From: Hyalangium minutum
Lineage (GTDB): Bacteria > Myxococcota > Myxococcia > Myxococcales > Myxococcaceae
Length of the DNA stretch: 64,000 bases
NCBI RefSeq assembly: GCF_000737315.1
Contig: NZ_JMCB01000002.1
Span: forward strand, 186,001-250,000
Direction: 5' to 3'
In this document: positions 1 to 64,000 of the stretch, piece after piece
How positions within the stretch are numbered: position 1 is the stretch's first letter
How the letters are laid out: each line of letters starts with the position of its first letter
Made by a program: the position numbers and the translations under genes
The notes under the pieces: model-generated
What the model was told of the DNA's origin: nothing
The model's database searches: none
The model's input: only the letters and a program-made list of their open reading frames with translations

Positions 1-882
1 GTGGCGAACTGGGGCGAGCGCCGGCTCGTGCTCCGTCTTCCTGCCCGGCGCTTCGACCTGCAGCGCGCCAGGCCCTACCAGGAAGGCCGCCGCACCGCGG
101 TGCAGAGGAAGGGCGACCACGTCATGCTTCGCTTCGAGCTCGACGAAGCCTGGTCCGAGGACGTCCAGGGGGAAGGGTGGCTCACCTCCCTCCTGCCCCT
201 TCGCGAGGAGCTTCTCTCGGGAGATCTGCGCTCGCTCTATCTCGGGTGGCTGGCACAGGCCGCGCTGGGGCAGTTGAGTGCGGACGACGAGGAGCCGCCC
301 GTTCCCCCAGGGCTAGGCTCCCTCTCCTCAGCGCTCACCGCGCTCGCGGACTTCCTGCTCATCCCTCCCGAGCTGTTGGAGGTGGCCGCTCGGACCAGTG
401 CCGCTGAAAAGCCGGTGCCGCGCGAGGAGTTGGAGACGTGGGTTCAGGCGCTACCCGCGCTGGAAAAGGATGCCCTGCTGGTGCGGTTGATCGACAAGGC
501 CGGGGTGGCCCCTGGCCGAGTCGCGGAGAAGGCCATTCCTCCCCGGAGGCTGGTGGGCGCACTGCTCCGGGAAGCCGTAGCGCTCCAAAAAGCCAAGGAG
601 CGGCGGGAACAGGAGCGCCAGGTCGCGGCTCGGGAGAAGGAACTCGAGGCGCTCGCGGCCCAGGGCTCCGCTGCTTGGGGGCGGGTGGATCAGCTCTTCT
701 CCAGCCGTCGCCCCACGGATCATGCGGCCGGTGTGAGGCTCCTCGTGGACCTGAGAGAGGTCGCGCGCCGGAAGGGGACGGAGGACGCGTTCTCCCGCCG
801 CTTGGGCCAGCTCCGCGAGCGCAATGCCCGAAGAGCCGGGCTGATCTCCCGCATGGACAAGGAAGGCCTGCACGCACCCTGA
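1..882 (+). CDS. Conserved hypothetical protein, 5'-truncated by the window edge; lies directly upstream of the SWIM-SNF2 gene
   Basis: Open from base 1 to TGA at 880-882 with GC-rich codon usage. The ANWGxRRLxLRLP and LLPLREELLSGDLRSLYLGWL motifs resemble, from recollection, a bacterial family often found beside SWIM-finger genes. 21 bp from the next gene. Confidence 0.7.
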   Translation: MANWGERRLVLRLPARRFDLQRARPYQEGRRTAVQRKGDHVMLRFELDEAWSEDVQGEGWLTSLLPLREELLSGDLRSLYLGWLAQAALGQLSADDEEPPVPPGLGSLSSALTALADFLLIPPELLEVAARTSAAEKPVPREELETWVQALPALEKDALLVRLIDKAGVAPGRVAEKAIPPRRLVGALLREAVALQKAKERREQERQVAAREKELEALAAQGSAAWGRVDQLFSSRRPTDHAAGVRLLVDLREVARRKGTEDAFSRRLGQLRERNARRAGLISRMDKEGLHAP

Positions 883-903
883 ACTCCCGCCTCGCCTGAA
901 CGT

Positions 904-3900
904 ATGGCTCCTCCAGAGACCGAAACCCATCCCGAATCTTCTTCCCGCCGCGCAGCTCCTCAGCCGCTGGAGCCTCTGCGGAGGTGGCTCACCCGCGACG
1001 CGCTTTATGAGATAGCGGGCCCGCGGATGTACCGCCAGGGCCAGGCATGCCTGGCCCAGCACCGCGTGACTTCCTTCGAGGCACTACCCGACGTCCTCAC
1101 GGGGCAGGTGCTCAACCGCCGGGGACATCCCTACCCAGTCACCATCGGCACGGATGCGGATGGTTTCTCGGCGGAGTGCGAGTGCGAGCCCTTCTGGAAC
1201 GAGGGCTTCTGCAAGCATGCTGTCGCGCTGGGGCTGGCCTTTCTCCAAGCGGGGGGGGCCGTCTCGGAGCGGGCCCGGCCGCCGACCCGGTCCGAGCGGC
1301 CGCAGAGCTCCGAGCACCTTCAGGAGTGGTTGGAGGAGCACCACCTCGCTCATGCCCGGCGCATCCCCCTGGCCGTGGTGGAGCCCTTCCTGGAGCGGGG
1401 CTTCAATGGCACGCCCGGTTTCTATGGACTGGCGCACCTGCCCGTCACCGCGCCCTTGGATGGGTCTCTCGATTTGCGGCGGCAGGTGTTTGGGACCCCC
1501 GCGCAGAACCTGCTGCGCGAGGCCGTCTGGGCCTGGCTGGCTGCTGAGGCCGAGCGGGTTCGCAGGGGACTCGAATCCGAACAGGAGCGCGCCGCGGCGC
1601 CTCGTCCACCGCCCACCGATGTGCGGCTGATTCCCTGGAGAGAGGCGCTCGAGAGAGCCAGGGCGCGGGTGCGAGAGCAGGCCGTGCCTCGCCTGCTGCC
1701 GGGCAAGCCCGACATCACGATGCAAGAGCGCCCCTTGCTCCTCTTCATCGAGGAGCCGGGCAGTCCCTCTGCCGTCTTCGCGGGGAAGGACAGCTGGACG
1801 GGGATGATACGCGTGCGCGTGTCCGTGGATCCTCGCGCGCTGCTCGAGGAGCGGGGAGGGTTGTCCTGCTGGTGCACACCTGGAGGAGAAGCTCGCTGCG
1901 TCCATGTCCTCTCCGCACTTGATGCGTTGCTGGACATGCAGGGGGAGTCGCTCTGGGCCTCGTTCAACTCGAGGCTCGCGGAGCTGCTCTTCGAGCTGCC
2001 CGCCCGAGAGCTGCTCGCGGCTTTCGACAAGGCGGCCACCCAAGCGCCCGCGCAGACTCAAGGCAAGGAGGCCACGCGTGTCAGCTTCCGGCTGGAGGGG
2101 CTCGAACACCGGCAGCCCCACCTCCGCCTCTACACGCACAAGCCTCTGAAGAAGGGTGGCTTCTCCAAGGGAACGCCGGTGAGCTGGCGGAACCGGGAGG
2201 AGGCCCGCGCGCTGCTCTCGGATTCACGAGAGCTGGAGGCATTCGAGTTGGGCGAGCTCATCTCCCGGCTCTATACCTTCTCCGTCGACGGATACTTTCT
2301 GCTGCAGCGCGCGGTGAAGCTGCTGGCGCACAGCTCGCGGCTCTTTGCCGGGTCTCGGCTGGACACGCCCCTGCGGGTGCGGGAGGCGTCCCTCGGCCTC
2401 GCTTTCTCCGAGCGAGCGCCGGGGCTCACGGTCCATCCCGCCATCGACGGTGTCCCTGTGTCCCCTGACGCGCTGATGCCTCCGCCCTCGGGCTCCGAGG
2501 CTCCGCTGCCCTGGCTCCTGTTCGAGCCTGAGCTGCCTCGCCTCACGCTGGTGACGGTTCCGCCCGCGGCCCGTGAGGTGCTCACCAAGATAAAAGAGTA
2601 TGGGACGTGGCTCCCCGAGCATGTACGCCCGGCGGTGCTGCGCAAGCTCACGGAGCTGGAGTCCGCCTGTCCCGTGTTTCTCCCCGAGTCCCTGGAGGCT
2701 CGCCCAGTTCCGCCTGAGCCTGGATTCCTGCTGCGCCTACGGCCCGTGGGTGAGGAGTCGCTGGAAGCAGAGCTCCTCGTGCGGCCCCTTCCGGAGGCAC
2801 CCCCGCAGCATCCGGGTGAAGGCCCGCCCCGCGTGCGCGGCCAGCGCGAAGGAGAGCGGGTGGTGGTGATCCGGGATCTGGAGTCCGAGCGCTCCGCGGC
2901 CCTGACCCTGCGCGAGCGCCTCGGGGTGATGGCCACGGAGGCGCCGGGCTTCTTCCGATTAGAGGAGGCGGAAGCGACGCTCGACTTCCTGGAGCGGCTG
3001 GAGCCGCTGGCGGGGCCCGAGCTGCGTGTCGAGTGGGAGCAGCAGCCCTGGAAGGTCTCCCACGTGCCGGCGGCGCGGCGCTTGAAGGTGGAGGTGCTGC
3101 GCAAGCAGGATTGGTTCGGAGTCGACGGCGGTATGGAGGTGGATGGTGAGCGGGTGGAGCTGTCCGCGTTGCTCGAGGCCCTGCGCCAACGCCGCCGCTT
3201 CGTGCGCCTGAGCCCGGGGCACTTCCTGAGGCTGACCGAGGAGCTGCGGGAGCGCCTCACGCCCCTCTCGGATCTGGCGCATCCCACCCGCGAGGGCTTG
3301 GAGGTGAGCAAAGCCGCGGCACCCGTGCTGGATGCCCTCGCCGAGGCAGGTGTGGAGGTGCAGGCCCCACCCGATTGGCGCCGGCTCTCCACCCGCATTC
3401 GCAAGGCCCAGCAGCGCACCTTGGCGCTCCCCGCCGGTTTGAAGGCGGAGCTGCGCGACTACCAGCGCGAGGGCTTCCTCTGGATGGCCCGGCTCGCGGA
3501 GTGGGGCGGAGGGGCCTGCCTTGCCGATGACATGGGGCTCGGTAAGACGCTGCAGACGTTGGCGCTGCTGCTGCATCGCGCCAAGGCAGGACCTGCGCTC
3601 GTGGTGGCTCCGACTTCCGTCTGCTTCAACTGGGCGGCCGAGGCTGCTCGCTTCACTCCCTCCCTGCGGGTGAAGTCCTACCGCGAGGCGGACCGCGAGC
3701 GGCTCCTCAAGGAGCTGAAGGCGGGGGACGTGCTGCTGATCAGCTATGGGCTCCTCGTTCGCGATGCCGAGCGGCTCGGGCAAGTGGCCTTTGCCACCCT
3801 GGTGGTGGACGAGGCCCAGGCCGCGAAGAACCCAGACACGGCTCGCGCCAAGGCGCTCCGGGGGCTCCAGGCCGAGGCGCGGATCGCGCTCACGGGCACC

Positions 3901-4848
3901 CCCGTGGAGAACCGGCTCTCCGAGCTGTGGAGCTTGTTCCGCATCGTCTTCCCGGGGCTGCTCGGTAGCCGCGAGTCCTTCCGCAAGCGCTTCTCCGAGC
4001 CCATCGAGCGAGAGCGAGACCCTGCCGCCCGCGCCGCGCTCTCCCGCGTGCTGCGTCCTTTTCTTCTGCGCCGCACCAAGGCCGAGGTGGCACGCGAGCT
4101 GCCTCCGCGCATCGAGACGGTCGTCCCAGTCGTGCTCTCGGAAGGGGAACGCCGGCTCTACGAGCAGATGCGGCTCGCGGCGCTCGCTAGCGTCGGTGCT
4201 CATGCGGAGGAGGGCCAGCGCTTCGAGCTGCTGGCGGCCCTCACCCGGCTGCGGCAGCTGGCCTGTCACCCTCGGCTGGGAGATCCGGACTCGACCCTGC
4301 CCTCTTCGAAGCTGGAGCGCCTGCTGGAGCGCGTCGACGAGCTGCGGGCCGAGGGAGGCCGGGCGCTCATCTTCAGCCAGTTCGTCCAATTCCTGGGGCT
4401 GGCCCGGGAGGCGCTAGCGGAGCGCGGGTTCTCCGTGCAGTACCTGGACGGGCAGACGCCCCCCGCCGAGCGGCAAGCCCGAGTGGAGGCCTTCCAGCGC
4501 GGCGAGGGGGATGTCTTCCTGATCTCCCTCAAGGCGGGAGGCACGGGGCTGAACCTCACTGCGGCCGACCATGTCATCCACCTGGACCCCTGGTGGAACC
4601 CGGCGGTGGAGGATCAGGCCACCGATCGCGCGCATCGCATCGGGCAGACCCGCCCCGTCACCGTCTCTCGGCTCGTGTCCCAGGGGACCATCGAGGAGGC
4701 CATCCTCGCGCTCCACGCCGAGAAGCGGGAGTTGGCCTCGAACCTGCTCTCCGAGGCCGATGGCGCCGCCGCCCTCACCCCCGAGCAGCTCCTGAACCTG
4801 CTGCGCTTCAGCTCCGTCCCGGAGGCCGAGCCTGTCCCCGCAACATAA
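904..4848 (+). CDS. SWIM zinc-finger SNF2-family (DEAD/DEAH-like) helicase/ATPase
   Basis: Two SWIM-type CxCxnCxH motifs (CECEPFWNEGFCKH, CWCTPGGEARCVH). SNF2 motifs: LRDYQREG, LADDMGLGKT, VDEAQ, LTGTPVEN, FLLRRTK, SLKAGGTGLNL, DPWWNPAVEDQATDRAHRIGQ. Confidence 0.93.
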   Translation: MAPPETETHPESSSRRAAPQPLEPLRRWLTRDALYEIAGPRMYRQGQACLAQHRVTSFEALPDVLTGQVLNRRGHPYPVTIGTDADGFSAECECEPFWNEGFCKHAVALGLAFLQAGGAVSERARPPTRSERPQSSEHLQEWLEEHHLAHARRIPLAVVEPFLERGFNGTPGFYGLAHLPVTAPLDGSLDLRRQVFGTPAQNLLREAVWAWLAAEAERVRRGLESEQERAAAPRPPPTDVRLIPWREALERARARVREQAVPRLLPGKPDITMQERPLLLFIEEPGSPSAVFAGKDSWTGMIRVRVSVDPRALLEERGGLSCWCTPGGEARCVHVLSALDALLDMQGESLWASFNSRLAELLFELPARELLAAFDKAATQAPAQTQGKEATRVSFRLEGLEHRQPHLRLYTHKPLKKGGFSKGTPVSWRNREEARALLSDSRELEAFELGELISRLYTFSVDGYFLLQRAVKLLAHSSRLFAGSRLDTPLRVREASLGLAFSERAPGLTVHPAIDGVPVSPDALMPPPSGSEAPLPWLLFEPELPRLTLVTVPPAAREVLTKIKEYGTWLPEHVRPAVLRKLTELESACPVFLPESLEARPVPPEPGFLLRLRPVGEESLEAELLVRPLPEAPPQHPGEGPPRVRGQREGERVVVIRDLESERSAALTLRERLGVMATEAPGFFRLEEAEATLDFLERLEPLAGPELRVEWEQQPWKVSHVPAARRLKVEVLRKQDWFGVDGGMEVDGERVELSALLEALRQRRRFVRLSPGHFLRLTEELRERLTPLSDLAHPTREGLEVSKAAAPVLDALAEAGVEVQAPPDWRRLSTRIRKAQQRTLALPAGLKAELRDYQREGFLWMARLAEWGGGACLADDMGLGKTLQTLALLLHRAKAGPALVVAPTSVCFNWAAEAARFTPSLRVKSYREADRERLLKELKAGDVLLISYGLLVRDAERLGQVAFATLVVDEAQAAKNPDTARAKALRGLQAEARIALTGTPVENRLSELWSLFRIVFPGLLGSRESFRKRFSEPIERERDPAARAALSRVLRPFLLRRTKAEVARELPPRIETVVPVVLSEGERRLYEQMRLAALASVGAHAEEGQRFELLAALTRLRQLACHPRLGDPDSTLPSSKLERLLERVDELRAEGGRALIFSQFVQFLGLAREALAERGFSVQYLDGQTPPAERQARVEAFQRGEGDVFLISLKAGGTGLNLTAADHVIHLDPWWNPAVEDQATDRAHRIGQTRPVTVSRLVSQGTIEEAILALHAEKRELASNLLSEADGAAALTPEQLLNLLRFSSVPEAEPVPAT

Positions 4849-4944
4849 GAGAGGGATGTAACAGGTCGAGCCATCCGCCCCAACTCCTGGGAATATGCGC
4901 GCCGACTTCGAGTTCGGCACGTTTGTCAGCCAAGGGAGAGGTGG

Positions 4945-6324
4945 ATGCACCGTCAACAGTGGCTCATCATGGGGTTGGCGCTCTTGGTGGGCTCGGCCGC
5001 AGGAGCACAGGGCCGGTCCGGGAAGAGCGAGCAATCCCGGCTCGGTGCAGGCATCGAGGCCAAGACGCTGAAAAATGGACTGAAGATCATCGTCTGGCCG
5101 GACCACGACATCCCCAACGTGGCCCTCTACAACTTCTTCCGCGTCGGCAGCCGCAACGAGCGCCCCGGCATCACCGGCTTGTCCCACTTCTTCGAGCACA
5201 TGATGTTCAACGGCGCAAAGAAGTACGGCCCTGGCCAGTTCGACTCCGTCATGGAGGCCGCGGGCGGCAGCAACAACGCCACCACGTCCGAGGACACCAC
5301 CCTCTATATGGATTGGTTCCCTCGCTCGGCGCTGGAGACCATCTTCGACCTCGAGGGAGACCGGCTGGCGAACCTGGCCTTCGATCCGAAGATCATCGAG
5401 AGCGAGCGCGGGGTGGTCTACTCGGAGCGGCGCTCGGGGGTGGACAACGACAACACAGGGGCGCTGCTGGAGCAGGTGCAGGCGACGGCGTACGTCGCGC
5501 ATCCGTACCAGTTCCCCGTCATTGGCTGGCCCTCGGACATCGAATCCTGGCGCATGGAGGACCTGCAGCGCTTCTTCCAGACGTACTACGCACCCAATAA
5601 CGCCACGTTGGTGGTGGTGGGCGCGGTGACGCCTGCGGAAGTGTTTGCGCTGGCGGAGAAGCACTTGGGCGCCATCCCCTCTCAGCCGCCGCCCGAGCCG
5701 GTGCGCACCAAGGAGCCCGAGCAGCAGGGCGAGAAGCGCGTGGTGGTGCGCCGCTCGGCCCAGGCCCCGTTGTTCCAGGTGGCCTACCACGCGGTGGACG
5801 CGAAGGATCCAGACCTCGCCGCGTTGGAACTGCTGATGAACATCCTGGCGGAGGGAGAGTCTTCGCGGCTCCACCGGCGGCTGGTGGAAGAGGAGCGGGT
5901 GGCCATCCACGTGGGCAGCCTCTTCAACACCACGTTTGATCCGTCCCTCGCGTTGTTCCTGGTGGACCTGCCGCCGGGCGGAGACGTGGGCCGGGTGGAG
6001 AAGCTGTTCGGCGAGGAGCTGGAGAAGGTCCGCGCGCAGGGCGTCACCGACGCGGAGCTGCGCAAGGCCAAGAACACCACCGTGGCGGACTTCTGGCGCG
6101 GAATGGAGACGAACAATCACCGGGCGCACTTGCTGGGCACCTATGAGGTCTTCCACGGCGACTGGCGTCGGCTGTTCGATGCGCCTGCCCGCTACGAGCA
6201 GGTGACGCGGGAGCAGATTCGCAAGGTGGCTGGGCGCATCTTCGACTCGAACCACCGCACGGTGGGAGTGCTGTTACCCACGGAGGGAGCCGAAGCTCCG
6301 GCAGGGAAGGAGGCGGGACGATGA
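4945..6324 (+). CDS. M16 family (insulinase/pitrilysin-like) zinc peptidase, catalytic subunit, secreted
   Basis: Inverted zinc motif HxxEH (SHFFEHMMF), [18 protein letters not shown]; N-terminal signal peptide. Confidence 0.93.
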
Positions 6325-7760
6325 GCGGCAAGGTGGCTCAGGCAGCGCTCGCGGCGCTGCTGGTGACGACCGTGGCGGGAGCCCAGGGAGCAAAGCCCGC
6401 GGAGCCGGCGAAGGCGCAGGGCGTGCAGTTGCCCAAGGCGACGGTGATCGAGCTGAAGAACGGAACCCGGCTCATCCTTGCGGAGAAGCACGGCGTGCCG
6501 CTCGTCTCCTTCAGCGCGTGGCTGCGTGGGGGAAGCCTGGGCGAGCCCCAGGGCAAGGAGGGCCTGGCGTGGCTCACCGGGGAGCTGCTGCTCAAGGGGG
6601 CCGGGAAGCGCAACGCCCAGCAGTTCGCGGAGACGGTGGATGGCGTGGGCGCCGATTTCAACGTGTCGGCGACGCGCGAGGCGCTGCTGGTGGATGGGCA
6701 GTTCCTGGCGCGGGACATCCCGCTGATGGTGGAGCTGCTCTCGGATGTGTTGATGCGGCCCCGCTTCGAGCCGGGCGAGTTCGACAAGATGCGGGACCGG
6801 ATGGTCTCCGAGATCGCCGCGGCGAAGGACGGGGATCCGCGGGGCCTCATGGGCTTCTATTTCCTCGCCTTCCACTTCGCGGGCCACCCCTACGGGCGGC
6901 CAGTGATTGGCAGCGAGGCCTCGATTGCCACGCTCACGCGCGATGACGTGCAGGGGTACGCGAAGGCCCAGCTGGGGGGGGATCGCCTCATCCTCAGCGT
7001 GGTGGGGGACTTCGACACGAAGCAGCTGGCCAGCCGGTTGGAGGCCGCCCTCGGAGGTTGGGCCAAGGCTCCGGCTCCGGCTCCCGTGGTGCCGCCCACG
7101 GCCCCGGTCAAGGGCAGGCGTGTGTTGCTGGTGGACAAGCCGGACGCCACCCAGACGTACTTCTGGATCGGCAACACGGGCATCGCGCGCAATGACCCGG
7201 ACCGGGTCGACGTGACGCTGGCCAACACGCTGCTCGGCGGGCGTTTCACCTCGCTGCTGAACACGGAGCTGCGCGTGAAGACGGGCCTGAGCTACGGCGC
7301 CAACTCCCTGGTGATGAAAGAGACGCAGCCGGGCGTGGTGGCGATCTCCTCCTACACCAAGACGGAGTCCACGGGCCGGGCCATCGACCTGGCGCTGGAG
7401 GTGCTCAACCGCTACCGGCGCGAGGGCATGGATGACGCGGTGCTCGCCTCCACCCGGTCCTTCGTCCTGGGCCAGTTCCCGCCCACGCTCGAGACGAGCG
7501 CCCAAGTGGCCATGAAGCTGTCGGAGCTGGCCTTCTATGGGCTTGATGGCCGGGACGTGGACAACTTCGCCGCGGACGTGATGGGCGCCAGCCGCGAGCA
7601 CATCCACCAGGTGATGCAGCGCGTGCTGCCGGCACCGGAGGACCTGACCCTCGTGCTCATTGGCAAGGCGTCCGCCATCCGCGAGGCCGCCCGCCGCTAT
7701 GGGCCCGTGACGGAGATGAAGCTGTCCGACAAGACCTTCGCGCCCGCGCCCAAGCGCTGA
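6321..7760 (+). CDS. M16 family peptidase-like protein, non-catalytic subunit
   Basis: M16-type motifs (TLKNG-like start, [28 protein letters not shown]) but no HxxEH (LAWLTGELL at that position). ATGA overlap with the previous gene; signal peptide. Confidence 0.88.
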
Positions 7761-7784
7761 GGCTCGCTGGGACGGCAAGGTCCG

Positions 7785-8978
7785 CTACTGCGCTTGCGCG
7801 CGGTAGCGGGCCATGCACCGCTGGAAGCGCTGATCCACCGAGCGCGCGAACCACGCCGTGGTGCGCTCCCGGCTCAGCTTGGGGCTGTGGAGGGTGACCT
7901 CGGGCAGCTGCGCGTACTCGGGACGCTTGCCCGTCACCTTCTGATAGCGGGCCTTCACCGCGCGCCACGTGTCCGTCTCCTCGAAGTCCCGTTGCTTCTC
8001 CTTCCGCGCATCGCGGCGCACCTGGCGCTCGCTCAGCTCGGGCGCGTGGCGAGCCCGGAAGGCCAACAGCGCCGCGAGGGTGCGGCTGTCCTCGTCCTTG
8101 GGCTCTCCCTCCTTGTCATAAAGGAGCAGGTCCCCATCCCGCGCTAGCGGCAGCCGCATCAGCTCGCTCACCTGAGCCTGCAGCGCCGCGTTGCGCGAGG
8201 AGTAGAGCCCCGAGTTGTAGTCCGCGAAGCGGTAGAGCGGCTGGCTGTAGCCGGCCTCGTACCCCAGCAGCCGCGCCGTGCCGTAGCGCACGCCCCCGGC
8301 GCGCGTGTAGAGCTCCTCACGAACCTCGGCTTCGGGCCGGTCCTCGTCGTTCTGCTCCCGCGCGAAGCGCACGCTCACCTGCATGGAGCCTGCGGTGGTG
8401 ATGGGGTTGAGCTCCTCCAGGCTCTGCGAATTCACCAGCTCGCTGGCGAGATCCGCCGCCGTGTACACCGCCGGGTACTGCTCCTCGTAGGCCTTCAGCA
8501 GCTCGCGGAAGAACCGATCCAGATCCGCCTCCGTCCGCACCGCCTTGAGGCGCGCTTCAAACGTCTGCGACTGGCCCGGGGCGCGGTGCTGCAGCAGCGC
8601 CTCCAGCGCCTTGCGCCCCACCACGCCCAGCTTCCCCGCGTAGACATCCAGCCGCTTGCGGACGATGCGCGGCAGCTCCTTCACCACCGGGTTGGCCTGG
8701 AAGCCGGACTCCTGCTCAATGACGGCGAGCACCTCGCACACGGGCTCGGCCCACGGGTGCACTCGCCGCGCCTCCAGCGCCACCACCACGTCCTGGGCCC
8801 ACCCCTCGCGCTCGGACACCTGCGGCGGCAGCAGCTTCGCCACCTGCGCCACGCTGAGCTTCGGCGGGAGCGGCGCAGGGGGTTCCGAGCCCCTCAGACC
8901 CCTCGTCCCGCAGCTCGCAAACACCAGCAGTGCGCCCACTGCAAGAAACACCCCCTTTGATACTGATGGAAATTTCAT
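7785..8978 (-). CDS. DUF1615 (YaiW-like) lipoprotein
   Basis: Lipobox FASC. Motifs LAVIEQESGF, NPITTAGSMQVS, YRFADYNSGLYSSRNAALQ and final SPKLSRERTTAWFARSV match what I recall of DUF1615. Confidence 0.78.
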   Translation of the reverse strand: MKFPSVSKGVFLAVGALLVFASCGTRGLRGSEPPAPLPPKLSVAQVAKLLPPQVSEREGWAQDVVVALEARRVHPWAEPVCEVLAVIEQESGFQANPVVKELPRIVRKRLDVYAGKLGVVGRKALEALLQHRAPGQSQTFEARLKAVRTEADLDRFFRELLKAYEEQYPAVYTAADLASELVNSQSLEELNPITTAGSMQVSVRFAREQNDEDRPEAEVREELYTRAGGVRYGTARLLGYEAGYSQPLYRFADYNSGLYSSRNAALQAQVSELMRLPLARDGDLLLYDKEGEPKDEDSRTLAALLAFRARHAPELSERQVRRDARKEKQRDFEETDTWRAVKARYQKVTGKRPEYAQLPEVTLHSPKLSRERTTAWFARSVDQRFQRCMARYRAQAQ

Positions 8979-9064
8979 TCTCCACTGTCCGGGTGGGCGG
9001 GTCGGAAAACACTCTGTTTCACGCCATGTTAGGGGAAAGGGTTTTCGACTCGCACTGCAGGCCC

Positions 9065-9175
9065 TTCTTCTAACACTCCGAGAGTGTTGAAGAATTCCGG
9101 AAAACCTAAACCGGTATACACAGTGAGAACCGACTAATACGTTATTTTTCTAATTGTGGCTCAAATTGTGAGAAC
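9065..9175. promoter_or_regulatory. AT-rich divergent intergenic region with an inverted repeat and short direct repeats (candidate operator sites)
   Basis: TTCTTC(T)AACACTC-cga-GAGTGTTGAAGAA at 9065-9094. AATTGTG at 9152 and 9164; GTGAGAAC at 9123 and 9168. Lies between the DUF1615 and M4 peptidase starts. Confidence 0.4.
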
Positions 9176-9257
9176 GTACTTCCGAAAAAAAGAAGTTGCT
9201 CTGATGTTTACCCGCATGTCACGAATCCCGGGCTTTTCCCCCGAGGAGGTAGTCCGT

Positions 9258-11546
9258 TTGAGCAAGACACTTGTGAAGACGTTCTGTGCGGCGTGGCTGG
9301 GTCTCGCCTTCACCGCGTGTGACACCACTGAGCAGCAGCAGGTGGATGCCGATGACGTGATGACGCTGTCCGCCAAGGACGGCTCGGACATCCAGCAGGC
9401 CCTGGGCTCGCTGCCCAGCGCGACGGTGCTGGGTGTTCATGAGAAGGACGCTGTGCCCTTCATGATCAAGGGGCAGCTCGGTACCTCCAACGGGTCTGCG
9501 GTAGGCCTGGCGGTGGTGGACGCGAAGGCCGCGGTGCAGACGGCGCTGAGCCAGATCGCCCCGGTGTTCCGCCTGCGCGCCGATGACCTCGTGGTCAAGC
9601 GCGTCTCGCAGGACGAGATGGGCCACCAGCACATCCGCCTCGCCCAGACGAAGAACGGCCTGCCCGTCATCAACGGCGAGCTGATCCTCCACGTGGACAA
9701 GGCCGGCAACGTGTACGCCGCCAACGGCGATGCCCGTGACGACCAGGGCGCTGTCACCCAGCTGAAGCTGGTCAAGGCGAAGGTCAGCGCGGAGGCCGCC
9801 GCGGTCGCCGCGAGCGACTCCACCGAGGGCCTGAACAAGTCCGCCAAGGCCGAGCGTCTGGTCTACGTGCGCGACACCAACGAGAACCTGGTGCTGGCGC
9901 ACGAGGTTCGCGTGACCGGCGCGCGCCTGGACGGCATCCCCGTCGAGGACCTGGTGTACGTGAACGCCAACAACGGCACCGTCGCCCTGCGCGCGCCGAA
10001 GGTGTACACGGCCCTGAACCGCGCGGTGTACAGCGCCAACAACGGCACCTCGCTGCCGGGCACGCTCAAGCGCTCCGAGGGTGGTGCGGCCGCGAATGAC
10101 ACCCACGTGGACCAGAACTACACGCGGTTGGGCAAGACCTACGAGTGCTACTCGGTCAACTTCGGCCGCGACTCGTACAACGGCTCGGGCGCGCAGCTGA
10201 AGAGCACGGTGCACTACAGCTCCAACTACGTGAACGCCTACTGGAACAGCAGCCAGATGGTGTACGGCGACGGCAACGGCACGGACTCCACCATGCTGGG
10301 CCTGGACGCGGACGTCACCACGCACGAGCTGACGCACGCCGTGACGGAGTACGAGTCCAACCTCACCTACTCGGGCGAGTCCGGTGGTCTGAACGAGTCG
10401 ATGTCCGACATCTTCGGCGCCTACTGCGAGAGCTGGGAGGCTTCCACCACGAACGGCGGCACGTGGCCCACCACCGCGGACATCTGGATGGTCGGCGAGG
10501 ACATCTGGACCCCGGGCACTCCGAACGACGCGCTCCGCTACATGGATGACCCGGCCAAGGACGGGGCTTCCAAGGATCTGTGGACCAGCAGCGCCGGCAG
10601 CGTGGACGTGCACTACAGCTCCGGTATCTCCAACCTGGCCTTCGCCCTGCTCTCCAAGGGCGGTACGCACCCGCGCGGCAAGACGACTGTCAGCGTGACG
10701 GGCATCGGCGTGCAGAAGGCCGGCGCCATCTTCTACAAGGCGAACAAGGACCTGATGACGGCCTCGACGACCTTCAACCAGGCCAAGACGTACACGGAGC
10801 AGGCCGCCGACGCGCTGGGCTACACTGCGGAGAAGGCCTCCGTGACGGCCGCGTGGCAGGCTGTGGGCGTGGGCGGTGGCACGACGCCTCCTCCGAGCTG
10901 CACCAGCACCATCGTGCTGAGCAACGGCGTGGCGGCGACCAACGTCGGTGCGACTGCGGGCAATTTCTCCTGCACCTACACGCTGACTGTGCCCTCGGGC
11001 CAGACCAGCCTGTCGTTCGCCCTCAGCGGCGGCACGGGTGACGGCGACATGTACGTGAAGTTCGGCACCGCGCCGACGACCAGCGTCTACGACTGCCGTC
11101 CGTACACCTCTGGCAACGCCGAGACGTGCAACTTCACCAACCCGGCGGCGGGCACCTGGTACGTGAAGGTGAATGCGTACAGCGACTTCTCGGGCGCCAG
11201 CCTGAAGGGCACCTACTCCGGCGGCACGACGCCTCCGGGCGACACGCTGACCAACGGCGTGGCCACGGCGGCCTACTCCGGCGCGGCGAGCTCGCAGACC
11301 TGCTGGACGCTGACCGTCCCCGCGGGCAAGTCGGTGGTCTTCGCCCAGGCGGGCGGCACGGGTGATGCGGACCTGTACGTGCGCAAGGGCTCGGCTCCGA
11401 CGACCACCACCTACGACTGCCGCCCGTACCTGAGCGGCAACAACGAGTCGTGCTCGTTCGCCGCGGGCACCGCGAGCGTCCAGTACTACGCCTGCTCGCG
11501 CGGCTACAGCGCGTACACCGGCGTGACGATGAAGGGCACCTACTAG
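9258..11546 (+). CDS. M4 (thermolysin-like) metallopeptidase preproenzyme with FTP/PepSY propeptide and two C-terminal PPC domains
   Basis: HELTH zinc motif, NAYW, GGLNESMSD, VHYSSG; two GTGDxDxYV...YDCRPY PPC repeats. Start placed at TTG 9258 because GAGGAGG lies at 9243-9249 and a lipobox-like FTAC signal follows. The ORF track starts at 9156. Confidence 0.93.
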   Translation: MSKTLVKTFCAAWLGLAFTACDTTEQQQVDADDVMTLSAKDGSDIQQALGSLPSATVLGVHEKDAVPFMIKGQLGTSNGSAVGLAVVDAKAAVQTALSQIAPVFRLRADDLVVKRVSQDEMGHQHIRLAQTKNGLPVINGELILHVDKAGNVYAANGDARDDQGAVTQLKLVKAKVSAEAAAVAASDSTEGLNKSAKAERLVYVRDTNENLVLAHEVRVTGARLDGIPVEDLVYVNANNGTVALRAPKVYTALNRAVYSANNGTSLPGTLKRSEGGAAANDTHVDQNYTRLGKTYECYSVNFGRDSYNGSGAQLKSTVHYSSNYVNAYWNSSQMVYGDGNGTDSTMLGLDADVTTHELTHAVTEYESNLTYSGESGGLNESMSDIFGAYCESWEASTTNGGTWPTTADIWMVGEDIWTPGTPNDALRYMDDPAKDGASKDLWTSSAGSVDVHYSSGISNLAFALLSKGGTHPRGKTTVSVTGIGVQKAGAIFYKANKDLMTASTTFNQAKTYTEQAADALGYTAEKASVTAAWQAVGVGGGTTPPPSCTSTIVLSNGVAATNVGATAGNFSCTYTLTVPSGQTSLSFALSGGTGDGDMYVKFGTAPTTSVYDCRPYTSGNAETCNFTNPAAGTWYVKVNAYSDFSGASLKGTYSGGTTPPGDTLTNGVATAAYSGAASSQTCWTLTVPAGKSVVFAQAGGTGDADLYVRKGSAPTTTTYDCRPYLSGNNESCSFAAGTASVQYYACSRGYSAYTGVTMKGTY

Positions 11547-11571
11547 TCCCTCACCGTTGAGTTGAAATGAC

Positions 11572-11610
11572 ACGCCCGGGGGCCTCGTGCTCCCGGGCGT
11601 TGTCTTTTTT
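11572..11610 (+). terminator. Rho-independent terminator after the M4 peptidase
   Basis: Stem ACGCCCGGG (11572-11580) / CCCGGGCGT (11592-11600) followed by TGTCTTTTTT; sits between convergent genes. Confidence 0.8.
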
Positions 11611-11617
11611 CAGGCCC

Positions 11618-12355
11618 TCAGCGGCGCACTTCGATGTCGCGCGCGATGCTGTCGTCTCCGACGAGATCAAAGGAGGCGCGCACCGAGGTGCCCTCCTCGA
11701 GCTGACGCAGCGGCACGCTCTGGCCCGCGCGCACCCCGCGGCTGCGCTTGTCGATGCGCAGCTCGTACACGTTGCCCTCGGTGTCCTTCAGGTGGAGCGT
11801 GCTCTTGCCCACGCGGGTGACGCGGCCGTCCACCGTGCCGGTGGCGATGACCACCCGGTCCAGCGGCACCGAGTCGTTCTGCCCGAACGCGCGCGCTGCC
11901 TTGGCCGCGCCCTCGTACCAGGACTCATCCTCACGCGCCTGGACGGCCTCGAAGCCGATCATCACCCGGCCCTCGGGCGCCGCCTGCGCGGTTCCGGACG
12001 GGGCGCCCGTCGAGCTTGCCGTGCTGGGCGCTGGAGAGGCCGTGGCCGTTGCCGGAGCGGTTGTGGCTGGAGCGGCGGTGTTCGTCCGGGCGCTCGTGCC
12101 GGTGCGGGCCTCGGCCTGGACCGGACCGGGAGCGGCCCCCGGGATGACGCCTGGAGCCGTGGCCTGCGGGGCCTCGGTGCCTACCGTGGGCGCCGGGCTG
12201 ATTCGCTCGGGTGAAGCGCCCTCGCTTGGCCGCGTGGGGGCAGGAGCCCTTGCGGCGACCGGTGCTGTCTGCTCATGGCGCTCGCGCTCCCGGCATCCCG
12301 ACAGCAGTGCGCACGCCCCCATGACTCCCATCCACGCCCAACGACGCCCCATCAT
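11618..12355 (-). CDS. Hypothetical lipoprotein with Ala/Pro/Thr-rich linker and small C-terminal beta domain
   Basis: From ATG 12355: MMGRRWAWMGVMGACALLSGC (lipobox LSGC), a low-complexity linker, then a compact domain TGTVDGRVTRVG...LEEGTSVRASF. The ORF-track extension to 12709 looks non-coding. Confidence 0.7.
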   Translation of the reverse strand: MMGRRWAWMGVMGACALLSGCRERERHEQTAPVAARAPAPTRPSEGASPERISPAPTVGTEAPQATAPGVIPGAAPGPVQAEARTGTSARTNTAAPATTAPATATASPAPSTASSTGAPSGTAQAAPEGRVMIGFEAVQAREDESWYEGAAKAARAFGQNDSVPLDRVVIATGTVDGRVTRVGKSTLHLKDTEGNVYELRIDKRSRGVRAGQSVPLRQLEEGTSVRASFDLVGDDSIARDIEVRR

Positions 12356-12599
12356 TGGCCTCCCCGATGTGGGAAAACAGGTTCCGTCCTGCTCCCACTG
12401 CAAACGGTGCGCCCGGGCCGGGTTCCCAGGGCGAGAGGCGGGGACTTTCAGCAGGAGACACTGCGAGGCGGCGAAGTCAGGTGGGCAGGCTGCGAGGGAA
12501 GGAGGAGGACGCGTGACGTCGGGAAGCCAGGGGGAGGAGTTTCCCACCGCTCGTGGCGAAGGTATTTCCCTCGGGGCGTGAGGAAGTGGACACCCGCCG

Positions 12600-13409
12600 T
12601 CAGTCCATGAGCGCGCGAGCCACCGCCCGGATGTGGATGCGCACCCGCTCGCGGGCGGCGGTGAGCACGGAGGCGTCCGCCGGGTCGTACCCGAGGCACA
12701 GCACCACATCGTCCTCGGGCGCGGCCCTGACGCCCAGCTTCGCGTAGTTGATCATCCGGGAGACGGGCTCTCCCACGGTGTCCGGGGTGAAGCGGCCGAA
12801 GATGGGCGCGTAGGGGCTGCGGTCCGCTGCGGTCTCCTTCAGCGCGAAGAGTCGGCGCACGGCCTCCAGCGCCGCGGGCCGGGCCATCATCGTCTCGGGC
12901 CGGGCCGGGCCTCCCAGCTCGCGCTCGATGAGGCGCAGGCAGCCCCGAACGAACTCCACGTCGGTGATGACGAGGCCGTAGAGGTACCAGTCCGGGCACG
13001 CCGCCTGGACGAGCCGCGCCTGGGCATCCTCGAGCCAGCCGAACGAGGGGCAGGTGAACGTCTCGCAGATGGAGGCGCGGTAGACGCCGCAGTCGCGCAG
13101 ATCTACCCCGCCGGTGACCTTAGGGTGGCCCAGGCAGCCCACCTGGCGCTGCTCGGCATCGATGAAACCCAGCAGGGGGCAGACGCGGACGGCGGGGAAC
13201 AAGGGAGGCTCGTTGCGAGACTCCACGAACTCCTTGGCCGCCGCACGCCAGGCCTCCATCTCCTTGGGTACGTCCCTCAGCTGGGCCGTCTGCTCGGCAA
13301 GCCGCTGGGTGAGCGCCGCGCGCGAGTGGTCCCGGAAGTTGTACAGCCCGCAGCAGGCGCCGCAGGAGGCGCCTCGGCCGGGTTGGCACAGGTGAAAGGA
13401 GACAGTCAC
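12600..13409 (-). CDS. Cys-rich putative Zn/Fe-S-binding protein (YkgJ/CxxCC-like)
   Basis: SCGACCGLY, CPLLG, GCLGHP and CGVYRASICETFTCP cysteine clusters; 21 bp downstream of the acyl-CoA dehydrogenase. Confidence 0.65.
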   Translation of the reverse strand: MTVSFHLCQPGRGASCGACCGLYNFRDHSRAALTQRLAEQTAQLRDVPKEMEAWRAAAKEFVESRNEPPLFPAVRVCPLLGFIDAEQRQVGCLGHPKVTGGVDLRDCGVYRASICETFTCPSFGWLEDAQARLVQAACPDWYLYGLVITDVEFVRGCLRLIERELGGPARPETMMARPAALEAVRRLFALKETAADRSPYAPIFGRFTPDTVGEPVSRMINYAKLGVRAAPEDDVVLCLGYDPADASVLTAARERVRIHIRAVARALMD

Positions 13410-13430
13410 AGCTCTTCCTCTATCAACAAC

Positions 13431-15235
<1,805 letters not shown>

Positions 15236-15236
<1 letters not shown>

Positions 15237-15520
15237 TAGCGTTCGACCTGCACGCCCTTCCAGAAGGCCACGTAGCCGCGGATGTTGCGAGCCGCGTCCT
15301 TGGGCTCGGGGTAGTACCAGGCGGCGTCCTTGTTGACTTGTCCGTCCACCACCACGTCGTAGTAGCTGGCCTCGCCCTTCCAGGCGCAGGTGGTATGCGT
15401 GCTGCTCGGCTGGAAGCGCTCGCGCTTGAGCGCCTCGGGAGGGAAGTAGACGTTGCCCTCCACAACTTCATACCGGTCGCTCTCGGCGAGCACGGCGTTC
15501 TTCCAGATAGCCTTGGCCAT
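15236..15520 (-). CDS. DUF427 domain protein
   Basis: [46 protein letters not shown]. Its stop overlaps the acyl-CoA dehydrogenase ATG (TAATG). Confidence 0.9.
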
Positions 15521-15745
15521 GGGTCACCTCCGGAGACAGTTCTGCTCCAGTGGCCCGAGGAGTGCCAGGAGAACCTACCTGCTTGCCAAGCTGGGAGGGA
15601 CTCGCACGGACAGTGCGGGTAGCTGGCGCCTGGTGGGATGCTCGCCCAGGGGGCACTAGGACTTGCGGTCAATTGTCGGGTGGCGGAAAGGGTGTCCTCA
15701 GTTGAAAGGGTCCAGGGCAGCCTGACTGTTAGCGTCTGGCGCCTG

Positions 15746-18343
15746 ATGGACATCCCCCCGTTGCCAGACACCGCGAGCACCCCCGGTTTTGAGGGCCAGG
15801 GGCCGGCGGGCGGCCTCATGAGCGACGCCTTCCGGCTGCTGGCGGAGAGCATTCCCCAGCTCGTGTGGACCACCCGCCCAGATGGTTTCCACGACTACTA
15901 CAACCAGCGCTGGTACGAGTACACGGGGACCACTTCCACGCAGTCGCAGGGCGAGGGGTGGCAGGGGCCCTTCCACCCGGACGACATGCCGGAGGCGCTG
16001 CGGCGGTGGCACCACTCGCTGCGCACGGGTGAGCCCTATGAGACGGAGTACCGCTGCCGCCGCCATGACGGCGTCTACCGCTGGTTCCTGGGCCGGGCCC
16101 AGCCTCTGCGGGATGCGCAGGGGAACATCATCAAATGGTTCGGTACCTGCACGGACATTGACGACCAGAAGCGCGCCGCGGACTCCATGATCTTCCTGGC
16201 CGAGGCGGGGTCGCTGCTGGCCTCCTCTTCGCTGGACTATGAGGCCACGCTCGAGGCCCTCACCCGGCTGGTGGTGCCGCGCTTGGCGGACTGGTGTGGC
16301 GTCGAGATCGTCAACGCGGATGCCTCCACGCGGCAGGTAGGGGTGGCCCACGTGGATCCGGCCAAGGTGCGCTACGCCAAGGAACTGCGCCAGCGCTACC
16401 CGCCGCGCCCGGAAGATGCGCACGGCGTGCTCGAGGTCATCCGCACCGGCAAGGGCGAGTTTCTCCCAGACATCCCGGACGAACTGCTGGTGGCGGGGGC
16501 ACGGGACGCCGAGCACCTGCGCATCGCACGGGAGCTGGGGCTGCGCTCGGCCATGGTCGTACCGCTCACGGCCCGCGGGCGCACGCTGGGGGCGCTCTCG
16601 ATGGTGAATGCCGAGTCTCGCCGGCGCTTCACCCGCGAGGACTTCACATTGGCCGAGCAACTGGCCACTCGGGCCGCCCTGGCGGTGGACACCGCGAGGC
16701 TGTACCGCGATGCGCTGCACGCGGAGGAGCGCTTTCGCTCCCTCGTCACCGCCACGGCCCAGGCTGTGTGGGTGACGAGCCCAGAGGGAGTGGTGCAGGA
16801 GGACTCGCCCTCCTGGCGAGCCTTCACCGGCCAGAGCTACGAGGAGTGGAATGGCTTGGGCTGGCTCGACGCGGTCCACCCAGAGGATCGCGAGAAGGCG
16901 GCGCGCGCGTGGCGAGAGGCGGTGGAGCGGCAAGGGGCCTACGAGGTGGAGTACCGGCTGCGCCGTCCGGATGGGAGCTACAGCATCACAGGGGCGCGCG
17001 CGGTGCCTGTCCGGAACGAGAACGGGAGCGTGCGCGAGTGGGTGGGCATCACCACGGACCTGACCGCGCAGCGCGAGGCGGAGGCAGCGGCCCGCAGCCT
17101 TCAGGCCGAGCAAAGTGCCCGGCGCCACGAGGCGCTGCGCGCGGACGTGAGCGAGGCCCTCGCAGGGCAGGGAAGCAAGGCACAGCTCCTCCAGGCGGCC
17201 TGTGAGGCGGTGGTGAGGCACCTGGATGTCGCGCTGGCGCGTGTGTGGCTGTTGGAGCGGGACGCCCCGGAACTGCGGCTGGTAGCCAGCGCGGGGCGCT
17301 CCACGGACCTGGAGGGGGAGCATGCGCGCATCCCCTTGGGGGAGCATCGGCTCGGGCGCATTGCCCACGAGCGCAGGCCGCACATGACGAACGACCTGTG
17401 GCGTGAACCGGAGGCTGCGGATCGGGACTGGGCGCTCCGGGAGGGGTTGCGGTCGCTGGCAGGCTATCCCGTGGTGCTGGCTGAGCAGCTCGTGGGGGTG
17501 TTCGCGGTATTTGGCACCGAGCCCATCTCCCGCGAGGTGGCGGACACGCTCGCCGCGGTGGTGGAGATCATCAACCAGGGGGTGGAGCGCCGCAGGGCCG
17601 AGAGGGACTTGCGCCGGCATGCCGAGGAACTGTCGCGCTCCAATGAGGAGCTGCAGCAATTTGCCTACGTGGCCTCGCATGACCTGCAGGAGCCGCTGCG
17701 GATGGTGGCCAGCTACACGCAACTGCTGGCGCGGCGCTACCGGGGAAAGCTGGACGCGGACGCAGACGAGTTCATTGGCTACGCGGTGGACGGGGTGAAC
17801 CGGATGCAGCGGCTCATCCAGGACCTGCTCGCCTACTCGCGTGTGGGGACGCGAGGGCGGGAGTTCAAGCCATGCGCCGTCGGGCCGGTGGTGCAGCGGG
17901 CGGTGGAGAACCTGCGGAAGGTGATGGAGGAGGTGGGTGGGGAGGTGAGGGTCGGCGAGCTGCCAGCCGTGCTGGGGGACGAGACGCAGCTCATCCAGCT
18001 GTTCCAGAACCTGGTGGCGAACGCACTGAAGTTCCATGGCAAGGCGCCACCGCGGGTGGAGGTGGCGGCGGAGGCGCACGGGCGCGATGGGTGGCGCTTC
18101 ACGGTGAAGGACAACGGGCTGGGGATCGACGCGCAGTACTTCGAGCGCATCTTCATCATCTTCCAGCGGTTGCACGGGCGGGAGGAGTACCCGGGCACGG
18201 GGATTGGGCTGGCGATCTGCAAGAAGATCGTCGAGCGTCACGGAGGACGGATTGGCGTGGAATCTCGGCCGGGTGAGGGCTCCACGTTCTGGTTCACATT
18301 GCCAGCGGTACCTACCGAGGCCTCGGCCTCCAAGGCTTCATAG
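15746..18343 (+). CDS. Cytoplasmic PAS-GAF-PAS-GAF sensor histidine kinase
   Basis: Two PAS/PAC units ([26 protein letters not shown]), two GAF-like regions, H-box [11 protein letters not shown]-box [12 protein letters not shown]-boxes DNGLGID and GTGIGLAI. Start at ATG 15746 or 15818. Confidence 0.92.
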
Positions 18344-18345
18344 GC

Positions 18346-18795
18346 ATGAACTTCGAAGAGCACGGCAGGCCGGTGGAGATCCTCCTGGTTGAGGACAATC
18401 CGGGCGATGTCCGGTTGACCATCGAAGCCCTCAAGGAGGGCAAGGTGCGCAATAACCTCTCGGTGGTGAAGGATGGGGTGGAGGCGCTGGCCTTCCTGCG
18501 CCGCGAGGGGACCTTTGCGGGAGCAACCCGTCCGGACCTGATTCTGTTGGACCTGAACCTGCCGAAGAAGGACGGGCGGGAAGTGCTGGCGGAGATCAAG
18601 GACGATGGGACGCTGCGGCGCATCCCCGTGGTGGTTCTGACGACGTCGAAGGCGGAGGAGGACATCCTTCGGACGTACGATCTGCACGCCAATTGCTACA
18701 TCACCAAGCCGGTGGACCTGGAGCAGTTCATCTCGGTGGTCCGGTCAATCGACGATTTCTGGCTGTCGGTGGTCCGGCTGCCTCCGAAGGCGTGA
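18346..18795 (+). CDS. Single-domain response regulator (Rcp1-like)
   Basis: [35 protein letters not shown]. Confidence 0.95.
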
Positions 18796-18799
18796 GCGC

Positions 18800-19930
18800 A
18801 TGGCTCTTGTGGAACAGGTTCTGAGACTGTTGCTGGTGGAGGACAACCCGGCGGACGCGCGGCTCATTCAGGAGGAACTGCGCGAGGTGCCCTCGGTGCG
18901 CTTCGAGGTGTTGCACGTGATGCGCCTCTCTCAAGCGGAGCGGGTGGTGCGCGAGGCGAAGCTGGACGCGGTGCTGTTGGACCTGTCGCTGCCGGACGGG
19001 CACGGGCTGGGCAACATCTCGCGGTTGCTCCAGGAGGCGCCGGCGGTGCCCCTGGTGGTGCTGACGGGCACGGACGACGAGCAGCTCGCGGTGCAGGCGG
19101 TGCACCAGGGCGCGCAGGACTACCTGGTGAAGGGGCAGGTGACGGGCCCTCTGTTGGTGCGGGCGCTGCGCTACGCGATCGAGCGCAAGCGGGCCGAGGA
19201 GGGGCTCAAGCGCGAGGAGGCACAAAAGCAGACGGCGATCTTCCGTGAGCAGTTCCTGGCCGTCCTCGGGCACGACCTGCGCAATCCGCTGAATGCCATC
19301 TCCGGCAACGCGGGCCTGCTGCTGCGCTACGGAGGGCTGACGGAGCCCCAGCGCAAGGCGGTCAACCGCATCTCCATCTCGTCGGACCGGATGGCGCGGA
19401 TGATCAACGACCTGCTGGACTTCACGCGGGCACGGCTCGGCGGCGGCTATCCGGTGAGCCGGGCGCGGATGAACGTGCACGACGTGCTCCGGCAGGTGGT
19501 GGAGGAACTGGAGGTCGCGCATCCGCAGCGTCGCTTCGAGCTGAGCCTCAGCGGGAACGGCTGGGGAGACTGGGACGCGGACCGGATCGCCCAGGCGGCG
19601 TCGAACTTGGTGGGCAATGCGGTGCAGTACTCGCCCGAGGACACGGTGGTGTCGGTGTCCGCGCACGACGAGGGAGAAGGGATCTGCGTGCAGGTGCACA
19701 ACTTGGGCCTGCCCATCCCCGCGGAGCGGCTGCCCCACATCTTCGATCCGTTCGTGCGAGGCGTCGAAGGCACACGCAACGCGGCGCGCCCGGGGCTGGG
19801 GCTGGGGCTCTACATCACCCACGAGATCGCGCGCGCCCACGGGGGCACGCTGCGGGTGACGTCTACTGAGGCGGATGGCACCCGCTTCTGGATGAACCTG
19901 CCGCGCCATTCGACGATTGCGCCCTTGTAG
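18800..19930 (+). CDS. Hybrid receiver-histidine kinase (REC-HisKA-HATPase)
   Basis: LLVEDN, LLDLSLPD, DYLVK; H-box LGHDLRNPL, NLVGNAVQY, GLGLGLYI. Confidence 0.93.
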   Translation: MALVEQVLRLLLVEDNPADARLIQEELREVPSVRFEVLHVMRLSQAERVVREAKLDAVLLDLSLPDGHGLGNISRLLQEAPAVPLVVLTGTDDEQLAVQAVHQGAQDYLVKGQVTGPLLVRALRYAIERKRAEEGLKREEAQKQTAIFREQFLAVLGHDLRNPLNAISGNAGLLLRYGGLTEPQRKAVNRISISSDRMARMINDLLDFTRARLGGGYPVSRARMNVHDVLRQVVEELEVAHPQRRFELSLSGNGWGDWDADRIAQAASNLVGNAVQYSPEDTVVSVSAHDEGEGICVQVHNLGLPIPAERLPHIFDPFVRGVEGTRNAARPGLGLGLYITHEIARAHGGTLRVTSTEADGTRFWMNLPRHSTIAPL

Positions 19931-20019
19931 GCATGAGCCTGCTGATTCTTGCTGCAGACAGCCGCTGTATTGGTACGCCGCTCTCTGTCATAGGCAAGTG
20001 GTAGACAGCCTGCGCCACT

Positions 20020-20706
20020 TCAGGTTGGCTGAGACAGTACACGTACGCGGCGACATTCACCGCAGACGAAAAAATAGAAAGCCACCTCTCCAGCGAAAAG
20101 CGGCTGATCGTCACCGAGGAGGCCAGACTTCCCTTCCATTCCCTCGTAGCCGAGACTAGCTGCGTAAGAAAGGTTTCTACCGCATGTGCAAATCGGCGAT
20201 ACAGGGGTTCCTACCCAGAGCGGAGATCCTGCAATCCTGAGAAATCCTTCGCCGCCTAAGAACTCATCACATGCGGACCAATAGCGATCCTCAGTCTCAG
20301 GGATCTCTTGCTCTTTCATCGGCCTGAGTTCGATCGGTCGTTCAGGCAAGGGGTCTGGAAGACGGTCTTCAATAGGGAGCAACTCGTCAACTGAACAATC
20401 CCCCTGAGCCCAATGGATCCGCCTTGATCGACTGTCGAACACATATTCTTGTACTGGCAGGTGTGAAGCGCAGTTCAAGAAAGTTATCAACGGCAGATGC
20501 GCAGTGTCTCTTGGAATGAAAGGGAAAAGGTAGGGCGCTCTCTTTAGATCGAGGGTGAGGAGTATAGAAGGCCGCGCCGGCCCAGAGAACGCCCCCTCAA
20601 TTGCCCAGGATTGTCCGCCAAAACAATGCGCAGAATCTTTTGAGCCAAGGACACCGATCCAACCGGGAATGGCTAGGGGCGGCCCCCATTTGAGAGAAAA
20701 GTTCAT
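20020..20706 (-). CDS. Putative immunity protein (YwqG/DUF1963-like) for the Rhs toxin
   Basis: Immediately downstream of the Rhs stop, with GGGGA before ATG 20706. C-terminal IAGSPLWV...ICTCG...FAGEVAFYFFVCGEC pattern resembles YwqG/DUF1963. Position fits the toxin-immunity rule. Confidence 0.65.
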   Translation of the reverse strand: MNFSLKWGPPLAIPGWIGVLGSKDSAHCFGGQSWAIEGAFSGPARPSILLTLDLKRAPYLFPFIPRDTAHLPLITFLNCASHLPVQEYVFDSRSRRIHWAQGDCSVDELLPIEDRLPDPLPERPIELRPMKEQEIPETEDRYWSACDEFLGGEGFLRIAGSPLWVGTPVSPICTCGRNLSYAASLGYEGMEGKSGLLGDDQPLFAGEVAFYFFVCGECRRVRVLSQPT

Positions 20707-20725
20707 ATCATTATCCCCGTGCACT

Positions 20726-23700
20726 CTAGCAGTCCTTCTTCCGCCGGATGTGATACTCGGGGAGCGTCTTGGCGTAGTCAAGCATCTCGCGTAGGCCCTT
20801 ATTGTATTTTCCGCCGAAGAGCTTTCTGACATCACGAATGTCTTTATACAAGCGCTCCCTGAAGAGCAGGTCTTTGTCAATCCTCATGGTGGCTTTCCCT
20901 TTGCCCGCGAACGTCCGGGTGAGCGCGTGATCTGCGTCGGTCATTCCCAGAGCGGGACCTTTGCCCCGGGAAAGCTTGATCTGTTCGAGGAATCTGTTCT
21001 GCGGCATGTGGTGTCCCACCTCGCCTGACTTCTTCAGGGCGTCAAGGACCCTAAAAGCCCCGCCTCTGTTGATGATGCCCATCAACCCCAGCGGGTCCAT
21101 CCAACAGAGCGGATCCGAAACGTACGCGTAAAGGTCTAACCCACCTTCAATCCTGATCGGATCCTGGCTGATGTATCGGCCGATGGAAGGGTCGTAGTAG
21201 CGGTGATAGTTATAATAGAGGCCAGTCTCACCATCCTCATACTGGCCTGGCCACCTCCAGGGACAAGTCGTTCGATAGGTCTCTGTACTGGCAACCCCGA
21301 GGATGTCTAGATGAGACCGCCAAGCTAGGCTCCCAGATTCATCATAGAGTTCCGTTGGCGAGCCAAGTTGATCCGTTACGGCCCAATATCGGCCCGAGGA
21401 GTCTTCTTTGCCGAGGAGCGCAAAGCTTTCCGGCTCAAAGAGCCAGGTTGTGATTCCAGAGTTGCTCGATATCTCATGCAGGACGGCATCCTGATCCCAT
21501 ACCCAGTGGGTCGATGATGATGACTTCTCGGGCCCGCTGACTGTCTTTACGAAGCAACGCTTGCTGATGCGCCTTCCGAATGGATCGTAGGTGAAGTGGA
21601 CACGTAGCCCATCGGAGCGTTTTGCTTCTCTCAAGGTGCCAGCGTCATCCCAGCTGTATTGCCAGGCCATGCCGCCGGGGACAGACTTCCTGATGAGATT
21701 GCCATCGGCATCATAAGTACACTGAACTCCGTGGCCACTTGAAAACTGTCCGCCGGGAAGATTGAAACAGGCTCCCTCCGGGGGATTGCGAGCAGTCCCA
21801 GTAGTACTGTGGCGGGTCTGTCCGTCTGGGTAATGAGCACTCGCAAGGCGGCCATGCAGGTCGTACTCGAAGCGTGTCGTGCCACGGGCCAAGTCGTCAA
21901 TATGGTTGAGGGTGGAGTCGCTCCGCCAAGCGAAAGACCGTTGTTCGAGTAGACCCTGGCTTCCATGGGTTCGTTGCTCAAGGGGCTCGCCGAGCGCTCC
22001 CCGAGCCCATCTGACCATGACGTTGCAAGGGAGATTTCTCCCTAGCTCAAGACCTGCTGGATCCCGGCTGAAAGCCACCTCCCAAGAGCGTTCTCGGCTA
22101 CCGTAGTGGAAGGACGCGACATCTCCTAACACGCTGCGCTTGATGAGTTGCTTGGCTCCATGTGAACTGCTCAGTTCAACGCGTTCGCCCATGGTGTCAT
22201 AGCGCGCTTTAATCCACGACTCCCCGCTCCTCTCTTCGATCAGGCGTCCGAGAGCATCGTGTTGAAAGGAGATGTTGACGTGCTCGTTCTGTGCGGCGCT
22301 GATAACACCGTCGGGCCTGTATTTGAATCTACGGAAAGAGTTGTCGGAGTATCTTACATGGGTGGGGCGCCCCATAGGGTCATACTCATACGTACTTGAG
22401 CGCCCGCTGGGGAGTTGCTCGCGTGCGAGGCGGCCCGCGAGGTCGTATGAATAGGTGCGAATGGCCCCATCAAAACCGATCTCGCGGGAAACCAAGCCTC
22501 GAGGGTCGAGTTCGAACACGAGCCGTTCTCCGTGTTCGTTCACCACCGCGACCAAGTTGTCTTCGGTGTCGTACTCGTAGCGGATGCGCCTCCCCGATTG
22601 CTCAACGGAGGCAAGCTTGTGGAAACCGACATACCCCAGATGTACGGTCTCATGAGGATCGGCAATCTCCAGAAGGTAGCCCTCCGGGTTGTATTTCAGA
22701 TCATAGATGGTGCCATTGGTCTCTGCGATGCGGGTTTGCCGCCCAAGAGCATCGTACCCAATAAGTTGCTCGGCTCCTGATGGATCGCGCGCATTGATAA
22801 TACGTCCAAGACGATCATACTTGTAGACCGTCTTGGTGCCATCGGGTGCGGTAATACAGGTGAGATTTTTGTAACTGTCGTACTCGAAAGCTGCGCATTG
22901 TCCCTCCGGACCAGTGACGAGCGCGAGCAACCCCCCGGAGTAGTGATACTCGTAGAGTGCCCCTTGTGGATTCGTCCTTGCTATGAGGTTTCCACGGAGA
23001 TCATGCCTCCAGTTCCATACGCCACCCGTCGTATCAATAGCTCCAGTTAATAGGTTTCTTGAGTCGTATGAAAGAGTGAATGATGAGTCATCAGGTAAGT
23101 GGATTTTGACGCGGTTGCCGCGGGAGTCGTACTCAAAGTGAGTCTCATGACCATGAGGATTGACCGCGAGAGTTTGGCGCAAGAATTGGTCGTACTCGTG
23201 TTTCCATTCCCCGCCTAGGGGATCAATCTCTCTGACAACGAGTCCTTGCCTACAATGATAGGTGGTTGTGTGGCCAAGGGAGTTCGTGACGAGCGTGATC
23301 TCATGTGTCTTGTCATACGCAAGGCTGTGGTCGTATATCCCCCCATCGCCCCAGGTTCGGATGCACCAGGCCTCTGCGGTTTTTCCATCGTACTCAAAGT
23401 GAAAGCTCAAGCCTGAACGATCTGTTTCTCGGGTCAGTAAGTGGTTGCTGTATGTGTAGCGAAAGTGATTGCCGAGCGCGTCAGAGGCCTCGAGCAAGTC
23501 ACCTGCGTCGGAATAGTGGTAATGGTTGTGAAGGACCAACCCCGGTTGGGTAGGATGCGGCAGCCATACTTTTGTAAGCCGGTGGTTATTATCGTGCTCA
23601 AAACGCACGCGCCGATCTACAGAGTCTGTGAGCCACTCTAAGCACCCATGCTCGTCGTACTTGTAAGTGATGAAGTCGCCCTGGCGATTTTGTGATCTCA

Positions 23701-24757
23701 CCACGTGATATCGCCCTTGAGGTACCAACTGACGGAAGTCGTGTACCAACCCGTCATGCGTCTCAATGGACCAACGCGACTCACTCAGGCGTCTCAAGGT
23801 TAAGCGATTGATAGGGTCATGGATTTCAGTGCCTACAGGCATTCTCCCTCGTGGAGCGCCTGTGGCAGGGAACTCGATCTCGCGCCCATCTTCGGAGCGG
23901 TAGACGACCTGTGCATCTTCTTCCCAGACGGCCATGTCAAGAGAGTGGCTCCATCCGTATCCCAGCGTGGAATCTCTCCAGGAGAGACTTGAAGAGTAAT
24001 TGCGTTCGAATTTGAGAGGGAGCGGCCCTGGAATCTCCCAGTCCAAAGCCTCGGTGACCGTTCTACCCGTGGCGACATCCACGGGATGTCCCGTGAAGTT
24101 GCAAATGCGCTTATGGATCCAGTCGCGCGCGCGTTTGCTCAACTTAAGCTTGTCCATCAGCTTGTCGGCCGCCTTGTGGATACGATCTGACAGCTTTTTC
24201 ATCTTGCGGCTGGCTTTTTGTAGTTTGCGCAGCTTTTTGAGCCCTTTGAGAAGTGCTCCCAACGCGAACTGCGTCAGCATTCCCATCAGAGAGATGGTTG
24301 GCGGTCCCCCCACGCGGACAGGCGGTCCGGCGGGGATGGAGAGGACGATGGAAGAGGGCAGCAGGAGTGTTTTCGCAGCCGGGCCACGCTTTCTCGGGGG
24401 AGAGGGCATGCCAATGTCCTGGCAGCTGAGGACCGGCAGCGTCATATTGGTGAAGGCATCCCCATCTACCGCCACCGTGGCGCTGCCCATGAAAGTCTCA
24501 TTCTCATTGGCGGGCGGCTTAGCGAAGACGCCTCCGATGGGGAAGTGTGGTGGGAGTTCGACGCCTCCCGTGCCAGCCTGGGCCCGCGGCAGGAAGTTCA
24601 CGTTCACCGTGGAACCGATGACGGGGATGTAATCGAATGGATCGAACACCATCCCGATGTGTGGATGGGGAATCGGTATCACTGGCCCAGGAGGGGTAAT
24701 GATGAGGTGAATATCCACTCCCAGGATGGGATCCATGTGCTTTGTCGCTGGCATCAT
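20726..24757 (-). CDS. rhs: Rhs polymorphic toxin: PAAR-like N-terminus, DUF6531, YD/RHS repeats, C-terminal toxin
   Basis: GHPVDVATG (DUF6531-like), LGYGWSH, many YxYDxxGR repeats, core end YNYHRYYDPSIGRYISQDPI and PLCWMDPLGL. ATG 24757 has GGGAGG upstream and an ATGA overlap with the previous gene. Confidence 0.92.
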   Translation of the reverse strand: MMPATKHMDPILGVDIHLIITPPGPVIPIPHPHIGMVFDPFDYIPVIGSTVNVNFLPRAQAGTGGVELPPHFPIGGVFAKPPANENETFMGSATVAVDGDAFTNMTLPVLSCQDIGMPSPPRKRGPAAKTLLLPSSIVLSIPAGPPVRVGGPPTISLMGMLTQFALGALLKGLKKLRKLQKASRKMKKLSDRIHKAADKLMDKLKLSKRARDWIHKRICNFTGHPVDVATGRTVTEALDWEIPGPLPLKFERNYSSSLSWRDSTLGYGWSHSLDMAVWEEDAQVVYRSEDGREIEFPATGAPRGRMPVGTEIHDPINRLTLRRLSESRWSIETHDGLVHDFRQLVPQGRYHVVRSQNRQGDFITYKYDEHGCLEWLTDSVDRRVRFEHDNNHRLTKVWLPHPTQPGLVLHNHYHYSDAGDLLEASDALGNHFRYTYSNHLLTRETDRSGLSFHFEYDGKTAEAWCIRTWGDGGIYDHSLAYDKTHEITLVTNSLGHTTTYHCRQGLVVREIDPLGGEWKHEYDQFLRQTLAVNPHGHETHFEYDSRGNRVKIHLPDDSSFTLSYDSRNLLTGAIDTTGGVWNWRHDLRGNLIARTNPQGALYEYHYSGGLLALVTGPEGQCAAFEYDSYKNLTCITAPDGTKTVYKYDRLGRIINARDPSGAEQLIGYDALGRQTRIAETNGTIYDLKYNPEGYLLEIADPHETVHLGYVGFHKLASVEQSGRRIRYEYDTEDNLVAVVNEHGERLVFELDPRGLVSREIGFDGAIRTYSYDLAGRLAREQLPSGRSSTYEYDPMGRPTHVRYSDNSFRRFKYRPDGVISAAQNEHVNISFQHDALGRLIEERSGESWIKARYDTMGERVELSSSHGAKQLIKRSVLGDVASFHYGSRERSWEVAFSRDPAGLELGRNLPCNVMVRWARGALGEPLEQRTHGSQGLLEQRSFAWRSDSTLNHIDDLARGTTRFEYDLHGRLASAHYPDGQTRHSTTGTARNPPEGACFNLPGGQFSSGHGVQCTYDADGNLIRKSVPGGMAWQYSWDDAGTLREAKRSDGLRVHFTYDPFGRRISKRCFVKTVSGPEKSSSSTHWVWDQDAVLHEISSNSGITTWLFEPESFALLGKEDSSGRYWAVTDQLGSPTELYDESGSLAWRSHLDILGVASTETYRTTCPWRWPGQYEDGETGLYYNYHRYYDPSIGRYISQDPIRIEGGLDLYAYVSDPLCWMDPLGLMGIINRGGAFRVLDALKKSGEVGHHMPQNRFLEQIKLSRGKGPALGMTDADHALTRTFAGKGKATMRIDKDLLFRERLYKDIRDVRKLFGGKYNKGLREMLDYAKTLPEYHIRRKKDC

Positions 24758-26052
24758 GAGGCCTGACCTCCCTTGGTGTTCTTTGGCCGCCAATCCTCGC
24801 CAAGTACGGAGGCGATGGAGGATTCCAGTTCGTGCTCGCCAGGGCGGCCGCGACCGAGTCTCAGCAGCGCCTCACCTACGTAGGGGAGTGTCGAGCTGGC
24901 GCGCGCTTCATCATTCATGGAGCTACCAACCTCCCAAGCACGCTGGCTGAGAGCCCAAGCTTGGTCCGGCTCTCGGGCCATTTCCCGGCACCAGCTCGCC
25001 ATTCGCCAGCACTCGAGTTCCATGGGCGGATCCTTGAGCTCATGAGCCAGAGAGGCCGTGCCCTGGTAGAGCGTGGCGGCTTGTGTGTACTGCTCGGTTG
25101 CCACCAGCGCGGCTCCTTGTGCCATGCGCGACTTGAGCCGCAGCGTTGCTCCTTGAGGATTTCCCTGTTCCTCAGCAGCGGCCGCTGCCGTCTCGGCTTG
25201 TTGATAACGGCTCAGCGCTTCCTGGGGCTTTTGGGTTGCGAGGAGTGCACTGCCCATGACGAAGTGAGCTGTCACCACCAGCGGGTGCCAGCCTTGTGAG
25301 TGCGCCAGCTCCACGGCCTGGGCGCCCAGCCGCTCTGTCTTCGCGGTATCTCCCTTCGACGCGGCATGGCTCATGCGGACGAAGAGATCCCTGAACTGCC
25401 CTCCAGGCGTATTCAGCTGACCTGCCTCCTTCGAGAGTTCCTCCAGGGCTCTTCCCATCTCCAGCCGTGCCACCTGGGTGACGACCCTCTCCGGAAGGGC
25501 TTGGGCCAGGGGCTCCAGCGCGAGAGTCCGGGCGTCATCGAGCACCACGATGCGAACGTGAGTGGCCTGGGCGTTTTCGACGGTCTGGCGCAGCCACTTC
25601 AGCCAAGCACCGTCATCCGCGACGTACTTCGGTATTAGTACGGCGACGAGGTGTTCGCACAAGCTTGCGTAGTGCTCTCGCAACGATGCGCATACCATGA
25701 GAAAAGTGTCCGCGTCCGACTGCCCTCCTGAGAGCGTTGGACACTGCCAATTCGCAGGCAAGCCTGCCTCCGCTAGCCCAACTCGGCTCTCTTGCTCCAT
25801 GGAGAGCAGGGCCTCGCGCAGTTCATCCCCGTACTTGGCTGGGTTCAGGAAGGGAATATCGAAGCGCAGGAAGAGGTCTGGGATCTCGCCCGTGCGCTCG
25901 TCACTCTCCGCCGCCAGAAAGGCTTCCACCATCCGCACTTCGCTCGATTCCACCACCCAACGCAGCAGGCGTGCATCAGGTATCTGGGCGAACTCTGTCC
26001 ATTGGTCATGAAGCAGTTCCAGTCGTTTCATGACTGCGTTCTTCTTGCTCAT
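24754..26052 (-). CDS. Uncharacterised 432-aa protein with C-terminal TPR-like helices between vgrG and rhs (candidate adaptor/chaperone)
   Basis: ATG 26052 lies 28 bp after the vgrG stop and the stop overlaps the rhs ATG. Helical repeats such as QEALSRYQQAETAA and TQAATLYQGTA. No motif of DUF4123, DUF2169 or DUF1795 recognised. Confidence 0.75.
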   Translation of the reverse strand: MSKKNAVMKRLELLHDQWTEFAQIPDARLLRWVVESSEVRMVEAFLAAESDERTGEIPDLFLRFDIPFLNPAKYGDELREALLSMEQESRVGLAEAGLPANWQCPTLSGGQSDADTFLMVCASLREHYASLCEHLVAVLIPKYVADDGAWLKWLRQTVENAQATHVRIVVLDDARTLALEPLAQALPERVVTQVARLEMGRALEELSKEAGQLNTPGGQFRDLFVRMSHAASKGDTAKTERLGAQAVELAHSQGWHPLVVTAHFVMGSALLATQKPQEALSRYQQAETAAAAAEEQGNPQGATLRLKSRMAQGAALVATEQYTQAATLYQGTASLAHELKDPPMELECWRMASWCREMAREPDQAWALSQRAWEVGSSMNDEARASSTLPYVGEALLRLGRGRPGEHELESSIASVLGEDWRPKNTKGGQAS

Positions 26053-26080
26053 GGGGGGCTCCGAGGGCTTTCCCACGCGG

Positions 26081-28231
26081 TTATTGACCGCTGTCTGCGG
26101 GGGTAGGTGCCGTGGGCATGGCCTCGGCCGGCTCAGATGGCGCGGTGGGCTTGGCGCCACTCCCGTCCAGCGCCGCCCCCCCGCTGTTGAGGTTCACCAT
26201 CATTCCGGTCACGGATACACCGGTTGCATCAATCGTGATGAAATTGCCCCCTACCTTCAGCGTGAGCCCTGTGTCCGCCTCGAGGACGATCTTGTCCGAC
26301 TTCAGGTGGATCTCGCTATCTGCCTGCAGGGCATGAATCCCGGTAGCCTTCACTTGAAGGTCCGCTCCCAACGTGATGGACCAAGTTCCGTCTATTTTTT
26401 CGTTGCGGTTGCCCACTACCGTCAGATGGCTGTCTGCGCCCACTTTTTCCGTGCGGCTGGCTTTGACAACGACGTCTGCATTGCCAGGCCCATCAATGCC
26501 GCCCACCAGAAGCTTCCAGTCTCCTCCGATATGGTCCTGGCTATTGCGGTGGACCTTCAGGTTTTTGTCCCGGTAGACCATCTCGTTCTGGTCGCCGACC
26601 TTGCCGTTCTTGCTCTCGGAACCGATGGTCTGATGCCGGTCATGGAGGATGTTCTCAAGCGAGTCGTTTTTGACGTGCACGTCCATGTTGCGCTCGGCGT
26701 GCACGAAGAGCTGCTCGGACTTCTTGCGGTCCTCGAAGCGGATTTCGTTGTAGCCATCTCCGCCCTTGGAACTGTTCGATTTGAGCGTGCTCTTGGTCTT
26801 CTGGTCGGGGAGCTTGTATGGCGGAGGATTGTCACCGTTGTACACGCGCCCGGTGATGATCGGTCGGTCCGGATCTCCCTCGATGAAGTCGACAATGACC
26901 TCGTGACCGATTCGCGGAATGTAGATGGCCCCCCAATGCTGACCCGCCCAGGCGTGGCTCACGCGGATCCAGCACGAGCTGTTCTCGTCCTTCTTCCCCT
27001 CGCGATCCCAGTGGAACTGGACTTTGACGCGGCCGTGCTCATCCGTGTGAATCTCCTCGTTCTTTGGACCGACCACGACGGCGGTCTGCACCCCCCGGAC
27101 GATGGGTTTCGGTGTCACTCGAAGAGGCCGGTAGGGTGTCTTCGCCACGATGCAGGAGAAGTGGTTGGAGTAGCTGAAGTCGCCTCCGCCGGATTCCTCG
27201 TCCAACACCTGGGGCTGATAGCCTTGATGCCCCACGCTGGTGATGAGATATCGGGTGTTGAAGTCGCCGCGCGTGTGATCCGCCAGGGTGAACATGAAGC
27301 CTGGCGTGAGGCGCTCGCAGTCGCTCTCGCCGAACCCTGTCTTGCGGACCGTCTGCCACTCCTCGAGCCGGATTTGGGCAATCGTCTCGCCCTTGGCGGT
27401 AGATCCCCGCCCTGGCAACTGGTACTCGCCAGGGTAGTCGTACACCATGAGATCTGGGTCCTTCTCGGCCTGGAACTTGCCCTCGGTGGACAGCGTGGGC
27501 TTCTTGAAATTGAAGTCCCGGAGCATCACCTGGCCAGGCTGGATCTCCTCGCTGAAGCGGAACCGTTGGACGTGGTCCTCCGTGATGACAGTTCCCGAGA
27601 CGCGCCGGAACGGCACGGTCTCCCCCCGCTTGCCGGCAGGGATGGGCTTGCACGCAGCCGCGCTGTCGCCCATGACCAGGACGTGTTTCGCCGCCGAGTG
27701 CTCAAAGAAGTAGAAGATGCCGTCCTCTTCCAGTAACCGGCTGATGAATGCCCAGTCCGACTCCCGATATTGCACACAGTAGTTGCGGGGCTCGTAGGAA
27801 CCGGTCAGTGCAAATTTGAAGCAATCGCTCGGGATGCCCGCCTTCTTGAGTACTTTTGTGATGATCTGCTCGGTGGTCTCGTCCTGGAAGATGCGGTTGT
27901 CATGGCGGTGCTTGAGTTTCCACACCTGAGGAACCACGGTGACCTGGTAGATCGCGTTCCGCGGCAGGTTGTTGACCTGCTCGAAGCGGCTCACGATTCC
28001 ATGGATGAACCGCGGTTGCCCCTCACTCATCAGGCTGAGCAAGGCAGGCTTGCCCATCACGCTCGCAAAGTCGATCGCGGGGTCCTCGCAAGCAACCTCG
28101 AGCTGGAGCTCGAACTGGCTGGAGATGGACTCATGACCAGAGAACCGGATCACGAGCAGCTTCTCAGGGCACCCGGAGATGGCGAATTGAAACAACAAGA
28201 GATTGCCGGTGGTGGTAGATCTTGCGTCCAT
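26081..28231 (-). CDS. vgrG: T6SS spike protein VgrG
   Basis: FSGHESISSQF, YCVQYRESDWAFISRLLEEDGIFYFF, YDYPG, DEHGRVKVQFHWDR, WIRV, IPRIGHEVIVDFIEGDPDRPII, NEIRFED. No evolved C-terminal effector domain. Confidence 0.96.
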   Translation of the reverse strand: MDARSTTTGNLLLFQFAISGCPEKLLVIRFSGHESISSQFELQLEVACEDPAIDFASVMGKPALLSLMSEGQPRFIHGIVSRFEQVNNLPRNAIYQVTVVPQVWKLKHRHDNRIFQDETTEQIITKVLKKAGIPSDCFKFALTGSYEPRNYCVQYRESDWAFISRLLEEDGIFYFFEHSAAKHVLVMGDSAAACKPIPAGKRGETVPFRRVSGTVITEDHVQRFRFSEEIQPGQVMLRDFNFKKPTLSTEGKFQAEKDPDLMVYDYPGEYQLPGRGSTAKGETIAQIRLEEWQTVRKTGFGESDCERLTPGFMFTLADHTRGDFNTRYLITSVGHQGYQPQVLDEESGGGDFSYSNHFSCIVAKTPYRPLRVTPKPIVRGVQTAVVVGPKNEEIHTDEHGRVKVQFHWDREGKKDENSSCWIRVSHAWAGQHWGAIYIPRIGHEVIVDFIEGDPDRPIITGRVYNGDNPPPYKLPDQKTKSTLKSNSSKGGDGYNEIRFEDRKKSEQLFVHAERNMDVHVKNDSLENILHDRHQTIGSESKNGKVGDQNEMVYRDKNLKVHRNSQDHIGGDWKLLVGGIDGPGNADVVVKASRTEKVGADSHLTVVGNRNEKIDGTWSITLGADLQVKATGIHALQADSEIHLKSDKIVLEADTGLTLKVGGNFITIDATGVSVTGMMVNLNSGGAALDGSGAKPTAPSEPAEAMPTAPTPADSGQ

Positions 28232-28311
28232 AGGAAGGGTCCTCTGCAAAGGCGAAGCGTGGGTGCAGCGGATAGAGTCAGTGAACGGGACGGGCGTGGG
28301 CTTGGAAGCGC

Positions 28312-29040
28312 TCAGCCACCAAGGACAGGAGAGAGGCGGACGTAGCGGCGGCCTTGGACTTGCTCGAGCATGAATGCAGCGACGTCGGCCCGGGAGATGC
28401 CTTCGGGAACTTCGGCCCAGCCGACGGAGACTTCGTAGTTTCCGCGGGCAGGCTCATCCGTCAGCCACGTGGGCCGGACGAGCACCCACTCCAGGGGCAA
28501 CCCGCGGATGGAGTCCAACTGCTGCTCCCAGGCATTGACGCCGGGCGTTCCAAGGAACGGGGCGAGCAATCTGCCCAACAGCCCTCGGCGAACCCAGCCT
28601 TCCTTTTTCGGCGGAGGAGCCAGGCAGATGAGCCGATAGACCCGGTACTTCTGCATCGCAGCCACGATGTTTTCCGTGGCTTTGAGCAGCGCTTCAGCCC
28701 CCTTGCGCCCTGGGAACCCGAGCGCGGAGAGCACGGCTCTTTGCCCTAGCATGGCCGCATCCACCGCGTCTGGATTCAGCACATCGCCTTCGATGACATG
28801 GAGTTTGGGATGCCTCGCCGGCAGTGCTCTTCGGTCCCGTACGAAGGCTGTGACGGTATGCCCCGCGGACAAGGCCTGATTGACCACGTGGCGCCCCGTT
28901 CGCCCCGAGGCTCCAAAGACGAGCAATGGGACTGGCAACTCCTCGGCTTTCTGTTCACGGGTCGGTCCGTAGGCAACCGTGTTCCCGAGTCCAATGACGG
29001 AGACGGTAAACATGTCGTCTGGCTTGTCCATGGTGAACAC
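28312..29040 (-). CDS. NAD(P)H-binding atypical SDR (flavin/biliverdin reductase B-like)
   Basis: Rossmann GASGRTG, IEGDVL, WVLVRPTWL, ISRADVAAFML. Exact start uncertain (29040, 29031 or later). Confidence 0.85.
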   Translation of the reverse strand: MFTMDKPDDMFTVSVIGLGNTVAYGPTREQKAEELPVPLLVFGASGRTGRHVVNQALSAGHTVTAFVRDRRALPARHPKLHVIEGDVLNPDAVDAAMLGQRAVLSALGFPGRKGAEALLKATENIVAAMQKYRVYRLICLAPPPKKEGWVRRGLLGRLLAPFLGTPGVNAWEQQLDSIRGLPLEWVLVRPTWLTDEPARGNYEVSVGWAEVPEGISRADVAAFMLEQVQGRRYVRLSPVLGG

Positions 29041-29056
29041 TCCTTGTTCATGGGGA

Positions 29057-30088
29057 CTACGGCCGGACTTCCGCTGTCTGCGCGGCAGGAACAGGGGGCA
29101 CGCCCATCGGCTTCGGCTGGAGCGGTGCCTCCAGGGGGGTTGGAGAGGAGGCAGGCGTCCAGAGCTTCGCGCCCGCCAGTAGCTCCGGCTCCATCAGCTT
29201 CACCCACAGCGAGGGGATCGTCCCCACCAGCCGGGCATTCTTCACTGCAAGCACGCGCTGGGCCTGCGCGCGCCGGTACAGCAGCGGCGGCAGCGAGGGC
29301 TCTTGAGGATCCAGGTTGTGCATCACCACCTGCTCGTCGAGCACGATGCCCTCGGGCTTCACGGCCAACGTCGAGGTGAACTCGACCTTGCGCTGCAGGC
29401 CGTTGGGCAGCGTGAGCGTTTCCTCTCGGCTCAAGGGGAACCACGCAGGGCCCAGGCAGGATCCATCCTCGCTGCTCGACACGGCCTCGGCGAAGAAGCG
29501 GCCCTGGCGCAGCGGCAGCACGCGCGCCATGCGGCGGCAAACGGGCGGACCCTCATCCGTGCAGACATCCCCCTCCGCCACCAGCACGGTGATGTCCCCG
29601 GCCTGCTCCAGGCGCAGGCGCGACTGGCGCGGGTAGGCGCGCAAGCTTCCCAGCGCACGGACGACAAAGCCTTGCGAGGTCCGCTCGACCAGCCCGACAG
29701 GCCCCAGTCCCTCTCCATTGTCGAACCGGCGTGCGACGACCCAGACCAACCGGAGGTCGGCGCGCACGGTTTCCAGCACGAGATCCTCCTCGGTGAGCCG
29801 TCCCGGAGGCGGGAGCGCCTTGGGCTCCGGGCCGGACTCGCGGCACTCCGCCGCCTCGGGCTCCCGCCACATGACGGGTACTCCCGAGCAGTCCACGGTG
29901 GGAGAGGGAGCAACACCCTGCTCGCGGCTGAACCCATGCAACAGCAGGGCGAACCAGTCGTCCGGGGTGGGCACGATGCGATCGGACATCGCGGCCTCGG
30001 CGATGCACAGCTTGGGCTGAGGCCGCGTCGAGCAGGCGGCGAAGAGGCTGCAAAGTCCTGCGATGACAAGGATTGGCTTCGTGTTCAT
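29057..30088 (-). CDS. Uncharacterised Cys-containing lipoprotein directly downstream of tssG
   Basis: MNTKPILVIAGLCSLFAAC lipobox from ATG 30088. An alternative in-frame ATG at 30142 overlaps the tssG stop (ATGA). Several spaced cysteines. Confidence 0.75.
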   Translation of the reverse strand: MNTKPILVIAGLCSLFAACSTRPQPKLCIAEAAMSDRIVPTPDDWFALLLHGFSREQGVAPSPTVDCSGVPVMWREPEAAECRESGPEPKALPPPGRLTEEDLVLETVRADLRLVWVVARRFDNGEGLGPVGLVERTSQGFVVRALGSLRAYPRQSRLRLEQAGDITVLVAEGDVCTDEGPPVCRRMARVLPLRQGRFFAEAVSSSEDGSCLGPAWFPLSREETLTLPNGLQRKVEFTSTLAVKPEGIVLDEQVVMHNLDPQEPSLPPLLYRRAQAQRVLAVKNARLVGTIPSLWVKLMEPELLAGAKLWTPASSPTPLEAPLQPKPMGVPPVPAAQTAEVRP

Positions 30089-30138
30089 GAGGGTCTCAAG
30101 TCTGGAGAGGGGGGATCCAGTCGGCGGGCGTCGAGTGA

Positions 30139-31182
30139 TCATGCAGCCCCCGGAACGGACAGCCGGTTCTGGCGATTCGTGCCCAGCCACGTGTCCCGGC
30201 CGAGCTTCGAGGCCCAGCCGGTAGTGAGGCTGAAGGTATGGGAGAGGCTCTCGGCGAGGATGAGCTCGAAGGTGTATTCGAGCGGATCCCGGACGAAGAG
30301 CGAGACGATCTCGCGCGCGAGCGGGTACAAGTCCCCGTCCGCCATGAGGCGGCGCCAGGCTCGCGGGGAGAGCGGGCCGATTTCCACCTGGAAGCGCCCC
30401 ATGCGGTCGAATGCCCTGCCGCCTAGCAGCATGTTGCGCCCGAGCAGGTTGTTGACCACGCCCAGCTGCGCGCGAGCGTCGATGTCTACCCAGCGGCCCA
30501 CGAACTGCCGGACGGTGACACGTGCACCCTCTAGTTCCTCGGAGAGCACCTCCTGCAAGGCAATCTCCAGCTTTTCGGCTGTGCGGATGCGGCTGACCAA
30601 CAGGGAGGCGATCCGCAAGAGCCGCCAAGGCGGCAGAATCCCAGGCCAGGTTCGCTCGTACGTGTCGAAGCCCGACAGAGCCAGGAGGCGGCGGGACCAC
30701 TGATCGGTGCAGCTCGCCGTCAGCTCGCGGGTAACGCGGTATCGCGATTCGATGCGATACAGGAGTGACAGGAGCCGGTGATGAAACAGGTCCAGGAACT
30801 CCCGCTGTGTCGCGTCATCCGGATCCTCCTGGGCCACCTCCTCAGCCATGAAGAGCGGCAGAGGCGAGGCAGAGCCTGTGAGTCCCAAGAAGGTCGTCGA
30901 GACCTCGAACAGGGGCCGCCGGCTGAACTCATCGTCCTGACGAACGGGCACCTGCCGGAGCACGACCGCACTGACATCGCTCGAAGAGAAACCGAGCGAC
31001 GGATCATGCCGGAAGCGGATGCGCTCCTCGTTCACCGGCCCCAGCTCGCCTACGCGAGCTGCGTCCGAGGTGAGGCGCTCGAGGAACGCCACCAGCGGGA
31101 AGAACCCTGGCCGACGAGGCGCCCGGAGGATGATCTCCGACGCCTCTACAAGGTCAACTGGGAGCCGTTCCGCGGTGGCCAC
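30139..31182 (-). CDS. tssG: T6SS baseplate TssG
   Basis: IRFRHDPSLGF, FLGLTGSASPLP, FLDLFHHRLLSLLY, VRQFVGRWV, LGRDTWLG; follows tssF. Confidence 0.93.
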   Translation of the reverse strand: MATAERLPVDLVEASEIILRAPRRPGFFPLVAFLERLTSDAARVGELGPVNEERIRFRHDPSLGFSSSDVSAVVLRQVPVRQDDEFSRRPLFEVSTTFLGLTGSASPLPLFMAEEVAQEDPDDATQREFLDLFHHRLLSLLYRIESRYRVTRELTASCTDQWSRRLLALSGFDTYERTWPGILPPWRLLRIASLLVSRIRTAEKLEIALQEVLSEELEGARVTVRQFVGRWVDIDARAQLGVVNNLLGRNMLLGGRAFDRMGRFQVEIGPLSPRAWRRLMADGDLYPLAREIVSLFVRDPLEYTFELILAESLSHTFSLTTGWASKLGRDTWLGTNRQNRLSVPGAA

Positions 31183-32888
31183 GTGTACTCCATGTGTGAA
31201 GGCTGGAGCCGGATGCCCAGCTCATTGAAGGAATTGACGGTCACGTTCGAGGCGAACAGCTCGTCGAGGATGCAGCCGAAGAGGAACGCGTCCCCGGCTC
31301 CTAGAAAGCTCGTCTCATCGAGCGCCGCCGTGACGCGGTTGCCGCGCAGCGGGCTGCCCTCGAGGAAGCGCGTCCCCGCTCGGACCTCGACGGAGCGGAT
31401 GGCGTTGATGCGCAGCCGGGTGGCCCGCGCCGCCAGGTCATCCGTGAGCCCCTTGAAGTTGTAGAGCTCGAGCAGCCGGCGCAGCACCTCCACATCCGAG
31501 AGGGTCTGCTGGTTCACCGCCAGGTGAGAGAGCAGCCGCCAGTGGAGTTCCGTGCCGAGTGGCGCACGCGCGGGCCGGCTCACGGGGGAGATGTTCTTGA
31601 AGCGCGCGTTCGTCGGAGAGGTGATGGTGGGCAGGTGGACATCCCCCACCTGCAGCCGCGTGGGGAGCGAGCGGTGCGTACACGTGAGCTCGATGGACAG
31701 CGTCTCCTCCTCGATGGAGGGCATCACGTCCCGGGGCGTCTCCAGCGACAGATACGTGTCGATGCCGTCGTCAATGGGCGACGCCGCCCTGCGCAGGCGG
31801 TAGAAGGCAGGCTCCACGCCGTGCCCCGCGGCGTGGGCAAACTCGAAGAAGGGGCGGTAGGTGCGCCGCTCGTTGGCCCCGGCCTGCAGGCCGATGACCG
31901 AGTCCACCGAGAAGATCTCCATGTGCCTCGGCTCGACGCCTTCGGCGCGCAGGAGCTGGTCGTGGGACAGCACACTGTGGCGCAGAGGGTGCGCGGAGGC
32001 AGAGAAGAGGTTGACCGCAGGCGTGCAGTAGAGGCGGAACATCTCCTGGCCCACGCGCGCCTCCAAAGGGGGCGGGCGCTCGAACTGGAAGGCCAGCTCG
32101 AACCGGTCGCTCGCGATGTGCTTTGCGGCATCCAGCCCCCGTACCTCGAAGAAGAGGAACTTCTCCGGCAGGGTGAAGTACTCCTGGAGCTGCCGATAGC
32201 CCTCGGCGGAGCGAGGCCAGGGCAGCATGCGGAAATCCCGATCGAACCCCAGCGGGTGGATGGCCCGAGGTCCGAGCTGGACGGACTTCCCGAAGTCGTT
32301 GTTGACCTGGACGCCGCGGCAGTAGCGCAGCAGCCACAGGAGCATGAGGGCGCTGGTGGCCAGCTCGGCGTGGATGAACAGCCGCAGCCCCTCGGCCCGG
32401 AAGATCTCCGGATAAATCTGCTCGTGGGCCTGGAAGAAGAGCCGCAGCACGGGGGAGGTGACAGACGACTTGTCGAGCAGCGCCTCCTCCAGCGTCAGCG
32501 GGAGCAGCTCCACATCCGAGGTGGTGCGGAAGACGCACGAGGTGCCATCGAGCGGGCGTGCCCCAATCTCCACCCCGGCGGGGATGGTGGCCCGGCCGCG
32601 CAGCGCCTTCACCTGCGGGGTGAACTCGATGACGGTGGAGGCGGGGACGGGCCGCAGGTAGTGCGGCAGCAGCAGGTCCGTCAGGACATGGACCATCTCT
32701 GGCACGTCGTCGTCCACGCGCTCGCGGATGCGCGCCGTCAGGAAGGCGAAGCCCTCGAGCAGCCGCTCGACGTCGGGATCCGCGCCACGCTCCACGAGCA
32801 TGCCCGCGACGCCGGGGTTGGCCAGGCCGAACGCGCGCCCCATTTCCCGGAGGTAGGCCAACTCGCTCAAGAAGTACTTGCTGAACAT
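31146..32888 (-). CDS. tssF: T6SS baseplate TssF
   Basis: YFLSELAYLRE, DPDVERLLEGFAFLTARI, LLPHYLRPVPA, LQEYFTLPEKFLF, LYCTPAVNLF. Confidence 0.96.
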   Translation of the reverse strand: MFSKYFLSELAYLREMGRAFGLANPGVAGMLVERGADPDVERLLEGFAFLTARIRERVDDDVPEMVHVLTDLLLPHYLRPVPASTVIEFTPQVKALRGRATIPAGVEIGARPLDGTSCVFRTTSDVELLPLTLEEALLDKSSVTSPVLRLFFQAHEQIYPEIFRAEGLRLFIHAELATSALMLLWLLRYCRGVQVNNDFGKSVQLGPRAIHPLGFDRDFRMLPWPRSAEGYRQLQEYFTLPEKFLFFEVRGLDAAKHIASDRFELAFQFERPPPLEARVGQEMFRLYCTPAVNLFSASAHPLRHSVLSHDQLLRAEGVEPRHMEIFSVDSVIGLQAGANERRTYRPFFEFAHAAGHGVEPAFYRLRRAASPIDDGIDTYLSLETPRDVMPSIEEETLSIELTCTHRSLPTRLQVGDVHLPTITSPTNARFKNISPVSRPARAPLGTELHWRLLSHLAVNQQTLSDVEVLRRLLELYNFKGLTDDLAARATRLRINAIRSVEVRAGTRFLEGSPLRGNRVTAALDETSFLGAGDAFLFGCILDELFASNVTVNSFNELGIRLQPSHMEYTWPPRNGSQLTL

Positions 32889-32910
32889 GAAATGCCCTCG
32901 GACTGCTGGC

Positions 32911-33306
32911 TCACCACAGATCGATTTGGCTGTTTCGCCCCAGCCGCGTGTAGAAGCGGATGGGCCGGCGGGAACCCCGGTGCACCAGTTGTGCGGAGAC
33001 CTCGAACTTGAGGCTGGTGGGGTCCAGCTCGTCAGGAACGTGAAGGACGGCGACGTTCTTCAGGCGCGGCTCGTATTCCTGGATGGCCTGCCGCAGAGAC
33101 ATCTGCATCCGCTCGATGGCGGACGGGAACGTGTGGATGATGTCGTTGAAGTCCATGATGCCAAAGCCGGGCGCCGCCACGGACTCCCCCTTGCGGGTGT
33201 TGAACAGCACGCGCAGGTGCTGGGTGACCTCCTCGACGGGATCGCCCCGCCGCGAGGTATGCACATCGCCACTCTTGATTCGGGAGAAGAGGCCGCGGGT
33301 CGCCAT
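32911..33306 (-). CDS. tssE: T6SS baseplate TssE (gp25-like)
   Basis: HLRVLFNTRKG, FGIMDF, IQEYEPRLKNV; located between hcp and tssF. Confidence 0.93.
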   Translation of the reverse strand: MATRGLFSRIKSGDVHTSRRGDPVEEVTQHLRVLFNTRKGESVAAPGFGIMDFNDIIHTFPSAIERMQMSLRQAIQEYEPRLKNVAVLHVPDELDPTSLKFEVSAQLVHRGSRRPIRFYTRLGRNSQIDLW

Positions 33307-33322
33307 GGGTGTGGAACCTCCA

Positions 33323-33355
33323 GGGGAGCGCCCGATGCCGAAACGGGCGCCCCCC
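33323..33355 (-). other. GC-rich stem-loop between hcp and tssE (attenuator or mRNA stabiliser)
   Basis: Minus strand GGGGGGCGCCCG-tttcggcat-CGGGCGCTCCCC: 12-bp stem with one G-U pair, no poly-U tail, just before the tssE GGAGG. Confidence 0.55.
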
Positions 33356-33366
33356 TGAAGCGGGAG

Positions 33367-33858
33367 CTAGCGCTGCTGGCTCCAGGAATCCTCGTGCGTC
33401 ACGCCACCGTTGGTGTACGTCCAGCTGATGGTGTGGAACACGAACGTGAGCTCCTCGAGGGCCGGATCCTTCGAGGTGGCCGGGACGATGGTGTCCGGCA
33501 CCACGTGCTTGATGGTGTTGATGCGGCCCTGCTTGAACGTCGTCGTGTAGAACTGCTCCGTCGTGCCGTCACCGGTCGGGTTCGGGCGGAAGAACTTGAA
33601 CGTCGCCTCGATGACCTGGTTCTCGCACAGCGCCTTCATCAGCAGCGGCGTGGACTTGTCGATGCGCTTACGGATGAGCAGCGGCTGGTACTGGCGCCGG
33701 CCCGTGGCGAGGCCGGAGCCGGACTCGCGCGCGGTGATGACGCCCTGCTCGTAGTAGACGCACTCGATGGAGCCTTCGCGGCCCAGGCTGACCTGGGTGC
33801 TCTCGCCCTTGATCTCCGTGCCGTTTGCCTTCAAGTAGAGATGTACTGTCTCGGCCAT
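33367..33858 (-). CDS. hcp: T6SS tube protein Hcp (TssD)
   Basis: HLYLKANGTEIKGES, GRRQYQPLLIRKRIDKSTPLL, FHTISWTY, EDSW. Confidence 0.96.
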   Translation of the reverse strand: MAETVHLYLKANGTEIKGESTQVSLGREGSIECVYYEQGVITARESGSGLATGRRQYQPLLIRKRIDKSTPLLMKALCENQVIEATFKFFRPNPTGDGTTEQFYTTTFKQGRINTIKHVVPDTIVPATSKDPALEELTFVFHTISWTYTNGGVTHEDSWSQQR

Positions 33859-33894
33859 TTCTGCCTCGTTGGGACTGCGGGGTGGGTTGCTGAA

Positions 33895-33916
33895 CCGGGC
33901 CCGTTGCCGGGCCCGG
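33895..33916 (-). other. Perfect 9-bp hairpin with GCAA (GNRA) tetraloop upstream of hcp
   Basis: Minus strand CCGGGCCCG-GCAA-CGGGCCCGG, ending 36 nt before the hcp ATG. Confidence 0.6.
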
Positions 33917-33988
33917 CGGTGATGAGGACTTCACCGGCTGCCTGGTGCGACGACAGCCAGTCCTCTCCCGCTCCAGAGGGAGCGAGGA

Positions 33989-35476
33989 TCACTGCTTGTC
34001 GAGCTTGCCGACGAGCGACAGGGTGAAGGAGGCACCCATGTACTTGAAGTGGGGACGGACCTGGACGCTGCACCGGTACCAGCCGGGCTGGCCCTCCACG
34101 TCCTCGACGCTGACGCGCGCGTTGCGCAGCGGCCGGCGCGAGCGGACCGCCGGCGCCGGATCATCCATGTCCGCGACGTACTGGCTCAGCCAGTTGTTCA
34201 GCTCGCGCTCGAGGTCCGAGCGCTCCTTCCAGCTGCCGATCTGCTCGCGCTGGAGCACTTTGATGTAGTGCGCCAGGCGGGTCATGATGAACATGTAGGG
34301 CAACTGGGTGCTGAGCCGGTAGTTCGTCTCCGCCGCCTTGCCCTCGGGCGTACCGCCGAAGAGCTTGGGACGCTGCGTGGAGTTGGCCGAGAAGAAGGCC
34401 GCGTTGTCCGCGGACTTGCGGAACACCATGCCGATGAAGCCCTCCTCGGACAGCTCGTACTCGCGCCGCTCGGTGAGGAGCACCTCGGTGGGGATCTTCG
34501 TCTGGATCTCCCCCATGGCCTCGTAGTTGTGCAGCGGCAGGTTCTCCACCGCGCCGCCGGACTGCGGGCCGATGATGTTCGGGGCCCAGCGGAACTTGGC
34601 GAACGACGCGGCCACGCGGGTGGCCAGTGCCGTGGAGGCGGTGCCCCACAGGTATCGCTCATGGTGGCCGACGACGTCCTCGTTGTAGTTGAAGGACTTC
34701 ACCGGCACGGTGGCCTCGCCGTAGGGCAGGCGCAGCAGGAAGCGCGGCAGGCACAGCCCCACGTAGCGGCTGTCCTCGCTGTCGCGGAAGGACTGCCAGC
34801 GCGCGTACTGAGGCATCTCGAACATCGCCTTCAGGTCCTTGAGGTTCGGCAGGTTGAGGAAGCTCTTCTCGCCGAAGAACTCAGGCCCCGCGTTGGAGAT
34901 GAACGGCGCATGGGCCATGGCCGCCACCGAGGCGCACTTGGTCAGCAGCGCCATGTCCTGCGGGCCGGGCCCGAAGTCGAAATCCCCGCACATCAGCCCG
35001 TAGGGCTTGCCACCGAACACGCCATACTCGTTGGAGTAGACGAGCTTGTAGAGGCCGGACTTCACCGTCTCAGGAGCGTCCTCGAAGTCCTTGAGCAGGT
35101 CTCCCTTGGACACGTTGAGCATCTCCACGCGGATGTTCTCGCGGAAGTCCACCTTGTCGATGAGGAACTTCAGCCCGCGCCACCGGGACTCCATGGACTG
35201 GAGGGTGGGGTGGTGGAGGATCTCGTCCAGCTGGGAGCTCATCCGCCGGTCGATCTCGGCGATCATCGCGTCCACCAGCGCCTGGTCGATGCGCTCCTGG
35301 GGCCGATGGGGCGCCAGCATCTCGGTGATGAAGGCCTGGACGCCGCGGCGGGCCACGTCGTACCCCTCGTCGCGCGGCTTGAGCTTGGCCTCGGCGAGGA
35401 TGGTGTCGAGCAGCGAGCCGTCGCTCTCCACCGTGGTCTTCGAGTCGTTCTTGAGCAGGTTCTTGTCGGTATTCAT
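33989..35476 (-). CDS. tssC: T6SS sheath large subunit TssC (VipB)
   Basis: IAEIDRRMSSQLDEILHH, EYGVFGGKPYG, AHAPFI, YVGLCLPRFLLRLPYG, LPYMFIMTRLAHYIKV, VRPHFKY. Confidence 0.97.
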   Translation of the reverse strand: MNTDKNLLKNDSKTTVESDGSLLDTILAEAKLKPRDEGYDVARRGVQAFITEMLAPHRPQERIDQALVDAMIAEIDRRMSSQLDEILHHPTLQSMESRWRGLKFLIDKVDFRENIRVEMLNVSKGDLLKDFEDAPETVKSGLYKLVYSNEYGVFGGKPYGLMCGDFDFGPGPQDMALLTKCASVAAMAHAPFISNAGPEFFGEKSFLNLPNLKDLKAMFEMPQYARWQSFRDSEDSRYVGLCLPRFLLRLPYGEATVPVKSFNYNEDVVGHHERYLWGTASTALATRVAASFAKFRWAPNIIGPQSGGAVENLPLHNYEAMGEIQTKIPTEVLLTERREYELSEEGFIGMVFRKSADNAAFFSANSTQRPKLFGGTPEGKAAETNYRLSTQLPYMFIMTRLAHYIKVLQREQIGSWKERSDLERELNNWLSQYVADMDDPAPAVRSRRPLRNARVSVEDVEGQPGWYRCSVQVRPHFKYMGASFTLSLVGKLDKQ

Positions 35477-35498
35477 GGGTGGTTTTCCTCGGGAGGGG

Positions 35499-36008
35499 CT
35501 ACTGCTTCGGCGCGCTCTTCTCGTCAGCCTTCATGCCGAGCTCGCGCATGAGCGTCTGGCGGCTGTCCGCGTCGTTGAGCAGGTCCTGGAGCTTGCGGCG
35601 GAACGCGGGGATGTTGCCCAGGGGGCCCTTGAGGGCGTGCAGCGCGTGGCGCAGCCGCAGCAGCTTCTCGAGCTCCGGCACCTGGTGGACGATGCTCTCC
35701 GGGTTGAAGTCGGAGATGTTGCGGAACTGCAGCGTCACCGGCAGCGTGGCGCCCTCTTCCTGGGAGAGCTTGTCCGGCACGGAGAGCGACACCTTGAGGT
35801 TCTGCTGCGCCATCACGTCGTTGAAGTTGTCCTTGTCGACGTTGATGGGAGCCCGCTCCTCGATGGGCCGCTCATCGGGCATCCCCGTGAAGTCCCCCAT
35901 CATGAGGATCTTCAGCGGCAGCTCGACTTGCTCCTGCGCGTTGCCGGTCGCAGGTTGGTAGACGATGTTGACGCGCTCAGTGGGGGCTACGGAGGTTTCC
36001 TTGCTCAT
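35499..36008 (-). CDS. tssB: T6SS sheath small subunit TssB (VipA)
   Basis: RVNIVY, VELPLKILMMGDF, DFNPESIVHQVPELEKLL, LKGPLGN. Confidence 0.97.
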   Translation of the reverse strand: MSKETSVAPTERVNIVYQPATGNAQEQVELPLKILMMGDFTGMPDERPIEERAPINVDKDNFNDVMAQQNLKVSLSVPDKLSQEEGATLPVTLQFRNISDFNPESIVHQVPELEKLLRLRHALHALKGPLGNIPAFRRKLQDLLNDADSRQTLMRELGMKADEKSAPKQ

Positions 36009-36140
36009 CTGCGGCCAATCCTTTGTTGGGTACGAGGGTTGAGGTGCGGACTGCGGTACGGCGGGTGAAAAGACAGACGGGGAGCCAGACGGCGCGCGGA
36101 GCGGCCGCGGAGTGAGGACTTCCGTGTGGACACGGCACCG

Positions 36141-39100
36141 CTAGGGCGAAGTCTTCGCGGTGACGATGGGCGGAGGGCAGCCCTGGACGGCCTGGGAGAT
36201 GCCGGCGGGAGGGACCAGGCGCGGGTCCCGGAAGATCTGCAGCAGCCGCGAGGTGTTGCTCCCCGACGTGCCGAAGAAGGGGTTGGCGAGGCGCTCGGGA
36301 CGCAGGTCGATGGAGATCTGCGCGTTGTTCAGATCGGGGACTTCCCAGGTGGCGGTGAAGAAGCGGCCGTCCGTGCTGGGCTCGATCTTCTTGGCGCGCT
36401 CCAGGAGGCGGAAGAGGCCCCACTCACCCGGCGCGTCGAGGTCCGCGGTGTTGCCTGAGGTGCTCACGATGTGGATGTGGGCGCCGAGCTTGCCCGCGGG
36501 ACCCGGCCAGGTCATGGCCCTCCACCGGTCATCGGGGCCATTGCGGTAGAGTTCTTCGGAGCCATCCAGGGTCAGGGTGATCGATGCGATCTCCGAGGGA
36601 GCGGAATCCGCCGCGGTGCCCGGGCGCATGCGCACCATGAAGCGGACGAGCGGCTCCTGGGTGTCGCCGGGGAACAGCGTCATGGCGAGGTTGTTGATGC
36701 GCTCCAGGTAGGTGAGCAGCTCATCCTTGTACAGACCCATGCCAGGGGCGGTCTTCACCGCGAACACATGGCGCCTTCCATCCGGGAGCACCTCCTCGCT
36801 GAGCTGGGTCTGCAGGAACTTCCGGACCGTGCCCGTGGAGGGATGCAGGAACTGGGTGAACTCAGGCAGGGGCGCATCCAGCAGCGAGTCCTTGTTGAAG
36901 GGGTACCTGTTGGCCATCAGGGACACGAAGGGCCCGAAGATCTCGTCACACCACTTCCGGCTCTTCTTCTCGGCCACGTCTCGCCGGACGACCGTCCCCA
37001 CCTGCTTGAGCGGAGGCAGAAGGATCTGCTCGAAGACGGCGTGAGCGCCTTCCTGGCTCTGAATGAGCAGCGAGACGGTGTTGCGGGTGGAGGTGATCTT
37101 CTCGATCAACACCATGGCCTCGTTGGGCTTGTCGCGCACCTCCTTCAGGGTGGTGAGCACCAGGTTGAGCTGGTCCTGGTAGGAGTCGAGCTGCGTCAGC
37201 TTTTCCTCGCCGTCATCAGTCGCCGAGGTCTTGGTGATGAAGGCCAGGATGGGGCTGAAGTTCTTCTCCACGGCCGCAGGGGTCAGCTCGGTCTCGCCTA
37301 TCGAGGACTCGGGATCGACGAGCCGGGCAGGCCCCTCCTCCGTCGCGGAAGTGCCGGCGGGCTTGTTGAGGGCCTTGGAGATCAGCGCGGACAGCGTGTT
37401 GCCCGAGGCCACCTTGGGGCTCTCCAGATGAACGTTGTAGGCGAGCGTGCGGAAGAGCTTGCCAATGGGGGCTGGCTTGCCTCGTGTGAGGCTCTCGAGG
37501 AGCAGCTCCGTCTGGCTCCAGTCCTTGGGCTCCTCCACGCGGACGGAGTAGAGGAAGTCTGTCCACTCCTGGATGTACTGCTGGTAGTAGCGGGTGCGGA
37601 GCTCCGCGCGGTTGGCCTCCTCGTTCTCGCGGGAGTCCCGGTTGAGCACCCAGGCCTCGGAACCCTGGAAGGCCGAGTCCATTCGCGCACGGACCCACTC
37701 CTCCCAGGCCAGCCGCGTGAAGGCGCCGTTGACGCGCTTCGTCGCCCGCATGAAGGGGACGGCACCCACCGAGTCGCCCAGGGACACGCCCGGGTACTCA
37801 CGGTTGGCCTGGCTGACGATGCGCTCCAGCTCCAGCGTTGCGAGCGGGACTCGGTTGAGGGCCCGGCGGGCGGAGATCACCACCCGCTCGTCTCGCGAGA
37901 AGGCCAGCTGGAGAGGGTCCGCCGCCAGCATGGCGATGTACGTCTGCGCGTGGCGGGTGATGGCTTGCTCGAGGCTCACCTCTCCGTTGCGATCGCGGAT
38001 GTCCTCCCAGTGCCGGAGCATCTGCTTGACGATCCACGCCTGATGCGATTCATCGAGCGGTGGCTCGTTCGGAGGCCGGGGATAGGCAGGGTTGGGAGAG
38101 TCGGTGAGGTAGGTGATGAGCAGATACATCTTCAGATCATCGAAGTGCTTGCCGTAGGACTCGTTGCTGGGCTTCCAGTCCACCCGGTCCTGGTTCTGAG
38201 CGAACAGCTCCAGGTTCTGCCGGATGCGATCATGCTGACGGCCGAGGAGCAGCCACTTGAGCTGGCTGTTGTAGAAGGATTGGGCCAGCGCGAAGAGCTG
38301 GTCTCCCTTGTACAGGCCCAGGCGCAGCCACAGCGGTACGCCCTCTACCCGGTGCCGGTTCAGATCCGCAAGGTGTTGCTGCAGAGGGCTCAGCTCCTGG
38401 ATGCGGCTGATGTCGTCGTTGGTCTCCAGCTTCACCGCGACAATGGTGTCGCGGACCTTACGGAGCATCTGCCGGTTCTTGAAGAAGGAGATCGTAGGCA
38501 GGGTCAGCAGCGCCACGGTGAAGGCGAGGCAGGCTCCCGCCACGGCGTAGCGGCGCTTGCGCCGGCGGATCTCTTCCATGGAGCTGATGACCGCGAGCTT
38601 CTGGTCCTGGAACATGACCTTGGTGAACACGTCCCAGAGGAAGAAGCTGCGGCTCTCCGAGGTCTGCTCGGGGTTGACGCGAGGCGCGGCGAGCGTCGGC
38701 TCGCTGGAGGAGGCAGAAGCGCGCGGGTCGGTGACGCGGTGCTCCTGGGAGCCGCTGGTGAAGTAGACGCCGCGCATGATGGGAGTGTCTTGGAAGACGT
38801 TCTCCATGAAGAGCGGCTGGATGAACTCCGTGAGGTTCTTGCGGATCGCGTGCACGCTGTGCGGGAACTGGTAGATGCGCTCGCGTGCCTCCAGCCGCCG
38901 CTCCTGGCCGATCCGCCGGACGGAGCGCTGCTCCAGGATGGCGGTGAGCTCGTCGAAGCGCTTGAGCAGCAGCTCGGTGGGCGCCTCGGGCTGAGCCGTC
39001 AGCGGCACGGTGAAGCCCCAGATCTGCCCTCGCTCGGAGCGAGGCAGGTCGGCGAACATCTCCACGAACCCGGTGAGCAGATCACACTTGGTGATCATCA

Positions 39101-39842
39101 CGTAGATGGGGACCACGATGCGCAGCCGGGACGTCAGCTCGTCGATGCGCTCGCGCAGCCGCTGGCCCAGCTCGCCTGCGGCCTGGGGATCTGCGCCCAT
39201 CAGCTCGCTCACGCTCACCGTCACGACGAGCCCATTGAGGGGCCGATAGGGCCGGTGCTTGCCCAGGGTGTCCAGGAACGAGATCCACTCATCCCGGTCT
39301 TCTTCCGACTCGACATAGCGGCCCGCCGCGTCCAGGAACACCGCGTCATTGGTGAGCCACCAGTCGCAGTGACGTGTCGGGCTCACACTTCGCCCGTTCC
39401 CACCGCCCCGGTTGGAAAGGTAAGGGAACTTCAGCCCAGAGTTGCGCAGGGCGGTGCTCTTGCCCGACTCGGTGGAGCCGATGACGAGGTACCACGGCAA
39501 AACCGTGAGCGCGTCCCGCCCACCTCGAGCGAGCTTGGACGTCTTCAGCGACGAGATGGCACGGGAGAACTCGGCCTGCATGGCCTCGATCTCCGGGCGG
39601 GCCTCGGTGCGAGGAGCTGCCTTGGCTGGCTGCGGCGCTGAGGCCTCCGGAGGCTTCTGTTCAGCCTGCTCGGCTTTCTTCCTCGCGGCGCGGGCGCGCC
39701 AGCGGCGGACCATGGAGACGATCAGTGCAAAGAACAACGTCACAGCCGTAGCGGCCAGTCCCAGCCAGACAGGTTGATGGAAGTACCAGGTGCCTCCCCA
39801 GATGAGGCCCAACAGCAGTGTGATGAGGAAGAAGAACTTCAT
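36141..39842 (-). CDS. tssM: T6SS membrane complex TssM (IcmF)
   Basis: N-terminal TM helices, LPWYLVIG with Walker A-like GSTESGKST, CDWWLT, LDAAGRY, RPLNGLVV, TKCDLLTGFVEMF, RGVYFTSG, NRYPF, GEWGLFRLL. Confidence 0.96.
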   Translation of the reverse strand: MKFFFLITLLLGLIWGGTWYFHQPVWLGLAATAVTLFFALIVSMVRRWRARAARKKAEQAEQKPPEASAPQPAKAAPRTEARPEIEAMQAEFSRAISSLKTSKLARGGRDALTVLPWYLVIGSTESGKSTALRNSGLKFPYLSNRGGGNGRSVSPTRHCDWWLTNDAVFLDAAGRYVESEEDRDEWISFLDTLGKHRPYRPLNGLVVTVSVSELMGADPQAAGELGQRLRERIDELTSRLRIVVPIYVMITKCDLLTGFVEMFADLPRSERGQIWGFTVPLTAQPEAPTELLLKRFDELTAILEQRSVRRIGQERRLEARERIYQFPHSVHAIRKNLTEFIQPLFMENVFQDTPIMRGVYFTSGSQEHRVTDPRASASSSEPTLAAPRVNPEQTSESRSFFLWDVFTKVMFQDQKLAVISSMEEIRRRKRRYAVAGACLAFTVALLTLPTISFFKNRQMLRKVRDTIVAVKLETNDDISRIQELSPLQQHLADLNRHRVEGVPLWLRLGLYKGDQLFALAQSFYNSQLKWLLLGRQHDRIRQNLELFAQNQDRVDWKPSNESYGKHFDDLKMYLLITYLTDSPNPAYPRPPNEPPLDESHQAWIVKQMLRHWEDIRDRNGEVSLEQAITRHAQTYIAMLAADPLQLAFSRDERVVISARRALNRVPLATLELERIVSQANREYPGVSLGDSVGAVPFMRATKRVNGAFTRLAWEEWVRARMDSAFQGSEAWVLNRDSRENEEANRAELRTRYYQQYIQEWTDFLYSVRVEEPKDWSQTELLLESLTRGKPAPIGKLFRTLAYNVHLESPKVASGNTLSALISKALNKPAGTSATEEGPARLVDPESSIGETELTPAAVEKNFSPILAFITKTSATDDGEEKLTQLDSYQDQLNLVLTTLKEVRDKPNEAMVLIEKITSTRNTVSLLIQSQEGAHAVFEQILLPPLKQVGTVVRRDVAEKKSRKWCDEIFGPFVSLMANRYPFNKDSLLDAPLPEFTQFLHPSTGTVRKFLQTQLSEEVLPDGRRHVFAVKTAPGMGLYKDELLTYLERINNLAMTLFPGDTQEPLVRFMVRMRPGTAADSAPSEIASITLTLDGSEELYRNGPDDRWRAMTWPGPAGKLGAHIHIVSTSGNTADLDAPGEWGLFRLLERAKKIEPSTDGRFFTATWEVPDLNNAQISIDLRPERLANPFFGTSGSNTSRLLQIFRDPRLVPPAGISQAVQGCPPPIVTAKTSP

Positions 39843-39844
39843 GA

Positions 39845-40537
39845 CTACTGCCCCCCCTTCGCGACGGTGGCCATGTGAAGCTCGATGTCGTGGAGCATGG
39901 TGGAGGCAGTACGATCGAGGGCGAGATAGAGGCCCCCATAGAAGAGGAGTGCCACGGCGACAGCCGCGAAGGCTGCGGAGGTGAGCGAGAGCCGGCGCTT
40001 GGCCAGGGCGAGGTTCTCGGACGGGCGGTCACCGTGAGGAGCAAGCAAGTCGAAGTCGAACGGCTGGGCTCGTTCCAGGTCCTTCTGGATGCTGTCAATG
40101 AGGCTCATCAGCTCCAGCTCGCCCCCTCGGATGCGGTAGCGACCCTGAAAGCCGAACAACAGACACAGGTAATAGACCCGGAGGACCTCGGCGCGGTGGG
40201 GATCCTTGCGGATGGCATTGACGCGGTTGAAGAAGCTGTCGCCGGCGACGGTCTCGTGGAAGTAGTGGAGTTGCAGCAGGTTGCTCATCCAGAACTGCCG
40301 GTACTGCTCGGGCTTGTTGAGGACGATGTCGTCCATCAGCGCCACGAGGGCGTAGCCCATGTCCTGTGCGTCCTGATGGCTGAACCCCAGCACCGCCGCG
40401 CGCCGGAGCACTTCGTCGATGACACCGCGGAGCCGGTGGTTCAGCACTTCCGGAGGGGGAATCTCAGCGGCCTCCGCGTGGCGGAGCCGGATGATGGTGT
40501 CGAAGCAGTCCTTCGTGGCCTCGTTGACTCGATCCAT
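39845..40537 (-). CDS. tssL: T6SS TssL (DotU), without OmpA extension
   Basis: YALVALMDDIVL, LQLHYF, GDSFF, YYLCLLFGFQGRY; C-terminal TM helix and only a short tail. Confidence 0.95.
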   Translation of the reverse strand: MDRVNEATKDCFDTIIRLRHAEAAEIPPPEVLNHRLRGVIDEVLRRAAVLGFSHQDAQDMGYALVALMDDIVLNKPEQYRQFWMSNLLQLHYFHETVAGDSFFNRVNAIRKDPHRAEVLRVYYLCLLFGFQGRYRIRGGELELMSLIDSIQKDLERAQPFDFDLLAPHGDRPSENLALAKRRLSLTSAAFAAVAVALLFYGGLYLALDRTASTMLHDIELHMATVAKGGQ

Positions 40538-40570
40538 GACAGTTCCAGGGAGCTTTCAGGCAAAAGAGGC

Positions 40571-41935
40571 TCAGCGGCCCACGTTGGGCACGGCGAGCAG
40601 TTCGATGGAGGTTTGGCTGGAGTTGAAAGGGTGCGGCAGGTAGAGGGCCACGGCATGCTCGCGCAGCACGTTCCTCCAGCCAGCGTCCTGAGTGAGGGTG
40701 AAGTAGGAGGCCCCCGGGCGGATGGGCACTTCCGGTGGAGGCCGGTAGGTGACCTGCAGGGGGATGCCCTGGCTGGTGGCCTGCACCAGTCCCTGGATTT
40801 CCGACCAGCTTCCCAGCTTCGAGAGCTTGGGCAGTTGATCGACGATGGTCTGCTCCGGCAGCTCGCTCCGGACCATGATCAGGAACTGGCCGCAGCGGTC
40901 GATCCGCTCATCCTCCAGCTTGGCCCGGTAGAGCCCGTCCGCTCCCCGCTCCAGCGGTACGGTGATGCACTGCTCCAGTGCCACGGAGCGCATCAGCTCC
41001 GTCAGGCGGCGAAACAGCTCTTCGAAGGTGACGCGGAGGTTGGTGAACTGAAAGGGCGGCATGACCGAAGGGTCAGCCTCCGCCGAGAATGTGCAGAGCT
41101 GCCCTCCGAGCCGGCTCAGCATGAGGTAGAGATCATGCGGGCGCATGTTCCCGGCCTCGATCACGTGAGACAGGAACGGGATGACGCCATTAAGGGCGTG
41201 CAGTTCCAGGAAGAGCGTGACGTCCGAGGCCGTGAACTCGAGCGAGGACTCATCCCGGTGCCGCCGCCGCGTGGCGATCTGCCGCTGCTTGGAGACGATG
41301 AGCCGCAGCAACGAGCGCAGCTCGCTCATGATGTACGGAGAGGCGCCGATGCGCAGGCACGGAGGGATGTAGGTGTCGACGAGCACCAAGCTCCCTGACT
41401 TGTCGCGAGCGAGCTCGGCGATCTTCAGCGCATCGAAGTCATCCCGGGGCTCATCGCCGAACAGGAGCTTCATGTTCCGCTGCGCGAAGGAGATATGGAT
41501 GACGGAGGTAGACGCGTGCAGGTCACCCACGGGGCGGCTGCGAGGCGAGAAGCGAGGGCTTGCGCCCAGCTTGCCCGCGGCGCCGTAGCTCTCCACGTCG
41601 CTGCGCTCCTTGGGGATGCCGAGGTAGACCTCAAGCAGCTGCTGCGTCGGCCGGAAGTGCCCCTCCACGGGCCGGGCCGCGGGGGACTCCTCGTGACCAG
41701 CCTCGAAGCCAACGGAGAGCCCGTCCGGCAGGATGCCGAAGAACTCGAGGAGGCTGACCTGGCCTGCGCGCAGAGCTTCCATGTCGAACTGCATGGAGGC
41801 CACGCCCCAGGGATAGAGGCACACCGAGCTCAGGCGGGTCTCCACGAGGGACTCGTGGTAGAGGTCCAGCTGCTGCATGTGGTGGGGACTCATGAACATC
41901 CCCTCGGACCAGATGATGCGCTGCGGGGCCTTCAT
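40571..41935 (-). CDS. tssK: T6SS baseplate TssK
   Basis: IWSEGMFMSPHHMQQLD, YPWGV, GILPDG, YIPPCL; position between tssJ and tssL. Confidence 0.96.
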   Translation of the reverse strand: MKAPQRIIWSEGMFMSPHHMQQLDLYHESLVETRLSSVCLYPWGVASMQFDMEALRAGQVSLLEFFGILPDGLSVGFEAGHEESPAARPVEGHFRPTQQLLEVYLGIPKERSDVESYGAAGKLGASPRFSPRSRPVGDLHASTSVIHISFAQRNMKLLFGDEPRDDFDALKIAELARDKSGSLVLVDTYIPPCLRIGASPYIMSELRSLLRLIVSKQRQIATRRRHRDESSLEFTASDVTLFLELHALNGVIPFLSHVIEAGNMRPHDLYLMLSRLGGQLCTFSAEADPSVMPPFQFTNLRVTFEELFRRLTELMRSVALEQCITVPLERGADGLYRAKLEDERIDRCGQFLIMVRSELPEQTIVDQLPKLSKLGSWSEIQGLVQATSQGIPLQVTYRPPPEVPIRPGASYFTLTQDAGWRNVLREHAVALYLPHPFNSSQTSIELLAVPNVGR

Positions 41936-42519
41936 GGCGTTCTCCTCGAAGGCCGCAGGTAGTCGATCTGGTAGCCCTGAAGCTTGAAGCGGAGCTGGGT
42001 GTCCAGCGGGGTCGCGTCATCGCCGCGGTCACCTGCTGGCTGCTCCTCGCATTGGCTGGGAGGCACGGGCGGCAGCTTGGCGACGGCCAGCCACGCGTAG
42101 CCGAGCGGCTGGCGGAAGAGGCCCACCGCTGCCACGTACTGCGCCTTGGGATCCCGCTGTACCCAGTGCTTCACCACATCGCCGGCCGGGACAACGAACT
42201 CGGCTGTCTGCAGCAGATCCTCTCCCAGCAAGCTCTTGGGGTCGGACCAGAGCTTTTGAAAGCTTGCACGCTCCAACTTGACGCTGTCCTTGATCTGGAG
42301 GAACTGGACCACCGTTGGGAGCGCCCGGCCATAGGCGTCTGGGTTGACGCGCTCCGCCGCCTCGAGCTTGGCAAGGAAAGGAGGAGGTGTATCGCAGGCG
42401 GAGGCCTTGCTCAGAGCGCAGCCAGGGAGGGTTAGTAGCGCGCAGACGGCCGTCGTCCTCTTGAGGGAATACCTCTGGAGAGGAACTCGCCGTGCGTGAT
42501 CACAGCCATGGTTCGACAT
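41932..42519 (-). CDS. tssJ: T6SS outer-membrane lipoprotein TssJ
   Basis: Lipobox LPGC, NPDAYGRALPTVVQFLQIKD, QYVAAVGLFRQP; its stop overlaps the tssK ATG. Start uncertain. Confidence 0.88.
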   Translation of the reverse strand: MSNHGCDHARRVPLQRYSLKRTTAVCALLTLPGCALSKASACDTPPPFLAKLEAAERVNPDAYGRALPTVVQFLQIKDSVKLERASFQKLWSDPKSLLGEDLLQTAEFVVPAGDVVKHWVQRDPKAQYVAAVGLFRQPLGYAWLAVAKLPPVPPSQCEEQPAGDRGDDATPLDTQLRFKLQGYQIDYLRPSRRTP

Positions 42520-42769
42520 GCCACCACTCGTCAGGTGAAATGGAGAGAGCCCAGCAGTGGGCGGTATGGGCCCTTGGGAAAAGTTCCCCGACCAACTCAA
42601 CGCGGGGAGGGATAGCCCAATCGCTCACACTTGTGAGTACCACCTAAGTGGTAACCCCATTCACAGGGGCATCAGGTACCACTGCCAAGAAGCAGGATTC
42701 GAGCATCCCCTATCCGATCACGTGGCTGGTAACACCTTATCCAGCCGTGATCTTGCTGCGAGGAGTTGC
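42520..42769. promoter_or_regulatory. Divergent promoter region between the T6SS operon and the OmpA/adhesin/kinase operon, with adjacent palindromes
   Basis: CTCACA-ct-TGTGAG (42624-42637) abuts TACCAC-ctaa-GTGGTA (42638-42653). TACCAC recurs at 42677; TGGTAAC at 42649 and 42727; AGGAG at 42761 before ATG 42770. Confidence 0.5.
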
Positions 42770-44563
42770 ATGCAACAGAGCAGGCTTGCCCGGACAGTGT
42801 ACGGGATCGCGATCATCCTGGCTTCATCGATGGCGTTCGCTCAGGAGCCGGAGCGGCTGGTCGGCTTTGAACTGGAGCGGCTGGATGTCAATCCTGCCGC
42901 CACAGGCTCGCTGGTGCAGGGGACAGGGGAGCTGATGCCGACCGGAGACTACCGTTTCTCCGCGATCAGCCATTACCAGCACAACCCGCTGATGTTCTCG
43001 CGTAGGGGGCAGGTGCTGCCCATCGTGGGGAGCCGTACCACTCTGCTCTTGGCGGCGGCATACGCACCGTTCTCATGGCTTGAGATGGGTGTGCAGCTCC
43101 CGCTGGTAGCGTTCCAGACGGGGGCTGATCTGAAGGAAGAGGGGATCGATCGGCTCTCCTCCTTCGGGCTCGGCACCCCTCTGGTGAGCGCAAGGATGAG
43201 GCTGTTCTCCCAACTGGATGGCGCCCTGGGCGATCTGGCGCTGGAGATGGGCGTGGGGGCACCGGTCGGCGGTTCTCACGGGCTGACTCGGGATGCGGGG
43301 CCGCGCTATGCGCCGCGGCTCATGATCGGCCGGCGGTTCGGCTGGTTCAGGGTGGCGCTGGACTCGAGGATGGTGGTGCGTCCGGAGATTAAACCCTACG
43401 CGGATCGGGAGTTTGTCCGTGGTCCCATGGGGAACGAGGCTCAGGTGGGGCTCGTGCTGGCGACGGTGGGCCAGCGTATGCGCTGGGAGTTGGACGTACG
43501 GGGCACGGTTCCGCTCGTGGAGCAGCCCAGCTCTGTGGAGCTCTTGCTGGGGCCTCGATACCTGGTCAATCCAGCGGTGGAGGTGTTTGCACTGGCCGGT
43601 GTAGGAGGGGGTTCGGCGCCCGGTATCCCTCTGTTCCGAGTGATGCTGGGAGCGGCGTTCGGCAAGGTCATCCCGCCCCGCTTGTCAGATGAATCGGCGG
43701 TGAACTGCTCTCCGGCACTGGACCACACCGTGGAGGAGTGCCCGGACCTGGATGAGGACGAGGACGGCGTTCCCAACGGGGTGGACCAGTGTGATGACGA
43801 GGCGGGGCCCGCGGATCGTTTGGGCTGCCCTCGGAAGGACAGCGACAACGATGGCATTGAGGACAAGCTCGACGCGTGCCCAGAAGTACTAGGAGTGGCG
43901 GCTTGGCAGGGCTGTCCGATGCCGGACCAGGACAAGGATGGGATTGAGGACGAGAGAGACGTGTGTCCATCCGAGCCCGGGCCCGAGAAATCGCGCGGGT
44001 GTCCGCTCAAAGACCGGGACCAAGATGGCGTCGAGGACGATGTGGACCAGTGCCCGGATCTGGCGGGGCCTGAGGAACGTCAGGGCTGCCCAGAGTCGGA
44101 TCTGGACAAGGACAACATCGCCAACGTGTTGGACACCTGCGCGAAGGAGGCAGGCCCTGAGAGCAACCAAGGGTGCCCCGCGCATGAAGTGCCGCGGGTG
44201 AAGCTGACGCGGAAACAGATCGAACTGACGGAGAAGATCCTCTTCATCCCAGGGCAGCCACGAATCCGGCCCGAGTCTTTCGAGGTTCTCCGTTGGGTCT
44301 CGAAGGTGATCCTCGAGCACCCAGACCTGCCGATGATCGTGGTCGGCGCGCACACGGACGACCGGGGGAACGCGCTCGACAACCTGCGGCTGACGCAGGG
44401 CCGGGCGGACGCTGTCAGAGAGTTCCTTATCGAGCGTGGGGTCGCACCCGAGCGGCTCCAAGCCAAGGGCTACGGACAGGAGCGGCCCGTTGCCAGTAAT
44501 GCCACGTCCATCGGACGTGAGAACAACCGACGCATCGAATTCACCATCGTTATCTCGCAGTAG
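42770..44563 (+). CDS. Outer-membrane beta-barrel + thrombospondin type-3 repeats + OmpA domain protein (TraB-like architecture)
   Basis: Signal peptide, amphipathic beta-strand N-terminal region, five C-P-x-x-D-x-D-x-D-G-type repeats, OmpA motifs GAHTDDRG, NLRLTQGRADAV, GYGQERP, NRRIEF. Confidence 0.9.
   Translation: MQQSRLARTVYGIAIILASSMAFAQEPERLVGFELERLDVNPAATGSLVQGTGELMPTGDYRFSAISHYQHNPLMFSRRGQVLPIVGSRTTLLLAAAYAPFSWLEMGVQLPLVAFQTGADLKEEGIDRLSSFGLGTPLVSARMRLFSQLDGALGDLALEMGVGAPVGGSHGLTRDAGPRYAPRLMIGRRFGWFRVALDSRMVVRPEIKPYADREFVRGPMGNEAQVGLVLATVGQRMRWELDVRGTVPLVEQPSSVELLLGPRYLVNPAVEVFALAGVGGGSAPGIPLFRVMLGAAFGKVIPPRLSDESAVNCSPALDHTVEECPDLDEDEDGVPNGVDQCDDEAGPADRLGCPRKDSDNDGIEDKLDACPEVLGVAAWQGCPMPDQDKDGIEDERDVCPSEPGPEKSRGCPLKDRDQDGVEDDVDQCPDLAGPEERQGCPESDLDKDNIANVLDTCAKEAGPESNQGCPAHEVPRVKLTRKQIELTEKILFIPGQPRIRPESFEVLRWVSKVILEHPDLPMIVVGAHTDDRGNALDNLRLTQGRADAVREFLIERGVAPERLQAKGYGQERPVASNATSIGRENNRRIEFTIVISQ
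43739..44180 (+). repeat. Five intragenic TSP3 (Ca-binding DxDxDG) repeats
   Basis: DLDEDEDGV, KDSDNDGI, PDQDKDGI, KDRDQDGV, SDLDKDNI, each followed by DxC. Confidence 0.85.
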
Positions 44564-44594
44564 GTGGAGCTGACAGAGTTACAGGGGGAACCCC

Positions 44595-47500
44595 ATGAGA
44601 AGATCATGCAGCCTGATGTCGCTGGTGGCCCTGGTGTTCTGGGCCTCCACGTCCGCGGCCGAGCCCGACACATTGGGCCTGGGAACCGGACGTGATGGAG
44701 CGCTGATCGTCACGGAGCCGCGAACCGTCATCAATCGCTATGCACAGGTCACGGTACCTCTTGCGACGGGAGACACCGTGCTGTTCGTCTCATCGACAGA
44801 AGGGTTCGCGGCGGGCGACCTGATCATGGTGTTGCAGACGACGGGCATTGTCCCGGAGCCGGCTCAAGGCGCGCCTGGGCCCATCTCGTTGAGCACGGAT
44901 CCTGTGGGCAGGTGGGAACTGGCGCGGGTGAGCTTCGCCGAACGTCAGGAGCTGAAGTTGGGAGCCCCGCTCCTGTACTCCTACGCGGGACTTGTGACCC
45001 AGGTGATCCGCATCCCAGAGTACACGGATGTGAAGGTTGTAGCAGGGGCGAGCCTCGTCGCGGCGCCGTGGGATGGCAGCCAAGGAGGGGTTCTTGCCTT
45101 CCTGGCCAAGGGGCTCATTCAGAACGAGGGGACGCTTCAAGCCAGCGGCGTAGGATTCCGCGGAGGACTGGTGCTTGAGGAGTTCGCTGGCTTCGCCGGG
45201 TGCGCCGCCTTGCCTGCCTCCGTGCGCCCGGGAGCCGGCAGGGGAGAAGGGATCTCGTCCCTGGACTTCGGTGTGTGGGCCACTGGCCTGGAGAATGCGT
45301 CCAACGGCGGTGGTGGTGGTCTCTGCCCCCGAGCGGGAGGGGGGGGAGGGGGGAATGGTGCGGCAGGAGGTCGGGGAGGCGACTCCCTGGTCTATGGCGA
45401 CTCGGCACGGAATATCGGGGGCAAGGGTGGAGCGGGGCTGGTCTATTCCCTGACGGATCACCTGACGCTGGGAGGAGGCGGTGGCCAGGGGTATGGGGGA
45501 GGGAGGCATTCCCAGGGAGGCGCTGGAGGCGGAGCCATCTTCGTGCGCGGGTATCGCCTGGCTGGGAGCGGATCCATTCTGGCGGATGGTGCCGCTGGTG
45601 ATGATGCAACGCAGGGAGGCGCGGGCGGAGGTGGGGCTGGCGGGAGCGTCTACTTGAGGTTCGTGGACTCTGCGGAGTGTGGTTTCATCTCTGCGAGCGG
45701 CGGCAATGGAGGGAGCAGCTCCGCAGGGATTGCGGAGGATGGAGGCGCTGGAGGCGGAGGCGGAGGCGGACGGCTGCTATATCAAGCGGCGAGCACGGGG
45801 GCTTGTCCCATGTCCGTTGAAGCGGGGCTCGCAGGCGGAGTGGCCGGGACAATTTCTGGAATTGTCACGAATGCACAGCCTGCCGCGAGCCAGCTTGTCG
45901 CGCATCGAGGCATCATCACCCGGCTTGAGACGGAATTCGAGCAGTTCGCGAACTGTACTCTCAACGCGCCTGTGTTCACGACGCCGGTGAACAACGGGTA
46001 TGTTAATGCCCAACTCAAGGTGACAGGGTCTGTGTCAGGGTATGGAAGTAACGCCAAGGTCAGGATTTATGTCGGAAGCGACTTGGCAGGGGATGCCACC
46101 CCTAATAGCGGAACGTGGAGCTATACTTTTGCAGTGGGCGTGCTGGAGGACGCTCGTCAGTATACCATCAAAGCTATAGGGGTTTGTGGTAGCAATTCAG
46201 AGGAGAGTTCTAATGCGACGAGCATCAACGTCACGGTTGACACGGCGGTACCGCAGATTGGATGGGTAACGCGGCCGAGCGATCCTTCTCCTGAGCTCAG
46301 GCCTACCCTCTCTTTCAACACGGGAAACCAGGAAGTTTCCGTGAGGTACACGTGTACGCTGGATGGGAGCGCAGGGTTTGGCTGTGGTGTGGGAACCACT
46401 GGACAAGTGGTTTCATATACAGTCGCAGGCACTTTGCTCGATGGTAGCCGTCACACATTCACTGTTAGGGGAACGGATGAAGCGGATAATCCAACCAACG
46501 GCTCCCTCTCCTACTCTTGGACGGTGATATATCCATCAGATACGGTCATCGATCCTCCTCGCCCACCAGATCCTACCAATGTGACGGCTGCGGCCTTCTC
46601 ATTCCATGCGACAAAGGCGGGCGCTACCTTGGAGTGCAGACTCGATGAGAGCGCATGGGCGGCCTGCACCAGCCCCAAGTCGTACTCCGCTCTGGCGGAC
46701 GGCCGCCACACCTTTGAAGTCAAGGCGATGTTGGGGTCGATCGAAGACACCTCGCCCGCCTCCTATTCTTGGGTGGTGGATACGGAATCTCCGGATACCC
46801 GCATTGAGCAGAAGCCCAATGATCCCACGAACAGTACGAGGGCTACGTTCACGTTCAGTTCGCCGGAAGAGGGGTGCAGTTTCGAGTGCAGCCTGAACGG
46901 TGGAGTCTACACATCTTGTCCAAGTCCATGGACCTCTCCAGAACTGGCGGACAGCCGTCACACGCTTTCGGTCAGGGCCAGGGACGCGGCAGGCAATATC
47001 GATCCCTCGCCTGCCACGTATTCCTGGCTCGTTGACTCGACGCCTCCGAATACCGTGTTTGACCAGAAGCCTACCAATCCCAGCAACGTCACGCGGCCCA
47101 CGTTCGCGTTCAGTGCCTCGGAGACGGGAAGCAGCTTCGTGTGTAGCTTGGATTCGGCGGCGTTTACGCCGTGTACGAGTCCAGTGACGACACCTCTTCT
47201 CGCTGAGGGTAGCCACACCTTCGCGGTGAAGGCCACGGATGCGCTAGGTAATACGGCTGCCTCGGCCACGACCTATACCTGGGTGGTGGACATCACCCCC
47301 CCTGACACAATCCTGGGAGATAAACCCACCAATCCTTCCAACGAACCGAGGCCTAGGTTCACGTTTAGCGCCACCGAGACGGGGAGTACCTTCGAGTGCC
47401 GGATGGATCAGGGACTGTACGTAACCTGTTCCAGCCCATGGACCGCTCCATCCCTCACGGATGGAAGCCATACCTTTGAAGTGAGGGCCACGGATGCCGC

Positions 47501-50192
47501 AGGAAATGTAGACCCTACTCCTGTCAGCTACACCTGGGATGTGGACACAGAGGCGCCGGACACTGCAATCGAGCAGAAGCCCTCCAATCCCAGCAACAGC
47601 GCGCGAGCCACGTTCACCTTCAGTGGGCAGGGAGGCGCCGTAGGCTTCGAGTGCAGCTTGGACTCTGCGCAGTTCGCGCCCTGCACAAGTCCCTGGCAGT
47701 CCCCGCTTCTGGCAGAGGGGAATCACACGTTCGCGGTCAGGGCCAAGGATGCCGCAGGCAACATCGATCCTTCACCTGCCACCTATACCTGGCGAGTGGA
47801 TACGCAGCCACCAGACACATCGATTGATCAAAAGCCTCCTAACCCCGATAACAGGACGAGCGCTACGTTCACCTTTGCGTCCAGTGAGGCTGGGAGCAGC
47901 TTCGAATGCAGCCTCGACGATGGGGAGTACGCGAGCTGCACCAGCCCCTTGACCTACTCGGTTCCAGAGGGAAGCCACATCTTTGCGGTGAGGGCCAAGG
48001 ATGCTGCGGGCAATGTGGACGACTCTCCTGCGACTTATACCTGGCGGGTGGACACTGGCGCTCCAGACACGGCGATCGATCAGAAGCCGCCCAATCCCAG
48101 CAACAATGCGAATCCAACCTTCACGTTCACCTCCACGGAGCCCGGCAGCAGCTTCGAGTGCAGCCTGGACTCAGGGCCGTTCGCAGCATGCGCCAGCCCA
48201 GTGGTCTTCCACGTTTCCGAGGGAAGCCACTCGCTCTCTGTGAGGGCCAAGGATGGGGCGGGCAACGTTGACCCTTCTCCTGCCACCTACCCGTGGGTGG
48301 TGGATCTCACTCCGCCAGACACGGCGATTGAGGCGCCGAGACCGCGCAACCCTACCAATGAGACCAGTGCCACCTTTCGCTTTTCGGGTGCTGGAGCGGA
48401 AGGGAAGTACTATTGCAAACTCGATGAGCAGGTGTACGCAGACTGCTCATCGGGCACTATCACCTACGATGCGCTGAGCCAGCGGGTGCACACTTTCTCT
48501 GTGTATGCCAAGGATGCTGCAGGCAATGATGATCTGCAGAACCCAGCCACTTACATCTGGGAGGTCGATACAGAGCCCCCTGAGACAGTGATCGAGGAGG
48601 CAAGCAAGCCGCCCAATCCCACCAGTCTGCTCAGCGCCACGTTCCGCTTCTCGGGAGCTGGACCTGGCGGACACTACCAGTGCTCGCTCGACTCGCAGTC
48701 GTACGTCGGCTGTGACTCGGGAACCATCACCTTCTCGCCGTTGAGCAATGGTGAGCATTATTTCAAGGTCTTTGCGATTGATGCCGCAGGGAATGCAGAT
48801 GCGAGCCCCGCAGAGTACCGGTGGGTGGTGGACTCGAGCCCGCCTGAGACCGTCATTCTGGAAGTCACGGAGGCGGGTGGCATTGCTGCGAGGAACCCCA
48901 CCAACTCAAGGAGTATGAAGTTCCGCTTCTCGGGAGCGGATGCACCCGGAGGATATCGGTGCCGCCTCGAGTCTCCCACCTCTCCAGGAAACTTCAGCCC
49001 CTGCGGTACAAGATTGGGTACCGGCACTGGGACTGCTGGCATCGAGGAGTATGTGAACTTGGGTGCCGGCCGCCATGTCTTCTCTGTCTATGCAGTCGAT
49101 GCCGCAGGCAATGAGGACCCGAGTGCTGCTACCTATGAGTGGGTGGTGGATCTTCAGCCTCCCGTCACCACCATCACGAATCCAGCGACCAACGCTGCGA
49201 AGCTCTGGCGTACCAATCAGACATCACCTGTCTTCAGGGGTACCTCCGAAATGGGGAGCAGGGTGGTGCTGCAGATCGACGGACTGGGCACGGATACTCA
49301 ACAAATGGGGAGCAGCGGGAATTGGGAACTGACTACCCGACATGTCTTGGCAGAGGGTAAGCACGTCGTGCGTGTGGTCGAAGCGACCGATGCGGTCGGC
49401 AATACGTGGACTCCGTCGAGCACTTCGCCACTGCCTAGCGACTCGGCATTCGAGTTCTGGGTGGATACGACTCCGCCGCAGACCGCGATTACTCAGAAAC
49501 CTCCCGAGATTCACAATTCCATCAGTGTTCTTTTCAATTTCAGTGACCCAACCGAGGAGGACGGGTTGAGTACAACGTTTGAGTGCAAGGTCGTCGCTCA
49601 GCACCTTGAGAAAGAGTTTGAGAGCCCTTGCCTTGGCGAGCAGCCTTACAACCTCGCGAACATCTTCGAGATCGCGAACGACAACATCAAAGCTGTGAAT
49701 GGGACGTATACCATCTTCGTAGCCGCGAGAGATGAAGCGGGAAATCTGGACGAGACTCCTGCTTCCTATGCGTTCACTGTCATTGTTGAGCCGCCTGATG
49801 CTCCTCAGATCAAGAAGCCAGCCAATGGCGATGAAATCTACGACCTGAACCCCAGTGTCTCGGGGAACACCATCCCGAATGGAAGCGTGGAGTTTTTCCT
49901 GGATGGCAAGAGCATGGGGTCCAAGAAGGCGGATGCGGCAGGAGTGTTCACGTTCCGGTTCGCTGACCCCTTGGAAGAGAGAGCCCACGAGCTGCGAGCC
50001 TCGGTAACGGATCTGGCCAGCAATCCAAGCCCTCAATCGCAGCCGATTACCTTCACAGTGTTCGCGCCCAAACCCGTGGCTGAGGCAATTGGGGGTGGAT
50101 TGGGCTGTGCCGCCTCCACCGCGGAGCCGTGGCTCGTGCTCCTGGGACTCTTCGCGGGAGGAGTCTTGCGCTCACGCCACCGCCGGCGCTGA
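44595..50192 (+). CDS. AgmC-like large surface protein: N-terminal AgmC-type/Gly-rich domain, about 15 Ig-like repeats, C-terminal MYXO-CTERM-like anchor
   Basis: Signal peptide, then AEPDTLGLGTGRDG, which I recall as typical of AgmC-family N-termini. Gly-rich GGGGG runs, tandem Ig-like units, and tail GGGLGCAAST-(TM)-RSRHRRR. Confidence 0.85.
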   Translation: MRRSCSLMSLVALVFWASTSAAEPDTLGLGTGRDGALIVTEPRTVINRYAQVTVPLATGDTVLFVSSTEGFAAGDLIMVLQTTGIVPEPAQGAPGPISLSTDPVGRWELARVSFAERQELKLGAPLLYSYAGLVTQVIRIPEYTDVKVVAGASLVAAPWDGSQGGVLAFLAKGLIQNEGTLQASGVGFRGGLVLEEFAGFAGCAALPASVRPGAGRGEGISSLDFGVWATGLENASNGGGGGLCPRAGGGGGGNGAAGGRGGDSLVYGDSARNIGGKGGAGLVYSLTDHLTLGGGGGQGYGGGRHSQGGAGGGAIFVRGYRLAGSGSILADGAAGDDATQGGAGGGGAGGSVYLRFVDSAECGFISASGGNGGSSSAGIAEDGGAGGGGGGGRLLYQAASTGACPMSVEAGLAGGVAGTISGIVTNAQPAASQLVAHRGIITRLETEFEQFANCTLNAPVFTTPVNNGYVNAQLKVTGSVSGYGSNAKVRIYVGSDLAGDATPNSGTWSYTFAVGVLEDARQYTIKAIGVCGSNSEESSNATSINVTVDTAVPQIGWVTRPSDPSPELRPTLSFNTGNQEVSVRYTCTLDGSAGFGCGVGTTGQVVSYTVAGTLLDGSRHTFTVRGTDEADNPTNGSLSYSWTVIYPSDTVIDPPRPPDPTNVTAAAFSFHATKAGATLECRLDESAWAACTSPKSYSALADGRHTFEVKAMLGSIEDTSPASYSWVVDTESPDTRIEQKPNDPTNSTRATFTFSSPEEGCSFECSLNGGVYTSCPSPWTSPELADSRHTLSVRARDAAGNIDPSPATYSWLVDSTPPNTVFDQKPTNPSNVTRPTFAFSASETGSSFVCSLDSAAFTPCTSPVTTPLLAEGSHTFAVKATDALGNTAASATTYTWVVDITPPDTILGDKPTNPSNEPRPRFTFSATETGSTFECRMDQGLYVTCSSPWTAPSLTDGSHTFEVRATDAAGNVDPTPVSYTWDVDTEAPDTAIEQKPSNPSNSARATFTFSGQGGAVGFECSLDSAQFAPCTSPWQSPLLAEGNHTFAVRAKDAAGNIDPSPATYTWRVDTQPPDTSIDQKPPNPDNRTSATFTFASSEAGSSFECSLDDGEYASCTSPLTYSVPEGSHIFAVRAKDAAGNVDDSPATYTWRVDTGAPDTAIDQKPPNPSNNANPTFTFTSTEPGSSFECSLDSGPFAACASPVVFHVSEGSHSLSVRAKDGAGNVDPSPATYPWVVDLTPPDTAIEAPRPRNPTNETSATFRFSGAGAEGKYYCKLDEQVYADCSSGTITYDALSQRVHTFSVYAKDAAGNDDLQNPATYIWEVDTEPPETVIEEASKPPNPTSLLSATFRFSGAGPGGHYQCSLDSQSYVGCDSGTITFSPLSNGEHYFKVFAIDAAGNADASPAEYRWVVDSSPPETVILEVTEAGGIAARNPTNSRSMKFRFSGADAPGGYRCRLESPTSPGNFSPCGTRLGTGTGTAGIEEYVNLGAGRHVFSVYAVDAAGNEDPSAATYEWVVDLQPPVTTITNPATNAAKLWRTNQTSPVFRGTSEMGSRVVLQIDGLGTDTQQMGSSGNWELTTRHVLAEGKHVVRVVEATDAVGNTWTPSSTSPLPSDSAFEFWVDTTPPQTAITQKPPEIHNSISVLFNFSDPTEEDGLSTTFECKVVAQHLEKEFESPCLGEQPYNLANIFEIANDNIKAVNGTYTIFVAARDEAGNLDETPASYAFTVIVEPPDAPQIKKPANGDEIYDLNPSVSGNTIPNGSVEFFLDGKSMGSKKADAAGVFTFRFADPLEERAHELRASVTDLASNPSPQSQPITFTVFAPKPVAEAIGGGLGCAASTAEPWLVLLGLFAGGVLRSRHRRR
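46236..50070 (+). repeat. Tandem array of about 84-88-aa Ig-like repeats inside the adhesin
   Basis: Consensus VDTxPPDTxIxQKPxNPxN...FTF...FECSLD...CxSP...EGxHTFxVRAxDAAGNxDxSPATYxW. The DNA motif GCCAAGGATG recurs about every 250-260 bp (near 47742, 47994, 48246, 48507). Confidence 0.9.
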
Positions 50193-50213
50193 GCCAGGCG
50201 GAGACACACGGTC

Positions 50214-52001
50214 ATGCATAGTGAGAAGTATCAGCTGATCCAAAAACTCGCGACCGGCGGCATGGCCGAGGTGTTCCTCGCCAAGTCCGCCGGTCCCATG
50301 GGCTTCGAGAAGTCGCTCGTGGTCAAGCGCATCCTGCCGCACCTGGCCACCGAATCCTCCTTCGTGGACATGTTTTTGTCCGAAGCCCGGCTCGCCGCTC
50401 AGCTCAATCACCCGAACATCGTCCAGATCTTCGATTTCGGCGAGGCGGACGGCACCTACTTCATCGCGATGGAGTACATCGATGGGGTCAACCTGAGAGA
50501 GGTCATCCGGCGCGCTGGCGCAGTGGGCCTCGTTCTACCCCTCGCGTTTTGCGCCCGCGTCATCTCCGCCGCCTGCGAAGGGCTCGCCTTTGCCCACGAC
50601 TGCATCGACCCGGCCACGAACCTGCCGATGAACATCATTCACCGCGACATCAGCCCAGACAACATTCTGCTGTCGCGCCAAGGCTCGGTGAAGGTCGTGG
50701 ACTTCGGCATCGCCAAGGCCGCGGGTGTGAGCCCCCACACCCAGACGGGCGTCCTCAAAGGCAAGCTGGCGTACATGCCGCCTGAGCAGCTGCGCAATGA
50801 GCCCTTGGATCGCCGCGCGGATGTCTACGCGTTGGGCATTGTCCTCTACGAGCTGCTCACAGGGTTCAAGCCCTTCAGGGCTTCCTCCGAGGCCGCTCTG
50901 CTCCAGGCCATCCTCTCCGAGCCTGAGGTCCCCGTCGAACAGCGCCGGTCTGATGTGCCAGAAACCCTCCAACGCATCCTCTCTCGGGCCATCTCCAAGG
51001 ATCGCGAGAAGCGCTACCCTGACTGCCCCTCCTTTCAGGCGGATCTGGAGGCGTTCATCGTCGAGTTCATTGTCTCGACCGGTAAACCCATGGGCGCCTC
51101 GCAGATGGCAGGCATCGTCGCCATGATGGCGACCGCCGAGAGTGTATCCCCTTCGCCTCAGAAGACGACGAGTCTCCCCCGGTCTCCTTCCAAGCTCATT
51201 CAGTCCCAGCCGCAGCCCGAGTCTTCCTCGGCCGCTGCAGTGAGGCCTGTCACCGATCTTGCTCCGCTGCAAGAGGTCCTGCAGCCCGAGGTGCACGGGC
51301 CCAGGGATGAGCGGACTACGGTGGCTCGTCCCTCGAGGCTTTCTCCCAAGGTTCCCCATCCGCACGACAAGGAGACGGCCTGGGTCGCGCTCGTGGGCGT
51401 CCTGTTGATCCTGATAGGGGGCGGGTACCTGAGCCGACGGCTTCTCGCGGGGGGCCCACCTCGGGAACCGGTCTCTCTTGCTCCCGCTGGGCCTACCGTT
51501 TCTGTGTCCGTCATGGCTCCGGGAGAGGCTCACGGAGGTGAGGCCCTTCCTGCGACGACTCCGCAAGCGTCAGATGGGGGGACATCTTCGCCAGCGCTGA
51601 AAGACGTCCTGTCCAGCAGCGGCACGGATGAGCACAGCCAATCGATTGCGTCCGCAGGAATGGACGTCTCCCAACCGCCAGGTCCGGTTTTGCGGGATGC
51701 AGGAGTTGCTGCGTCTGGTAGAGGTTCTTCCTCACGGGGGGAGGTCAAGCCTCCTGAGAAGCCTCGCACTCAGGCTGTTGTCGTGGGACAGGGCTCCCTG
51801 GATCTGCTGGTCGTTCCCGAGGCCATGCTGTTCCTCAATGGATGGCAGATGGGGCTGACCCGGAAGGCTTCCTTCCCGCTCGACGCGGGCAAGTACACCT
51901 TGAAGCTCGTCAACTCAAAGCTTCAAAAGAAAGTAGAGCGGGAGATTCTGGTCACCGCAGGCCAGACCACCCAGATCGACATCAATTTGTTGGAACAGTA
52001 A
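50214..52001 (+). CDS. Hanks-type Ser/Thr protein kinase with one TM helix and C-terminal PEGA-like domain
   Basis: LATGGMAEV, VVKRIL, HRDISPDNI, DFGIAK, GKLAYMPPE, DVYALG; TM WVALVGVLLILIGGGYL; PEGA-like GSLDLLVVPEAMLFLNG...GKYTLKL. Confidence 0.95.
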   Translation: MHSEKYQLIQKLATGGMAEVFLAKSAGPMGFEKSLVVKRILPHLATESSFVDMFLSEARLAAQLNHPNIVQIFDFGEADGTYFIAMEYIDGVNLREVIRRAGAVGLVLPLAFCARVISAACEGLAFAHDCIDPATNLPMNIIHRDISPDNILLSRQGSVKVVDFGIAKAAGVSPHTQTGVLKGKLAYMPPEQLRNEPLDRRADVYALGIVLYELLTGFKPFRASSEAALLQAILSEPEVPVEQRRSDVPETLQRILSRAISKDREKRYPDCPSFQADLEAFIVEFIVSTGKPMGASQMAGIVAMMATAESVSPSPQKTTSLPRSPSKLIQSQPQPESSSAAAVRPVTDLAPLQEVLQPEVHGPRDERTTVARPSRLSPKVPHPHDKETAWVALVGVLLILIGGGYLSRRLLAGGPPREPVSLAPAGPTVSVSVMAPGEAHGGEALPATTPQASDGGTSSPALKDVLSSSGTDEHSQSIASAGMDVSQPPGPVLRDAGVAASGRGSSSRGEVKPPEKPRTQAVVVGQGSLDLLVVPEAMLFLNGWQMGLTRKASFPLDAGKYTLKLVNSKLQKKVEREILVTAGQTTQIDINLLEQ

Positions 52002-52013
52002 GCCGGGCCTGCC

Positions 52014-52220
52014 TCAGGGCTCGTACTTCGGTGTGCTGATGACGACCGCGAACGGGTCCGGCCTCTCTCGCTTCTTCGTGAGGGTCCGGTTCTCCACTGC
52101 GACCTTGTGGTACGGCTCAATGCGCAGCCGCATCCCAAACACCCACCGGTTCTTCTCGGGCTCCGGCGCGGGTTGGCCGAAGGCCATCAGCTTCGTCGAG
52201 GAGTCGCTCATGGCTGACAA
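52014..52220 (-). CDS. Small hypothetical protein (65-68 aa)
   Basis: ORF fills the gap between the kinase stop and the SPW gene with plausible codon usage; no recognised motif. Confidence 0.45.
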   Translation of the reverse strand: MSAMSDSSTKLMAFGQPAPEPEKNRWVFGMRLRIEPYHKVAVENRTLTKKRERPDPFAVVISTPKYEP

Positions 52221-52310
52221 CCTAGCACATCTTGAACGAGGATCCTACCCGCAGCGTTGAAAGGCCGCCCACCAGAGCAGGCGGTCTTTCCTGCTGGCAA
52301 AGCCAGAGCG

Positions 52311-52865
52311 CTACGCGCCGACAGCCGCGCCAGACAGAGGCAGAGCCTCGGAGAGGCGGCGCTTGCTCCACTTCACGCCCACCTGGGCCCGGTAGTCCGT
52401 GAACAGCGAGCCGATGATGGTGCTCACCCCCACCGCGACGTGGACGATGGCCGACAGCGGCGAGCGGCGCGCATAGCCAAACACGAAGGGCGAGGCGATG
52501 GCCGCCAGGCCCCACGCGTAGTCGATGAACTCATGCACCTCGATGGGGATGATCTTGCGCAGGCTCAGCCGGTAGTCGGTGAGCAGGGACACGCCCAGGT
52601 CCGCCATGCCCAGGGCCAGCCCCGCCGTGCAGGCCGGCTTGGCCGCGCCCATTGCCACGCCCAGCACCGTCAGGCCGTTGGCGTAGTCCAGCAGTGAGTG
52701 GATGTCCTGCGGAACGAACCGCTTGAAGGGAAGCACTCCGAACAGCGGCTTCGCGGGCGTCCCAGCTTCTGGTCCGCGAGACAGAGACCGGCGCATGGTG
52801 CGTTGCAAGGTGGGAGGAATCAGAGAACGCGCATCACGCGCGATGGGCAGATCGACCTCGGGCAT
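52311..52865 (-). CDS. Integral membrane protein with SPW-type internal duplication
   Basis: Two copies of xPxxxHxxxDY followed by hydrophobic helices and LxTDY (VPQDIHSLLDY...LLTDY; IPIEVHEFIDY...LFTDY). Confidence 0.7.
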   Translation of the reverse strand: MPEVDLPIARDARSLIPPTLQRTMRRSLSRGPEAGTPAKPLFGVLPFKRFVPQDIHSLLDYANGLTVLGVAMGAAKPACTAGLALGMADLGVSLLTDYRLSLRKIIPIEVHEFIDYAWGLAAIASPFVFGYARRSPLSAIVHVAVGVSTIIGSLFTDYRAQVGVKWSKRRLSEALPLSGAAVGA

Positions 52866-53074
52866 GAACCACCTCCGTTTGGGTGCGCCAAATGTAGGGA
52901 TGCCTCTTCCCTGAGACGTTCATGAGGGTGAGCCTGCCGGCTCACCGGGCGAGCACGGTGGGCTGGCGGGCAGGGGAGCGCAGGCCTGGGCCCCGACAAC
53001 GGTTCGCGGCATCTCCATCCTTCTGAAGTCAGGGCCTCTGGTGGGCCCTTCGTTCTCTCAAGCGAGGTCAGGTC

Positions 53075-53275
53075 ATGCTCGTTGTCTGGTCCGCACTGTT
53101 GGGCGTCCTCATCTTCATGGGCATCATCGTGGTCACCCTGGTGTTCGGCGCCGCAGCGCACAGGGCTGAAAAGAAGGAACTGCTCCGGTCCGAGACCGAG
53201 CGGCTCGCGGGGCTGGATGGGGATGTCACCGCCGAGACCCCCCATCCCATCCACGATCGCTACGTCGAGGCCTGA
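53075..53275 (+). CDS. Small membrane protein (66 aa)
   Basis: AGG upstream of ATG, an N-terminal hydrophobic helix and a charged tail; occupies an otherwise empty gap. Confidence 0.6.
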   Translation: MLVVWSALLGVLIFMGIIVVTLVFGAAAHRAEKKELLRSETERLAGLDGDVTAETPHPIHDRYVEA

Positions 53276-53294
53276 GGCCCCAGGTGGCAGGGCC

Positions 53295-54083
53295 TCACCG
53301 CGGGCGCGAGCTGTAGTAGCGCCGCAGCCAGCGGCTGAGGCCATCCAGGCCCGGGAAGAGGACGCGCTCTGTCACGTTGGCCTGGTCCAGCTTGTCCCGG
53401 ACCTCCCACTTCAGCGAGGCCGGGACGATGAGCCGGTGGACGCCTCGCTTCTGGTTCTCGAGGAAGGCGTCCAGCCGCAGCAGCGGGCCGTTCATCACCG
53501 AGAACAGCGCGAACTGGTTCACGATGCGGTCGTCCAGCGAGGGCGGCTCCAAGAAGAGCACGAAGGGGTGCTTCGTCAGCCGGTCGAACACGGACAGCTC
53601 TCTCGCCACCGACGCGAGCATCTCCGCCGTGAAGACGTCCGCGCCCTCTTCCCGGAGCTGGGCCTGCAAGGGTTTGGGCAGCAGCCGGTTCGTCTGGTGG
53701 TAGTCCACGCACCACACCACCCCGTCCGTGTCGTACAGCTCCGGGTCCTCCGTCAGGAAGTGGAGCGCCACGTAGGGGCTGAACGTCCAGTCCAGAAGCC
53801 GCGTCGGCAGTCCGTGATGCTGCGCCAGCGCCAGCCAGTCCCAGACCGACGCGCAGGGCTGGGTGCCTCCGCGCGCGTACTTGCGAAAGGCGCGCAGCAG
53901 ATCCTTCTCGTGCGCGGCGAAGTCCCCCTCGTGGCGGTTGAGCGAGGTGGAGAGGTCATGCCTCGCGTTCGGTACCCCGCGGAAGGCAAAGCTCGGCCGG
54001 AACCTTCGCAGGCCCTCGTTCCATGAGCCCGCGAAGAGCGCCTCCTGCAGCTCGAGCCAGCTGTTGACGCGTTCCTCTTTCAC
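53295..54083 (-). CDS. FRG domain protein
   Basis: FAFRGV, LAQHHGLPTRLLDWTFSPYVALHF, RIVNQFALF, LFPGLDGL. Confidence 0.93.
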   Translation of the reverse strand: MKEERVNSWLELQEALFAGSWNEGLRRFRPSFAFRGVPNARHDLSTSLNRHEGDFAAHEKDLLRAFRKYARGGTQPCASVWDWLALAQHHGLPTRLLDWTFSPYVALHFLTEDPELYDTDGVVWCVDYHQTNRLLPKPLQAQLREEGADVFTAEMLASVARELSVFDRLTKHPFVLFLEPPSLDDRIVNQFALFSVMNGPLLRLDAFLENQKRGVHRLIVPASLKWEVRDKLDQANVTERVLFPGLDGLSRWLRRYYSSRPR

Positions 54084-54282
54084 ACCCTCCCCAGGTCCGA
54101 AGCTCTCGCTTCAATACTCACTCCCTGGGAGGCTTCACCAGCGCCTAGGTTCACGGGCGTGCACCACCCCACACGCTGCGCCTGCAGAGCGTGTGGCAGC
54201 GCACAGGCGCTTGGGCCTTTCAGGGTCCCTGGGTTCCCTCAAGCCCGAGGGTACGGCTGTTCGCCAGCCCCTTTTCGGGGGC

Positions 54283-54519
54283 TCAGGGCCGGCCTGAGTC
54301 CGCAGGCTGGTTGAAGGCGTAGGAGTCCGCGCCAGGAGCCTTGTCCTCGTGGAACAAGGGGCACTTGGCACAGGTGAAGCTGTCCCAGTCCTCCTTCACG
54401 GCGGCGTCCACGCAGGTGCTGTAGAAGCGGCAGTGGACGTTGCGGTGCTCTTCGATTCGGAACTGGTCGGCCCGCAATGGCAGGCGGAACGCAGTAGGTC
54501 GCGGCTGAGCGCAGGGCAT
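54283..54519 (-). CDS. Small Cys-rich protein (putative metal-binding, 78 aa)
   Basis: HCRFYSTC...W...FTCAKCP four-Cys cluster; GC-biased codons; stand-alone position. Confidence 0.7.
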   Translation of the reverse strand: MPCAQPRPTAFRLPLRADQFRIEEHRNVHCRFYSTCVDAAVKEDWDSFTCAKCPLFHEDKAPGADSYAFNQPADSGRP

Positions 54520-54649
54520 GGTGAGTCACTCGTGGTTAGGTAGGCCCCCTCGTTTCACACGGACCAACGGCCGGTGCGTCGCGTCATTCCCGAGGAGGGG
54601 TGTCTTCCTCAACTGAATAACGCCGCCCATCCTTCCTGGCAGAGAGCGC

Positions 54650-55261
54650 TCAGGATCGGCGCCTGGCTCCCGCTTGCCGCGCCGCCTCCACGAACACCTC
54701 GTACGGCTGGCAGCCCACCACTCGGACGTTCCCGATGAAGAAGGTGGGGATGCCGCTCACTCCCGCAGCGCGGCCCTCGGCCTGCAGTTCATCCACCCGC
54801 GACTGATACTCAGGCGCATCCATGGCGGCGCTCGCCTGCTCGGCGGGCAGGCCTACCTGCTCGGCCAGCCGCGTCAGCACCTGCGGGTCTTCGAGGTCCG
54901 CGCCTTGCCGCCAGTACGCCTCCATGGCCGCATCGCGGAACTCCAGCAGCTTGCCGTGGGTTCGTGCCCACTCGGCCAGCGCGAGCGCCCGCCGGGTGTT
55001 GTTCAGCCGCAGGGGCAGCCGGATGCCGGTCACGCCAAAGCGCTGGGCGACTTGCGCCGCATGGGCTCGCATGCCCGCAGCGCGGCCCGGAAAGAGCTGT
55101 TCCATGTCGACACCCCCCCGAGGTGTCCGCGGGTTGAGCTCGAAACCCCGCCAATCCAGCTCTACGTCGTACTCTGTCTGCAGCCTGGCCAGGCTGCTCT
55201 GCTCCGCGATGAAGCAGAAGGGGCAAACGAAGTCCGAATACAGCCGGATGAGTGTGGCCAT
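54650..55261 (-). CDS. DsbA/FrnE-family thioredoxin-fold oxidoreductase
   Basis: YSDFVCPFC (CxxC), FELNP, GVSGIPTFFI (cis-Pro loop), VGCQPYEVF; GAGGAGGG before ATG. Confidence 0.93.
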   Translation of the reverse strand: MATLIRLYSDFVCPFCFIAEQSSLARLQTEYDVELDWRGFELNPRTPRGGVDMEQLFPGRAAGMRAHAAQVAQRFGVTGIRLPLRLNNTRRALALAEWARTHGKLLEFRDAAMEAYWRQGADLEDPQVLTRLAEQVGLPAEQASAAMDAPEYQSRVDELQAEGRAAGVSGIPTFFIGNVRVVGCQPYEVFVEAARQAGARRRS

Positions 55262-55385
55262 GGTGCCCTCCTCGATAGGTTGTCTCTTACTTTCGCCGTA
55301 TGGGCCCTGCCAATCCCGCTCCCAGAGCGGCCGGGCAAGACGTTCATTCCTTCACCCGGACCGCACTTTCCCTGAAGATGCGCCC

Positions 55386-57188
55386 GTGTTCACGCCTGCA
55401 TACCCCCCCCGTGTTCCCTCGCGCCGGCTCGCGGCGCTTGCGCTGTGCGCCCTGTTCGCCGTGGCGGGCTGTACCGCCTTTGGCCGTGCCGTGAAGGAGG
55501 GTGACCAGTTCACCACCGAGCACAAATGGGCCGAGGCCGAGGCCGCCTACCTGCGCGCGCTCGCCGCGGATCCCGACGCGTCCGAGGTGACGGTCAAGCT
55601 GCGCTCCGTGCGCAAGGAGTGGAGCAAGGAGACCTACGACCAGGCCCAGAGCGTCCACGCCACCGGCGATCTGCCCGGCGCCCAGAAGCTGCTGCTCCGG
55701 GCCCTGGAGCTGGATGGAGAGAATGAGCCCGCGCGGACGTTGCTGACGCAGACGCTGGACGCGCGCGTGGCCGCAGGGCAGGCGGCGCTGAAGGAGGAGC
55801 GGCTGCAGGATGCGCGCGCCGAGTTCGACGCGGTGTTGGCCGTCTCGCCGGACCACGTGGCAGCTCGCAAAGGTGTGGATGCGGTGCAGGTAGCCTGGGC
55901 CCGGCGCTGGTTCAAGACGGCCCAGCAGCTCGAGGAGAGCGGGAAGCTGGGCAACGCGCTGCTGGCGTACCTGCGCGCGGACCAGGAGCGCGTGGGTGCC
56001 ACCGCGGCCCGCGAGCGCGCCGAGGCCGTGCGTCAGAAGCTGCGCGATGAGGTGGCCTACCTGGTGGTGGCTACCCCCGTGGAGGACAAGGCTCAGGCGC
56101 CGGATGTGGCCCAGCGGCTGGCCGCTGGACGGCTGGCCTCGATGCTCCCCAAGGAAGTGCCCATCCGTGTGGTGACGGAAGCTCCCGAGTCCAAGGTGGG
56201 TGTGAAGCTGGACCTGACCCTGGAGCGGGTGCTGCCCCTCAAGGCCGTGGAGCCCTTCCAGAAGACCCAGCGGTATCTGGCTGGCAATCGCTCCGTGCCC
56301 AACCCCAAGCGCCGGCAGTTCGAGGACCGGCTGCTCAACGCCGAGCGCACGCTGGAGGAGGTGGAGCGCAAGCAGGCCGTGGCGCTGCGCGACTACCTGC
56401 GCCGGCAGGCGGAGCTGAACACCGTGCGCCAGACGGCCGAGCGCTGCCGCGAGCGCGAGCGCAAGACCTGCCTGGAGATCATCCAGCGGTGCGGCGAGGC
56501 CGTCCGGGAGGTGGAGCAGGCTGGGCAGGTGCCCGAGGAGTGCAACCCGACGGCGTGCGCCACCCGTCAGTGCGGCCAGGAGGAAGCACTGCTGGCTCAG
56601 AATGCTGCCGTGGTGCTGCAGTTGGAGAAGCAGTTGGACGCGAGCTTGGAGCAGAACGAGCAGCAGCGGCGTGAGGTCCAACGCGGCCGGGACACCATGT
56701 TCCGCGAGCCCATCACGGTGGAGGAGCCGATGTACTCGGACTTCGTCTACGACGTGGAGCTGCACCGGCTCACCGTGAAGGCCACGGTCACCTCCGTGCT
56801 TCGGGAGCTGATGTCGGCCCAGGCCCCGCCCGCACCGGTGACGCAGGACTATGAGGTGAAGCACGAGGACTCCAGCAACAAGGGCTATGACCGGTATGGC
56901 GTGCTGGCGGATCCGGTGCAGCTGCGCAACGAGCTGGAGCTGCGCGTGGAGGTGGGCGACACGGCCATGGCGGACCTGGCCCACCGCGTGATGGAGCGCT
57001 TCGACGCGTATCGCCAGAAGCGGGTGGAGGATGCGCGCCGCGGCATGGTGCGCCCCGGCGCCGAGGATGTGGTGGAGACGTCGGTGCGGGTGCTGCTGCT
57101 GACCGCGGACAAGCCGCCCTCGGACATCCTCCTGCCTGTGACCCAGGCTCGGGGCCTGCAGCGCCCAGAGTCCCTCTTCAACAAGTGA
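55386..57188 (+). CDS. TPR-containing lipoprotein; candidate homolog of the myxobacterial outer-membrane-exchange accessory lipoprotein TraC (unverified)
   Basis: GTG 55386, signal peptide with lipobox VAGC, TPR helices (AEAAYLRALAADP, LLRALELDGEN), coiled coil with a Cys cluster. TraC similarity is from memory only. Confidence 0.75.
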   Translation: MFTPAYPPRVPSRRLAALALCALFAVAGCTAFGRAVKEGDQFTTEHKWAEAEAAYLRALAADPDASEVTVKLRSVRKEWSKETYDQAQSVHATGDLPGAQKLLLRALELDGENEPARTLLTQTLDARVAAGQAALKEERLQDARAEFDAVLAVSPDHVAARKGVDAVQVAWARRWFKTAQQLEESGKLGNALLAYLRADQERVGATAARERAEAVRQKLRDEVAYLVVATPVEDKAQAPDVAQRLAAGRLASMLPKEVPIRVVTEAPESKVGVKLDLTLERVLPLKAVEPFQKTQRYLAGNRSVPNPKRRQFEDRLLNAERTLEEVERKQAVALRDYLRRQAELNTVRQTAERCRERERKTCLEIIQRCGEAVREVEQAGQVPEECNPTACATRQCGQEEALLAQNAAVVLQLEKQLDASLEQNEQQRREVQRGRDTMFREPITVEEPMYSDFVYDVELHRLTVKATVTSVLRELMSAQAPPAPVTQDYEVKHEDSSNKGYDRYGVLADPVQLRNELELRVEVGDTAMADLAHRVMERFDAYRQKRVEDARRGMVRPGAEDVVETSVRVLLLTADKPPSDILLPVTQARGLQRPESLFNK

Positions 57189-57248
57189 CCTGCTAGGTTG
57201 AGCCCCAGGGCCTCCTCGCTCGAATCTTCTCCCGTTCGCCAAACCGAA

Positions 57249-57285
57249 CGTGTTAGGTAGGCCGCAGGAGGTCCTACCCAACATG
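57249..57285 (+). promoter_or_regulatory. Hairpin enclosing the Shine-Dalgarno and pairing the AUG of the 57283 gene
   Basis: CGTGTT-a-GGTAGG / CCTACC-c-AACATG: 12 pairs (one G-U) and one mismatch; AGGAGG (57266-57271) lies in the 11-nt loop. Confidence 0.45.
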
Positions 57286-58182
57286 GCTCCGAACTCTCAT
57301 CCGCTCGTCACCATGTTTGAGCGGTTTGTCGTCTTCCAGCAGCCACACCTGGAGATCGGGCGGCGCTATATCCAGGCGTTTGGGTTGGCCAAGGGAGTCA
57401 ATGCCATCGTCGAGGACATGAACGAGGGGCGCCTGCCTTGGGACAAGGCCCAGAAGGTCCTGGCGCAGATGCATTACCTCTTCATCGAGTCCATCGTCCG
57501 GCGGGTGGGCTTCGAGCGCTTCAGTGATGTGCTCAAGGAGCCGGAGTACCTGGCCATGCAGGCGCAGAGCGTCGCGAGCGAGCAGCAGCGCCATGGCCCC
57601 TTCCCAGAAGATCGCTATGCCCGAGCGATCGAGTCGTTCGCCTGGAACTCCCTGCGCCACTGGCACTTCGTGGCGCAAGACCTTGGGGGCCGCCACATCT
57701 ATGAAATCACTCCCCGGCTTGCCCAGGTGCTGCGCCGGCCTCCTCCCCTGGAGGAGCCTTGGAGAAGGCCTCGGCTCCCCGTGCCCTCCTTGCTTCTCAT
57801 TGTCCCCGAAGAGGCGAAGCTCACCATCACCCTGAAAGGCTTCACCTCCCGGGAGGTCACCGAGATCTACGTTGTCGAGTCATCGCCGCCGCAGCACCAG
57901 TGGGCTGTGTGGATCCACGCTCCCATCGACGACTCCCTCAGTGAATCTGTGTATCTCGAGCTCCCGTTCTCCGCGGAGGGCACCCTCGAGGAGGGCCTCG
58001 ACCGCGCGCACGACATGTTCCAGAAGGACTCGCCGTCGATCGACGGCTGGAAGGAGTGCGTGCGCTGGCTCGCCGCCGCCATGCGCTACCTGGACCAGGG
58101 GGGGGCCCGCATGGAGTTCCAGCCCGGGGAGAGTGATCCTTCGCGCCGCGTCCTCATCGGCGACTCGGAGGCCATTCAATAG
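57283..58182 (+). CDS. Hypothetical protein (299 aa)
   Basis: AGGAGG before ATG 57283, normal globular composition, GC-biased codons; no family recognised. Confidence 0.75.
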   Translation: MAPNSHPLVTMFERFVVFQQPHLEIGRRYIQAFGLAKGVNAIVEDMNEGRLPWDKAQKVLAQMHYLFIESIVRRVGFERFSDVLKEPEYLAMQAQSVASEQQRHGPFPEDRYARAIESFAWNSLRHWHFVAQDLGGRHIYEITPRLAQVLRRPPPLEEPWRRPRLPVPSLLLIVPEEAKLTITLKGFTSREVTEIYVVESSPPQHQWAVWIHAPIDDSLSESVYLELPFSAEGTLEEGLDRAHDMFQKDSPSIDGWKECVRWLAAAMRYLDQGGARMEFQPGESDPSRRVLIGDSEAIQ

Positions 58183-58191
58183 GAGAGGGAC

Positions 58192-61100
58192 TCACGGGGC
58201 CTTGGCCACCGGGATCATCTCCTCGCGGCGCAGCAGGAGCAGCGCGTCGTTCTTCGGCAGGATTCGCACCTGGAAGCGCCGCCGGTACTCATCCTCCGGT
58301 GTGAAGACGCCCCGGTCACTCACCAGCAGCAGCGCCGTGGGCACGACGTACCGCTGGGAGCGGTTACCGTAGTAGTGCACCACCACGTGATACGGCCCCG
58401 GTGCCGCTTTGCGCGCGTGGTACAGCTCCGGCCCCAATCCATCCGTGATGTCCCAGAAGAGCTTGCCGCCCAGCTGCGTCGTCCGGTGGGAGTAGAAGCA
58501 GCGCTCCCCGTTGGGCTCGATCACCCAGAGGTCGATGTCCGTGTTGTCCGAGTTCCAGTGCGTGGTGAGCTGGTAGTCGATCGGCTGGAAGTCCATGGCC
58601 ACTCCGTCTTGCTGGAGCTTCGCCAGCTCGGCTTGCCGGGCGCGCAGCACGCTCGCGATACCCTCCGCACGCGGGTGCCGGGCCAGGCCGTTGAGCATGC
58701 GGGCGTAGTGGTAGGCCGCCGCCGTCCTCAGCTCCGAAGGGTGCCGCGGCCAGTTGCGCGCCAGGACGATCTCGTAGTTGCGCGCCGCCTCCGAGTAGCG
58801 GCCTGTCGCGTCCAGCGCCAGCGCCTCCTCGAGGAACGCCTGGGCTTCGAAGGGCCGGTTGAGCCGCACATGCTCGAAGAGCTCCGCCGCCGCCGGGTAC
58901 TGGCCCAGCGCCAACATGCCGTAGCCCACCAGGCGCAGCGCCTCGGCGTCCGTTGGCCGCAGCTCCACCGGTGAGGAGAGCGCCCGCACCGCGCCCCAGG
59001 TGTCTCCCACGAAGGCCCGCTTGCGCGCGATGGCTTCGTACACGAGCACGTCATCCCGGTTCTCGCGCCGCGCCGTCCGGTACTGCAGCTCCGCCTGGAG
59101 GCGCTCGTCCCCTCCCGCGTAGGGCTCGTCCTTGAGCGGTTGCTTCCGCAACATCGCTCCCAGCTGGCTCTTGAGCTCGCTCAGCTTACGCACCACCTGC
59201 CGGCCCGAGTCCGGTACGTCATCCAGGGCGATACCCAGCAGCTTGTCGCGCCGCTGATCCTCTTCCTTCCTGCGCAGCCCCTCCAGGTCCTGCAGGTCCA
59301 CCTGCTCGTTCTTCACGGAGTAGCGGGTGTAGTCGCCCTCGGACTCCAGCACGAGCATGGAGGCTCGCGCGTTGGCCAGCCGGTAGTGCTGGCTGAGCGC
59401 CACCACCATCCGGTCCAGCCGTTCGTCATCCAGTGAGACGAGCCGCGACACGAAGAGCTCCGCCCACGCCCGGGGCGCGAAGCTGCTGTCCGTGTCGCGC
59501 GGCAGCGGCACGCGCAGCACGCGCTCTTGCTCGCCCACGCGGGTCACCACTTCCAGCTCCGCCGCGCCTTCGCCCGGCAGCCGCCCCGCCACCTGTAGCT
59601 CCTGGCCCGGGAAGACGAGCCGCGGACGGCCCGCCACCACCAGATCCTTCACTGCCGTGCCCTTCACCTCCACACGTGCCAGCACGACCGAGGCTGCACG
59701 GTGTGCCAGGGCCGCCGCGTCCACCTCCAAGCCGGACAGCACGTTCACCACGCGGCCGTCGCTGGCACGCGCCAGCGCGTCGAACAGCTCCTGGTTCACC
59801 GCCGACTCGCCGAAGCGGTAGGTCATCCACCGCAGCGTCTCCACGCTCGGGTGGTTGGCCACCAGCGCCTCCACGCGCCCCTGGCCCCAGGTGGTGAGGC
59901 CGTCCGAGAGCAGGAACGCCGTCACCCGCTCCCCCGCTTTGGCCGGCTTGAGCCAGTCGCCTCCCGCATGGTCCAGCTCCTCCAGCATTCCGTCCACGTG
60001 CGAGGCCCCCTCCAGGAAGATGTTCTCCAGCTCGGAGAACGTCTGCTGGCGGTGCTCGACGTCGTTGGGCCGCCAGCCCGGGCTGTGGAGCCAGCGCGGG
60101 CGCACGTCGAACAGCAGCACCGCGTACTCCTTCAGCGAGTCATCCTTCTCCAGCAGGGCTCGCAGCGTGGCGGCCTGGAGCGCCCAGGCGTTGCCGTCGT
60201 CCGCTGACAGCGAGGTGTCCACCACCAGCACCGCACGTCCCGTGGGAGGGCCCCCCTCCCCCGAGGTCAGCTTCTCGGGCAGCCGCACCCGCGCGTAGAA
60301 GGCCTGTCCCGGAAGCCCCGCCGCGTCCTTGCCCACCAGCACGTCCGCGTCCGCGTTCCGTGGCGCCAGTGCCACCGCCAGCGTGCCGTCTCCCTGAAGC
60401 TTGGGCAGATCATGCGCCTGCCAGGGGCCCAGCGTCCGAGGCTTCCCCGCCGGAGTGGGCTGCACCGACACCTCGCCTACCTGCCGCGGATCCACGTGCA
60501 CGCGCGCGGAGACCTGCACCCCTTGTCCTGCTCCCGGAGGCAGCGGCCACGTATAGCGCAGGCGCTGGCCGTCGAAGAGCAGCGTCTGCTCGTAGGCGAT
60601 GACGACCCGCTTGAGCGACTTGGGCGGCAGCGGGAACACCCTCGCGCTGAACGTCGAGGCCCCCGCCCACTCCAGCAGCGCCGGATCCACGTTGCGGCGG
60701 ACCACGTCCTCGTAGACCTCCCGGGCTCGCTTCTGCTCGACGACGCGGGCCTCCTGGCGCTCGCCCCAAGAGCGCTTCGCACCAGCAGGACTCGGAGGGG
60801 CTGCGGAGGCCAGCTCTTCCTCCTTGCCCGAACTGTCGCCCAGCGAGGGCAGCAGCTCGGATGACTGGAAGAGCGAGGGAGAGTCCACCGCCACCGAGCC
60901 CGAGTAGAGCGCGAAGCCCGCCACCGTCGCTCCTCCGGGCAGCGGGTAGAAGAAGGTCCCCTCCAGGCTGCGGGCCGTGTCGTTCTCGAAGAGGTGGTCC
61001 ACCACCGTCCGCGCCCGGGAGCCCTGGATGTACGTCACCACCCGCACTGCGCGCAGCTTGAGCGGCGCGTAGCGTCCGGACTCGTTCGTCACCAGCACCT

Positions 61101-61764
61101 TGGCCGTGCGCGGCGCGGCCTCTACCTTCGGAAGCACCGGCGTGGGGAGCGTGTCCTCCTTGCCGCCCTTGGCCTTCTTCGCGGGCTCCGGCGCGTTTCC
61201 GCCACCTGAGCTCATTCCGAAGAGCTCACCGCTTGTGGCGTTCCTCGCGGGAGCCATTCTCGCTCCTGCAGGGGCTGAGGCCCGGGGAGGAGGCGGAGGA
61301 GGCGGAGCGCTGGGAGCTGGCGCTACGGCGCCACCGAGCACACCGCCAACGACTCCGCCCACAACGCCTCCGACAACTCCTCCTTCCACTCCGTCCTCGG
61401 CCGGCGCGCTCCTCTCCGCCATCGGCTCGCCGGGAGCCTCGTGTTCCGCGGGGGCGGGGCGTGGGCGTGCCGCCTCCTCGAGCTTGGCGACCTGCTCTTC
61501 GGTAATGACCTGCGGATCCGCCACGGAGTCCCGCAGCTCCGCGAGGTCCACGGCTCCTGTGTCCGCGGCCGCGAGTACGGCCTCGGGAGCTGCCAGCCCT
61601 GCCTTCTTGAAGCGCTCCACCTCTTCCTTCGATGCCGTGGCTGCCGGGGACGCCGGCTGCGACGGAGGCGTGGGAGGCTTGGGCTCACCGGGTGTGCTAC
61701 GGGTGCAGCCCGAGAGAAGGAGCCACGTCGACAGCAGGAGGGCCGAGGCGCGCGTCAGGTGCAT
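58192..61764 (-). CDS. Lipoprotein with VIT, vWA-like, TPR and DUF2135-like domains
   Basis: Lipobox LSGC; VIT-like [12 protein letters not shown]...[10 protein letters not shown]...RVFPLPP; vWA-like LVVDTSLS...FLLSDG; TPRs; DUF2135-like [18 protein letters not shown]...[11 protein letters not shown]. Confidence 0.85.
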
Positions 61765-61831
61765 GCCCCGGGACGTTAGCCCAAGGTGCCTTGTGTGTGC
61801 GCCGGGGACCTGAGAGGTCCCTGCTCTCGCG

Positions 61832-63094
61832 TCAGTCCACGTTCGCGCTCACGCCACCGTGCTGGAGGCGGAGCTGCTCCAGGTGACGGCGCCGGGCGTC
61901 AGCCGCAGCCAGGTTCCACGCGCCCGCGAGCAGGCCCGTCAGCAGACAGCCCCCCCAGAGGGTGGTGGAGCCAAAACGGCCCAGCACCGTCCCGCCCAGC
62001 GCTGGCGCGAGGCAGGAGGCCACTCCCCAACTCATGGAAAAGACGCCCTGGTAGCTGCCGCGCAGCTGAGGCGAGGCGAGATCCGCCACCACCGAGGAGG
62101 AGACGGTCGCGCCGAGGATCTCCCCCACCGTCCACACGGCCACGGCGAGCATGGCCAGCGGAACGGTGGCGGACAGCGCGTGCAGCCCGAAGCCCAGCCC
62201 GGTGAACACCGCACCCGCCGCGAGCACGGAGGAGCGGCGCCACCGGGTGACGAGGCGCGCCATAATGGGCTGCAGCAGGACGATCAGCACCCCGTTGACG
62301 GCCATGATCGTCCCGTACTCCGTCGTCCGCAGTCCGCGGGCGATCAGGTCCAAGGCGAGCGCCGTGTGGCCCTGGAAGAAGATCAGCGCCACCATGAAGT
62401 TGGGCACCCAGAAGGCCAGGAAGGTCTTGTCCTTGAAGGGGACGGCCGAAGGCAGCAGCGAGCGCGAGGGGGTGAACTGGGGACTGGTCTCCGGGACCTT
62501 GAACCAGACGACGCAGCCGTAGATGAAGGTGGTGAGCGCATCCCCCACGAAGAGCAGCAGGAAGCCGCCCTGGGCCACGAAGCCTCCTAGCGGCAGGGCG
62601 ATGGCGAAGCCCACGTTCACCACCCAGTACAGCAGGCCATAGGCGCGAACCCGATCATTGGGGGCCACCACGTCCGCGACGGCTGCGGATACAGCGGGCC
62701 GGTAGAGATCTCCCAGGAGTCCGGCGGTGAAGGCGGCGATGCGCAGCCACAGGAGCTGCTCGGAGAAGCCCAGGAAGAGCATTCCTCCCGAGGCCAGCCA
62801 GAGCCCCAGCACCAGCGCGATGCGGCGCCCGAACCGGTCCGCGAGCATCCCGCCCACCAAGGAGGACAGCATCGAGCCCGCGCCGAACAGCGCCACGACA
62901 AAGCCAGCCCGCTCCTCCGTGAGGCCCCGCTCGCGCGTCAGGTAGATCGCCAGAAAGGGCACGACGAAGCCGCCCAGCCGGTTCACCAGGGTGCCCACCC
63001 ACAAGACCCAATAGGTGGAGGGCAACCCGCCGACGGTGACACGCAGCTGCTCCACGAGCTTGTGGCGGAGCGTCACGGTGGAAGGGGAGGACAT
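61832..63094 (-). CDS. Major facilitator superfamily transporter
   Basis: About 12 hydrophobic segments, motif [19 protein letters not shown]; start at ATG 63094 or 63109. Confidence 0.93.
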
Positions 63095-63213
63095 GCTGGC
63101 GCGCAGCATGCGCCAGAGCCCGGCGCTCTCCAAGAGGGGGGTGGGTTCACCCGTGGAGGGCGCCCGGTGCTGCCGTCGGGTGCTGGCTCGTCCCCTCGCT
63201 TGCTGAGCTGGCG

Positions 63214-63810
63214 TCAGCCTTTCACCACGGGCAGGGCCGCGAGCGCGGCGGGGCGCTTCTCCGGAGCGCACATGTTGTTGTCAGCCGGGCGCTTGCCGAA
63301 GAAGAGCTGGTTGCCCTCCACCCTCACGAGGTCGTGGTCCGTGCCGCACGCGGACGTGGGCTGGAAGAACAGGCAGCCCGTGGCTGTCGTCCGCTGCTCC
63401 TCGCCCACCTTCCACGTGCCCGTGCCGCACTTCGCGTTCTGGAACGCGTCCGCCAGCGGCTGCATGTGCGGCGTCATGTAGAGCTCTCCGAAGCCGAAGT
63501 TGCCCTCGGTGGCCCCCGGTACCGCCGCCGAGTCCTTCACCAGCGTGTACGGCCCCTGGACGCGCGCGGTGAACAGCTTCGCCTGGCACTGTGCGTCCCC
63601 GAACGCCTCCAGCCGCAGCGCCCAGGTGTTCTCCGTCAGCGTGAAGTGGCGCTGGATGTAGTTGTTGTTCCCAGCGGGTTCGCACGTGGGGCTGTCCCAG
63701 GCGCCAGCCAGTTCCTGCGGCGTCACCGCTGTCTTGGGCCCCTGCGGGGTGGTGGCGCAGGCGGCGGACAGCGCGGCGAGGGCAGCGAGGAGGCGGAGCG
63801 AGGTCTTCAT
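63214..63810 (-). CDS. Lipoprotein with APCDD1-like beta-barrel domain
   Basis: AAGGA before ATG 63810, lipobox SAAC. GAWDSPTCE...YIQRHF...FGDAQC...QGPY...GATEGNF...CGTGTWKVG pattern recalls APCDD1-domain proteins. Confidence 0.65.
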   Translation of the reverse strand: MKTSLRLLAALAALSAACATTPQGPKTAVTPQELAGAWDSPTCEPAGNNNYIQRHFTLTENTWALRLEAFGDAQCQAKLFTARVQGPYTLVKDSAAVPGATEGNFGFGELYMTPHMQPLADAFQNAKCGTGTWKVGEEQRTTATGCLFFQPTSACGTDHDLVRVEGNQLFFGKRPADNNMCAPEKRPAALAALPVVKG

Positions 63811-64000
63811 GGTGTGCTTCCTTTCACGGTGAATCGGGCGCGGCGTGCGTCCCGAACGCTCCAAGAAATGCCTCAGCCTTCGCCCTGCGGAAACGCTGGA
63901 GTTCGCCGGATACCCCTGCGAATCTGCAGGCCATGCCGCATTGGGATGACCTTCGCTACTTCCTGGCCATCGCCCGGGAGGGTTCACTCGCCTCGGCGGG

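Follow-up and report, generated by a model that had tools for sequence, protein, structure and literature searches.

A family of TPR proteins with a P-loop-less ATPase-like domain, encoded directly upstream of one PAAR type in several phyla, is probably a new class of T6SS chaperone or adaptor

What does a 432-residue protein encoded between the spike gene vgrG and an rhs effector gene bring to a type VI secretion system (T6SS)? The question is raised by gene X, which was analysed in the context of a window of 64,000 nucleotides of Hyalangium minutum DNA, the whole stretch under study. There, vgrG, X and rhs form the end of a complete T6SS-i cluster of which all genes lie on the minus strand. 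The core genes upstream of this operon, recognised with Pfam, span positions 30139..42600 and include tssJ (41932..42600), tssK (40571..41935), tssL (39845..40537), tssM (36141..39842), tssC (33989..35476), hcp (33367..33858), tssF (31146..32888) and tssG (30139..31182). The vgrG gene (26081..28249, its 5' end being that of the longest ORF, with a TTG start) was identified by matches to Phage_GPD (5e-92), Gp5_trimer_C and Phage_base_V in Pfam and to TIGR03361 (4.9e-199) in NCBIfam. Gene X follows 28 nt downstream and occupies positions 24754..26052 including the stop codon; its ATG (26052..26050) is preceded, at a distance of 6 nt, by a GGAG ribosome-binding site (26059..26062), and its TGA (24756..24754) overlaps the ATG of rhs (24757..24755) within an ATGA (24754..24757) indicative of translational coupling. 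The rhs gene itself (20726..24757) encodes an effector of 1343 residues. The arrangement from which an earlier note on this DNA had started, a 432-residue ORF set between vgrG and rhs and coupled to the latter through ATGA, was thus confirmed.

Judging from its conservation, gene X is real rather than an ORF that arose by chance at a genomic GC content of 65.5%, since one search retrieved 57 homologues of its product and another yielded 736 clusters at 50% identity. Residues 1-38 are conserved, with R10, W18, F21, W32 and E38 invariant in the family alignment (A1), which favours the ATG at 26052 over the start of the shorter, 394-residue database gene call (P0001). The resulting 48-kDa protein, described as globular, had no match in NCBIfam or among PDB sequences. 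Known T6SS helper families are Eag/DUF1795, Tap/DUF4123, DUF2169/Tvp, DUF2875 and the Bacteroides Ate adaptors. Pfam searches with the window protein and 60 diverse relatives returned no match to DUF2169 (PF09937), DUF1795 (PF08786) or DUF2875 (Tla3-type adaptors, PF11394). DUF4123 (PF13503) was matched neither by full-length X at E<=0.01 nor by its N-terminal half at E<=10, and did not rank among the 25 most frequently matched families of the 60 diverse members (E<=1). Nor were T6SS accessory proteins found among the top 50 Foldseek matches in the PDB: the full model retrieved TPR proteins, and the N-terminal domain AAA+/STAND NTPases. That X carries no motif of a known adaptor, as had been proposed from the letters alone, therefore held for the window protein in Pfam and NCBIfam and extended to its 60 relatives.

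The gene neighbourhood proved more telling as to the partner of X. The family is represented in Myxococcota, Saprospirales, Aquincola and Krumholzibacteria, at loci with a GC content of 36-75% (metagenomes were scanned with alignment A4). In 45 of the 46 loci with downstream DNA, the gene directly downstream of X, on the same strand, encodes a PAAR-type domain. Of 43 related loci, counted without the window itself, 18 show a 4-nt overlap between the stop codon of X and the PAAR start codon, 13 show an overlap of 1 or 7 nt, and in 8 the two are 1-28 nt apart. The reverse test gave the same picture: when 10 PAAR-type proteins were picked without regard to X, nine had X directly upstream. Their loci comprised Rhs, EndoU and Ntox50 fusions as well as a stand-alone 145-residue PAAR followed by a separate WHH/colicin-DNase gene, and belonged to clusters of both the T6SS-iii type (TssC PF17541, TssD PF17642) and T6SS-i. 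Overall, the toxins found behind X-PAAR in the sampled loci were of the Rhs, EndoU, Ntox50, HNH, WHH and LHH types, the coupled synteny being near-obligatory whatever the toxin or the T6SS subtype. X can occur in several copies within one genome, each beside its own PAAR-Rhs, as in Cystobacter fuscus (loci L010 and L015) and in one Archangium MAG (L001, L002, L003 and L006), and tandem Rhs genes sharing one X carry near-identical PAAR domains (L042). The X-PAAR gene linkage is thus extremely tight and conserved across phyla. One protein of 1812 residues (P0063) combines X, the PAAR-type domain and Rhs in a single chain; since a shift of 1 nt in the ATGA would yield such a fusion, it could be a frameshift or gene-calling artefact and counts as weak support. 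One homologue, in a Fibrobacteria MAG (L016), is an orphan, PAAR, Rhs and VgrG all being absent up to a distance of 10 kb. Mirror-tree correlations (X-PAAR 0.95, X-VgrG 0.95, PAAR-VgrG 0.91) were all driven by phylogeny and are uninformative as to co-evolution.

Contrary to the near-constant vgrG-X-rhs order predicted beforehand, the conserved unit is X followed by the PAAR-type domain: VgrG lies within 400 nt upstream of X in just 18 of 37 informative loci, and Rhs is one toxin among several, or is replaced by PAAR alone. The constant partner of X is the PAAR-type domain, neither Rhs nor VgrG. This position, kept across phyla, suggests that the X family is probably a new class of T6SS chaperone or adaptor, and we consider it likely that X is a dedicated cytoplasmic accessory protein, i.e. 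a chaperone or loading factor, for one divergent, zinc-type clade of PAAR spike tips. The same counts bear on whether X is instead a bridging adaptor of the Tap/DUF4123 kind, with the PAAR domain not its main ligand. X does separate vgrG from the effector gene in the window and at roughly half of the loci, and Tap binds VgrG and effector through two lobes (PMC11582642), X being likewise predicted to have two domains. Yet X is retained with non-Rhs effectors and with the stand-alone 145-residue PAAR, and the only element always found beside it is the PAAR-type domain, which makes a bridging role unlikely, even though X may contact both PAAR and VgrG.

Assignment of the partner itself draws on sequence features, weak Pfam matches and source names. 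The window copy covers Rhs residues 1 to ~152 (24302..24757, minus strand) and is characterised by the motifs AxKHxDPxxGxDxH, PIPHPH (PIPHP) and LSC; the first of these, at the N-terminus, recalls the prePAAR motif. In an alignment of 20 diverse copies (A5), H17, H31, H71 and C112 never vary, and PAAR proteins bind zinc through three histidines and one cysteine (PMC5014421). Pfam matches are weak, with Tox-PAAR-like (PF13665) recognised in six of the 20 copies (best E 9e-4; window copy, E 0.68) and PAAR_motif (PF05488) in three, and a profile of the domain found no meaningful match among PDB sequences. Relatives are named at source as "PAAR domain-containing" or COG4104, or annotated as "Zn-binding protein involved in type VI secretion". 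Together, the His/Cys pattern, the Pfam matches and the source names suggest a divergent zinc-type PAAR domain. Copies of this domain are on average 63.5% identical in pairwise comparisons, whereas X proteins are 33.8% identical. Beyond this domain, the Rhs protein continues with a linker (residues ~153-222; 24092..24301) in which a moderately hydrophobic helix (ISLMGMLTQFALGALL) and then a Lys-rich stretch precede DUF6531, the YD-repeat shell, the Rhs-associated core ending in DPLGL and the C-terminal toxin; RHS_repeat (3e-68), DUF6531 and Rhs_assc_core were all matched, and the toxin, of 118 residues, had no family match in Pfam or NCBIfam.

The helix in this linker had led the earlier note to offer, as one option, that X shields it. 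In such a scheme X would behave like the Eag chaperones, which cover the transmembrane domains of prePAAR effectors (PMC7773334), and would mask a membrane-active helix until secretion; the prePAAR-like N-terminus of the partner agrees with it. The segment, however, holds K, Q and T residues and follows the PAAR domain instead of preceding it, no hydrophobic helix being found ahead of the PAAR body, and X has no DUF1795 match. Moreover, Bacteroidota partners (P0276 and P0279) and stand-alone 145-residue partners (P0274 and P0268) either lack the helix or have a non-hydrophobic segment in its place, yet all of them have X upstream. The loss of the helix from partners that keep X disfavours helix shielding, which we regard as improbable.

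An AlphaFold2 model of protein X (pLDDT 91.7) consists of an N-terminal alpha/beta domain, in which five beta-strands alternate with helices over residues 1-210, and of helical repeats over residues 216-417. The earlier division into an alpha/beta half and a TPR-like half was therefore upheld as regards the layout; the first half, however, is more than a generic alpha/beta domain, being modelled as AAA+/STAND-like without a P-loop. Because Foldseek searches with the full-length model were swamped by TPR matches, the N-terminal domain (residues 1-215; 25408..26052) was modelled separately (mab14eff5f11f, pLDDT 89.5). Its matches in the PDB included RdrA, ORC/Cdc6, MalT, CED-4, Apaf-1 and Avs4, the similarity being weak throughout (E 2e-4 to 1e-2, TM 0.38-0.56). 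The RIVVLDDA motif that had drawn attention initially forms strand 4 (residues 166-173), and VRIVVLDDA (165-173) looks like the remnant of a Walker B motif. A Walker-B-like hhhhD[DETS] pattern is kept in ~100 of 244 family members; Walker A (G4xGK[ST]) is absent from all 244, which makes an enzymatic NTPase role unlikely. The domain would thus be, at best, a degenerate relative of AAA+/STAND-like NTPases, devoid of a P-loop, and not an active member.

The remainder of the protein (residues 216-432, ~10 helices; 24757..25407) is predicted to be a TPR array with the conserved motifs ECWRMA (347-352), STLPY (387-391) and G418/W421. Although the window protein scores 29.8 bits on Pfam TPR_12, slightly below the cut-off of 30.1, this family was matched by 46 of 60 diverse members and TPR_MalT (PF17874) by 30. 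The family profile matched TPR structures only in the PDB (consensus TPR structures, 1.5e-7), and Foldseek placed the full-length model next to the TPR domains of LGN/Pins and KLC (E ~1e-6; 1.7e-6 for LGN/Pins). Both profile and modelled structure assign X to the TPR repeat superfamily. Arrays of this kind bind peptides and proteins. No TPR-type adaptor or chaperone of a T6SS came up in literature searches. TPR mentions in PMC9635880 concern FAN1. TagA of the gut Bacteroidales GA1/GA2 systems is PilF-like, i.e. TPR-like (2026 review PMC13584744; PMC4714493); as to whether X might be equivalent to TagA, a profile search with the Bacteroidota X subfamily returned environmental and Saprospirales proteins only, with no Bacteroides or Parabacteroides names. 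The X family appears to be undescribed.

The architecture, a NOD-like domain followed by TPRs as in MalT, Apaf-1 and Avs, might also suit a STAND-like sensor regulating T6SS assembly, firing or effector expression, the more so as X heads the core T6SS operon in some Bacteroidota clusters. The uniform lack of Walker A stands against this reading, as does the lack of an effector or DNA-binding output domain in Pfam searches of 60 members; the stop-start overlap of X and PAAR and the pairing of one X with each PAAR in paralogous sets fit a stoichiometric partner better, and a regulatory role is accordingly hard to credit. It is even harder to see X as a secreted structural component or co-effector that rides the spike and acts in the target cell: it is encoded in a spike/effector operon, and some T6SS adaptors are themselves secreted (RIX adaptors, PMC10435454), but toxin-like and enzymatic domains are lacking from X, neither a variable region nor a neighbouring immunity gene tracks it, and the spike would presumably be blunted by a globular protein of 48 kDa at its tip. 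An immunity function was rejected, X being located upstream and kept whatever the toxin, and immunity genes (Imm50, SUKH, MafI2) being found downstream of the toxins.

We thus return to a dedicated accessory protein for the PAAR-type tip. The core proposal of the earlier note, that X is a T6SS accessory protein not described before, distinct from the known adaptors and functionally tied to a PAAR-like Rhs, is supported by the lack of adaptor matches and by the tight linkage across phyla; genomic association and analogy suggest the chaperone or adaptor function. Translational coupling would keep the ratio of X to its partner constant. X would then bind the effector, in this case the Rhs toxin, at its N-terminal PAAR-type domain, with the TPR array as the likely binding groove and the N-terminal domain of X, a nucleotide-free AAA+/STAND NTPase remnant, now serving as a scaffold or as a further surface for binding. 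Many Trp and Phe residues of X are invariant, and so is the Pro-rich PIPHP patch of the partner. Bound in this manner, X may keep the proline-rich, partly hydrophobic PAAR cone soluble and competent to cap the VgrG trimer, or guide the cone to VgrG, and would probably stay behind at firing. Canonical PAAR proteins, on the other hand, reportedly bind VgrG without help (PMC11883445), so that we infer the need for a helper from synteny. More broadly, we lean slightly towards the view that X founds an unrecognised, multi-phylum family (hundreds of clusters) of PAAR-specific T6SS chaperones or loading factors, derived from a STAND-type NTPase by loss of the P-loop and required to mount the divergent zinc-type PAAR clade (PIPHP), with any toxin, onto VgrG in proteobacterial and myxobacterial T6SS-i and Bacteroidota T6SS-iii.

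If this is true, the T6SS helpers would gain a family structurally unrelated to the known ones and a rare accessory factor common to T6SS-i and T6SS-iii, and even zinc-type PAAR tips could need a helper, against the current view of unaided VgrG binding. X would also exemplify how the scaffold of a signalling NTPase, NOD plus TPR, can be redeployed as a binding protein free of nucleotide, and "X then PIPHP-type PAAR" would provide a simple marker for mining polymorphic toxins and new effectors in Myxococcota, Bacteroidota and uncultured phyla.

Compared with known systems, X shares with TPR-containing STAND NTPases (MalT, Apaf-1/CED-4, Avs) the succession of an NTPase-like alpha/beta domain and a TPR array, the VRIVVLDD strand resembling their Walker B and Foldseek retrieving MalT, CED-4, Apaf-1 and Avs4. 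It differs in lacking a P-loop/Walker A, a helical "arm"/WH module and an output domain, and in its size (~430 residues against >800), and the similarity is weak, with no E-value better than 2e-4. Eag/DUF1795 proteins (PMC7773334) are effector-specific chaperones encoded, like X, directly 5' of PAAR-containing, often Rhs, effectors, and they provide a model for shielding a hydrophobic element until loading; unlike X, which has no PF08786 match, they are of ~150 residues and bind transmembrane helices between prePAAR and PAAR, whereas such helices are absent ahead of the PAAR domain in the partners of X and, in many of these, also behind it. DUF4123 Tap/Tec proteins (PMC11582642) resemble X in being two-lobed, encoded between vgrG and effector and paired in a paralogue-specific manner, but Tap binds the C-terminal helix-turn-helix of VgrG and diverse cargo effectors, whereas X, with no PF13503 match, tracks the PAAR-type domain and has VgrG adjacent in about half of its loci. 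The analogy favoured here is with DUF2169/TvpA (PMC11883445; PMC13373197), whose gene likewise directly precedes that of a non-canonical PAAR-like domain, frequently as vgrG-accessory-PAAR-like effector, and which accompanies that tip domain whatever toxin is fused to it and is proposed to keep it fit to cap VgrG; in both cases the partner carries a conserved proline-rich P(I/V)P(aromatic or His) motif. PIPY (DUF4150) domains need DUF2169 to assemble into a spike with VgrG, and DUF2169 binds a hydrophobic patch of Pro and aromatic residues (PMC11883445). Its fold, novel according to its authors, contrasts with the degenerate AAA+/STAND-like and TPR domains predicted for X, which has no PF09937 match; PIPY domains lack a zinc site, whereas the partner of X displays the three-His, one-Cys pattern, and the X family is found in both T6SS-i and T6SS-iii-type clusters. 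By analogy, X may thus be the functional counterpart, built on an unrelated fold, of what DUF2169/TvpA is to the DUF4150 "PIPY" domains.

The gene lying between vgrG and rhs in the window, referred to here as X, is encoded on the minus strand at 24754..26052, where an open reading frame of 432 aa runs from an ATG at 26052, preceded by a GGAG 6 nt upstream, to a TGA at 24756..24754. The 3′ end of vgrG (Phage_GPD, 5e-92; TIGR03361, 4.9e-199) lies at 26081 on the same strand, 28 nt upstream of X, and the TGA of X overlaps the start codon of the 1343-aa Rhs gene (20726..24757, minus strand; RHS repeats, DUF6531 and Rhs-associated core in Pfam and NCBIfam) within the sequence ATGA, as the earlier note had described. 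The three genes form an operon at the end of a complete T6SS-i cluster (tssJ, tssK, tssL, tssM, tssC, hcp, tssF and tssG). One search returned 57 homologues of X with 35-73% identity, and an exhaustive search yielded 736 clusters at 50% identity (E<=1e-3), 326 of which had E<=1e-30. X is a genuine gene. The database gene call, P0001, is 394 aa long, with the GTG of V39 as its start codon. Residues 1-38 (25939..26052, minus strand), which make up helix 1 and a portion of strand 1, are strongly conserved in the alignment, with R10, W18, F21, W32 and E38 invariant; this conservation favours the ATG at 26052 as the start codon, and the deposited annotation is probably truncated at its N-terminus.

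The C-terminal toxin of the Rhs protein consists of the 118 aa that follow the DPLGL cleavage motif (20726..21079, minus strand) and had no match in Pfam or NCBIfam. Directly downstream of rhs lies an open reading frame without match (20020..20724, minus strand), which encodes ~234 aa when trimmed to start after the rhs stop codon; since relatives with 50% identity follow Rhs genes at a distance of 1-2.3 kb in two of the collected loci (L006 and L007), it is a candidate for an immunity gene or an orphan-module gene. Between tssG and vgrG, the minus strand carries an NAD(P)H-binding (NmrA-like) gene (28312..29040), unusual inside a T6SS cluster, and a candidate 547-aa open reading frame without family match (29057..30700), overlapped on the opposite strand by one of 466 aa. 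The cluster is flanked on the plus strand by large genes for a protein of 1865 aa rich in bacterial Ig-like domains (44595..50192; Big_13, Big_3_3, Big_6) and for a 901-aa PAS/GAF histidine kinase (15638..18343), neither of which is obviously connected to X.

The genomic neighbourhood of X was analyzed in 16 loci from species genomes and 28 from metagenomes, which were scanned with custom HMMs for X and VgrG and for two parts of the Rhs protein, its core and its first 165 residues. In 45 of the 46 loci with downstream DNA, later loci included, a PAAR-type domain, which in the window is the N-terminal domain of Rhs, was encoded directly 3′ of X on the same strand. VgrG, in contrast, was located within 400 nt upstream of X in only 18 of 37 informative loci. 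The conserved unit is X plus the PAAR-type domain, and not the near-constant vgrG-X-rhs order predicted by the earlier note. The patchy adjacency to VgrG also argues against a purely Tap-like role, in which X would tether to VgrG. In 43 related loci, the window being left out, the overlap between X stop and partner start was 4 nt in 18 cases and 1 or 7 nt in 13, and a gap of at most 28 nt separated the two genes in another 8. The sole exception to the linkage was an orphan X homologue in a Fibrobacteria MAG (L016, 9983..11377), within 10 kb of which PAAR, Rhs and VgrG genes are all missing; next to it are genes for secreted proteins of cadherin-like/LamG type, for a GntR regulator and for a DUF4423 protein.

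A single genome can carry several X paralogues, each paired with a separate PAAR-Rhs. Tandem Rhs genes sharing one X in locus L042 have almost identical PAAR domains, an indication that a single X serves several effectors; extra tandem PAAR-Rhs genes lacking an X of their own were seen at L042 4781..12757, L040 13959..14153, L029 2705..6640 and L051 6001..6693. A metagenomic protein of 1812 aa (P0063) combines an X-like domain at residues 16-412 with a Gly/Ala-rich linker of 45 aa, a PAAR-type domain starting at M476, DUF6531 and Rhs repeats, and is either a natural fusion or the product of a 1-nt frameshift where the two genes usually overlap in ATGA. In three low-GC clusters of Bacteroidota type, a small open reading frame of 70 or 164 aa without Pfam match is inserted between X and the PAAR-toxin gene (L045 6493..6705, L046 1254..1466, L047 2081..2575) and may encode a second accessory component. 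Downstream of a vgrG-X-PAAR-Rhs-immunity module in L053 (10940..12382), a protein of 480 aa that contains FHA domains and matches DUF4123 weakly is possibly a T6SS regulator (Fha) fused to an adaptor domain.

The association was also found in the reverse direction. When the contigs of ten PAAR-type proteins picked without regard to X were examined, an X homologue was directly upstream of nine (HMM E-values of 1e-64 to 1e-151). These loci included EndoU and Ntox50 effectors in low-GC Bacteroidota clusters of T6SS-iii type (TssC PF17541, TssD PF17642); a stand-alone PAAR of 145 aa with a separate WHH toxin gene and a SUKH immunity gene downstream, likewise in a cluster of the low-GC Bacteroidota T6SS-iii type; a vgrG-X-PAAR arrangement in an Aquincola (Betaproteobacteria) MAG; and X-PAAR in a Krumholzibacteria MAG. 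The tenth protein, P0294 from L051, represents a second PAAR copy located further downstream in an operon that starts with a remote X-like gene.

The partner domain is more conserved than its neighbours, with a mean pairwise identity of 63.5% across the same loci compared to 33.8% for X and ~40% for VgrG, and a mean column identity of 70% in an alignment of 20 diverse copies. Its motifs are an N-terminal AAKHxDPvxGxDxH, a proline-rich PPGPVPPVPIPHP(H/F) and LSC. The only His and Cys residues invariant among the 20 copies are H17, H31, H71 and C112, and three His plus one Cys is the combination that binds zinc in PAAR proteins (PMC5014421). Pfam recognized the domain weakly (Tox-PAAR-like/DUF4150 in 6/20 copies, PAAR_motif in 3/20), and source databases name its relatives 'PAAR domain-containing protein' or 'Zn-binding protein involved in type VI secretion'. 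It is found joined to toxins of the EndoU, Ntox50, HNH, WHH/colicin-DNase and LHH types; other copies are proteins of just ~145 aa, of which L050 provides a clean stand-alone case. In a Saprospirales MAG (L049, 9332..13725), clpV and tssC are each split into 2-3 open reading frames and the PAAR-type gene has a second-frame HMM match; the assembly probably carries frameshift errors, making its '147-aa stand-alone PAAR' unreliable.

At the sequence level, the only signal in X was TPR (TPR_12 at 29.8 bits, just under the Pfam cut-off), and NCBIfam and PDB sequence searches gave no match. Across 60 diverse members, Pfam returned TPR families only (TPR_12 in 46, TPR_MalT in 30). An AlphaFold2 model of full-length X from a 30-sequence alignment (pLDDT 91.7, pTM 0.77) comprised an alpha/beta domain at residues 1-210, with strands at 29-34, 59-64, 134-139, 166-173 and 190-194, and ~10 TPR-type helices at residues 216-417, in agreement with the two halves that had been proposed from the sequence. 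Foldseek with the whole model retrieved TPR proteins only, e.g. LGN/Pins, KLC and Rap. Modelled separately (pLDDT 89.5), the N-domain was closest in the PDB to the AAA+/STAND NTPases RdrA, ORC/Cdc6, MalT, CED-4, Apaf-1 and Avs4, a weak and consistent signal (E 2e-4 to 1e-2, TM 0.38-0.56). 'VRIVVLDDA' is a Walker-B-like strand. A Walker A motif (G4xGK[ST]) was absent from 244 of 244 family members, the loop at its expected place being only 1-2 residues long. From the weak NTPase fold match and the missing Walker A we infer that X is a degenerate 'NOD plus TPR' protein, almost certainly nucleotide-free.

X is, in our estimation, probably a PAAR chaperone or loader. Since its coupling to the PAAR-type domain is tight whatever the toxin, with or without Rhs and whatever the T6SS subtype, the ligand of X would be the PAAR-type domain itself. 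X may bind the PIPHP face of this PAAR clade, its TPR groove being the likely binding site; it would stabilize the domain or deliver it to VgrG, and would itself remain inside the cell. An Eag-like role, in which X would shield the hydrophobic helix located after the PAAR domain in the Rhs of the window, is unlikely because that helix is missing from many partners. The earlier proposal of an undescribed chaperone or adaptor for this PAAR-like Rhs is thus supported in its core by the genomic linkage, with the PAAR-type domain as the partner and helix shielding judged unlikely.

A TPR- or STAND-like accessory protein is not mentioned in a review from 2026 on accessory factors of the T6SS (PMC13584744), a PAAR census (PMC8651086) or an adaptor-marker survey (PMC7714669). 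One possible overlap is the uncharacterized Bacteroidales 'TagA', described as PilF-like (PMC13584744; PMC4714493); a search with the Bacteroidota subfamily of X found no gut Bacteroides members. By sequence X belongs to none of the four classic adaptor families, DUF4123, DUF2169, DUF1795 and DUF2875, as the earlier note had anticipated; Pfam matched them in neither X nor any of the 60 diverse members, and the fold of X differs from theirs. We regard X as a structurally new type of putative T6SS effector chaperone/adaptor, and rate its genomic support as strong. Its closest functional precedent is DUF2169/TvpA, which DUF4150 'PIPY' domains need to form a spike with VgrG and which contacts a Pro/aromatic hydrophobic patch (PMC11883445; PMC13373197).

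What the first reader, a model, noticed from the sequence alone, without database searches (positions are those of the whole stretch)
42770..52001. TraAB-like porin/adhesin pair plus membrane kinase, head-to-head with a T6SS: candidate contact-recognition-and-kill system
Seen: an operon (31- and 21-bp gaps) of a beta-barrel/TSP3/OmpA protein, a giant Ig-repeat protein with a MYXO-CTERM-like tail, and a TM Ser/Thr kinase with an outward PEGA-like domain, sharing a 250-bp promoter gap with tssJ. Known: myxobacterial TraA (MYXO-CTERM surface receptor) and TraB (barrel/TSP3/OmpA) form a cell-cell adhesin for kin recognition, and the Hanks kinase PpkA triggers T6SS firing in Pseudomonas. Inference: a parallel module in which a long adhesin, held by a TraB-like partner, captures or recognises target cells and signals through the kinase to aim or activate the T6SS. 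I know no description of this coupling.
Basis: partly seen in the sequence, partly recalled or inferred. Interest (0 to 1): 0.8.

Follow-up and report, generated by a model that had tools for sequence, protein, structure and literature searches.

The report
AgmC adhesin pair beside T6SS
The genes are real. They are the counterpart of the Myxococcus xanthus agmC/MXAN_4799 surface-adhesin pair, which sits next to the type VI secretion genes in several myxobacterial genera, but the kinase is a genus-level add-on and nothing shows that it controls firing.

Summary
Three co-oriented genes (gaps 31 and 21 bp) lie head-to-head with tssJ across 250 bp.

- **Gene 1:** a TraB-family protein with a predicted 12-strand barrel, TSP3 repeats and an OmpA domain.
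- **Gene 2:** not TraA-like. It is an AgmC-family adhesin (NCBIfam AgmC_N, 438 bits against a cutoff of 275), with about 11 Ig-like repeats and a sub-threshold MYXO-CTERM tail.
- **Gene 3:** an intact membrane Ser/Thr kinase with a weak PEGA-like ectodomain.

M. xanthus agmC is MXAN_4798, which lies beside the T6SS cluster. A 2026 paper already draws MXAN_4798/4799 as T6SS "accessory genes".

The barrel gene lies at the tssJ end of the T6SS cluster in 11 distinct loci, counting the window. These cover four named genera and five gene arrangements. Paralogous barrel+AgmC pairs occur without T6SS, and fused adhesin-barrel proteins exist.

The kinase is found only in the Hyalangium clade. The window has no Fha or PppA partner.

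Verdict: a cell-wall-anchored adhesin module, plausibly a T6SS accessory. The adhesin-to-kinase-to-firing circuit is unsupported.

The parts
42520..42769 (.). Divergent intergenic region between tssJ and the barrel gene. It holds a perfect palindrome, TACCAC-N4-GTGGTA, at 42638-42653.
   Evidence: The palindrome is unique in the 64-kb window (0.02 expected). It is exact in L001 and L011 and has 1-2 mismatches in L004 and L008. No sigma-70-like promoter was scored.
42770..44563 (+). TraB-family outer-membrane protein, positional orthologue of MXAN_4799. Signal peptide, predicted 12-strand beta-barrel (residues 61-298, nt 42950-43663), TSP3 calcium-binding repeats (about 300-475) and an OmpA peptidoglycan-binding domain (477-594).
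   Evidence: Pfam TSP_3 and OmpA. NCBIfam TraB model at 271.5 bits against a 700 cutoff. AlphaFold2 pLDDT 84. Foldseek: the barrel resembles FapF and COG4313 channels (target-normalised TM 0.62-0.67), and the TSP3+OmpA part resembles Capnocytophaga OmpA 5wtl at 40% identity.
44595..50192 (+). AgmC-family giant surface adhesin. Signal peptide, conserved Gly-rich head (residues 10-414, nt 44622-45836), about 11 Ig-like repeats of roughly 85 aa (about residues 640-1700, nt 46512-49694), and a MYXO-CTERM-like tail (residues 1833-1865, nt 50091-50189).
   Evidence: NF047640 gliding_AgmC_N at 438 bits against a 275 cutoff. Big_13 and related repeats. Repeat register. Tail at 13.3 bits against 20. 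Homologue tails share G-C...RRRR. Head model pLDDT 80, with weak tailspike-like matches.
50214..52001 (+). Receptor-type Ser/Thr kinase. Kinase domain (residues 6-268, nt 50229-51017), transmembrane helix (388-406, nt 51375-51431), low-complexity linker and a PEGA-like domain (536-592, nt 51819-51989).
   Evidence: Pkinase E 5.8e-40. By eye on the translation, the HRD, DFG and catalytic-lysine motifs are present. Hydropathy. PEGA below cutoff, although the 68%-identical orthologue P0249 carries a precomputed PF08308 hit.
41932..42519 (-). tssJ (T6SS outer-membrane lipoprotein)
   Evidence: T6SS-SciN E 3e-21 and TIGR03352. Lipobox LTLPGC.
40571..41935 (-). tssK
   Evidence: T6SS_VasE E 2.8e-100.
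39845..40537 (-). tssL, short form: 230 aa, C-terminal transmembrane helix, no peptidoglycan-binding extension.
   Evidence: DotU only. Sequence.
36141..39842 (-). tssM
   Evidence: IcmF-related domains.
30139..36008 (-). tssB (35499-36008), tssC (33989-35476), hcp (33367-33858), tssE (32911-33306), tssF (31146-32888), tssG (30139-31182)
   Evidence: Pfam hits.
20726..28249 (-). vgrG (26081-28249), TPR protein (24754-26160) and Rhs-core effector (20726-24793), in a low-GC stretch.
   Evidence: NCBIfam VgrG and RHS hits. TPR_12. GC 0.54-0.61.

Best explanation
Genes 1 and 2 are the Hyalangium-lineage counterparts of M. xanthus MXAN_4799 and agmC (MXAN_4798).

What the parts are (shown by family models, structure prediction and synteny):
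- Gene 1 is a TraB-family outer-membrane barrel whose OmpA domain would bind peptidoglycan.
- Gene 2 is a secreted giant adhesin. A conserved Gly-rich head sits on a stalk of about a dozen Ig-like domains. A MYXO-CTERM-type tail would tie it to the outer membrane.

How the pair most likely works (inferred by analogy with TraAB and from fusion proteins): the barrel docks the adhesin and couples it to the cell wall, so that pulling forces on the adhesin are borne by the sacculus.

Relation to the T6SS (inferred from the conserved neighbourhood only): this particular orthologous pair travels with tssJKLM. I think it acts as a lineage-specific T6SS accessory that holds a neighbouring cell or surface close to the machine, anchors the membrane complex to peptidoglycan, or both. 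The TssL here has no peptidoglycan-binding domain of its own.

The kinase is a PEGA-type receptor kinase that joined the operon within the Hyalangium clade. Its target is unknown, and a role in T6SS firing is speculation.
For: - Family identity: AgmC_N is above its cutoff. The TraB model matches at E 8e-81.
- Structure: the gene 1 model has barrel, TSP3 and OmpA regions, the architecture described for TraB (PMC12045341).
- The pair is the stable unit. A gene with the AgmC head follows the barrel gene in all 6 readable metagenome loci, and also in L001, L002, L004-L008 and L020.
- Fusion proteins link the two families. P0013 and P0097 carry an AgmC head and a barrel/TSP3/OmpA region in one chain, P0013 with an internal MYXO-CTERM motif. 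This is the same idea published for MXAN_5598 (PMC11980579).
- T6SS linkage: 11 distinct loci counting the window, in Hyalangium, Myxococcus (two species), Stigmatella, Melittangium and unnamed lineages. They show five different local arrangements and unrelated outer flanks.
- Tree: T6SS-linked members occur in all four subclades of the main barrel-gene clade.
- Literature: agmC = MXAN_4798. MXAN_4798/4799 are drawn as T6SS accessory genes.
- TssL is 230 aa with no OmpA extension.
- A conserved palindrome lies in the shared promoter region.
Against: - The T6SS link rests on gene neighbourhood only. I have no expression, interaction or phenotype data.
- The loci were sampled through homologues of the adhesin or the barrel, not at random, and several come from one clade. 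Inherited synteny cannot be fully excluded.
- One main-clade pair (A. violaceum, L005) and all four group-2 pairs (L002, L007, L016, L017) lie away from any T6SS.
- The only genetic phenotype on record for agmC is a gliding (A-motility) defect (PMC3169522, Table S1).
- The 2026 review of T6SS accessory factors does not mention Myxococcus or this family.
- H. versicolor keeps the barrel gene next to tssJ but has lost the adhesin. Stigmatella sp. ncwal1 has only an Ig-repeat protein without the head.
Confidence: 0.6

Rival explanations
1. The adhesin captures or recognises a target cell, the signal passes to the co-transcribed kinase, and the kinase phosphorylates a Tss or Fha-like protein to aim or trigger T6SS firing, as PpkA does.
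For: - The kinase is intact, spans the membrane and has an outward domain.
- It lies 21 bp after the adhesin gene.
- Orthologues (53-89% identical) stay beside the barrel gene and the T6SS in the Hyalangium clade, even where the adhesin is lost (L011, 22-bp gap).
- PpkA is known to phosphorylate Fha, and TssL in Agrobacterium (PMC13584744).
Against: - The kinase is absent from the syntenic loci L004 and L008, and from the Myxococcus, Stigmatella and Melittangium loci.
- No Fha/TagH, PP2C phosphatase or TagF was found in the window.
- The ectodomain is PEGA-like, not vWA.
- The kinase belongs to a very large paralogous family (6628 hits at E<=1e-30). From my own knowledge, myxobacteria carry about a hundred such kinases per genome, so chance adjacency is common.
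- The adhesin head is conserved rather than polymorphic.
Confidence: 0.1
2. The pair is simply a gliding or substrate adhesin, matching the A-motility phenotype of agmC. It has no functional tie to the T6SS, and the adjacency is a frozen accident inherited from the common ancestor of the Cystobacterineae.
For: - agmC was found in a screen for A-motility mutants (PMC3169522, Table S1).
- Paralogous pairs occur far from any T6SS.
- The AgmC head domain also occurs in Bacteroidota proteins that carry T9SS sorting tags, in another gliding phylum.
- T6SS work in M. xanthus uses deletions of MXAN_4800-4813, which leave out 4798/4799.
Against: The adjacency survived at least four local rearrangements: a vgrG insertion, inversion of the adhesin, a switch to co-directional order, and loss of the adhesin. 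The outer flanks are unrelated between genera. A conserved operator-like palindrome sits in the shared promoter region.
Confidence: 0.25
3. Only the barrel/OmpA protein matters to the T6SS. It is the peptidoglycan anchor of the membrane complex, the role played elsewhere by TagL or TagI or by the long form of TssL. The adhesin is a passenger that uses the same anchor.
For: - TssL here is the short form.
- The barrel gene, not the adhesin, is the constant neighbour of the tssJ end of the cluster. H. versicolor lacks the adhesin and Stigmatella sp. ncwal1 lacks the head domain.
- Peptidoglycan-binding accessory proteins are a recognised T6SS class (PMC8253398; PMC13584744).
Against: - The same barrel family pairs with AgmC-type adhesins and with TraA where no T6SS is present. 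Fusion proteins tie the barrel to the adhesin rather than to any Tss protein.
- The known anchors are inner-membrane or lipoprotein forms, not outer-membrane barrels.
Confidence: 0.15

Closest known systems
M. xanthus AgmC (MXAN_4798) with MXAN_4799, next to the T6SS cluster MXAN_4800-4813
   Same: Same head family (NF047640 above cutoff), Ig-like stalk and MYXO-CTERM-type tail. The same TraB-like partner gene lies just upstream, and the position beside the tssJ end of the T6SS is the same.
   Different: In Myxococcus, vgrG lies between tssJ and the pair, the two ORFs overlap by 4 bp, and no kinase follows. Head identity to the window is only about 42%. That MXAN_4799 is the barrel protein is inferred from two other Myxococcus genomes, not read from DK1622 itself.
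TraA/TraB outer-membrane-exchange adhesin of M. xanthus
   Same: Gene 1 is homologous to TraB (E 8e-81) and shares the barrel-TSP3-OmpA architecture. The partner is a stalked surface protein with a MYXO-CTERM-type tail, encoded in the same operon.
   Different: Gene 1 scores 271 bits against the TraB cutoff of 700. Gene 2 has no PA14 domain or Cys-rich repeats. Gene order is reversed (anchor first). The distal head is the conserved part, not the variable one.
MXAN_5598-type fused adhesin-barrel-OmpA proteins
   Same: Same two modules. P0013 and P0097 carry an AgmC head and a barrel/TSP3/OmpA region, P0013 with an internal MYXO-CTERM motif (PMC11980579).
   Different: One polypeptide, with the adhesin first. 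MXAN_5598 is reported next to ftsA/ftsZ, not next to a T6SS.
TasL of Vibrio fischeri T6SS2 (a target-recognition accessory factor)
   Same: A large surface protein encoded within a T6SS cluster, with Ig/FN3-like domains outside the cell, that improves cell-cell contact for killing (PMC9040878; PMC13584744). This is the role I propose as possible here.
   Different: TasL is described as a single lipoprotein with no barrel/OmpA partner. I did not test sequence similarity to it. The function of the pair here is untested.
PpkA (TagE)-Fha-PppA threonine phosphorylation pathway
   Same: A membrane Hanks-type kinase encoded beside a T6SS.
   Different: No Fha, PppA or TagQRST in the window. The ectodomain is PEGA-like rather than vWA. 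The kinase is confined to one genus-level clade.
Peptidoglycan-binding T6SS accessories (TagL, TagI, long-form TssL)
   Same: An OmpA/Pal/MotB domain protein encoded in a T6SS cluster whose TssL lacks that domain.
   Different: An outer-membrane barrel with TSP3 repeats rather than an inner-membrane protein or lipoprotein. The same family also works with adhesins where there is no T6SS.

Membership tests
AgmC family (NCBIfam NF047640) | N-terminal AgmC domain scoring above the curated cutoff | tested here: met
   438.4 bits against 275, residues 10-414 on model positions 8-412 of 412.
AgmC family (NCBIfam NF047640) | Long stalk of Ig-like repeats after the head | tested here: met
   Big_13 E 1.5e-58 and related families. 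About 11 repeats of roughly 85 aa.
AgmC family (NCBIfam NF047640) | MYXO-CTERM sorting tail | tested here: inconclusive
   TIGR03901 aligns end to end (positions 1-34 of 34) but scores 13.3 bits against 20. The Gly-Cys, hydrophobic helix and Arg cluster are visible and shared by homologues.
AgmC family (NCBIfam NF047640) | Genomic position of the genetic agmC (MXAN_4798): after a TraB-like gene, beside the T6SS | tested here: met
   Same layout in Myxococcus sp. SDU36 and M. qinghaiensis. agmC = MXAN_4798. MXAN_4798/4799 are drawn with the T6SS cluster.
AgmC family (NCBIfam NF047640) | Loss gives an A-motility defect | not testable with these tools
   This needs genetics.
TraB (NCBIfam NF033763) | Score at or above the curated TraB cutoff | tested here: not met
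   271.5 bits against 700. It is a paralogue, not TraB.
TraB (NCBIfam NF033763) | Beta-barrel, TSP3 linker and OmpA domain | tested here: met
   TraB architecture as described in PMC12045341.
TraA | PA14-like variable domain and Cys-rich repeats (TIGR04201) | tested here: not met
   Neither appears among the Pfam or NCBIfam hits at E<=0.01.
TraA | The distal domain is the polymorphic part | tested here: not met
   The head is 72-90% identical to the nearest relative, against 37-50% just after it. This is a between-species comparison only.
PpkA/TagE threonine phosphorylation pathway | Hanks-type kinase with one transmembrane helix | tested here: met
PpkA/TagE threonine phosphorylation pathway | Fha/TagH substrate and PppA phosphatase in the same cluster | tested here: not met
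   No FHA or PP2C hit in any ORF scanned across the window. Small ORFs were not scanned exhaustively.
PpkA/TagE threonine phosphorylation pathway | The kinase travels with the T6SS across taxa | tested here: not met
   Orthologues occur only in the Hyalangium clade. They are absent from L004, L006, L008, L009, L010 and L020.
Peptidoglycan-binding T6SS accessory (TagL-like role) | PF00691 domain protein encoded in a T6SS cluster whose TssL lacks that domain | tested here: met
   and the loci listed in the full report.
Peptidoglycan-binding T6SS accessory (TagL-like role) | Binds TssL, M or J and is needed for Hcp export | not testable with these tools
   This needs interaction and secretion assays.
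T6SS target-recognition factor (TasL-like role) | Surface protein from the T6SS cluster that raises killing when contact is limiting | not testable with these tools
   Only the location and the predicted surface display are met.

The most novel reading that the evidence does not exclude
The AgmC/MXAN_4799-type pair may be a true accessory module of the myxobacterial T6SS that is not yet catalogued. It would be a cell-wall-anchored long adhesin that docks neighbouring cells, or fixes the machine, at firing sites. This would tie an old gliding-motility gene (agmC) to contact-dependent killing. In Hyalangium, a receptor kinase would have been recruited to the operon to sense or tune this.
Probability: 0.3. 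Interest if true: 0.7.

Novelty: new variant of a known kind. Interest (0 to 1): 0.5.

Why it matters
[quoted passage not shown] A 2026 review of T6SS accessory factors lists nothing from myxobacteria (PMC13584744).

The comparative picture here names a concrete candidate: a conserved adhesin and cell-wall-anchor pair at the tssJ end of the cluster. That candidate can be tested at once in the genetically tractable M. xanthus (MXAN_4798/4799). It would also give a second reading of the old agmC motility phenotype.

If the link is only inherited synteny, the locus is an ordinary member of a large family of TraAB-like adhesin pairs.

Tried and rejected
- **Literature:** full-text searches for agmC found nothing relevant. 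The gene-to-locus link came from a supplementary table instead. The supplement of the myxosortase paper held no entry for MXAN_4798 or MXAN_5598.
- **Look-ups:** two context look-ups were not on record.
- **DNA repeats:** Tandem Repeats Finder found none in the adhesin gene, so the protein repeats are old.
- **Promoters and terminators:** the scan gave nothing above the shuffled background.
- **Trees:** a first tree run timed out. A second mixed in kinase sequences by mistake. The clean tree is.
- **Head structure:** the Foldseek matches of the adhesin head to phage tailspike depolymerases have good E-values (2e-5) but TM-scores of 0.19 or less. I treat them only as a hint of a beta-helix or glycan-binding head, not as a finding.
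- **TraA-like kin recognition:** considered and rejected, because the head is the conserved part.

Full report
**Observation**

They are separated by 31 and 21 bp, and each is preceded by a purine-rich ribosome-binding motif.

The opposite strand carries a T6SS cluster: tssJ, K, L, M, B, C, hcp, tssE, F, G, then vgrG, a TPR gene and an Rhs effector. TssJ most likely starts at the ATG at 42519, just before a lipobox. That leaves a 250-bp divergent gap. The description is confirmed.

**What the proteins are**

Gene 1 has Pfam TSP_3 and OmpA domains. It matches the NCBIfam TraB model at E 8e-81. At 271 bits it is far below the 700-bit cutoff, so it is a TraB paralogue.
- An AlphaFold2 model built on 26 homologues (pLDDT 84) shows 12 long strands at residues 61-298, a TSP3 linker and an OmpA domain.
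- In Foldseek the barrel matches the 12-strand channels FapF and COG4313. The TSP3+OmpA part matches Capnocytophaga OmpA at 40% identity.
- This is the architecture published for TraB (PMC12045341).

Gene 2 is not TraA-like. It has no PA14 domain and no Cys-rich repeats.
- Its first 414 residues match NCBIfam NF047640, "gliding_AgmC_N", at 438 bits against a cutoff of 275.
- About 11 Ig-like repeats of roughly 85 aa follow.
- The tail aligns to the whole MYXO-CTERM model but below threshold. About a hundred homologues in Cystobacterineae share the head, the stalk and the G-C...RRRR tail.
- The head model (pLDDT 80) gives only weak tailspike-like matches.

Gene 3 is an intact Hanks-type kinase with one transmembrane helix and a sub-threshold PEGA-like outer domain.

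**Comparative genomics**

I read the gene context of 20 related loci.

The barrel gene lies at the tssJ end of the T6SS cluster in 11 distinct loci, counting the window. The other ten are:
- L001 (L012 is a near-identical copy), L004, L008, L013 and L018, all from metagenomes.
- L011, Hyalangium versicolor.
- L006, Myxococcus sp. SDU36.
- L020, M. qinghaiensis.
- L009, Stigmatella sp. ncwal1.
- L010, Melittangium boletus.

Five arrangements occur:

| Arrangement | Where |
|---|---|
| tssJ head-to-head with barrel then AgmC (L004 has an extra Ig-repeat gene between them) | window, L001, L004, L008, L013 |
| vgrG inserted between tssJ and the pair | both Myxococcus loci |
| barrel and an Ig-repeat protein upstream of tssJKLM, same direction | Stigmatella |
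| AgmC inverted | Melittangium |
| AgmC lost, kinase directly after the barrel gene | H. versicolor |

L018 is too short to show what follows the barrel gene. The outer flanks share no genes between genera.

In a neighbour-joining tree of the barrel proteins, T6SS-linked members fall in all four subclades of the main clade. One main-clade pair (A. violaceum, L005) lies elsewhere. So do four pairs of a second, more distant clade (L002, L007, L016, L017).

An AgmC-head gene follows the barrel gene in nearly every readable locus. Two proteins, P0013 and P0097, fuse an AgmC head with a barrel/TSP3/OmpA region. P0013 also has an internal MYXO-CTERM motif.

So the stable unit is the barrel+adhesin pair, and one orthologous lineage of it travels with the T6SS.

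**Literature**

- Table S1 of Luciano et al. 2011 (PMC3169522) lists agmC, from the 2003 transposon screen for A-motility mutants, as MXAN_4798, 1731 aa.
- The M. xanthus T6SS cluster is usually given as MXAN_4800-4813, with vgrG = MXAN_4800 (PMC6627406).
[quoted passage not shown] It also says M. xanthus has no known mechanism for T6SS target specificity (PMC13310138).
- The myxosortase paper points out that MXAN_5598 fuses an adhesin, a MYXO-CTERM motif, a barrel and an OmpA domain "similar to TraA and TraB" (PMC11980579).
- A 2026 review of T6SS accessory factors has classes for target-recognition factors (TasL, TslA), peptidoglycan anchors (TagL, TagI) and the PpkA pathway. It does not mention Myxococcus or this family (PMC13584744).

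**Mechanism**

Shown: the family assignments, the predicted folds, the operon layout, the fusions and the conserved neighbourhood.

Inferred:
- The barrel docks the lipid-anchored adhesin and ties it to peptidoglycan, as proposed for TraAB.
- The T6SS-linked pair serves the machine, by holding a neighbour or surface near the firing site, by anchoring the membrane complex, or both. The TssL here is the short form without a peptidoglycan-binding domain.
- The head is the most conserved part of the adhesin: 72-90% identity to the closest relative, against 37-50% in the next 300 residues. This points to a conserved ligand rather than allele-specific kin recognition.
- A perfect palindrome, TACCAC-N4-GTGGTA, is unique in the window and conserved in the clade. 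It sits in the divergent promoter region and could be a shared operator.

**The kinase**

- Full-length orthologues (53-89% identical) occur only in Hyalangium species and related assembled metagenome genomes. In L001 and L011 they lie directly in the operon.
- The otherwise syntenic loci L004 and L008 lack it. They carry an unrelated kinase 12 kb away.
- Myxococcus, Stigmatella and Melittangium have none at the locus.
- The window holds no FHA or PP2C protein.
- The kinase belongs to a very large family of PEGA-type kinases.

Its retention next to the barrel gene in H. versicolor, even after the adhesin was lost, is the only point in favour of a functional tie. I rate the adhesin-to-kinase-to-firing circuit at about 0.1.

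**Verdict**

The finding is real and well described. The giant protein is a named family (AgmC), and the pair's place beside the T6SS is already visible in M. xanthus and has been noted in print. What is new here:
- The breadth of the linkage across genera and gene arrangements.
- The evidence that the barrel gene is the constant partner.
- The genus-specific kinase.

Whether the pair works for the T6SS remains untested. It is directly testable in M. xanthus.

Noticed in passing
window 42638-42653: A perfect palindrome, TACCAC-CTAA-GTGGTA, lies in the tssJ/barrel intergenic region. It occurs once in 64 kb (0.02 expected). It is exact in L001 and L011 and near-exact in L004 and L008, but was not found in the Myxococcus, Stigmatella or Melittangium loci. 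It looks like a clade-specific operator.
   Followed up: partly
window 20000-28300: A low-GC stretch (0.54-0.61 against 0.65-0.70 around it) holds vgrG, a TPR protein, an Rhs-core effector (1355 aa) and a 286-aa ORF with no family hit. That ORF is a possible immunity gene.
   Followed up: partly
window 28312-30700: No ClpV/TssH, TagF or recognisable TssA was found in the window. A 547-aa ORF (29057-30700) overlaps tssG and has no family hit. A gene for a NAD(P)-binding protein (28312-29040) sits inside the T6SS cluster.
   Followed up: partly
window 46000-50000: GC drops to 0.58 across the Ig-repeat stalk of the adhesin gene. The repeats are too diverged for a DNA-level tandem-repeat call.
   Followed up: partly
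L011 8179-11803 (Hyalangium versicolor): The adhesin gene is missing. The kinase follows the barrel gene after 22 bp, still head-to-head with tssJ.
   Followed up: yes
L004 6733-9945; L005 14569-18799: L004 has an extra 1070-aa Ig-repeat gene without the AgmC head, between the barrel gene and AgmC, and a transposase further downstream. L005 has short Big_13 fragments around a transposase downstream of its AgmC. These look like repeat genes being shuffled or decaying.
   Followed up: no
proteins P0098, P0101-P0120: The AgmC head domain also occurs in Bacteroidota proteins that end in T9SS sorting domains (PF13585, PF18962), sometimes in the middle of the protein. The same head is therefore displayed through different surface-anchoring systems in two gliding phyla.
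   Followed up: partly
proteins P0013 (3113 aa) and P0097 (2555 aa); L003 10001-16786: Single polypeptides combine an AgmC head and Ig stalk with a barrel/TSP3/OmpA region. P0013 has an internal MYXO-CTERM motif near residue 2454.
   Followed up: yes
L004 21173-22744; L008 21542-23122: A different Ser/Thr kinase, only 23-24% identical to the window's, lies between the TPR gene and the 310-aa gene in these syntenic loci. The window has no gene at that spot.
   Followed up: partly
window 52311-61764: The genes downstream of the trio are conserved in the closest relatives: an SPW-repeat membrane protein, an FRG-domain protein, a 788-aa TPR protein, a 310-aa protein with no family hit, and a 1190-aa VIT/DUF2135 protein.
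   Followed up: no
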